This document shows, one piece after another, positions 1 through 36,408 of a DNA stretch of 36,408 nt. The stretch covers positions 1 to 36,408 of the forward strand of contig JBEKYR010000050.1 in assembly GCA_049510745.1 (NCBI GenBank), in the 5' to 3' direction. This DNA comes from Verrucomicrobiota bacterium. GTDB lineage: Bacteria; Verrucomicrobiota; Verrucomicrobiia; Limisphaerales; Palsa-1400. The notes beneath the pieces were generated by a model, which saw nothing but the letters and a program-made list of their open reading frames with translations, made no database searches and was not told the origin of the DNA. The stretch's first letter is position 1; each line of letters starts with the position of its first letter. A program made the position numbers and the translations under genes.

Positions 1-3000
1 TATGGCTCTGCCACCAGCGCGGTGGCCGTTGTGACTGTCGGCCTGCCGCCCGGCATCACGGCGCAGCCCGTAAGCCAGACCAATCTGGTCCAGAGCACCG
101 CTTCTTTTTCGGTGGCCGTCTCCGGCACCGGTCCTTTTAGTTATCAATGGCAATTCGACGGCACGGATCTTCCATACGACGTCATCAGCACGGTGGCGGG
201 CAACGGAGCATGGGGCTACTCCGGCGACGGCGGCGTAGCGACCAGTGCGGAATTGGCCAATCCTTTTGGCGTGGCTGTGTATGTCTCCGGCAACCTGTTC
301 ATAGCGGATACGTATAACATGCGCATCCGCGAGGTGCGAACCGATGGGATTATCACCACGGTGGCGGGCAACGGGACAGACGGCTACTCCGGCGACGGCG
401 GCCCGGCGACCAATGCTGAATTGTACTCTCCTGGTGGAGTGGCTGTGGACGCTTTCGGCAACCTGTTCATTGCGGATAACGGTAACAACCGCATCCGCAA
501 GGTGGGAACCAACGGGATTATCACCACGGTGGCGGGCGACGGGACGGCTGGCTATTCCGGCGATGGCAGCGCGGCGACCAATGCGGAATTGCGGAATCCC
601 TGTGCCGTGGCTGTGGACGCCTCCGGCAACCTGTTCATTGCGGATGAGAGTAACCAGCGCATCCGCAAGGTGGGAACCAGCGGGATTATCACCACGGTGG
701 CGGGCAACGGGACAGACGGCTACTCCGGCGACGGCGGCCCAGCGACAAATGCGGAATTGTACTCGCCCTGTGACGTGGCTGTGGACGCCTCCGGCAACCT
801 GTTCATTGTGGATGAGAGTAACCAGCGCATCCGCAAGGTGGGGACCAACGGGATTATCACCACGGTGGCGGGCAACGGGGCATACGGCTACTCCGGCGAC
901 GGCGGCCTAGCGACCAATGCGGAATTGTACTATCCCGTGGGCGTGGCTGTGGATCCATCCGGCAACCTGTTCATTGCGGATTACGGTAACCAGCGTATCC
1001 GCGAAGTGGTCTTCGAAGGCCCGACGCTTATCTTGACTGATGTGGGTGACACAAATGCCGGCTCGTATGACGTGATGGTGTCAAGCCCGTATGGCAGTGT
1101 CACCAGCAGCGTCGTCACTTTGCAGGTGCTGAACCTGGTGCGCTACGTCAACGTCAACAGCGCTCACCCCACGCCGCCCTACACCAATTGGGCCGCAGCG
1201 GCCACGAACATTCAGGATGCGGTCGATGCGGCAGCGGCGGGTGACGAGATCGTGGTAAGCAACGGGATCTACGCTTCCGTCGCCGTGGGCCAACCGCTGG
1301 TCTTGCGCAGCGTCAATGGACCGGACTTCACGATGATCAATGGCGGTGGCGCGGCGAGTTGCCTTTCCCTCAACAACGAGGCGGTGATTGTGGGCTTCAC
1401 GCTGACCAATGGCAATGGTTGGGCCTACGGCTACGGCGGAGGGGTGTATTGCGAATCCAGCGGCGACGTGCTCTCCAATTGCGTGATGACCGGCAACTCG
1501 GCTTGGGAGGGTGGCGGGGCCTATGGCGGCACGCTCAACAACTGCACCTTGACCGGCAACTCGGCCGATGATGGCGGCGGGGCTGCCGATTGCACGCTCG
1601 ACAACTGCGCGTTGACCGGCAACTCGGCAACCAATTCTGGTGGCGGGGCGTATAGCGACTCTTCGCAGCCCTGCACGCTGAACAATTGCACGGTGACCGG
1701 CAACTCCGCTGGGGATGGTGGCGGGGCCTATTCCTGCGCGCTCAACAACTGCATCGTCTATTTCAACACCGCTGATGTCGGCGCCAATTATGATTCCTCC
1801 AGCACGTTGAACTATTGCTGCGCCACGCCTATGCCCCTCAACGGTGTCGGCAACATCACGGACGATCCGGAACTGGCCAGCGCCTCGCACTTGAGCCTCT
1901 TTTCTCCGTGTCGCGGGGCCGGCAGCGCCGCCTACGCGAGCGGCGTGGATATTGATGGCGAAGCCTGGGCGAACCCGCCTTCCATCGGCTGTGATGAATA
2001 CCACGATGGAGCGGTGACGGGGCCTTTGAGCGTGGACATCGCCGCCGCCTACACGAACGTCGCGGTGGGATATCCATTGGACTTGACGGCTGGGATTGCG
2101 GGGCGGACGACCTTAAGCCTCTGGGACTTTGGGGACGGGACGCAGTTACTCGACCATCCATACACCGCTCATGCCTGGACGGGAGCAGGTGACTACCTGG
2201 TGGAGTTGTGGGCGTTTAATGAGAGCCTGCCGGAAGGGGTCAAGGCCACCGTGACGGTCCATGTCATGGCCCAGCCAGTGCATTACGTCGCCTTGAGCAG
2301 CACCTCGCCTGTGGCGCCATACAGCTCCTGGGCCACAGCGGCCACCAACATCCAGGAGGCAGTGAATGCCACGTCGGTGGCAGGGACTCTGGTGCTGGTA
2401 AGCAATGGCGTTTACCAAGCAGGGTTCGCGGTGACCAAGCCAGTGACGGTGCAAAGTGTCAACGGCCCGGACTTCACGATGATTGATGGCGGGGGCACAA
2501 ATGAGTGCGTTTACCTCGCCAGCGACGCGGTGCTGGTGGGCTTCACATTGATCAATGGTTGGGCCGGCAACGGCGGAGGGGTGTGCTGCGCATCCACCAG
2601 CGCCGTGCTGTCCAATTGCGTGCTGAGCGGAAATTCAGCCTGGAATGGCGAGGGCGGCGGGGCCTTTGGCGGCACGCTCAACAACTGCACGCTGACCACC
2701 AACTCGGCGAACGACGGTGGCGGGGCTGCATTTTGCACGCTCAACAACTGCACGTTGACCGGCAACTCGGCTGATTACGGCGGCGGAGCTGAAGCTTGCG
2801 CGCTCAACAACTGCACGCTAACTACCAACTGGGCGTGGGACGGCGGTGGGACTGAAGCTTGCACGCTTAACAACTGCACGCTGACCGGCAACGATGCAAC
2901 AGGCCATAGGGGGGGGTGGTTCGGGGAATGGTTCCCGGGGGTTGGCGGCGGGGCTAATGGCGGCACGCTGAACAACTGCACGCTGACCGGCAACAACGCC

Positions 3001-6000
3001 TACGACGGCGGCGGGGCCTTCGAGAGCGCGCTCCTCAACTGCACGTTGACTGGCAACTCGGCTTGGTACGGCGGCGGGGCTTGTGACACCATGCTGACCA
3101 ATTGCGTGTTGACGGGCAACTCGGCCAGTCAATGGGGCGGCGGGGCGTATAGCGACGGTAATCAGCCCTGCACGTTGAACAACTGCACGTTGACTGGAAA
3201 CTCCGCTGACGACGGTGGGGGGGCTGCCGATGCCACGCTCAACAACTGCACGCTGACCGGCAATTGGGCCTACGACGACGGCGGCGGGGCTGACGATTGC
3301 ACGCTCAACGACTGCGCGTTGACCGGAAACGCGGCAACCAATTTTGGTGGCGGGGCCTATAGCGATTCTTGGCAGCCCTACACGTTGAACAACTGCACGT
3401 TGACTGGAAACTCCGCTGACGACGGCGGGGGGGCCTATTCCTGCACGCTTGACAACTGCATCCTCTACTACAACAACAGTGCAGGCACCTATGCCAACTA
3501 CGATGAAAGCAGCACGCTCAATTACTGTTGCACTACGCCTCTGCCCGGCAGCGGCAGAGGCAACATCAGCGCCGACCCGCAACTGGCCGGCGCCTGGCTT
3601 CTGAGCGCCCATTCTCCCTGCATTGGGGCGGGCAGCACAGCCTACGTGTCCGGCGCCGACATTGATGGTGAGCCTTGGGCCAATCCTCCCTCCATCGGCT
3701 GCGAGGAGTTTTACGCGGGCGCGATGAATGGCCCTTTGAGTGTGGCCATTGCGGCCGATTACACCAACGTGACCATAGGGTTCGCCGTGAGTTTCACCGC
3801 ACAGATTCTCGGTCTGCCCAACGCCAGTAGCTGGGACTTCGGCGACGGCACCGTGGTGAGCAACCTTCCCTACGCATCCCATGCCTGGAAAGCGATCGGG
3901 AATTACCCGGTGTCGCTGCGTGCCTACAACGACACCTATCCTGGCGGGGTGGCGGCAAGCGTTACGGTCCACGTTATGGCCCAGCCGGTGTACTACGTTG
4001 CTTTGAGCAATTCCTCACCGGCGGCGCCCTTTGGCTCCTGGGCCACAGCGGCCACCAACATCCAAGAAGCAGTGGACGCAACATCGGTGGCGGGGACGCT
4101 GGTGCTGGTAACCAATGGCGTTTACCAGGGAGCGGTAGCGGTGACCAAGCCAGTGACGTTGCGTAGCGTCAACGGCCCGGGCGTCACCGTTATCAATGGC
4201 GGTGGCACAAACGAGTGCGTTTACCTCGCCAATGACGCGATGATTATGGGTTTCACCTTGACAAATGGCGCGGCCAACGACGGCGGTGGGGTGTGGTGCG
4301 AATCCACCAGCGCCGTGCTGTCCAATTGCGTGCTGAGCGGCAACTCGGCCTGGAACGTTGGCGGTGGGGCCTATGGCGGCACGCTCAATAACTGCACGTT
4401 GTTCGGCAATTCGGCTCCCAATGGCGGTGGGGTTGCTGATTCCACGCTCAACAACTGCGCCTTGACGGGCAACACGGCCAGCTACAGCGGCTACGGCGGC
4501 GGGGCTTATAGCGACGGGAATCAGCCCTGCACGCTCAACAACTGCACGTTGACTGGAAACTCCGCTGACGACGGTGGGGGGGCTGCCGATGCCACGCTCA
4601 ACAACTGCACGCTGACCGGCAACTCGGCTAGAGCCGACGGAGGCGGGGCCTATACCTGCACGCTCAACAACTGCATCGTCTATTTCAACTCGGCCCCCAA
4701 TGGGAGCAATTATGACCCTTCCAGCACGCTCAACTACTGTTGCACGACGCCCATGCCCACCAACGGCGTGGCCAACATCAGTGCCGACCCGCAACTGGCC
4801 AGCGCGTCGCATCTGAGCGCCGAATCCCCCTGCATCGGGGCGGGTAACGCGAGGTACGCCAGCGGCACCGACCTTGACGGCGACCCCTGGGCCAACCCGC
4901 CGTCCATCGGCTGTGATGAATACCACGCCGGGGCGGTGACGGGCCCCTTGACGGTGAGCCTGACGGTCACCCTGACCAATGTTGCGCTCGGCTATCCGGT
5001 GGGTTTGACGGCGTTCATCGAGGGCCGAACCGACCTGAGCGTGTGGGCCTTCGGCGATGGTTCCGTGGAGATCAACCAACCTTATACTTCACACACCTGG
5101 ACGGCGCCGGGGGATTACGTCGTGGCCTTGTGGGCTTACAACGACAGTTATCCGGAAGGAGTGAGCGCGACGATGACGATTCATGTTGACCAAGGCCTGC
5201 ATTATGTCGCGGCCCACAGTGCCAATCCGGTCGCGCCCTACGCGTCCTGGGCGACGGCAGCCAGGAATATTCAGGATGCGGTGGATGTGGCGGGAACGGG
5301 CGGCACGGTTTTCGTGACCAATGGAACTTATGCAGCCGACGGGCGGACAACACCTGCAACAGAGGACGGCGTGACCAACCGGGTGGTGGTGGACAAACCG
5401 CTCACCGTGCGCAGTGTGAACGGTGCCGGGGTGACCGTTATTCAGGGTCAAATGCCCGGTGCAACCAATGGCAACATTCGATGTGTCTATCTCACGAACG
5501 GTGCAACGTTGGTGGGCTTCACCTTGAGCAATGGTGTGGCCGGATACGACAACGGCGGAGGGGCATATTGCGCATCCACCAGTGCCGTGCTTTCCAATTG
5601 CGTGCTGAGCGGCAACTCGGTGTGGAACGAAGGTGGTGGGGCTTACGGCGGCACGCTCAACAACTGCACGTTGACCGGCAACTGGGCCCCCGATGGCGGC
5701 GGGGCTGCCGATTCCGCGCTCAACAACTGCACGCTGACCGGCAACACGGCAGAATGGTCCGGCGGCGGGGCCTTCTATTGCACGCTCAACAACTGCACGC
5801 TGACGGATAACTCGGCAGCCAATGCTGGCGGCGGGGCCTCTGGCGGCACGCTGAACAACTGCACGTTGACCGGCAATTCGGGCTACAACGGCGGCGGGGC
5901 CTATGACTGCACGCTTGACAACTGCCTGCTGACCGGCAATTCGTCCGGTTATGGCGGTGGGGCTGCCTATTCCACGCTCAACAACTGCGCGTTGGCGGGC

Positions 6001-6756
6001 AACACGGCACAATTGGACGGTGGAGGGGCATATTCCGGTATGCTCAACAACTGTACTTTGACCGGCAACTCGGCTCAAACCGGCGGCGGGGCTTATGCCA
6101 CGCTGAACAACTGTATCGTGTATTTCAATGATGGGGGTAACTATGACCCTGACAGCACGCTCAATTACTGTTGCACGACGCCTATGCCCGGCGGAATTGG
6201 CGACATCACCAACGCGCCGCTGTTCGTGGATTACGCTGGCGGGAATCTACATCTCCAATCCAATTCCCCCTGCATCAACTCGGGCAACAACGCCTATGTC
6301 GTCGGCAGCACCGACTTGGACGGCAATCCCCGCATCGTCGGCGGCACGGTGGACATCGGGGCCTACGAATATCAAACCCCGGTGAGCATGATTTCCTATG
6401 CGTGGCTCCAGCACTATGGCCTGCCCATTAACACAAACACGGACACTGCGGACTTGGACGGCACCGGAATGAACGTTTACCAGGATTGGATCGCCGGCTT
6501 GAATCCCACCAATGCCCTGTCGGTTTTGCAGATGACATCGGCCACCCCGACCCATAATTCAGCGGGGTTGGTTGTGACTTGGCAAAGCGTCAGCGGCATC
6601 ATGTATTTCCTGCAAAGCAGCACCAATCTGGCGGCGCAACCGGCCTTCACCACCATTCAAAGCAACATCGTCGGCCAAGCCGGCACGACCAGTTACACGG
6701 ACACCACCGCCACCAACGCCGGCCCGTACTTCTATCGTGTAGGCGTTGGCAACTGA
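1..6756 (+). CDS. Giant secreted modular surface protein, 5'-truncated by the window: Ig with inserted NHL propeller, 4x parallel beta-helix modules with choice-of-anchor-Q-like caps, 3x PKD, verrucomicrobial-type C-terminal domain
   Basis: Frame is open from base 1 (YGSATSAVAVVTV, the end of an Ig domain), so the start lies upstream. Contains NHL repeats (P.GVAVD.SGNLFIAD), GGGA..TLNNCTLTGNSA coils, W(D/A)FGDG PKD motifs near 2122, 3832 and 5044, and a C-terminus ...LQSSTNL...FYRVGV. Confidence 0.9.
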   Translation, partial: YGSATSAVAVVTVGLPPGITAQPVSQTNLVQSTASFSVAVSGTGPFSYQWQFDGTDLPYDVISTVAGNGAWGYSGDGGVATSAELANPFGVAVYVSGNLFIADTYNMRIREVRTDGIITTVAGNGTDGYSGDGGPATNAELYSPGGVAVDAFGNLFIADNGNNRIRKVGTNGIITTVAGDGTAGYSGDGSAATNAELRNPCAVAVDASGNLFIADESNQRIRKVGTSGIITTVAGNGTDGYSGDGGPATNAELYSPCDVAVDASGNLFIVDESNQRIRKVGTNGIITTVAGNGAYGYSGDGGLATNAELYYPVGVAVDPSGNLFIADYGNQRIREVVFEGPTLILTDVGDTNAGSYDVMVSSPYGSVTSSVVTLQVLNLVRYVNVNSAHPTPPYTNWAAAATNIQDAVDAAAAGDEIVVSNGIYASVAVGQPLVLRSVNGPDFTMINGGGAASCLSLNNEAVIVGFTLTNGNGWAYGYGGGVYCESSGDVLSNCVMTGNSAWEGGGAYGGTLNNCTLTGNSADDGGGAADCTLDNCALTGNSATNSGGGAYSDSSQPCTLNNCTVTGNSAGDGGGAYSCALNNCIVYFNTADVGANYDSSSTLNYCCATPMPLNGVGNITDDPELASASHLSLFSPCRGAGSAAYASGVDIDGEAWANPPSIGCDEYHDGAVTGPLSVDIAAAYTNVAVGYPLDLTAGIAGRTTLSLWDFGDGTQLLDHPYTAHAWTGAGDYLVELWAFNESLPEGVKATVTVHVMAQPVHYVALSSTSPVAPYSSWATAATNIQEAVNATSVAGTLVLVSNGVYQAGFAVTKPVTVQSVNGPDFTMIDGGGTNECVYLASDAVLVGFTLINGWAGNGGGVCCASTSAVLSNCVLSGNSAWNGEGGGAFGGTLNNCTLTTNSANDGGGAAFCTLNNCTLTGNSADYGGGAEACALNNCTLTTNWAWDGGGTEACTLNNCTLTGNDATGHRGGWFGEWFPGVGGGANGGTLNNCTLTGNNAYDGGGAFESALLNCTLTGNSAWYGGGACDTMLTNCVLTGNSASQWGGGAYSDGNQPCTLNNCTLTGNSADDGGGAADATLNNCTLTGNWAYDDGGGADDCTLNDCALTGNAATNFGGGAYSDSWQPYTLNNCTLTGNSADDGGGAYSCTLDNCILYYNNSAGTYANYDESSTLNYCCTTPLPGSGRGNISADPQLAGAWLLSAHSPCIGAGSTAYVSGADIDGEPWANPPSIGCEEFYAGAMNGPLSVAIAADYTNVTIGFAVSFTAQILGLPNASSWDFGDGTVVSNLPYASHAWKAIGNYPVSLRAYNDTYPGGVAASVTVHVMAQPVYYVALSNSSPAAPFGSWATAATNIQEAVDATSVAGTLVLVTNGVYQGAVAVTKPVTLRSVNGPGVTVINGGGTNECVYLANDAMIMGFTLTNGAANDGGGVWCESTSAVLSNCVLSGNSAWNVGGGAYGGTLNNCTLFGNSAPNGGGVADSTLNNCALTGNTASYSGYGGGAYSDGNQPCTLNNCTLTGNSADDGGGAADATLNNCTLTGNSARADGGGAYTCTLNNCIVYFNSAPNGSNYDPSSTLNYCCTTPMPTNGVANISADPQLASASHLSAESPCIGAGNARYASGTDLDGDPWANPPSIGCDEYHAGAVTGPLTVSLTVTLTNVALGYPVGLTAFIEGRTDLSVWAFGDGSVEINQPYTSHTWTAPGDYVVALWAYNDSYPEGVSATMTIHVDQGLHYVAAHSANPVAPYASWATAARNIQDAVDVAGTGGTVFVTNGTYAADGRTTPATEDGVTNRVVVDKPLTVRSVNGAGVTVIQGQMPGATNGNIRCVYLTNGATLVGFTLSNGVAGYDNGGGAYCASTSAVLSNCVLSGNSVWNEGGGAYGGTLNNCTLTGNWAPDGGGAADSALNNCTLTGNTAEWSGGGAFYCTLNNCTLTDNSAANAGGGASGGTLNNCTLTGNSGYNGGGAYDCTLDNCLLTGNSSGYGGGAAYSTLNNCALAGNTAQLDGGGAYSGMLNNCTLTGNSAQTGGGAYATLNNCIVYFNDGGNYDPDSTLNYCCTTPMPGGIGDITNAPLFVDYAGGNLHLQSNSPCINSGNNAYVVGSTDLDGNPRIVGGTVDIGAYEYQTPVSMISYAWLQHYGLPINTNTDTADLDGTGMNVYQDWIAGLNPTNALSVLQMTSATPTHNSAGLVVTWQSVSGIMYFLQSSTNLAAQPAFTTIQSNIVGQAGTTSYTDTTATNAGPYFYRVGVGN
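184..1010 (+). repeat. Five tandem 168-bp (56-aa) NHL/teneurin-like repeats
   Basis: Units start at 184, 352, 520, 688 and 856. Each reads ITTVAGNG..GYSGDGG.AT.AEL..P..VAVD.SGNLFIAD..N.RIR.V, with high DNA identity between units. Confidence 0.92.
1138..6370 (+). repeat. Four beta-helix modules, each built from ~60-bp repeats
   Basis: Modules open with YV...P..PY.SWATAATNIQ.AV at about 1138, 2278, 3988 and 5197. Each has a variable number of ggcggcggggc...acgctcaacaactgcacgctgaccggcaac units and closes with LNYCC.TP...SPC...D.DG.P...IG..E(Y/F). Confidence 0.88.
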
Positions 6757-6802
6757 GGCGGCGCTATGAAGCTCTGAACAGGCCCTGAACTCAAGACACA
6801 CT

Positions 6803-9550
6803 ATGAAAACCAAACTTACCCTTCTCGTAGCCGGGCTGTTTCTGGCGGCCACGAGTGGCGCCCTGGCCCAACCTGTCATCACCGCCCAGCCAACAAACCA
6901 GTTTCTGGCGTCAGGAACAACCGCCACTTTCTCTGTTTCGGCAACAGGAGCGGCCCTTACTTACCAATGGCTGTTCGATGGGACGTCCATTTCCAACGCC
7001 AATAGCAGGACGCTCTCGTTGGCCAAACCACAGCCCGCCCAGTGGGGTTACTACTCAGTCATCGTTTCCAATGCCTCCGGGTGCGTCACGAGCCAGGTGG
7101 CGGAGCTTAAAGTCTTTGTGGCCGCGCCGCACAACTTGAGCGGCATCCAAGCCGAATCCAACGGCTCCATAAATTTGAGCTTCACGGGCGAGACGACCGC
7201 GTCCTTCGCGCCGTACTACGACCTGTATCCACTGGAAACCTCGTCGAACCTGGTTGATTGGGCGCCGCTGGTCACGTTGCAAAGCACGAACGCGGCGTTG
7301 GACACTCTGAGTTTCCTGGACACCAACGCGCCGGAGTTCAGCCAGCGCTTCTACCGCACGGCGAGCAATCAAATGGTCACGCCTGACCCTCAGCCGACCG
7401 GGCCCTACGCAGTTGGGACCTTCTCGATGGAGTTAACTAACTCGCGCCGCAGCAACGCCAAGTTCATGGTCACCTTCTGGTATCCGGCGGTTGCTCAAGC
7501 CTTGGTCCTTCCGGCTAAATTTATAGAACCACAAGCCGCTGGAAATTACGGGAGCTTCTCCAACCAAGTTCTGGCGTTTTTCTCACACTCGCTGTCCAAC
7601 GCGCCGCTGGCCACTAATCCAGCCAAATATCCTGTCGTGCTTTATGACCCGGGAGCGACTGGTGATCGTCGCGAGAACACGGCCATGACAGAAGACTTGG
7701 CCAGTTGAGGCTATGTCGTGGTCGGACTGGATACCAGCGACACGGAAATCAGCGTATTTCCCGATGGGACAGTGGTGCATGGCCAATCGCTGCCGGCCAC
7801 AATCGCCGGCTACGTCGCAGCTATCGAAGGCCGGTTGCTGGACCTGCAGTTTGTGTTGGACGAACTGGAGAGCTTGAACGCCGGCGATCCGCGCTTGGGC
7901 GGGCGGTTGGATTTGGCGAATATTGGCGCGTTTGGATGGTCTTTGGGTGGATGTACCACGGCCCAACTGTGCCTGCGCGACCCTCGCTGCAAAGCGGGCG
8001 TTGGCATGGATGCGCCCTATCTCGAAACCAACGTGCTGACGCAGCCGTTGGGCGTGCCGTGGCTGTTTTTCCGATCTGATTTGGACCCCGGTCCGGCCGC
8101 ATGGTACTTCGGCCTGCCTGGCGGAGTTCCCGATGATCGTTTGCAGGTTTACAATGAGCAGGTGACCAACGCCTATTGGGTGAAGCTGGTCTCCACCGAT
8201 CACGGCAGCTTCGGTGATTGGGACCTCATTGTTGATTCGGCAAAACTGGAGGCCGGTTTTGCCACGCCGATGAGCGGCCAGTTCCTGCCACCGGCGCGAG
8301 TCAGCCAGATCATACGGGCCTACCAGCTCTCCTTTTTCAACAAGTTCTTGCAAGGACAAGACGATCATCTGCTGGATGGTCGCTCACCGGCCTACCCAGA
8401 GGTCATTCAATTCTTGAGTAAGTCTGGCCTTTCAGTCCCGCCTCAATATCCATCGGCCGCGCTGGTGCAAGGCAGCGATGGCAATTTCTACGGCACAACA
8501 GAGTATGGCGGGGCGAGCGGGGAGGGCACGGTGTTCCAAGTGACGACCAACGGTACGCTGACGACGCTGGTTTCGTTCAACGGAACCAATGGCAGCTACC
8601 CGTTCGCGGGGTTGGTGCAAGGCAGCGATAGCAATTTCTACGGCACGACCCAGTACGGCGGGACCAACGAAAATTACGGCACGGTGTTTGAAATGACTCC
8701 CGCCGGGGCGCTAACGACACTGGTCTCGTTCAACGGCACTAACGGCAGCTATCCGGCTGCGGCTTTGGTGCAAGGCACCAATGGCAATTTCTACGGCACA
8801 ACGCAGAGCGGTGGCGCGAGTGGGATGGGCACGGTGTTTGAAGTCACCTCCGCCGGGGTGTTGACGACGCTGGTCTCGTTCAACAACACGGATGGCGCAG
8901 TCCCGCTGCCCGGTCTGGTGCAAGGTACTAATGGCAATTTCTACGGCACAACGTTTCAGGGCGGAGATGTCAGTATCGATGGTCTCTTCGGAAATAGTGG
9001 CGGAGGCACGGTGTTTGAAATGACCCCCGCCGGCGTGCTGACGCGGCTGGTCGAGTTCAGCGGCGCCAATGGCGAAAATCCCGCTGGGGGGCTGGTGCAA
9101 GGCACCAATGGCAATTTCTATGGCACAACCTCAATCGGCGGAAACCTCAGTTTGAACGCCGGCTATGGGTTTGGCACGGTTTTCAAGATGACCCCAGGCG
9201 GCGCGTTGACGACGCTGGTCTCGTTCAATCTGACCAATGGCTACAATCCAACCGCCGCACTGGTCCAAGGCAGCGACGGAAATTTCTACGGCACGACAAC
9301 CGGCGGCGGCGCGGGCGTTGGCGGAACGGTCTTCAAAATGACCCCCGCCGGCGTGTTGACGACGCTGGTTTCGTTCAACGGTGCCAATGGCAGCCAACCC
9401 TCTGCAGGATTGGTGCAAGGCAGCGATGGCAATTTTTACGGCACAGCAGAATATGGTGGCGCGAATGGCTTGGGCACGGTGTTCCAAGTGACGACCAACG
9501 GGACATTGACGACGCTGGTCTCGTTCGGAGGCCAAACCAATGCCCCCTGA
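6803..9550 (+). pseudogene. Secreted Ig + PAF-acetylhydrolase-like alpha/beta hydrolase + GloVer-repeat protein, split by one in-frame TGA at 7706-7708
   Basis: ORFs 6803-7708 and 7718-9550 are in the same frame, and the junction reads EDLAS*GYVVVGLD (family motif LAS[HW]GYVVV). Signal peptide MKTKLTLLVAGLFLAATSGALA. Triad candidates GWSLGG, GMDAP and TDHGSFGD are intact. Confidence 0.85.
8462..9526 (+). repeat. Seven ~50-aa GloVer-type (TIGR03803-like) repeats
   Basis: Seven copies of LVQG(S/T)(D/N)GNFYGTT..GG....GTVF..T..G.LTTLVSF. Confidence 0.85.
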
Positions 9551-10026
9551 ATCAACGCCCGCAAAAACAGCTAGGTGCCAGGCCCCACCGACCGGGACGG
9601 CAAGCCGTGGCGACGGGGCCGATCCCGGCCAGCAGCCACCACAGAACCGTTGCTGTGCCATCGGGCGGTGTCGGCACCCGAAAAGGGACCCAGGCCTAAG
9701 CAAGAGTTGCAGAGAGCGACTTCGCTTTTACAAGAACGGTGGACTTGACCCAGCCTGCGATCCCACTCGCCTCTGTTCCCAAAAGAATGACACTTCCACT
9801 ACTTGGAAAGAGAAACTCTGGCTCTGCGTGGTAACGGAGTGACTAAATCTATCTGAGTAGAATTGCGCAATTTATTTGGGCGCCATGGACGGGGGGAAAT
9901 GTCCTGCCGTTCATCGTTCAAAGTCCTTTCGCGAAAAGGCAACGTCGCGCCCCCCGACGGCGAAATACACTGTCTCGCATCGTCTCAGTGGTTAGGGATC
10001 TCGAATCAGTCGCGGGATGGAAGTGA

Positions 10027-10139
10027 TATTCTCACTTTCGCTGGTCACAACAAGCACTGGAAGCCACTGATAACAAAGGGTTTTTAGATGCACATTTTAA
10101 AAAATCCGAAGCAATTATTCTCACTTTTATTCTCACTTT
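10027..10139 (+). repeat. 12-bp direct repeats TATTCTCACTTT (three copies), putative integrase arm-type sites
   Basis: Exact copies at 10027-10038, 10116-10127 and 10128-10139 in AT-rich DNA next to the att core. Confidence 0.6.
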
Positions 10140-10178
10140 GTGAGATTTGGGAATGTGTGAATTGCGTAAGTAATTGAA

Positions 10179-10191
10179 TATCAACGCATTG
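10179..10191 (+). promoter_or_regulatory. IHF-like binding site
   Basis: TATCAACGCATTG matches the consensus WATCAANNNNTTR and lies 8 bp from the att core. Confidence 0.5.
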
Positions 10192-10199
10192 ATCGATGT

Positions 10200-10225
10200 T
10201 GGAGCGGGTGAAGGGAATCGAACCC
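10200..10225 (-). mobile_element. att site: duplicated 3' end of tRNA-Gly (T-arm, acceptor strand and CCA)
   Basis: Minus strand reads GGGTTCGATTCCCTTCACCCGCTCCA, the 3' end of a Gly-type tRNA. The adjacent sequence has no anticodon arm, D arm or 5' acceptor strand, so it is not a full tRNA. Confidence 0.85.
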
Positions 10226-10255
10226 ACCACTTTTCTTCCGCGCCTTGCATAACCT

Positions 10256-10348
10256 TGCCACACTGTGCCACTTACGCAAGTTCTTTGTTTCGCGCGAGCG
10301 CATGAAAACGCACCGCGCGGCAATTTTTTTGGCACTAATTGGCACTAA
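10256..10348. repeat. TGGCAC-core 10-bp period repeats, putative arm-type sites
   Basis: TTGGCACTAA occurs twice (10329-10338, 10339-10348), with oppositely oriented TGCCAC pairs at about 10256-10272. Confidence 0.55.
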
Positions 10349-10483
10349 AAGCGCCGTTCGGCGGCCAAGGAGATGTTGACGCCGGCCTGCGTCCATAGGT
10401 TCAAGATTACCGAGTCTGCTCGCAAGCCTTTAATTTGGAATGGTTTGCGCCGTTTTATAGACTTGAAATATATTCGTCCGTTC

Positions 10484-10951
10484 GACATCGCCAGCCTCCG
10501 CGCCGAGGATCTTGACTACGAACGCCGCTGCTTCGTTTACGACCGCATGAAAACCGGGAACATGGGAGGGATGCGGATCGGCGACAAAGCCTGGGCCGTG
10601 ATCCTGCGACGCCCGCGCACCGGCCAGCTCTTTCCCTACCTCATCACGGAGCGGGAGGCCGGCCGGGCCACCGAGTTCAAACGGCGCTGCGAGGGGCTGG
10701 GCATCGACGGTGTGACGCTCCATTACTACCGCTACGCCTGGGCCGAGCGCTCGGCCGATAACGGCTACCCCGAGTGCTACGCCCAGCGCGTGCTGGGCCA
10801 GAACTCGAAAATCGTCCACCGCGCCTACGCGAAGAAGGCGCAGGGCGAGCTGCCGTCCCTCGAACTCTACGAGGAGGCCAACCGGAAGGCCAAGGAAAGC
10901 GGGAAGATTTTGGTGCTCCAGCACGAGGCCGAAGTGCCCAAGGTGGCATGA
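10484..10951 (+). pseudogene. Tyrosine integrase, C-terminal remnant
   Basis: DIASLRAEDLD...RMKTG...TLHYYRYAWAER...LGQNSKIVHRAY gives K, HxxR and Tyr motifs. The N-terminal domains and first catalytic Arg are absent, and LGH is changed to LGQ. The 10373-10483 ORF extension looks non-coding. Confidence 0.85.
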
Positions 10952-11009
10952 GCCATTCACTGATGCGATTCCAGCAGCAGTTTTTGATTATCGCCGGTCC
11001 ATGCGCCAT

Positions 11010-12632
11010 TCACAGTTTGGGCAGGGAAACATCGCTGAAACGGCGATCAAGTTCCGACCAGGCCGGGTTGTGATCGGGCCAAAACGACGCCCGCTGGCAC
11101 GGTCGCTGAAATAGGTGCGAGTCGAAGCGAAGCAGGCGGTTCATCTGGTGCATTGCCAGGCCATCCAAATTCAATTGCTCTTCGATCTCGGTTCCAGTCC
11201 GGGACACCAGCTCGCCAGAATTGTTCTTCGTCCGGAAGGCGACGTGGTTCATCAAGTTGATGACGGCAGCCTGCCAGTCCAACTGCTGGTGGTAGTAGGA
11301 CCGCATGACCTGCGGCCCCAGTTCCCTTTCCGACTGGCTTAGTTGGTTGGCTCGGCACACGTTGCCGCCCAGCCAGGATTGGGTTAAGTGGTTGGCGAGC
11401 GGATAGGTGCGAAAATCCGGGTCCTTGGACAACTTTTGGATCAGGCGCATGAAGTTGGTGTAATACGGCTCGACTCGTTGGAAATAATTGAAGCCTCGAA
11501 TGGCGGCATGCTCCGTATAAACGGCGTATGAAGTCAGGTCGCCCGGCTTGTCCAGTTCCATTCGCCAGTGGGTGAGCACGACGGCGAACACCATGGGCTG
11601 CATTTCGATCGGAAGTTGGAACGGAAGACCGTCATGCGTGCAGGCCCCCCGCACAAGACAAGTTGCATCTTCGAATCCTTCCCGATCCAATTCAAGGACA
11701 GTTTTGAGATCGGGATCCAGTGTCGCATAAACATGACTTTCGCTGTGCCGAGCGGTCACCCTCGAACCATTGGGCAAAAGCATGGCGCCGCGCTCATGGT
11801 CTTGGAGACTGAGATCGTTCCAAGAATTGGTTGCCTTATGAAACGGATAGCCGTAAAACCGATCCCCGTTTCCAAAGCGTGCCAGCACTCTCCAGGGATC
11901 GGGCTCGCAATCGACCACCGGATAGGCAAACCCTCCAGTGACCGGCAAGATGTCGGCGAATATTGGGGCAGGAGCATCAACCAATTCGCCCAATTTTGTC
12001 TGGGGGTACAGATATTTGGCTGGAAACAATTGCACGGGGCAGAGTCCCCGTGCCAGGGATGCCAGAAATAAAAAGCTCTTTTCGAGTTGGATATGCGGGG
12101 TCAAGGCAAACCCGATTTGCGGCAGCCCCAAAATCAAGGTGGTCACGACCCCTTGAAGAACCTGTGGCTTCAAATCCTGCCAGAACTGGTAGTGGTAGCG
12201 CAAATGGCGCGCGTTAATGCCTAGCCAGGCGGACTGGGACGCCGACTGGAACCACGGCGCCTTCGTCAAAGAGGCGTGTTCGGGCGGAATCGCCATCATC
12301 TGCGGGAGCTGCGGCACCGCCCGAATTCGCGGAGTGTATTCCCAGTCGCGCAGGCATTCCGGAGAATTTCCGGTGCCAGATGCCTCGATACACTGCTGGA
12401 TGGTAAGTCCGTCCGGCAGGGAAAAGTCAGTAAGAGCTTTCGCGCGCGCCAAGGGAATGGCGCAGTTCAGAACGCGGTTTGTCCACGAAGAACCCTGGAG
12501 AAATGCTGAGAGAGCGTTCTCCGTGTGCTCGCCGCCCGGAAGAGCCATGGCGTCCCATCGCTCACGAAGGCCAGCCTCAAATTGGGAGGTGGCCTGTCGC
12601 CAGCCATTGTTTTGTTTCACGATTGATTGCAT
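11010..12632 (-). CDS. Hypothetical protein, ~540 aa, no recognised family
   Basis: Long open frame. ATG at 12632 is preceded by AAAAGGACGC (RBS-like). The extension to 13157 overlaps the opposite-strand gene and is rejected. Confidence 0.75.
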   Translation of the reverse strand: MQSIVKQNNGWRQATSQFEAGLRERWDAMALPGGEHTENALSAFLQGSSWTNRVLNCAIPLARAKALTDFSLPDGLTIQQCIEASGTGNSPECLRDWEYTPRIRAVPQLPQMMAIPPEHASLTKAPWFQSASQSAWLGINARHLRYHYQFWQDLKPQVLQGVVTTLILGLPQIGFALTPHIQLEKSFLFLASLARGLCPVQLFPAKYLYPQTKLGELVDAPAPIFADILPVTGGFAYPVVDCEPDPWRVLARFGNGDRFYGYPFHKATNSWNDLSLQDHERGAMLLPNGSRVTARHSESHVYATLDPDLKTVLELDREGFEDATCLVRGACTHDGLPFQLPIEMQPMVFAVVLTHWRMELDKPGDLTSYAVYTEHAAIRGFNYFQRVEPYYTNFMRLIQKLSKDPDFRTYPLANHLTQSWLGGNVCRANQLSQSERELGPQVMRSYYHQQLDWQAAVINLMNHVAFRTKNNSGELVSRTGTEIEEQLNLDGLAMHQMNRLLRFDSHLFQRPCQRASFWPDHNPAWSELDRRFSDVSLPKL

Positions 12633-12753
12633 GCGTCCTTTTCTTTTTAGGCGGAAGCCAGTAACGATTGAAAACAGTGACATGGATGACACGCGCCATT
12701 TTTGAACAACGGCCGGCGCCCAAGCCGAAGAAAGCCCGTGATGCCATGAAGAA

Positions 12754-13326
12754 ATGAAACCTGACAACAACTCAAAAGGCGGGACCGACATCCCGGAAAA
12801 GCTGCTGAAAATCTCCGCCGAGATCGCGGCGCGCGGCCATGCAAACCTTACCAGGCTCACCGTTCTGAAGAAGTGGTTTGGCCACCCGGGACGGCTGCCT
12901 CCGTTCGCCATCTGGGTGGCGAGACGGGCGACCTCGGGCAACGGCAAAACAGGGGTTGAAGCGGCCGAGCTTTTCCGCCAGACTCGGACGCTGTTGGCCA
13001 AGGTGAACCCATACGCCCCCAAAGTGGACCGGCAATTGGCAAGGGCGCTGCACGATCGGCTTCGGAAATTCCAAAATGAATACAAAAACCAGCAATGGGG
13101 GCCAGTGCGCATCATCCACAATTGGGACCTTCTGCTCGTGGAGCAGGCGCTGGCCATCTGCCTCTGGTATTCTGACTCACCCGCGCTCGGCTACAAACTG
13201 GCGGCGGATTATTGCCAGCACTTTGACTCCCACTACGGCAACGGCCTGAACGGTCCCAGCCGCACGAAAATTGAAGAGATGGCCCGCTTCATAATTAAGC
13301 TGGAGGCTATGCAAAAAGTCCTTTAA
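12754..13326 (+). CDS. Hypothetical protein, 190 aa
   Basis: Protein-like helical ORF, divergent from the 540-aa gene across an AT-richer spacer. Confidence 0.7.
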   Translation: MKPDNNSKGGTDIPEKLLKISAEIAARGHANLTRLTVLKKWFGHPGRLPPFAIWVARRATSGNGKTGVEAAELFRQTRTLLAKVNPYAPKVDRQLARALHDRLRKFQNEYKNQQWGPVRIIHNWDLLLVEQALAICLWYSDSPALGYKLAADYCQHFDSHYGNGLNGPSRTKIEEMARFIIKLEAMQKVL

Positions 13327-13501
13327 TGAGCAGCCCAAGAATGGCCAAAAGAACCACCACAACCACGGCAACCGACCAAATAGAGCATTGCTTCGCCGAA
13401 CGTGTGTCCCGCGACCCGGACCTTTCACCCGTCCGAGCCGACTGCGTGCGAAGGCCAGCGTGGGAGTGCAGGATAGCGGTGGAGCCAGCTTAACCCAGAT
13501 C

Positions 13502-13825
13502 ATGGACATCGGCGACGCCATCATCGAAATCCTCGGTAAAGCGGAAGCCATCAAGCTGCCGCGTGAGCGGCTCGATGTCGTCACCGCGGCGCGGCGGGAA
13601 TTTGCAAAGCGCCGGTGTTGTGATGTCAGATTCATTGACCCCATTGAGCGAACGCTCAGGAAGTGTCTGCGGAACTGGACGCTGGAGCAAAAACGGGAAA
13701 TCTGGTTGAGCACCGAGACGGGTGCTGCAAGTGGCTGCGCCGTCGAGGACTATGACGAATCAAGCATCGACATGGATTTGGAAGGCGAGCTAATGCATCA
13801 CGTGATTGAAGAATTATCGCATTAG
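13502..13825 (+). CDS. Hypothetical protein, ~107 aa, acidic C-terminus
   Basis: MDIGDAIIEILGKAE...DMDLEGELMHHVIEELSH. The ATG at 13502 is preferred over the upstream alternative start. Confidence 0.55.
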   Translation: MDIGDAIIEILGKAEAIKLPRERLDVVTAARREFAKRRCCDVRFIDPIERTLRKCLRNWTLEQKREIWLSTETGAASGCAVEDYDESSIDMDLEGELMHHVIEELSH

Positions 13826-13839
13826 GAAAATACAGCCGT

Positions 13840-14115
13840 ATGCAATTGATCGTTTCATCGTCCCGGAACACCGGTAGTGCCCTGCTCCTCGAAGACGGCC
13901 TCTTCGCTGGCCGGCGCTATCGTTTGGAAATCCGCATTTGCCAAAACCCCGGTTGCCAGTGTGAGCAGGTTGGTCTCCACTGCCTCCCCGAAACAAATGA
14001 TCCGACATAACCCCCGCCCTCCGCTCCCATCTGCGTTAAAATGGATTTGGCCCAGGGCGCCATCGCCTCATACACGCAGCCGGACTTGCAGCGGAACGAA
14101 GTGGGCGATTTTTAA
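13840..14115 (+). pseudogene. Remnant of a CxNPxCxC metal-binding protein
   Basis: MQLIVSSSRNTGSALLLEDGLFAGRRYRLEIRICQNPGCQCEQVGLHC..., then TAA at 14008-14010. The frame stays protein-like to 14115. Not in the ORF track (56 aa). Confidence 0.45.
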
Positions 14116-14131
14116 GAGAGCGTGAGAACGC

Positions 14132-14371
14132 TCATGGCCTGGACGGTGCATAGTACACGGCGCAAGCGAAGAGAAGCCAGCAGACGGCGCAGATTACGTG
14201 CGTTTGCCAGCGAAACGAGCCGCGGCCCATTCCGTCAAGCGTCCAATCATGGTGTCGAAACACGGGATGGCGGCGGATCGGCAGAACGATCAACCAGAGC
14301 GGCAGGAGCGTTATCCTTTTAATCACCCTGGCAAACGCACGCCCAATCAGGGTGAGTCGATTTGTGGGCAT
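14132..14371 (-). CDS. Small putative membrane protein, 79 aa
   Basis: Two hydrophobic segments (ITLLPLWLIVLPI, VICAVCWLLFACAVYY). Co-oriented just downstream of ssb. Confidence 0.45.
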   Translation of the reverse strand: MPTNRLTLIGRAFARVIKRITLLPLWLIVLPIRRHPVFRHHDWTLDGMGRGSFRWQTHVICAVCWLLFACAVYYAPSRP

Positions 14372-14433
14372 ACGAGGATTATAGCGGGACGTTGTTCACT
14401 GGGCACCGGATTGTGCGGGCCACAACCTTCGGC

Positions 14434-14850
14434 TCAAAAGGGCGGCGCATCTCGCGATGGGCCGCCCGGCGGCGGCGTTGTCCGGTTGTTTTCCGTGCCG
14501 TTGGCCGATGGTGACGAATTCTGCGCGCGCGGTTCCGGGGTGAAGAACTGGACCGAATCCACGACCAACACCAACTGCGAACGCGTCGCGCCGTCGTCGC
14601 TCCACGTCTCCGTGCGCCAGCGGCCCTCGACGATGAGGGTGTCCCCTTTTGCGTGGCGAGCCACTGCCTCGGCCCACCACCCGAAACTCTTGCAGGGGAC
14701 AAACGCCGTCTCTTCCTGCCACACGTCCGTTTTGTCCCGATAGCGCCTGTTGGAGGCAATGGTGAAAAAGGCCATCTTGGAGCCATTATTGCGAACGACG
14801 GGGTCGCGAACCAAGCGACCGCTCATGACTGTGATGTTGAGGTCTGCCAT
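14434..14850 (-). CDS. ssb: Single-stranded DNA-binding protein, mobile-element type
   Basis: N.TVMSGRLVRDP, FTIASNRRY, WQEETAFV, KGDTLIVEGRWRTETW OB-fold, flexible tail ending DAPPF. Confidence 0.93.
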   Translation of the reverse strand: MADLNITVMSGRLVRDPVVRNNGSKMAFFTIASNRRYRDKTDVWQEETAFVPCKSFGWWAEAVARHAKGDTLIVEGRWRTETWSDDGATRSQLVLVVDSVQFFTPEPRAQNSSPSANGTENNRTTPPPGGPSRDAPPF

Positions 14851-15214
14851 AATTTTGTCTTTCGGTTGTTAGTAGTTGCGCCGGCCTTTGTTTGAACCGA
14901 CTTCGAGCTTTGTGTTTGACGCCATTTTTCGCCGAGGCACTGGCTGGCTGATTTCACGGCGTGTCAATAATTTAGCTGGCACGAAAAGGATTTGAAAACA
15001 ACTGATAAGGCGAGGCGCGGGGCCGCGCGGTCTTGGCTCTCCAGCGGCACGTCGCGAATTAGAGTATTCGGCCAGGCCATCGGGCAGCGGCCAACGCTGT
15101 GCTCCTGCACCCGTTCGCCATCCGTTTGCCTGAGGCCATCATCCGCTGGACGGCGGCGCGCAATTAGCTGCAAACAGTCCATTGCCAAGATCGCTTACTG
15201 CCGGCGAGGCGACC

Positions 15215-15340
15215 ATGTTTCTGGACCAGATGGTGGAGCAGTTATTGGTCAGTCGGGACAGCCCGCGGCCAGCGCTCATGGTTTTGGGGGCGGTCGGCAT
15301 TCTGCTCGGTCTGCTGGTGGTCTGCGTGGGCAGCCGTTGA
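15215..15340 (+). CDS. Candidate 41-aa single-TM peptide
   Basis: GAGGCGACC-ATG, then MFLDQMVEQLLVSRDSPRPALMVLGAVGILLGLLVVCVGSR*. Confidence 0.35.
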   Translation: MFLDQMVEQLLVSRDSPRPALMVLGAVGILLGLLVVCVGSR

Positions 15341-15577
15341 ATATCCAATCGGCGAAACGCGGCACTGGGGTTCTCCATGCGTTCGGGGCTGGCCTTCAGC
15401 AGGTGCAGGCCATGTACCCGAATCCGGCTACGCGGCCCCGCCATTTGGACCCGGTGAAGGTTTCGAAATGGATTTACGCTCACCCCTCCTTTCGGATGCG
15501 GGATGTTCATGAGCGCCATCCGAAGGAAGACCCCTGGCAGGAGCACCTGGCATTTTGACGGTGTGCAATTCCGCGCT

Positions 15578-15612
15578 TGCACAATTCCTCAAATAAGTTG
15601 AGGATATGTGCA
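15578..15612. promoter_or_regulatory. Inverted-repeat operator of the abiE operon
   Basis: TGCACAATTCCTCAA-N5-TTGAGGATATGTGCA (13/15 symmetric). It overlaps a TTGCAC -35-like hexamer and the GAGGA RBS. Confidence 0.65.
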
Positions 15613-16208
15613 TGAAGAAAAGCGATCCTTTTGCGGCTCTGATGACGGTGGCGCAAGACCAGCAAGGTTACTTTACTACCAAGCAGGCGATTGAGGCCGG
15701 TTACGCGGACAACACGCACCCGTATCACGTCCATGCGGGGAATTGGGAGCGAGTGTACCGGGGTATCTACCGGATGGCGCATTTTCCGCCGCCAGAGGAC
15801 GGGGAGATGATGGCCTGGCTGCTTTGGTCACGGGGGCGCGACGAAAAGCCGGTGGCCGCAATGTCGCACCAAACCGCCCTCAGCCTGTTCGAGTTGGGTG
15901 ATTTCAACCCGGCCAAAGTTCACATGAGCGTGCCGAAAACATTCCGTCGCAACAGCCCGACTCCCAACGCGGTCGTGCTGCACCGCGCGACACTGACACC
16001 CGCTGAGGTCACGCAACTGCGCGGCCTGACGGTATGCCGCCCGCTGCGGGCGCTGTGCGACCTGGCCAACGCAAACCCGGATGCCGCCGCCGACCTCCGC
16101 CCCATCGCGGTTGAGGCGCGGCGGCGCGGTCTTATCACAGAGCGCGAACTTTCAGCCATGAAAGAGCGGAAGGATGCGCGGAAAATCGTCGTCGCCCTGT
16201 TGCCATGA
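15612..16208 (+). CDS. abiEi: Type IV TA antitoxin, AbiEi family transcriptional regulator
   Basis: AQDQQGYFTTKQA..AG...WERVYRGIYRM wHTH, SHQTALSLFEL, KVHMSVP. Alternative start at 15606. ATGA overlap with the toxin gene. Confidence 0.9.
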   Translation: MKKSDPFAALMTVAQDQQGYFTTKQAIEAGYADNTHPYHVHAGNWERVYRGIYRMAHFPPPEDGEMMAWLLWSRGRDEKPVAAMSHQTALSLFELGDFNPAKVHMSVPKTFRRNSPTPNAVVLHRATLTPAEVTQLRGLTVCRPLRALCDLANANPDAAADLRPIAVEARRRGLITERELSAMKERKDARKIVVALLP

Positions 16209-17062
16209 GTCGTTACCAAACGCCCCAAGCCCTGCGCCGCGCCCTGGAGGATCGCCTCTTGGCTTTGGTGCGGCGTGAGGGTGGCGACATCAACCGTTTG
16301 CGCCGCCAAACGGCGTTTGATCGCCTGTTGTGCCGCCTTTTCCGTGAAGCGAACGCTCCCTGGCTGCTCAAAGGCGGCTATGCGATGGAACTTCGCATCC
16401 AAGCGGCGCGAACGACGCGCGACATTGATCTTGCCATCCGGCAGCTGCCGGGGGGAGCCAGACAGTGGGATGACGCCGCCATTCGGAGTCTGTTGGAGAA
16501 CGCCGCTGCATTTGATCTTGAGGACAGCTTTGAGTTTATCATTGGCGAGCCGACAATGGATTTGGACGCCGCGCCGTATGGCGGCTCGCGCTACCCGGTG
16601 GAGGCGCGGATGGCTGGACGGCGGTTCGCAAAATTTCATCTCGACGTGAGCGCCGGCGACGTGCTCCGGGAACCTTACGAAATTCTCGAAGGACGAGACT
16701 GGCTTGGCTTTGCCGGGTTGCCGAAAGCGAAAATACCCGCCGTCTCGCGGGAAGAACAGTTCGCCGAGAAGCTGCACGCCTATACCCTGCCGAGGCAAGG
16801 CCGCCCGAACACGCGCGTCAAAGATTTGGTGGATTTGGTTTTGTTGTCCGTGTCCGGCACGCTCGATGCCGCGCGGGTCCGCGAGAGCATCGCGGCCACA
16901 TTCCGCCGTCGCGCGACGCATCCTGTGCCCGCAACGCTTCCTCCGCCCTCGGAAGCTTGGCGTGGACCTTTCGCTGACCTGGCCAGCGAGTGCGGCATGG
17001 CCCCGGAAATCGAAGCCCATTTCACACAAGTGGCCGGGTTTCTGGCGCGGGTCCTTTCGTAG
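16205..17062 (+). CDS. abiEii: Type IV TA toxin, AbiEii/AbiGii nucleotidyltransferase
   Basis: WLLKGGYAM...RTTRDIDL, AEKLHAY, NTRVKDLVDL motifs. Confidence 0.92.
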   Translation: MSRYQTPQALRRALEDRLLALVRREGGDINRLRRQTAFDRLLCRLFREANAPWLLKGGYAMELRIQAARTTRDIDLAIRQLPGGARQWDDAAIRSLLENAAAFDLEDSFEFIIGEPTMDLDAAPYGGSRYPVEARMAGRRFAKFHLDVSAGDVLREPYEILEGRDWLGFAGLPKAKIPAVSREEQFAEKLHAYTLPRQGRPNTRVKDLVDLVLLSVSGTLDAARVRESIAATFRRRATHPVPATLPPPSEAWRGPFADLASECGMAPEIEAHFTQVAGFLARVLS

Positions 17063-17066
17063 ATTT

Positions 17067-17705
17067 TCATGCCGCCTTTGTGCTGTCCTCGGAATGGTGT
17101 GTTTGACTGGACTTGCGCTCGCCTCTCCTTTGGGCTGTGGGGTGAGCCGGCGCGTCGTCCAATGGCTGCGGCACGGGAACGGTGGCGGTTGGGAATTTGA
17201 TGGCGTTCAATTCCTTGCGCACGCCGGCCACAACAAGGCGCTGGTACACCCGGTGGATTTCCTCGCTGGCGTGGTTGACCAGCTTCATCATTTGGGACTG
17301 TGGCACGCTCTGCTTGGCCCCGCGCGTGATGAACGTGACGCGGGTGCAATGGAACGTCAGGTGCGGCAGGTTCAACTCGTCGTTTTGTTTGAAAAACCGC
17401 CACCACATTTTTGAGGGCTTTTCCCATTTGCTGGCAGTGGTGATGAAGTCGTAAACCGTCTTGTCGTCGCCCCGTTCCGCTTTGAGCCAGGCAAGGAAGG
17501 GTCCTGAATCTTTAAGGCACAGAGGCAGGACGGCGGAGAAATCGGTCGCCATCTGGACCTCGAAGTTGACGTCGAAGACCGCGCGGCGTTTGTGCGTGAC
17601 AAGCCGCCAAAAAAGGCTACATCGGCGGCACGGTCTGGCTTGGCTTCTCCTATCTCCCGCACGGGAGTAGGCCTCAGCCTTCCATGGTCGCGGAGCATGC
17701 TTCAT
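17067..17705 (-). pseudogene. Second tyrosine integrase remnant, internally deleted
   Basis: HLTFHCTRVTFITR...MKLVNHASEEIHRVYQR gives HxxR, H and Y. FEVQMAT is not followed by the expected G.R motif, and the ORF is far too short for a full integrase. Confidence 0.8.
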
Positions 17706-17988
17706 GTCTGGGTGGCGGCCTGGACAGTATGAGGTTGCTGGGTTTCCTTCTCGGCACGCTTCTTGGCAACCCGGGCTGTAGCTTGAGCGCGGCGCTGGGC
17801 ACAAAAAGCCTGCCGCTGTTCAGGGCTCATGTTGGCGTAATAGGCCCTCCGAGCGGCACTCATCTTCGCGCTAATCGTTTTCCGCTTTTCTGGGGTCCAA
17901 TTGGCTCTGCTTTGCCTGGCCTTTTCATTCATTGCCGCCGCCCACTGCTTCACCTGTTCAGGGCTTCGGCTCAGGCTTTCGAGGTGCC
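17702..17988 (-). pseudogene. 3' part of a basic helical protein truncated by the IS
   Basis: SPEQVKQW...WTPEKRKTISAKMSAARRAYYANMSPEQRQAF (NUMOD3-like repeats). The stop overlaps the integrase-remnant ATG, and the 5' part runs into the IS end. Confidence 0.45.
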
Positions 17989-19264
17989 TGTGGGTGGCAG
18001 AAATTCCGTCGCGAATCGAAAGGATTGATTGGCGAGGATTTGCGTGCAAGCTGCGGTGGTATGTTTGAGTTTCTCAGGATGATTCTGAACTACTTATGGT
18101 CCTCGATCCGACCTCGGCACGAACTGGCCATGGAGGTGCTTGCCCTGCGGCACCAGATCACCGTGCTCAAACGGCAGAGGCCCAAGCCGAAACTTCGCCC
18201 GTGGGACCGGCGGGTTTGGACGTTACTTAAGAGAGTTTGGCCGAATTGGAGAACTTCGTTGATGATCTGCTGACCGGAGACTGTCATCGGCTGGCAACGA
18301 GCCGGATTCAGGATGTTCTGGCGATGGAAGTCCAAGCGGCAGCCTGGGCGACCTGGAAAGGACCCGGCATTGATCCAACTTATCCGCCGGATGTGGGCCG
18401 TCAACCCGACTTGGGGCAGTCCGCGGATTCGCGACGAACTGGCGAAACTGGGTCTGGAAGTTTCGACCGCAACGATCAGGAAGTACCGCCCCGAGTCCGG
18501 ACGCCGATCTTCACAAAGTTGGCGGACCTTTCTCCAGAACCATGCGGCGGCCATGGCCGCCATGGATTTCTTTGTGGTGCCGACGGTGACTTTTCGTCTG
18601 CTCTACGTGTTGGTCGTCATGAACCATGAACGGCGCAAAATCGTCCATTTCAACATGACAGATGCTCCCACGGCCGCGTGGACCGCGCAACAAATCGTCC
18701 ATGCGTTCCCCTACGACACCGCACCCAGGTATCTGTTGCGGGATCGCGATTCGATCTACGGATCGATCTTCATGCAGCGGGTTGCCGGCAGGGGCATCGA
18801 GCAGAAGTTGATCTCCCCGAGATCTCCTTGGCAGAACCCATTCCTCGAGCGGTTGGTGGGTTCCATTCGGCGGGAATGCCTGGATCGCGTAATCGTGTTC
18901 AATGAACGGCAGCTGCGACAACTTCTCCAATCTTATTTCGAATATTACCATAAAGTCCGTCCACACCGATCTCTGTCGCACGACATTCCAATCTCACGGC
19001 CGGTAGAGCCACCGGAGCGCGGAAAGGTGGTCGAGCTGACGCTGGTCGGTGGTCTGCATCACCACTACCTGCGGCAGGCTGCCTGAGGCCGCGCCTGCAT
19101 TTGGCACCATCGCCGACATCGCGAAAAAAAGCCTCGCACTGTGGCTATTCACGCGCATGGGGCCAGGGTCCTCGGTGCCGCCCGTTGTTCAAGTGCAAAA
19201 GTATACGCACCGCGCTGAGTGGACGACTGATTTTTCGGTTGCGACGGGTTTTCTGCCACCCACA
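17989..19264 (+). mobile_element. Insertion sequence, 1276 bp, IS481-like (TGT...ACA ends)
   Basis: IRL 17989-18012 TGTGGGTGGCAGAAATTCCGTCGC; IRR 19241-19264 reverse complement TGTGGGTGGCAGAAAACCCGTCGC (22/24). No flanking direct repeat. Confidence 0.88.
18061..19086 (+). pseudogene. Integrase-core (rve) DDE transposase with in-frame TGA at 18271-18273
   Basis: Single frame MFEFLRM...LMIC*PETVIGWQRAGFRMFW...NPTWGSPRI. DDE candidates AMDFF, LLRDRD, QNPFLER. Confidence 0.88.
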
Positions 19265-19433
19265 GCGGTCCCACACCAGCGGTAATTGGCCGCGCATCGA
19301 GACTGGTTAGCACTGCCGCAGCTTCTCCAATACGGGTACGGAGTCCGGGTGCGGCAGGGGGGTGGCGATGCGCCGATACTTGGTATCGACGCGCGGGACG
19401 TTTTTTGGGGGTGATGTCGAATTCCTGGCCCAT
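19265..19433 (-). pseudogene. 5' fragment of a class III aminotransferase, paralogue of 26456-27874
   Basis: MGQEFDITPK/NVPRVDTKYRRIATPLPHPDSVPVLEKLRQC*PVSMRGQLPLVWDR. Frameshift in the homopolymer at 19401-19406, stop at 19307-19309, cut exactly at the IS end. Confidence 0.9.
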
Positions 19434-19434
19434 G

Positions 19435-20718
19435 TTAAATGGCTTTCTCGTAAATGCGCGCGAAGACCTTTTCCGATCCTTCGCTCGCGCGGTTGGGGTC
19501 GATGATCGTGATGCCGTCGGGGCCAAAGCGCGCGGTGACAGGCGCGCCAAGGTTGCTTTGGGTGTATTTGAAATTCAGGTCGCGCACCAGAGCCGCCGCA
19601 TGCACGATAGCCACCGTCAGCCGCGCGTCCTCGGCGGTGGGATAAAGCGCCGCCAGTTCGTCGCGGCCGATGTCGAAGAACTTGCGTCGGCATATCGCCG
19701 CCAGACCCGCCGTCAAACTGTCCACCCCGTAGCCGACGCACGTCTTGCTGCCGTCGGGGCGGGCGGTATGGCGGCTGAAATGAGTGTTGACAGTGCGGCT
19801 GCCGCCGTCCTTGTGCCAGAAGCGCAACCCGCGGTATTGCTGATCGCTCTCCACCTTCCCGTCCGTGCCGACGATTTCGTGCCCCTGGTTGACCAGTCCC
19901 TCGAAATCCGGCGGCGTGATCCAATTATTGTGAAAGTGGATGCTCATGCCGTTGGCAAAATCGACCCGCACCTGCACTGCGTCGTAAGCCTGGATGCCAT
20001 CCCTGGCCAGCCGCTTCTTTTGGCCCACAGCCGTCAGCGAAACCGGTTTGCTGCGGTAGTAATGCCAGATGAGATCGACCCAATGCGGGCCGACATAACT
20101 GAACGGATCGCTGTGCGTCGCCCACTTGAATGTGCTGGTCGAAACTTCCAGCGGCTCCTCCAAATAGGCCACGCCGTACAAAGGCTCCCCGATCCGGTTC
20201 TTGAGTTCATCGCGAATCCGCAGATGGTCCGGGTCGTACCGTTTGTGCATATCGACGGCGACGATCAGGCTTTTCCCCCTCGCCAACTCCACAATCTGGT
20301 CCGCCTCGTGGATGGAAAGGCACATCGGCTTTTCCGTGATGACATGAGCGCCCCGCTGCAACGCCGCCAGGATGACCGGCGTATGCAGATGGTCGGGCGT
20401 CGCCACCGCCACGACATCCAGGTCTGGCCCATCGCGCAAAACATCCATCCACGGCTCCGCGCCGGAGTAGGGCCGGGGCCGATGGCCAGTCCATTGCTGG
20501 AAGGCGTCGCAGGCGCGCTTGGCGGAGGATTCCGACCGGGCCGCCACCGCCGCCAACTCGAACGCCACCGGCGCCAAATCGCGTCCCCAATGGTCCAAGC
20601 CGATGCGCCCCAATTGCGGCGCCAGGCCGGAGCACTGCAAATCCGCGTAAGCACGCAGATGGACATCTGCGCCGAACATGCCGGCGCCAATCAAGGCGAT
20701 TTTGATTTTACCTTCCAT
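19435..20718 (-). CDS. Gfo/Idh/MocA family NAD(P)-dependent oxidoreductase
   Basis: IALIGAGMFG, VATPDHLH, HVITEKPM, GPHWVD motifs. Confidence 0.92.
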   Translation of the reverse strand: MEGKIKIALIGAGMFGADVHLRAYADLQCSGLAPQLGRIGLDHWGRDLAPVAFELAAVAARSESSAKRACDAFQQWTGHRPRPYSGAEPWMDVLRDGPDLDVVAVATPDHLHTPVILAALQRGAHVITEKPMCLSIHEADQIVELARGKSLIVAVDMHKRYDPDHLRIRDELKNRIGEPLYGVAYLEEPLEVSTSTFKWATHSDPFSYVGPHWVDLIWHYYRSKPVSLTAVGQKKRLARDGIQAYDAVQVRVDFANGMSIHFHNNWITPPDFEGLVNQGHEIVGTDGKVESDQQYRGLRFWHKDGGSRTVNTHFSRHTARPDGSKTCVGYGVDSLTAGLAAICRRKFFDIGRDELAALYPTAEDARLTVAIVHAAALVRDLNFKYTQSNLGAPVTARFGPDGITIIDPNRASEGSEKVFARIYEKAI

Positions 20719-20852
20719 TGGGTCTTAAAAGGTCATCTGACTTTATTACCACGAAAGGCGCGCAAAGCAAGAGGGAAAAAGCCATCTGCCCGGTTTGCGG
20801 CGATCTTGTTCCGACTTGGTGGTCTTCGTAGTCTTTATTAGTTCCGGCGATT

Positions 20853-21630
20853 AAAACCGGGCGAGGAAGGGAACTGCCGATTCCGAATCATGTGTTGGCT
20901 GCGTTACGGAACTATTTCAAAAACGGCCGGCCCAAAGACAAAGGGTTTGATCATCTGTTTTTGCGGCATCCGAACCGGTGTGGACATCCGCTCTCCAGCG
21001 GGGCTTTAAAACAGATGGTGCAGCGCGCTTATCGTCGTTGCAGATTTCCCAAATCGTGGTCGGGCACCCACCGATTACGACACACCTTTGCCACGCGCTT
21101 GCATCGCAGTGGAGCGGACTTGAAGCCGATTGCTGACTTGCTTGGCCATCGTAAGCTTGACTCAACCACGATCTATACAAGCTTTGCCGATCAGACGGCT
21201 CCGGGTCAGCCGCTCACCATCAAACTGGCGACGTTATGGGCGATTCGCCGTCCGGCCTTGCCGGTGACCGTGGCTAATCGTCTCAGCGCGATTCGGGGTT
21301 TCGCTCGTTATTGTGCCTCTTTTGATCCCCGCACACAGATTCTGCCGAGTCATCTGACTCACGGTGTCGGACGACGGCGTGCTCCGCACATTTTCACCGA
21401 AGCCCAAGTCCGGCTAACCTGCGCCGCACCCGTGCGCTTGGCCCCTGGCGCACCAACTTGCGGCCTCTGACTTACCGCACGTTCATTGGGTTGCTCGCTT
21501 GCACAGGACTTCGCCTTTGTGAAGCCCGGCGGCTGCGGGATGAGCATTTTGACCCAACAGCCAAAACGCTTCGGGTTCCGGCTGTCAAATGCAGTCCGGG
21601 CCGGACCATCCCGCTGCATCCCTCGACGGT
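20853..21630 (+). mobile_element. Collapsed RIT (recombinase-in-trio) remnant: RitA C-terminus fused to RitB fragments
   Basis: KTGRGRELP...GTHRLRHTFATRL...IADLLGH...STTIYT joins in frame at about 21180 to RitB-like PLTIKLATLWA...RLSAIRGFARY...RRAPHIFT. A frameshift follows, then TFIGLLACTGLRLCEA...K...RTIPLHPST. Confidence 0.8.
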
Positions 21631-22472
21631 GCTGGGAATCGTGACCCTGGTCAGGACGGTGCCAGAGAACGCCTGGTACGCAAGACTGGCCGCGAGTCAT
21701 TCAAAATAATAGTGGTTGGCCATTCAGAATTGCTCCAGGTGATGCCCCGAATCCCAAAAGCCCGGATGTTCAATGGATGATTCAACGCACGTCTGCCCCC
21801 CCTGTAACAGGCGCTTCGCGCCGCCGCCGGCGGCACAATTTATTTTTGGCGGCAGGAGTTGAATTTCCTTGGCGCAGTGTCCAATGGGCGCGTGTTTTCG
21901 GAAAAATCCGCGGGCTCTCGACGCACGGCCAGGACATTGATCCAAATGCTTGAACACATCCAGGAAACAGCATTGCATTGCTCCAGTTTTGATTCTGCTG
22001 AAAAACCGCCGATGGTCAAAAAGAAACAACTGGAAACACGCGCATGAACACGGAATGAACATGAATATGAGAACGCAAATTCCCGACCATTGCGGTGGCT
22101 GTGGGTTGACCTTGATTGTGAACAGAACTAGAAAAGCAAACCCGGTCAAACCCTTCTGTTTCGCCGCTTTTTCGATTGCGTTGCCGGCTTTGCCGGTGCG
22201 CGCCGAAAATGCGGCCCGGGAAATCGTCCGCCTCAAGCCGGTCAAAGCGAGTTTCCTGGTTTCGAGCGCGCCTGATCCACCCAAAGCGGCCGTTTTCCAG
22301 GACGACAATCCCGTTGATGTTGTGCTACAGGCAGTAAGCGGCGTTGGCCACGTGTTTTTCCGCCCAGTATTTCAGACCCGTGCGGCAGGGGCTGACGTGG
22401 GAAAGCCTGAAATGGGCCTGGAGCAACAATTTAAAGTTATGTTTTTTTAAAAGGCGGTGGTATTTTCCCAAC

Positions 22473-23282
22473 ATGCGCAACACGCCGTGTTTTGAAATTG
22501 ATTTGGGCCAGCGCCCCAAGATTGTCGAGGTGGAACTCTGTCGGCATGGCTCCCGATCAGCGGAGTCATTCCGCTTGTACGGCTTGTGGAGTCTGCACGC
22601 CTATCATTATCGGGGGGAATTCTGCTTGAACGGCAAGAGCTTTCCGTTCAAGGCGGGCTGCGTGAGCCTGATTCCTCCCGAAACACTTGTGGAATGGCGC
22701 TTTCCCACAGACGCGCCTCACTACTACGCCCATTTCGAGATGGAATCTTCAGGCGGTATCCGCGTTGAACTTCCGTTGCTGCAAGACCTTGGCGAGGACT
22801 TCGACCTCTTTTGCGGGCAATTCGAGCAATTGATCCACTTCCAGACGTTTGATCCGGAACGAGCGAGGATTCGGCTTTGGGATATGCTTTATCAGCTAAA
22901 AGGCAAATCCGCTACGGTCCCATCCACTCAGCGGTTGCATCCCAGCCTGCAAATCGCCTTGGGCACCATCCGCAACCGACAGTCGGAAAACATACATGTG
23001 GGACGAATCGCCCGGTCCATGGGCGTCTCGCATAACCACCTGACCCATCTGTTTCTGCGGTATCTGGGGTGCGGCGCGCGGGAATGCATTCAGCGCGAGC
23101 GGTTGAAACACGCGTGTCATTTGCTCGCGCATTCGTCCCTCTCCATCAAATCCGTCGCCATCGCCACGGGCATCCCGGATTTGCATTACTGTAACAAGTT
23201 GGTTCACAAAGCCACGGGTGAATCACCCCGTGACTACCGGCGCAACCGATCGCGGACGGATCTTCTCAGAGAACCGAAGTGA
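22473..23282 (+). CDS. AraC family transcriptional regulator
   Basis: Cupin-like N-terminus. IARSMGVSHNHLTHLF and LSIKSVAIATG...TGESPRDYR double HTH. Confidence 0.88.
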   Translation: MRNTPCFEIDLGQRPKIVEVELCRHGSRSAESFRLYGLWSLHAYHYRGEFCLNGKSFPFKAGCVSLIPPETLVEWRFPTDAPHYYAHFEMESSGGIRVELPLLQDLGEDFDLFCGQFEQLIHFQTFDPERARIRLWDMLYQLKGKSATVPSTQRLHPSLQIALGTIRNRQSENIHVGRIARSMGVSHNHLTHLFLRYLGCGARECIQRERLKHACHLLAHSSLSIKSVAIATGIPDLHYCNKLVHKATGESPRDYRRNRSRTDLLREPK

Positions 23283-23307
23283 GATTATCCGGAGAAAACA
23301 GATACAA

Positions 23308-25299
23308 ATGAAACACAAAGCAGCCGGAATCCTGCTTTCCCTTCTGACAGCCATGGCGTTTGCCGGGGACACCAACGCTCCGGCACTCATTCCACTGCCT
23401 GAAAAGATGGATTGTCGCGAAGGGGTGTTCAGAGTCCGGCCGGAAACGCGAATTCTGGTGGATTCCACCGCAGAACAGAGCGGCCAATATCTCGCCGAAC
23501 GACTCGCCAAATCCATCGGTTACAAGTTCAAGGTAGTCCCCAGTTCGAAAGATCGGGCGGCCAAAGGAAACATTTTGTTGACCATCGAGAACGCCAAGGA
23601 GAGCTGTGGCGCCGAAGGCTACGAATTGACAGTCGCCCCGGATTCGGTGGTCATTCGGGCATCGGAGCCGGCGGGTTTGTTCTACGGCGGGCAAACATTG
23701 CTGCAACTGCTGCCGCCGGAAGTGTTGGCCGCCAAGCCCGTTTTGAATGTGGATTGGACACTTCCATGCGTGCAGATCCAGGATCAACCGAGGTTCAAAT
23801 GGCGCGGGTTGATGCTGGATGTGAGCCGTCACTTTCTCACCAAAGAGGAAGTCGAGCGAATGCTGGACGTGATGGCGCTGCATAAATTGAATGTATTCCA
23901 TTGGCACTTGGTTGATGACCAGGGTTGGCGGATTGAGATCAAGAAATACCCGCGTTTGACGCAGGTCGGGGCCTGGCGCAAGGACATCGGTTTTGGCTTG
24001 GATCCGAAAGCCGGCACGGCTTACGGTCCTGACGGACGATACGGAGGTTACTACACACAAGTTGATATGCGTGAGGTGGTGGCCTATGCCGAGGCCAGGC
24101 ACATAGCCGTCGTGCCGGAGATTGAGATGCCCGGGCATTCGATTGCGGCGCTCATGGCCTATCCTGAATACAGTTGCACCGGCGGGCCGTTTAGCACCGA
24201 CGTCAACGCCGGAGTTTTCAACGGCATTTATTGCGCGGGCAACGAGGAGACGTTTAAATTCCTGCAGGACGTTCTAACGGAAGTGTTCCAGCTTTTTCCC
24301 GGCAAATACATCCACATCGGCGGTGACGAAGTGCCGAAGGATACTTGGAAGCATTGCCCAAAGTGCCAGGCGCGCGTCAAGGCTGAAGGATTGAAGAACG
24401 AGGAGGCATTACAGAGCTATTTCATCCGGCGCATCGAAAGATTCGCCAATGCACATGGGCGCAGGCTCATCGGCTGGAGCGAGATCCTCCAAGGCGGCCT
24501 GACCCAAAACGCCACGGTCATGGATTGGATAGGCGGGGCGGTGGAGGCGGCACGCGGCGGACACGATGTCGTGATGTCACCCCACGAGTCTTGCTACTTC
24601 TGCTATTATCCCTCTCTGGACCGCCCGCCACAACTGCGCGCCTATCGCCCTTATTTGCCGTTAAGCCAAGTGTATGCTTTTGAGCCGATTCCGGCGACTC
24701 TGGATCCACGGGACGGCTCGCACATCCTCGGCGCGGAAGCCTGCGTCTGGACCGTGGACATTCCCAACATGCAAGAGGTCGAGGAGATGACCTTCCCGCG
24801 CCTGTGCGCCTTGGCGGAAGTTGTCTGGTCGCCTAAATCATCGCGCAACGGGGATGATTTTACCCGCCGCCTGAATGTTCAGTACCGCCGCCTTGACCAA
24901 TGCGGCGTCAGTTGCTGGATGGACAGGGCGGCGGAGATTGGAGAGTGGAAACCCGCCCAGATTGCCGCTCAAGGCAGTCTGTTGGAGTGGGACGCGACCC
25001 AAAACATTTTTGCTCCCGGCAAACACCGATTGAGCATGAATTACACAAAGGGCAGGAATGGTCTCAAAATCGACTGGGTTGCGCTGTTGGAGGACGGTCA
25101 TGAAATCGTCCGGGACACGCATGTCGGCTTCACAGGCACGAGTTCACCAAAGAGCATGAAAGCCCACGATTGGAATTACTTTTTCAATCTGCCTGAGTTC
25201 AAGAAAGGCGCGCGATACACGGTTCAGGCCTTTGTGACAGGCGACGGAGGGAATGATTCCAGCGGCGTTGTCTTTTTGGAACCCAAACCGGCCCAGTAA
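23308..25299 (+). CDS. Secreted beta-N-acetylhexosaminidase (GH20) with C-terminal beta domain
   Basis: Signal peptide, DQPRFKWRGLMLDVSRHF, HWHLVDDQGWR, PEIEMPGH, catalytic HIGGDE. Confidence 0.95.
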   Translation: MKHKAAGILLSLLTAMAFAGDTNAPALIPLPEKMDCREGVFRVRPETRILVDSTAEQSGQYLAERLAKSIGYKFKVVPSSKDRAAKGNILLTIENAKESCGAEGYELTVAPDSVVIRASEPAGLFYGGQTLLQLLPPEVLAAKPVLNVDWTLPCVQIQDQPRFKWRGLMLDVSRHFLTKEEVERMLDVMALHKLNVFHWHLVDDQGWRIEIKKYPRLTQVGAWRKDIGFGLDPKAGTAYGPDGRYGGYYTQVDMREVVAYAEARHIAVVPEIEMPGHSIAALMAYPEYSCTGGPFSTDVNAGVFNGIYCAGNEETFKFLQDVLTEVFQLFPGKYIHIGGDEVPKDTWKHCPKCQARVKAEGLKNEEALQSYFIRRIERFANAHGRRLIGWSEILQGGLTQNATVMDWIGGAVEAARGGHDVVMSPHESCYFCYYPSLDRPPQLRAYRPYLPLSQVYAFEPIPATLDPRDGSHILGAEACVWTVDIPNMQEVEEMTFPRLCALAEVVWSPKSSRNGDDFTRRLNVQYRRLDQCGVSCWMDRAAEIGEWKPAQIAAQGSLLEWDATQNIFAPGKHRLSMNYTKGRNGLKIDWVALLEDGHEIVRDTHVGFTGTSSPKSMKAHDWNYFFNLPEFKKGARYTVQAFVTGDGGNDSSGVVFLEPKPAQ

Positions 25300-25312
25300 G
25301 GAGAGTGCCGTG

Positions 25313-25420
25313 ATGAAATCAAAATCCGTTAAGTCCACGCTCGTCGAAACGGCCTCTTCCCAGCGCCTCGTGTCAGTGAACGCGTTGCGCGGGTCTGACA
25401 TGTTCTGGATTATGTCCGGC
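25313..25420 (+). pseudogene. N-terminal fragment of an HGSNAT/NagX-like (DUF5009-type) membrane acyltransferase
   Basis: QRLVSVNALRGSDMFWIM resembles RLxSLDALRGFDMFWI. It follows a GGAG RBS directly after GH20 and stops after ~36 codons of homology. Confidence 0.75.
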
Positions 25421-25482
25421 TCGGTTTGCGTTTTCACTTTGCTACAGGTGAAACTTCCAGCAAGCTGCAAATAGTCACCGGT

Positions 25483-26352
25483 ATGAAACCCGCCTTTGAA
25501 AGAACTCCCCAGCAGCGGTGGGAATCCTTCTCCTGCGAGGTCGTGCATCGTTCGAGCTATAACGCCATGTGGCACTTCCACCCGGAATATCAAATCACGC
25601 TCGTGCTCAAGAGCAGCGGCTATCGGCTGGTCGGCGACAAAATCACGCCGTTGCGACCGGGCGACCTTGTGCTGGTCGGCTCGAATCTCCCGCACGTCTG
25701 GCGCCAGGACGAGCGATGTGGCCGCTCACGTTCTGCGGTTCACGCCATCGTGGTGCGTTTCCTCGACACGTTTCTGGGCCGCGATTTTTTGGAAGTTCCC
25801 GAGGTCAGGCCGGTGCGCCGATTGTTAAAGCGCGCCAGACGCGGATTGCAGGTCACTGGCCGGACGCGTGACACCGTCGCCGCCAAACTGGAGCGGTTGC
25901 CCGGCAGCCGGGGCCTCGAACGAGTGGCCGGACTGCTTTCCATCCTCGGAACTCTCGCGCGCTCGCAGGAACTGATGCCCATCTCCAGTCCGGGATTTGT
26001 GCCCATTCTGTCCAGCGACGACCAAGACCGCGTCGAACGCGTGATTGCCTTTATTGATGCGCGCTTCGCCGGCCCGATTTGCCGCGCGGCGGTCGCCGCC
26101 GAGGCCCACCTTAGTGTCGGCGCCTTCAGCCGTTTTTTCAAACTCCGCCTCGGCAAGACGCTGCCGCAGTACATCAACGAATTGCGCGTGGGCCGCGCCT
26201 GCCTCTTGCTGGCCCAAGAGCAATTGAAGATAACCGATATCGCCCTGCAGTCCGGCTTTCACAACGTCGCCAACTTTAACCGCCGCTTCCACGACATCAC
26301 AAAGCTGACCCCGCGGGAGTATCGGCGGCAGTTGCAGCGAAGTGCTTTGTAG
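25483..26352 (+). CDS. AraC family transcriptional regulator
   Basis: WHFHPEYQITL, GDLVLVGSNLPHVW, AFSRFFK, ALQSGFHNVANFNRRF..TPREYR. Confidence 0.93.
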   Translation: MKPAFERTPQQRWESFSCEVVHRSSYNAMWHFHPEYQITLVLKSSGYRLVGDKITPLRPGDLVLVGSNLPHVWRQDERCGRSRSAVHAIVVRFLDTFLGRDFLEVPEVRPVRRLLKRARRGLQVTGRTRDTVAAKLERLPGSRGLERVAGLLSILGTLARSQELMPISSPGFVPILSSDDQDRVERVIAFIDARFAGPICRAAVAAEAHLSVGAFSRFFKLRLGKTLPQYINELRVGRACLLLAQEQLKITDIALQSGFHNVANFNRRFHDITKLTPREYRRQLQRSAL

Positions 26353-26455
26353 AGTGCGGACGAGAATTGGCCGGCAATCCCACCGGGCACAAAAGTATCA
26401 TAATCAGTCACTAAATAAGAAGTATTTGGCGGGCTGGTGCTGTTAGCTGATGAAT

Positions 26456-27874
26456 ATGGGCAAAGAATTCAGCATCGTCCCGCGCGAAGTGACGCGGGTG
26501 GAAACCAAATATCGCCGCATTGTCACCCCATTGCCGCATCCCGATTCGTTGGCGGCGCTGGAGAAGTTGCGCCGGTTTGAGCCGCAATCCATGCGCGGCC
26601 AATTGCCGCTGGTGTGGGACCGCGCCGAGGGGATATTTGTTTACGACAAGCACGGGAATCGCTGGCTGGACTGGTCCAGCGGCGTGCTGGTGACCAACGT
26701 TGGCCACGCCGCGCCAGAGATTTGCCAGGCCATCATTGATCAGGTGAACAGCCGCTTGTTGCACAACTACTGTTTCCCCAGCGAAGAGCGCGCGCAGTTA
26801 GTTGAGTGTCTTGCAAGTGTCGCGCCGGAAGGGTTGAAGAAGGTTTTTCTCCTCAGCACCGGTTCGGAGGCCGCCGAATGCGCCATCAAGCTCGCCCGCG
26901 GCCACGGAATCAAGGTGGGCGGCAGGCAGAAAATCGGCATTGTCGGCTTCGAGCGTGGTTTTCATGGACGCACGCTTGGCTCGCAGCAGGCTGGAGGGAT
27001 GGACGGACAGAAATCCTGGATTGTTAATCTCGACCCTGCCTTCATCCATGCGCCCTTTTCGGATGGATATTGGCAGCAAGATACGCGTTTTGACACGTTC
27101 CTGGAAGCCATCGTGCGCGCCGGGTTCAAGCCGGAAAACATTGCCGGCGTGATAATGGAGACTTACCAAGGCGTCGGGCCGGAATTCGCGCCGATGGAAT
27201 ACGTTCGTCGGTTGGCCGCGTGGTGCCAACAACATGACGTGGTGCTGGTTTTCGATGAGGTCCAGGCGGGCTTTGGCCGCACCGGCAAATTCTGGGCCTT
27301 CGAGCATTACGGCGTGGTTCCCGACCTCATCTGCTGCGGCAAGGGTATCAGCAGCTCATTGCCGCTTTCGGCCGTGATTGGCCGGGAATCCATCATGGAT
27401 GAATTCGGCCCAGGTTCCATGACCAGCACGCACACGGGCAATCCGGTATGCTGTGCCGCCGCTCTGGCCAGCGTGAAAAAAATTGTGGACGAGAAGCTGG
27501 TCTCCAACGCCGCCAGGCTCGAACCGGTGTTGCTCGCCGGCCTGAAGAGGATCCAGTCGAAGCACCCCGAGGTCATCGGCCATGTCACCGCGCGCGGTCT
27601 CGTTGGCGGCCTGCAAACCGTCAAGCGCGGCAAAAGGGAACCGGATCCTGATCTGGCGCACAACATCATCGAACGCTGCTTTCATAAAGGTCTGCTTTTC
27701 TTTGCTCCAGTGGGCGCATGGGGACAGACCGTAAAGATTGGCCCGCCCCTGATCATTCCGCAAGATGCGCTGGAGGAAGGCCTGGACGTGCTAAATGAAG
27801 CTACGGATGAGGCGGTTGCTGCTCTGCAACAATCCCAATCGCTGTCCGGGAAAATTGTTTGCGGAAGGCCATAA
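26456..27874 (+). CDS. Class III PLP aminotransferase (GabT/ArgD-like)
   Basis: DWSSGVLVTNVGH, STGSEA, FHGRT, FDEVQAGFGRTG, GKGISS (PLP Lys), THTGNP. Start chosen by homology to the fragment at 19433 (alternative 26450). Confidence 0.93.
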   Translation: MGKEFSIVPREVTRVETKYRRIVTPLPHPDSLAALEKLRRFEPQSMRGQLPLVWDRAEGIFVYDKHGNRWLDWSSGVLVTNVGHAAPEICQAIIDQVNSRLLHNYCFPSEERAQLVECLASVAPEGLKKVFLLSTGSEAAECAIKLARGHGIKVGGRQKIGIVGFERGFHGRTLGSQQAGGMDGQKSWIVNLDPAFIHAPFSDGYWQQDTRFDTFLEAIVRAGFKPENIAGVIMETYQGVGPEFAPMEYVRRLAAWCQQHDVVLVFDEVQAGFGRTGKFWAFEHYGVVPDLICCGKGISSSLPLSAVIGRESIMDEFGPGSMTSTHTGNPVCCAAALASVKKIVDEKLVSNAARLEPVLLAGLKRIQSKHPEVIGHVTARGLVGGLQTVKRGKREPDPDLAHNIIERCFHKGLLFFAPVGAWGQTVKIGPPLIIPQDALEEGLDVLNEATDEAVAALQQSQSLSGKIVCGRP

Positions 27875-27942
27875 AACATGTCTCCGCGTTTGTTTGGAGA
27901 GCGTGAGTTTGCGGGACCTTAACTTCCGCTGCCGCGCCACAC

Positions 27943-29196
27943 ATGAAAATCAAGGGTTTGCGCTGGTATATCATGGGGCTAATTTGCCTGACCACCGCGC
28001 TTAACTATATGGATCGGCAGACCTTGGCGTTGCTGGCCCATACACTGGAAAGGGAGTTGGGCATTACGACCCTCCAGTATTCCCACATTACAGCAGCTTT
28101 TTTGACGAGTTACACGATCATGTATGCCGTGAGCGGACGGTTGATCGACTATCTTGGTTCCCGCCGCGGGCTGGCCATTTTTGTTTCCGGGTGGTCTATA
28201 GTTGACGTAATGCACTCGTTTGCGCGCAACGTGTGGCAGTTCATGTTTTGCCGCTTTATGCTCGGGGCGGCTGAACCGGCCAATTTCCCGGCGGGGGTCA
28301 AAGTGGTTTCGGAATGGTTTCCGATGCGCGAGCGGGCGCTGGCGGTCGGAATCTTCAACTCGGGCACAGCCGTCGGAGCGGCCTTGGCGGCTCCGATGGT
28401 GGCCTGGGTTGTATTACATTTTGGATGGCAGTATTCATTCGCCGTCGGCGCCGTGATGGGCGTCACCTGGGTCGTCTTTTGGTCGTTCATTTATCGGCTG
28501 CCCCGGCAGCATCCGTGCATAACGGCGGAGGAACTCAGGCTCATCGAGGACAACCAGCCGCCGAAGGCGGCGCCCAAGAGCGTTTCCACCCTGCGGATAC
28601 TCCAAATGCGTGAAACGTGGGGGTGCATTTTGGCGCGGATGCTGACGGACCCAATTTCGAATTTCTTTGCTTTCTGGATGCCGAAATTCCTACAGCAAGA
28701 GCGGGGGTTCGATTTGGCCGCCATTGCCAGATACTACTGGATCCCCTATGCGGGTCTGGCCGTTGGCAACCTCGCTGGCGGCGCCATTCCAAACTACATG
28801 ATCAGGCAGGGCTGGTCACTTGACCGATCGCGCAAAACGATGATGTTCATAGCGTCAATTATGATACCGGTCTGCTTCATTCTCATTACCCGCGTGCCCA
28901 ATCCCGCGATGGCGATTGTATGCATTACCATTGCGATGTTCTTCCATGCGGCATGGGCCAATATGACTTTGCCGACGGAAGTCTTCGAGAAGCACGTCGT
29001 CGGCTCGGTCACGGGCTTCGGAGGAGCGGCGGGCTCGCTGGTTAGCGCGGTAACGATGTTGGTCATCGGCAGAACGGTGACGGTTTCCTCGTTCACGCCG
29101 GTCTTCGTCATTTACTCGGCACTGCCCTTGACGGCTTTTGTAATCGTTTGCATACTGGTCAAGAAACTCGGCTGTGTGCGCGAGGTTCCCGTCTGA
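27943..29196 (+). CDS. MFS transporter, ExuT/ACS-like
   Basis: LRWYI, NYMDRQTL, SGRLIDYLGSRRG, SEWFPMRERALAVGIFNSG. Confidence 0.92.
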   Translation: MKIKGLRWYIMGLICLTTALNYMDRQTLALLAHTLERELGITTLQYSHITAAFLTSYTIMYAVSGRLIDYLGSRRGLAIFVSGWSIVDVMHSFARNVWQFMFCRFMLGAAEPANFPAGVKVVSEWFPMRERALAVGIFNSGTAVGAALAAPMVAWVVLHFGWQYSFAVGAVMGVTWVVFWSFIYRLPRQHPCITAEELRLIEDNQPPKAAPKSVSTLRILQMRETWGCILARMLTDPISNFFAFWMPKFLQQERGFDLAAIARYYWIPYAGLAVGNLAGGAIPNYMIRQGWSLDRSRKTMMFIASIMIPVCFILITRVPNPAMAIVCITIAMFFHAAWANMTLPTEVFEKHVVGSVTGFGGAAGSLVSAVTMLVIGRTVTVSSFTPVFVIYSALPLTAFVIVCILVKKLGCVREVPV

Positions 29197-29231
29197 GTCC
29201 CTGATAATTTGATCAACTGATAGTCAAGAAT

Positions 29232-30365
29232 ATGCGTCAGCGCAACCCTTCAAAGCGGGCAAGAAACCAAAATCGGACGCGGGAATCCACGCCGCGGCGG
29301 CCAACCGCTTCAAATCGCGCTGTAACGTCGCCCATCATTCGGGAAATCCTGGCCCGCATCCGGACGGCCAGCTTTCAACACTATTTGAAAAAGCTGCTGG
29401 TTGAGTTGTGCCGGATAGACACCACCCCCAGCTCGGTTGTGGAAAAAATGCGCCTGGCCGAAGACGGCTGCTTCCAGATTCTCGAACGGGAATTGGGTGC
29501 GCTGAATTTTTCCGGCGCACGCCTGGAACGCCGCCCGATTAACCCCGCCATCAAAACGCATCCCAATTATTCCCTGCTGCACTTCACGAAAACCCCGGAG
29601 CGGCCGCAAGGACTTTCGACGGAAGAAACCTACGCCAACCGTTCCAATCTGCTCTGCATGCTTCCCGGAGCAGTCAAGAGCAGCACCGGTCAATCCGTTG
29701 CGATCAACGCGCACGTGGATGTTGTCGCGCCATATTTTCCGCCGCGTGTGAAAGGCGGCATGGTGTACGGATGCGGCGCCTGCGATGATAAAAGTTCGGT
29801 GGTCAGCATGGTGGCCGCTCTCAAAGTGCTTTCGGAAGTAATGGCCAAAGCCGGGTTGAAATGGAACCGGAACGTGCTGGCCATGTTTGTCGTTGAAGAG
29901 GAAACCGGCGGAAATGGTTCGCTTTCCCTCGCCATGGATCGCGATTTGAAGCGATTCTATGACTCCATTCTCGTTGGGGAATGCACGGGATTGAAGTTCC
30001 ATCCAGCCAATCGGGGCGCGGTATGGTACCGGGCTGATCTGACGGTGCCGACCGGAGTATCCCCCGTCGAAATGTTTGCCTTTGTCAACGAAGAGATGGA
30101 GAAGGAGGGCGCGGCCGTTCACGCCGAAAGCCGGCACATATTTTTTCCCCAACGCCCGGTCCAGACCTGCCACGGCATCATTGGTTCGTTTGGTGAGCAT
30201 CCCAGCCGTATTTGCGGCGAAGTCAGCTTTTTGGTTCAATCCGAGCGCCGCCCTGATGAGCCAACTGAAAACTTGGTGCGCGATTGTCTGGAGGCGGGGT
30301 TGGCGAGTTACATGGTTGCTGGCCAATATTGTCAACTGGTGGCAAGTGGCATCAAAAGAAGCTGA
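29232..30365 (+). pseudogene. M20 family metallopeptidase/deacylase, probably C-terminally truncated
   Basis: NAHVDVV, GACDDK, VEEETGG, GE metal ligands. YGCGA replaces the usual YGRGA, and no C-terminal G..x.AH ligand segment is present. Composition shifts after about 30310. Confidence 0.7.
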
Positions 30366-30521
30366 AAAAATCACTTGGTTTGACTGGTCGCGCCAACCTA
30401 TGGGAAAAGCGGCATGAAACGAAGCGTTCCTAAAAAGCGCCGTTCTTCAACAGTCTCTTGGCGCGAAAAACGTGTGAGTCCTGGGTCAGTGCCGAATGGC
30501 GCTCACATAAGACCTGATCTT

Positions 30522-30648
30522 GAGAAACAAGCGGTTGAGTCCGGGTTCCTCAATCGCAGCCTGCGCCACCAGCATGTGTCCGAGGTGAACCGGGTCGCAC
30601 GAACCCGTCCACGATTCCGATGCGTTGCCTGGCACGGGCGTGACTCAT
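30522..30648 (-). pseudogene. nadD: 5' fragment of nicotinate-nucleotide adenylyltransferase
   Basis: MSHARARQRIGIVDG/SCDPVHLGHMLVAQAAIEEPGLNRLF with one frameshift. Matches RIG..GGSFDPVHxGH. Confidence 0.75.
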
Positions 30649-30652
30649 CCGG

Positions 30653-30703
30653 TCACGGTTTGAGATGTCGGTCGGCGAAATTGAGATACTGCTCCCAGTC
30701 GTA
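30653..30703 (-). pseudogene. C-terminal 16 codons of a CE15-like carbohydrate esterase
   Basis: YDWEQYLNFADRHLKP* resembles the DW..YL.FAD.H terminal helix of CE15-type esterases. Confidence 0.55.
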
Positions 30704-30708
30704 AACAT

Positions 30709-30885
30709 AATTCCGGCGTCAAGATGATGAACATTTACGAAATCCAGGTCTACGTCAGTTACGGCAAAGCGGCCCTAGACAAGGAGGACTGTGGCGCCAT
30801 TTACAGTGAGACGGCTCCCTCGGTGAACGCCTGCAAGAAGCCCGGCGAATGGCAGAAGCTGGTGATTGATTTCCGCGCGGCGCGA
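30709..30885 (+). pseudogene. Internal fragment of a DUF1080 (3-keto-disaccharide hydrolase) protein
   Basis: NSGVKMMNIYEIQV...CGAIYS...NACKKPGEWQKLVIDFRAAR. Confidence 0.8.
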
Positions 30886-30937
30886 CCTGCAACGGGCCGG
30901 CTTCCTCCAGATGCAAGGACCCCTTTGGGAGCATCCA

Positions 30938-32305
30938 TTAAATCTGCTGCACAGGGCCAGAATCGCCGGCCTTGGAATTGCGGACCAGCGATAAAACGAG
31001 GACCATCGCGGCTAACGGCACAAGACTGGCGACAATCAGAATTGGCTCGAACGAATAGTGGTCCGAGACATAGCCAACGAGAAAAGTGGACAGGATTGTT
31101 CCGAGGCCCGCGCCCGTACCTGCCATACCGCTAACGGTGGCAACTGACCGGCTCGGGAAAAGGTCGGATGGCAAAACTAGCATGATCGTCGCGAAGGCCG
31201 CGTATGCGAAGGTTGAAAACCCAAACAGCGCCGCCAAGACCAACGGATTTGAAGTGAAGACCGTGCCGGCTAAAAGACATGTGCCGAACCCGCCGAACAC
31301 GATCACGGCTTTGCGGGCTCTGCCGACAGGCCATCCACGCCGTATCAGCCAGCTAGACACGCCGCCGCCGAAGAAATTGCCCAGATCAGCGGCAATGAAA
31401 GGAATCCAGTAGACGAGCACCCCCTGCTCCAACCGCACACCCTTTGCCACCAGATATATCGCAAACCAGTCAGCGATGAAGAACCAGATGGGGTCGGTGA
31501 ACGAACGACCGGCAATGATCCCCCAGGTTTGCGGCAGCCTCAGCAATTGCGTCCAGCGAATCACCGGGCCCTGCGCAGTCGTTCGGTTTTGCTCATCCTT
31601 TTCGTCCAGGATCATCCTTTTCTCGGATTCGCGGAGCCTCGGATGGCTTTCCGGAGGATAATAAAGCAGGCGCCAGAAGACCAACCACAAAAGACCCAAC
31701 GTGCCGGTGAAGACGAAGGCGAGTCTCCATCCGCCGAAGGTGTGGTACAGCCAGAGAATCAGGAACGGTGCGATCGCCGCGCCGACCGAGGAACCGCTGT
31801 CGAACAGAGCCACGGCCCAACCGCGTTCGCGTTTGGGAAACCACTCCGCCACAGCTTTGGCGGCGCCCGGCCAATTGGCCGATTCTCCCGCGCCCAACAG
31901 AAACCGAAACGCGCAGAAGCTGCGCAAGCCATTGGCAAACGACGTGCATATAGCCACGACGGAGTAGAAGAGGACCGTGAGCGTCAGCCCTTTGCGGGTG
32001 CCAATGCGGTCCAAAAAACGGCCAGACAGGGTTTGTCCGATGGAGTAGGCGATACGGAAGAATATAACGATCCACGCGAAGTCGGCGTTGGTCCAATGGT
32101 AATCACTCTTCAGATATGGCGCGAGCACCGACAACGTCTGTCGGTCGATGTAATTGATGGCGGTAGAAAGAAAGAGCAGGCCGCCGATCCACCACCGCAA
32201 GGATGGAAGCGTCCTGACCCGGCCTTGTGGAGACGCGGCACACGTCTTCCGTCCTTCGACAGGTTCAGGAGGGTGATGGGTTTGGAAGGCCATACTGTGG
32301 TTCAA
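30938..32305 (-). CDS. MFS transporter, ExuT/ACS-like
   Basis: [48 protein letters not shown]. 4-bp overlap with the nagB-like gene. Confidence 0.92.
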
Positions 32306-33087
32306 ATCACGTCTGCCAATCTCTCGGGCGCCAGCAGACTCGCGGAGTTCCGGTCGAGAAAAAGATGCGCCCGGGGATGTTTCCGCAGGATTGTGGCCGG
32401 GCAGGCAGTGCTGATGGGATCACACAGTGTATTCAGCACGGCCTTCGCCTTACGCCGATCGGGAACCACACAGCTAAGGACCTTGGAATTCATGATCGCG
32501 GGGATGGTCAAACTCAGCGCATGGATGGGCACTTCGTCGAGACTGCGGAACCATCCTTCGCCTAATTGTTGACGGCGGCACGCCTCATCAAGTTCGACGA
32601 CCTTGACCAGGCGCCGATCGTCGAAATCGGCGACCGCAGGATCATTGAATGCGATGTGTCCGTTTTCTCCGATGCCGATGCAGGCGACGTCGATGTGGGC
32701 GGATTTCAAGAGGTTTTCATATCGGAGCGTTTCCTTCCCGATGTCTTTGGCGTCGCCGGCCAAAAAATGGATCTTTGCCGGACGCACCTCATCAAGAACC
32801 CGCTCGCGTAAATATCTCCGGAAACTCGCGGGATGGCGCTCGGACATCCCTCTATATTCGTCCAAATGAAAAACGGTGATCTTTCCCCAGTCCACCGAAC
32901 GATCCTTCTTGAACGCGTCCAAAAAAGTGAATTGAGAGGCGCCTGTGGCCAGGATCAGGCTAGCGGCTCCGTTTTTCTGCACTGCCGAAGCAAGTTCGGC
33001 GGCGACGAAATCGGATGCGGCGCAGCCCAGCAAGCGGTCGGTATGATAGACTTCGACGAACAGTGAGTCGGACTTGAAGCAACTCAT
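32302..33087 (-). CDS. nagB: Glucosamine-6-phosphate deaminase/isomerase family protein
   Basis: [45 protein letters not shown]. Confidence 0.88.
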
Positions 33088-33121
33088 AACATAAGAAATT
33101 TCTTGTTGTTGATACTCCCCA

Positions 33122-34285
33122 TCAATCGCCGAATTCCTGCCACGCGTCCCGGATGTGCTTCAGCGTCTCCCACGGCGCATCAATAGCGGTGTTGCAGCTT
33201 GCAGACAAAATGAAACGGCGGGCCAACGGTCGCAGACGGTCGAGGAGACCGCGCATGTAGGCGAAGACCTGCTCGCGCGTGCGCAGTTCGCGGGTCTGGA
33301 ATGCACTGATGCCACCTGTGATCATGAAGCGATCACTGGTCAACCGCAGCGCCTCGTCGAGTTCCACGTCGCCGAGGGGCGGAAAGGCCACGCCCTCCAG
33401 GCCATCCACGCCGAGCGAATCAATCAGGCGCAAGTTGGCGCGCTGCCGTCCGCACGCATGGATGAAAAACGTGCTGCCGTGATCGTGGGCAATGGAACTG
33501 GCTTTTTGGTAGAACGACGCCGAGAACTTCTCAATGTAAGCGGGCGTGTGAAAGGCGGTGTCGAGATTGTCCATGGCCATCATCGCCGGCACGCCGGCGG
33601 CGGCGATCTGGCGCGCAAGGTCGAGTTGCGCCGCCTCGTGGAGCGCCAGCAGTTCTCGCACACGCGCCTCGTCGTCGGCTATGAGATAGCTCGCGTTGAC
33701 CGCCCCGGCCAGGAGATGCAGCGCCTTGAGCGGGCTAAACAACTCGCCCGCCACCACCAAGCCATCGTCACCGAGGCGAGCCTGTTCCCGCGCGTATCGC
33801 TCCGGCCGAAAGCGCCAGCGGCGCGCCCGCAGCAATTCTTCAATGGCCCCCAACGGATCCGCCGCGTCATCCAGCGCGAAGGCTTCCTGCACCAGCGTGG
33901 AGCCGTTCCAGACATAGCGCAGCCGTTCGGTCAGCGTGCCGCGCCGGGTATCATAGGTTCTGAAGATGACGCGGTCGCGTCCCTCCATGCGGACTTCCTC
34001 GCGCGCCTCGATGCCGTCCCAAATCTCTTCGGCTAAACCGCCGAACCAGCAATGCTGCTGGTCGCAGTAGATGTTCCGGCTGAAGACATCCAGTCCCAAA
34101 TGGCGGATAAGATCGAGTTGTGACCGGCAGTGCGCGATCTCCGGCGGCAGCAGACCGTGGTTCTGCTGGTGCGCGAACCATTGCCAGTAGTTCGGCGCAT
34201 AGACGATGCGGTCAGAGCGTTGCCGGTTCAATAATCGCCGCAAGCGCTCGCGAGCCGTTACGTTGGGAAGATGGGTGGTCATCAT
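33122..34285 (-). CDS. UroD/MtaA-CmuA fold protein, candidate Zn-dependent MT2 methyltransferase
   Basis: N-terminal TARERL...DR, FFIHACG (HxC), ITGGI and FILSASC (distal Cys), the ligand pattern of MtaA-type enzymes. Confidence 0.8.
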   Translation of the reverse strand: MMTTHLPNVTARERLRRLLNRQRSDRIVYAPNYWQWFAHQQNHGLLPPEIAHCRSQLDLIRHLGLDVFSRNIYCDQQHCWFGGLAEEIWDGIEAREEVRMEGRDRVIFRTYDTRRGTLTERLRYVWNGSTLVQEAFALDDAADPLGAIEELLRARRWRFRPERYAREQARLGDDGLVVAGELFSPLKALHLLAGAVNASYLIADDEARVRELLALHEAAQLDLARQIAAAGVPAMMAMDNLDTAFHTPAYIEKFSASFYQKASSIAHDHGSTFFIHACGRQRANLRLIDSLGVDGLEGVAFPPLGDVELDEALRLTSDRFMITGGISAFQTRELRTREQVFAYMRGLLDRLRPLARRFILSASCNTAIDAPWETLKHIRDAWQEFGD

Positions 34286-34297
34286 TGTGTATCCTCT

Positions 34298-34549
34298 TTA
34301 GTCAAAGCCGAGTTCCACAATCGCGGCCTGCGCCATCGCCATCAAAAAGTATCCGAGGTAATGCGCAAATTGCACCCAGGCGGATTGTGCTTTGCTCAGA
34401 CCCAACTCGGTCTGAAAATGCTTGTCCGTCACATCAATCATGCCGTTGCAAACGGCCCACAGGAAAAACAGCGAACTGAGGAGAGCAAACGTGAAGATCA
34501 AACTCCTGCCGTCATCCATTTCAAACATGCCCTTGTTGTTGGATTTCAT
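34298..34549 (-). pseudogene. FucP-family sugar permease N-terminus, truncated or fused
   Basis: FALLSSLFFLWAVCNGMIDV.DKHFQ.ELGLSKAQSAWVQFAHYLGYFLMA matches FucP TM1-2, followed by an unrelated 12-aa tail. Confidence 0.85.
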
Positions 34550-34660
34550 AGATCAATGGGATTAGAGGCCGTTGCCGATATCAAAAATGCGGTGAGATTT
34601 CATTTGATTCGTTGGTTGCGTTTACCGATTTGCCACGCTGATGGCAATCTCAAAATCAAT

Positions 34661-36024
34661 TCAGGTTTCAAACCTCAAACCATATTCCTCCGGCAGGAAA
34701 TGCGCATGATCGGCCAGCGCCAATTGCCGGGCGATGAATTCCGATTCGCTTTCCGGCAATTCATCCAGCGTCTCTTGCATGCTGTCGAACCAGATCAGCT
34801 CGTTGGGCGCGACCCGTAACTTGCCTCCGGCGTGCGCGCTGCGCAGCAACTCCACCGCCTTGCGCGCCACGGCCGCACCGGCGTGATAGTGCGTGTCGCT
34901 GCCCACTATGACCCGGGCATGATGAACGCCTGCGGATCCGTGGCCACGTCGGACTCCACCAGCCAACGCTGGAGCTGCCGGGCGGACTCACGCCCGTGCG
35001 AGCGGGCGGTGTTCATCAACCGGCAATCGTAGATGAGTTGTTCCATGTAACAGGTCGGCGCCATGCCGCCGAGCAACTTGATGTTTTGCACCGACTCGTT
35101 GGACCAAGTGTCGCAGCACGCCGCCGCGACGTTGCCCATGGGACTCAAGTGCGCGCAGGCGGAAGTCTTGCCTTCCATCGCCATCGGACAGCCGGTGATG
35201 GCCTTGAGGATCGGGTTTTCATAGCCGCAGTCCTTGCCGGGGCCAACGGCGCCGCACTCGTAAGCGACGAGGGATCGAACCGCGCTCACCGCGCGCACCA
35301 CGGCGGCGAACACCCGCGGAATCATCTTCTGCTCGGCCAGCACCATCGCGGTGTTGCCAAAACCGCAGGCGGTGTCGCCCGCGCACTTGACACCATGTTG
35401 GCCGGCGATCTTTTGGAGGTGTGTCCAGAGAAAGCGCATGTCGCGCTCGCCGAGGATGCAGAGAGAAAAGAGACTCGCTGCCAGGTCGCCGTTGACCAGC
35501 GCCTCGTCGTGCAATTCCTTGCCGCCGACGGATTCGATGCTTAACAACTCCGCTCCAGCCGCCGCCGAGCCTTCGAACAACTCCAGCATCGCGTCCCAGT
35601 AACGGCCGCGGCGCATCAACGGGGGGCGTTCGAACTCGCGGTTGTCGTTGGGCGTCATGCGCAGCGCGCTCTTTAAACCGCTGCGGTCTTTCTCCCGCTT
35701 CAGGCCTTCGAGCAAGACCTTGAGGATGTCCAAACCCCATGCCGGATGCTCGGTCATCGGCGGCAGGGTCTCGAATTCGATGACGACGCCGGGCGCTTCC
35801 AGCTCCGCCGCCCGGCGCAGCGCGCCCTGGATAATCTGTTCATAGTTGCGCCGCACTTCGGGCATGGCGCCGGCGTCAATACTTATCGGCGGCAGCGTGA
35901 AGTTGAGTTCCGGATAAACTGTGCCGCCGCCAATCACCATCCCGCTGCGCGTGGTGACGGGTTTCGGCGCAACGCCGAAGATCAGGTCAGCCGGATCAGG
36001 GATGGCCAAAGATTTGAAGCGCAT
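34661..36024 (-). pseudogene. mtaB: MtaB-like methanol:corrinoid methyltransferase, frameshifted near 34910
   Basis: IGGGTVYPELNF, VIEFETLP, SIESVGGKE, GDTACGFGNTA, GPGKDCGYEN, EGKTSACAH, DTWSNESV, YDCRLMN, DPQAF. The C-terminal ~80 aa continue in another frame (IVGSDTHY...FLPEEYGL). Confidence 0.88.
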
Positions 36025-36039
36025 TGTCGTGGCGTTCCA

Positions 36040-36408
36040 TCAAACCTTGCCTTGCAACAGCGCCAGGGCCGCGTCCACCGCGCTGCCCGCGTCCGGGGCA
36101 TAGCCGTCCGCGCCGATTTCGCGGGCAAACTCCTGCGTGATGGGCGCCCCGCCGATCATCACCTTGACCTCCAGGCCGGCTTCGCGGATGGCCTTCACCG
36201 TCTCGCCCATCGCGGGCATCGTCGTGGTCAGCAACGCTGATAAACCCACCAGCTTGGGCTGGTGTTCTTTGACAGCCTCGACGAACTTCATCGGCGGCAC
36301 GTTGACGCCCAGATCAATGACTTCGATGTTGGCCCCCTTCCACATCATGGCGACAAGGTTCTTGCCAATGTCGTGCAGGTCGCCTTCCACCGTCCCGATG
36401 ACCGCGCT
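36040..36408 (-). CDS. mtaC: Corrinoid (B12-binding) protein, MtaC-like, 5'-truncated by the window
   Basis: GTVEGDLHDIGKNLV (DxHxxG), GLSALLTTTM, MIGGAP, IGADGY. Frame is open to the window end. Confidence 0.92.
   Translation of the reverse strand, partial: SAVIGTVEGDLHDIGKNLVAMMWKGANIEVIDLGVNVPPMKFVEAVKEHQPKLVGLSALLTTTMPAMGETVKAIREAGLEVKVMIGGAPITQEFAREIGADGYAPDAGSAVDAALALLQGKV

Follow-up and report, generated by a model that had tools for sequence, protein, structure and literature searches.

A 36,408-nucleotide contig (C50, hereafter the window) from the genome of an apparently peat polysaccharide-degrading, Limisphaerales-like Verrucomicrobium (G000, 94% complete) ends in mtaC-mtaB. On balance, we favour the reading that mtaC-mtaB is a mobile module, of whose two copies the window holds one, and that this copy connects to a cobalamin-based methyl hub spread across the genome. 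Judging from gene content, the B12 system probably takes methyl groups off methylated sugars independently of O2 and feeds them into methionine synthesis; any excess may leave as methanol.

Six co-oriented minus-strand open reading frames, which a sequence-only reading had described, are present in this part of the window (Table 1), and profile searches bore out the family assignments, matching MtaB (PF12176), B12-binding (PF02310) and URO-D (PF01208) domains. A search of 30300-36408 found 0 promoter-like sites compared to 1.8 in shuffles, so joint transcription of the six genes is only putative. We rejected an identity of the gene at 32302-33087 as the glucosamine-6-phosphate deaminase NagB, as it scored 129.6 bits against a nagB cut-off of 236.9. 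The fucP remnant shares 55% identity with a paralogue on C2 whose open frame is 430 aa, and it reflects a genuine deletion, because region 30000-34739 is covered by one ungapped read contig in each of X1, X2 and X3. The nagB-like gene and the fucP remnant are local additions beside mtaCB; the M20 peptidase gene next door is truncated.

Table 1. Features of the mtaC-mtaB end of the window
Feature	Position	Strand	Evidence
mtaC 3' part, corrinoid protein	36040..36408	-	PF02310 E 1.9e-29, DxHxxG motif; gene continues past contig end
mtaB, methanol:corrinoid methyltransferase	34661..36024	-	PF12176; intact in reads; the 25-bp gap at 34918 is an artefact
Collapsed two-copy repeat (mtaC 3' part + mtaB)	34710..36408	.	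depth ~2x; two entry and two exit contigs
FucP-type MFS remnant, first ~70 of ~430 aa	34298..34549	-	NCBIfam fucP E 1.4e-12; GC 0.50
UroD/MtaA-fold protein (UroD-W), 387 aa, His-Cys-Cys site	33122..34285	-	PF01208 E 5e-9
NagB/6PGL-like sugar-phosphate enzyme	32302..33087	-	PF01182 E 6e-19
ExuT/D-galactonate-type MFS sugar-acid transporter	30938..32305	-	MFS_1 E 1.5e-60, TIGR00893 E 7e-74

As assembled, mtaB runs into an early stop where the 25 bp are missing. This frameshift is an assembly artefact, because the 25 bases are carried, at full depth, by all four sequencing runs, among them the run that may be the source of the assembly; the start of contig C31 falls precisely there, sharing the 122-bp overlap that is standard in this assembly, and mtaB is intact in relatives that are 92-93% identical. 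By the same read evidence, the gap between the two PF12176 matches, residues 2-369 on positions 3-369 (E 4.5e-147) and a C-terminal piece (~34661-34906) on positions 386-460 (E 9e-7), is also artefactual. All four runs show higher depth over mtaC-mtaB, with X1 going from 12.3 to 25-29, and the repeat is entered from C14 and C10 and left through C50 and C31, with 122-bp overlaps tying the window's mtaC end to the start of C14 and the end of C10. mtaC-mtaB is a two-copy repeat merged by the assembler. The 5' part of mtaC lies on C14 and that of the second copy on C10, and these two contigs are the candidates for the sequence upstream of the window.

The SIES, GDTAC and GKDC motifs that had been picked out in MtaB are indeed kept, aligning with the same motifs of Methanosarcina barkeri MtaB (2I2X), its sole match among PDB sequences (E 1.6e-87). 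MtaB binds zinc through two Cys and one Glu (PMC6257451). Over 369 aa the protein is 57% identical to MtaB of Eubacterium and Acetobacterium; identity is 35-37% with two methanogen MtaBs and 68-93% over 80 loci, and the 372-aa piece scored far under the methanogen equivalog cut-off. The zinc ligands and a nearby Lys, numbered E164/C220/K267/C269, do not vary among 100/100 loci rows or in the 5 acetogen and 2 methanogen sequences. Phylogenies placed the protein in a clade apart from acetogen and methanogen MtaB (SH 100 in FastTree; SH-aLRT 98 in IQ-TREE quick mode). Direct action of MtaB on methyl-sugars, as had been proposed, is not supported, since all checked active-site positions, GDTAC included, are those of acetogen MtaB; the clade is predicted to keep methanol chemistry.

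We examined gene neighbourhoods in 80 top mtaB loci and in a separate phylum-wide sample of 20. The idea of a trio fixed in a conserved sugar operon did not hold up: orthologues of nagB, the MFS gene and fucP occurred in 0/80 mtaB loci and UroD-W in 1/80, and mtaB appeared in the 80 UroD-W loci only in a record of the same species (L099). The linkage to sugar genes stands in a broader form, as corrinoid genes lie with sugar/uronate genes across Verrucomicrobiota, Planctomycetota and Acidobacteriota, but the exact run seen in the window is local. Against the hub reading, mtaB and UroD-W were neighbours in only 1/80 loci of either set, a UroD-fold gene of any kind was near mtaB in only 48/80 top loci and 4/20 phylum-wide loci, and several mtaB genes are solitary, in unrelated contexts.

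Evidence for a hub comes from comparing 20 MtaB-clade genomes with 14 that carry the corrinoid activator RACo without MtaB and 20 that lack RACo. RACo was present in 20/20 MtaB-clade genomes, and the upstream activator that the sequence-only reading had suggested looking for is found as a RACo gene ahead of one mtaC copy. Non-HemE PF01208 genes occurred in 34/34 RACo-positive versus 0/20 RACo-negative genomes. A second or stand-alone PF02574 gene was found in 18/20, 14/14 and 0/20 genomes of the three groups; this co-occurrence of a stand-alone homocysteine module with RACo (32/34 versus 0/20) is the pattern expected of corrinoid-dependent homocysteine methylation. The G000 gene lies at C28:30006-30962, and its three zinc cysteines (NC...CC) are invariant in 14/14 aligned proteins, so the methyl acceptor earlier called unknown now has a candidate that tracks the system. 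The co-occurrence in RACo-positive genomes lacking MtaB indicates that a hub of UroD, corrinoid, RACo and homocysteine methyltransferase exists without MtaB, and no donor candidates other than UroD-fold proteins were seen there. PF01208 copies have a median of 7 in MtaB carriers versus 3 (nominal p 0.003, with kin not independent), and the UroD partners form about a dozen deep lineages, counted by eye from the tree, with differing metal motifs. A near-invariant MtaB beside such diverse partners is what would be expected if donors vary while the core stays constant. In G000, RACo, DUF1638, the homocysteine methyltransferase and three UroD-fold genes are all full-length open frames, and full MetH, MetF and Fhs are also present.

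The UroD-fold proteins connect this core to sugar-acid loci. UroD-W retains the previously noted HxC...C motif, as H276-x-C278...C364 is invariant in 46/46 orthologues, and its AlphaFold model (pLDDT 91.9) best matches MtaA (4AY7/4AY8; TM 0.60-0.68, 16% identity). Uronate-type neighbours occur in 30 of the 46 UroD-W loci of at least 6 kb; across 80 loci we found ExuT-type MFS genes in 31, an unclassified glycoside hydrolase with GH115/GH138 as best fold matches in 20, UxuA in 9 and an adjoining nagB-like gene in 3. UroD-W adjoins corrinoid-system genes in five loci (L051, L277, L140, L157 and L160). We regard it as a candidate substrate-specific methyltransferase of sugar-acid loci. In O-demethylases one or both zinc cysteines are replaced by a carboxylate or non-ligand, whereas His-Cys-Cys marks S/Se-methyltransferases (PMC10418091); UroD-W, with its His-Cys-Cys site, does not match the O-demethylase pattern and could be an acceptor-side enzyme, which counts against the hub reading. 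The other two UroD-fold genes of G000 lie on C14 and on C10, the latter beside the genome's only GH115, which is divergent from it. The C10 type, with an H-N-D...G site, is of the O-demethylase kind by that rule. GH115 and GH67 are 4-O-methylglucuronidases, and the C10-type UroD lies within ~9 kb of GH115 (G000, G001, G030 and G249) or of GH67, which is unrelated to GH115 (G837, of the same phylum as G571), in 5/16 loci; against the hub reading, both families are absent from the fetched sequence in 11/16. UxuA or ExuT-type genes adjoin the C10-type UroD in other loci.

These observations suggest the following scheme. UroD-fold zinc enzymes from sugar/uronate loci would serve as substrate-specific donors (MT1), moving the methyl group of an O-methylated sugar, with 4-O-methyl-glucuronate as best candidate, to Co(I)-MtaC and leaving a demethylated sugar open to catabolism without oxygen. 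RACo and DUF1638, whose genes are present, would re-reduce oxidised corrinoid. The stand-alone homocysteine S-methyltransferase would be the standing acceptor, yielding methionine without folate. In acetogens, the acceptor of the OdmB/VdmB O-demethylases is THF. MtaB, retaining methanol chemistry, would act as a near-equilibrium valve, taking up methanol at high concentrations (~0.1-1 mM or more, by an approximate thermodynamic estimate) and hydrolysing surplus methyl-cobalamin to methanol once sugar demethylation exceeds methionine demand. A bolder version, which we hold only tentatively and consider doubtful, is that MtaB has been recruited to hydrolyse methyl-cobalamin and forms, with MtaC and UroD O-demethylases, an O2-independent B12 ether hydrolase (sugar-O-CH3 + H2O -> sugar-OH + CH3OH). 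If true, methylated sugars of hemicellulose and pectin would be a source from which Verrucomicrobiota, Planctomycetota and Acidobacteriota of peat and lakes produce methanol; surveys that score mtaB of those phyla as a sign of methanol consumption would then have the direction of flux wrong, and the UroD of the C10 type would demethylate 4-O-methyl-glucuronate.

Methanol salvage running only forward would make MtaB an ordinary MT1 under an MtaR-like methanol sensor, methylating MtaC from methanol in the surroundings, with the homocysteine methyltransferase making methionine and the window's sugar genes as unrelated passengers beside an mtaCB module that inserted there. The acetogen-like active site and 57% identity, the many unrelated contexts of mtaCB and the homocysteine methyltransferase in 18/20 genomes agree with it, and peat Acidobacteriota express mtaB, interpreted as methanol use in section 9 of PMC10805028. 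MtaR of Eubacterium limosum is described as a methanol-responsive PocR-AraC-like regulator (PMC13602510); the presence in 20/80 mtaB loci of an AraC-family gene whose N-domain is PocR-type, which counts against the hub reading, suggests methanol as inducer and substrate and favours methanol uptake. However, the MtaB subclade to which the window belongs has lost the PocR domain, the regulator is truncated in close relatives, and we found no homologue in G000. Forward-only salvage also leaves unexplained the restriction of UroD-fold genes to RACo genomes and their expansion in MtaB carriers, duplicates the full MetH and MetF of G000, and would be endergonic from methanol and homocysteine at <=10 uM methanol (by the same approximate estimate). 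Nor does it have a pectinesterase link: with pectinesterase in only 4/20 carriers and not found in G000, the suggested salvage of methanol from the organism's own pectin de-esterification loses its footing. We judge forward-only salvage unlikely, though it deserves serious weight.

In the trio as first conceived, methanol would pass through MtaB to MtaC, and UroD-W would be an MtaA-like MT2 acting on a thiol or sulfide to give methanethiol or an S-methyl metabolite. The invariant His-Cys-Cys site, the fold match to MtaA, the clade's MtaB in 5/5 genomes (of 58) with UroD-W, and several loci in which other His-Cys-Cys UroD types separate mtaC from mtaB speak for it. Yet UroD-W is only 16% identical to MtaA, short of the 25% that PMC10418091 requires, its conserved neighbours serve the transport and catabolism of sugar acids, with no sulfur-metabolism family among the annotated frequent ones, and it occurs in only 4/20 MtaB-clade genomes, G000 included, so that it cannot be a general MT2; we find this arrangement improbable. 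Acetogen-style methylotrophy, in which methanol would become methyl-THF for oxidation via MetF/FolD/Fhs or for acetyl-CoA synthase, can point to Fhs and MetF in G000 and a MeTr-like/MetF-like pair in some related corrinoid clusters. It is very improbable: AcsB/CdhC (PF03598) was found in 0/20 clade genomes and 0/5 further ones, which together with the separate clade upholds the earlier view that the system differs from that of ordinary acetogens, and both AcsB-positive genomes carry MtaB from a different clade. A stand-alone pterin-binding MeTr-like gene occurred in 2/20 clade genomes (E<1e-30, one query only), and the search for such an MT2 in G000 found only two FolP-like genes, judged from sequence, besides full MetH. 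A decaying, non-functional remnant left by local deletions is scarcely credible despite the genuine fucP deletion and truncated peptidase, as mtaB is intact in reads and duplicated and the hub genes keep full-length frames. From the sequence-only reading, a non-acetogen B12 system linked to sugar genes survives, without the fixed trio, unknown acceptor, direct MtaB action and own-pectin methanol.

The hub resembles several known systems. With Methanosarcina MtaABC (2I2X; 4AY7/4AY8) it shares the Glu/Cys/Lys/Cys MtaB, a DxHxxG corrinoid protein and a His-Cys-Cys UroD-fold partner, but here the host is bacterial, the activator RACo-type and the UroD in sugar-acid loci; we rejected membership, as UroD-W scores 25.7 against the MtaA_Meth cut-off of 400 and MtaB falls outside the methanogen clade. 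The acetogen mta operon of Eubacterium limosum and Acetobacterium woodii (MtaR-MtaC-MtaB plus pterin-binding MT2; PMC13602510) is alike in MtaB identity, active site and the PocR-AraC regulator of 20/80 relatives, and unlike in that our clade is separate, without acetyl-CoA synthase and with THF-type MT2 rare; methanol:THF membership was rejected on PF03598 (0/20) and the lack of a stand-alone pterin-binding MT2 in G000. MtgBCD, the glycine-betaine demethylase/split methionine synthase of Ruegeria pomeroyi, also joins demethylation to methionine synthesis through a shared corrinoid protein in a heterotroph (PMC12478193). Its donor is a betaine methyltransferase; here MtaB and the UroD-fold proteins encoded in glycan loci are the predicted donors, the activator is an ATP-dependent RACo, and full MetH is retained alongside. 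Type 1 mlp clusters (Kountz and Balskus, PMC10418091) come from non-methanogens and likewise combine UroD, corrinoid protein and Ram/RACE, while lacking a THF methylase. They comprise at least two Mlps >25% identical to CoM methyltransferases, co-oriented with the corrinoid protein and Ram within 2 kb, act in Se/S metabolism and are mostly from Firmicutes; the window has one UroD at 16% identity to MtaA, or at most two if C14 is the true upstream, and was rejected as a member. That paper holds no MtaB-containing cluster and mentions neither sugar nor Verrucomicrobia. The acetogen aryl-methyl-ether O-demethylases OdmB/VdmB (PMC10418091) offer a precedent for a UroD-fold zinc enzyme that serves as MT1 for an O-methyl ether together with a corrinoid protein and an activator; they act on aromatic ethers, whereas the context here points to aliphatic sugar ethers, with homocysteine or water as putative acceptor.

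Pfam and NCBIfam searches bore out the six minus-strand genes named in the sequence-only reading: a B12-binding domain (the 3' part of mtaC), MtaB, a FucP remnant, a URO-D-fold protein (UroD-W), a NagB-like protein and an ExuT-type MFS transporter. That reading had also treated the run as one sugar-uptake operon, which as a conserved six-gene unit did not survive comparison. Among the best 80 of the 202 genome loci that carry this MtaB, orthologues of the nagB-like, MFS and fucP genes occurred in none and an orthologue of UroD-W in one (L051), and the neighbourhoods of these 80 loci and of 80 UroD-W loci rule out a conserved operon. What recurs around the 80 mtaB genes is mtaC (58), some UroD-fold gene (48), AraC (44), the corrinoid activator RACo (30), DUF1638 (29) and homocysteine S-methyltransferase (20). 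Other repeated neighbours are sugar porters, sugar transporters of the SSS and ABC types, GH2/36/78/29/4/5/28, aldose epimerase and galactokinase. The association between corrinoid and sugar genes is widespread; the order of the six genes is a local feature. In an even phylum sample, four of whose 20 mtaB loci duplicate rows among the best 80, a UroD-fold neighbour was present in only 4 of 20. MtaB turned up in 22 of 350 genomes of the phylum and in 6 of 30 of the family, and its closest relatives, 88-93% identical, carry record titles of Limisphaerales or Verrucomicrobia subdivision 3, with some Acidobacteriota.

Some loci (L045, L046, L050, L054, L059, L062, L063 and L078) hold mtaB amid unrelated genes, and their fetched flanks contain no mtaC. 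A desaturase-Rieske-NAD-binding fusion is encoded in corrinoid clusters at 8 of the 80 mtaB loci and at L277, and PhyH dioxygenases in 5 loci (either type: L010, L022, L024, L031, L034, L042, L048, L064 and L277); these may serve as O2-dependent demethylases of the same substrates.

The window is the complete contig C50 of a 5.6-Mb genome (G000, 94% complete), and all 20 listed runs containing this stretch derive from peat or wetland metagenomes. As assembled, mtaB ends at codon 372 and lacks 25 bases present in L001, L002, L005 and L006. Contigs of 4/4 runs carry these bases at full depth, and contig C31 starts exactly at the gap, overlapping by the 122 bp customary in this assembly. We therefore conclude that mtaB is intact, and the 25 bases and the C31 join rule out a pseudogene. 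The fucP deletion is real and not an assembly artefact. Other 122-bp joins of the assembly may also hold small artefactual deletions. As read depth roughly doubles across mtaC-mtaB, with two contigs entering and two exiting, the mtaC-mtaB module is present twice; a fam9 link favours C10 as the upstream partner of the window and the layout of L277 favours C14. A promoter and terminator scan returned matches at chance level. The M20 peptidase gene beside the corrinoid run looks truncated because it encodes 377 aa where the L102 gene encodes 586 aa.

Features of the window and of other contigs (C, contigs of G000 unless stated; L, fetched neighbourhood loci)
Feature	Location	Strand	Content
UroD-W	window 33122-34285	-	UroD/MtaA-fold protein
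Convergent run	window 25426-30365	+	AraC, class-III aminotransferase, second ExuT-type MFS, M20 peptidase; converges on corrinoid gene run
Hexosaminidase	window 23218-25299	+	GH20
Small mobile patch	window 15606-21470		AbiEi/AbiEii toxin-antitoxin pair (15606-17062), IS-type integrase-core gene (18313-19086), phage-integrase fragment (20892-21470)
Open-ended protein	window 1-6756	+	>2244 aa; NHL, PKD and Ig repeats; runs on from C79
Repeat joins (contig ends matching 122 bp inside another contig)	window 34918; C59 start vs C2:1132; C68 end vs C12
C14 entry	C14		prepilin-type gene, UroD-fold gene, DUF1638, GH120-like beta-helix protein, RACo, mtaC
C10 entry	C10		prepilin-type gene, 916-aa protein without Pfam hit, mtaC
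916-aa protein	C10:141103-143853 (L095:12759-15506)		no Pfam hit; GH67N/GH20b-like architecture
Third G000 UroD	C10:54582-55631		lone UroD-fold gene in xylan locus
Xylan locus	C10:44305-58955 (L096)		GH115, GH3, GH116, MFS_2, GH10
MetF-like cluster	C4:181715-194945		MetF-like gene heading HdrABC-like flavin/Fe-S cluster
L234	G330:C3:442340-445020		MtaB, 1093-aa frame containing RACo

The expectation that this MtaB stands apart from the ordinary acetogen enzyme was upheld by phylogeny. The full 80 loci, 9 of the phylum sample's 20 and one further protein make up a 90-row clade (SH 100; 98 in an IQ-TREE quick tree of 34 rows), and Eubacterium, Acetobacterium and methanogen MtaB fall outside it. 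The 80 loci were picked by similarity, so their mutual grouping is partly circular, and the telling point is that no acetogen is nested among them. Fourteen of 17 active-site-region positions do not vary among the 107 rows compared, and the alanine of GDTAC, which acetogens share, is found in 98 of 100 loci; from this conservation, methanol rather than a sugar would be expected as the small substrate of MtaB. At L234 (G330, another genome of this class), the MtaB falls with methanogen sequences and adjoins the RACo-containing frame, pointing to transfer or contamination.

We assembled a set of 20 MtaB-clade genomes, four of them placed by 67-74% identity only, leaving out carriers of other MtaB clades (G330, G238, G340, G226, G289, G344, G338, G299, G284, G149 and G071) and of partial genes (G311 and G331). 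RACo is encoded in 20/20, AcsB/CdhC in 0/20 and a stand-alone MeTr-like gene in 2/20; in the full set of 33 MtaB genomes, RACo is present in all and AcsB in two, both of which possess a different MtaB clade. G000 itself encodes Fhs, MetF and full MetH, plus a separate stand-alone homocysteine methyltransferase (Hcy-MT) on C28. The AcsB/CdhC and MeTr-like tallies mark the host as a non-acetogen and led us to reject both a Wood-Ljungdahl route and THF as acceptor. No PQQ alcohol dehydrogenase scored above cut-off in G000. The MetF-like cluster on C4, whose likeness to HdrABC-type proteins was recognised from sequence, suggests anaerobic electron bifurcation.

We compared these 20 genomes with 14 that have RACo and no MtaB and with 20 that lack RACo (G035, RACo-negative and 82% complete, was omitted from the later control sets). 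Stand-alone Hcy-MT occurs in 18/20, 14/14 and 0/20, respectively (one of the 18 having a 517-aa frame), non-HemE UroD-fold genes in 20/20, 14/14 and 0/20, and PF01208 at a median of 7 and 3 copies in the first two groups and at 0-1 copies in the third, tallies that overstate significance because related genomes are not independent. They show that UroD-fold proteins, corrinoid protein, RACo and Hcy-MT form the core and that MtaB is an add-on. Since the fetched clusters of MtaB-negative genomes contain no donor other than UroD-fold proteins, these are likely the enzymes on the methyl-donor side. The 75 aligned UroD-fold proteins near mtaB form about a dozen lineages with HxC..H, HxD..H, HxC..C and DxD..H motifs, a diversity that fits substrate-specific enzymes. 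Judged by gene content, the methyl acceptor is probably homocysteine, and by analogy the system would work as a three-component corrinoid methyltransferase hub.

The third UroD of G000, divergent from and adjoining the genome's only GH115, is the best candidate for a 4-O-methylglucuronate demethylase. Its close orthologues lie in a cassette with corrinoid protein, RACo and Hcy-MT, sometimes with a MeTr-like/MetF-like pair. Across 16 loci of this type, GH115 is in the fetched stretch of four and the unrelated GH67 in one, from a second phylum; both families include enzymes described as acting on 4-O-methylglucuronate (PDB titles; PMC8056927). Several other loci are flanked by UxuA, ExuT-type MFS, FAH, enolase-superfamily or IlvD/EDD genes. 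The metal site is H-N-D...G, a type that the rule in PMC10418091 reads as O-demethylase. Two further conserved proteins of the cassette, of about 108 and about 420 aa, have no Pfam hit, and a small PF13769-like domain occurs either on its own or as a fusion with the corrinoid protein; such extras occur in L180, L182-L187, L192 and L269-L271.

UroD-W homologues number 776 at E<=1e-30. Neighbours of the gene in 80 metagenome loci are ExuT-type MFS (31), a probable 900-aa glycoside hydrolase (20), UxuA (9), RraA aldolase (6) and GH88 (4), with nagB-like genes and corrinoid protein in three each and mtaB in one, from the same species. It is present in 5 of 58 genomes, all five carrying this MtaB and three not selected for it, and in G017 it lies downstream of a co-oriented run containing RACo and DUF1638. 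Against a donor role stands its His-Cys-Cys site, which the same rule in PMC10418091 assigns to S-methyltransferases. A PDB sequence search with UroD-W gave no real match. The 900-aa hydrolase, represented in G000 by the 916-aa protein, finds its best fold matches in GH115 and GH138 (TM about 0.3, model pLDDT 74) and probably belongs to an unclassified glycoside hydrolase family.

Catabolism of methylated sugars would yield methyl groups far above the need for methionine synthesis, so a second outlet would be needed. In some genomes this would be the MeTr/MetF pair and in others, plausibly, a reversed MtaB. Sauer and Thauer (1997) reportedly found that MtaB can also hydrolyse methylcobalamin, yielding methanol (dG0' about +7 kJ/mol); for the conversion of methanol to a thioether the value is -27.5 kJ/mol. 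With these constants, methionine formation from methanol and homocysteine is endergonic at <=10 uM methanol; at 1 mM it is favourable up to a Met/Hcy ratio of about 60.

Net methanol release by MtaB running in reverse is an unlikely reading, although several observations point towards it. MtaB carriers have more UroD genes, and a link to the genomes' own pectin methylesterases is lacking (4/20 MtaB-clade, 5/14 RACo-positive MtaB-negative and 2/20 RACo-negative genomes; p 0.44 for the first two). The PocR sensor is lost in the window's subclade, and no homologue of the regulator was found in G000. However, 20 of the 80 mtaB loci, typed with a custom-built profile, encode a PocR-AraC regulator resembling MtaR, the methanol-responsive regulator of E. 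limosum (PMC13602510). Many mtaB loci are also without a UroD gene, and MtaB and the MeTr-like gene, whose mutual exclusion would have backed a sink, show no significant avoidance of each other (2/20 vs 4/14, p 0.20). A sugar-sensing regulator is not the rule: among 31 of 48 labelled AraC proteins scanned, 7 matched AraC_binding, 4 PocR and 20 no sensor. Given evidence on both sides, we describe MtaB as a reversible valve.

Methyl-ether sugars are abundant, for example the 4-O-methylglucuronate of xylan. Our literature search, with most subscription papers outside its coverage, found, in titles and the openings of abstracts, no corrinoid enzyme for O2-independent removal of sugar methyls and no account of this MtaB clade. 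Candidates for assay can now be named, the C10-type UroD by its GH115 and GH67 neighbours and UroD-W by its ExuT-type transporter and unclassified glycoside hydrolase, together with homocysteine as the likely acceptor. In peat, PMC10805028 proposes methanol as a primary substrate of methylotrophic methanogens and treats bacterial mtaB as methanol consumption; if the clade does run in reverse, these bacteria would supply methanol instead of consuming it. The bacterial-MAG table there has 44 Pedosphaerales entries alongside many MtaB BLAST hits, and mtaB in peat Verrucomicrobiota may already be tabulated. Even if read conservatively, as methionine synthesis without folate from methanol or the methyl groups of sugars, the route had no biochemical description for MtaB in the literature examined. 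The system of the window is distinct from methanogen MtaABC, from the acetogen Mta system and from the type 1 mlp cluster.
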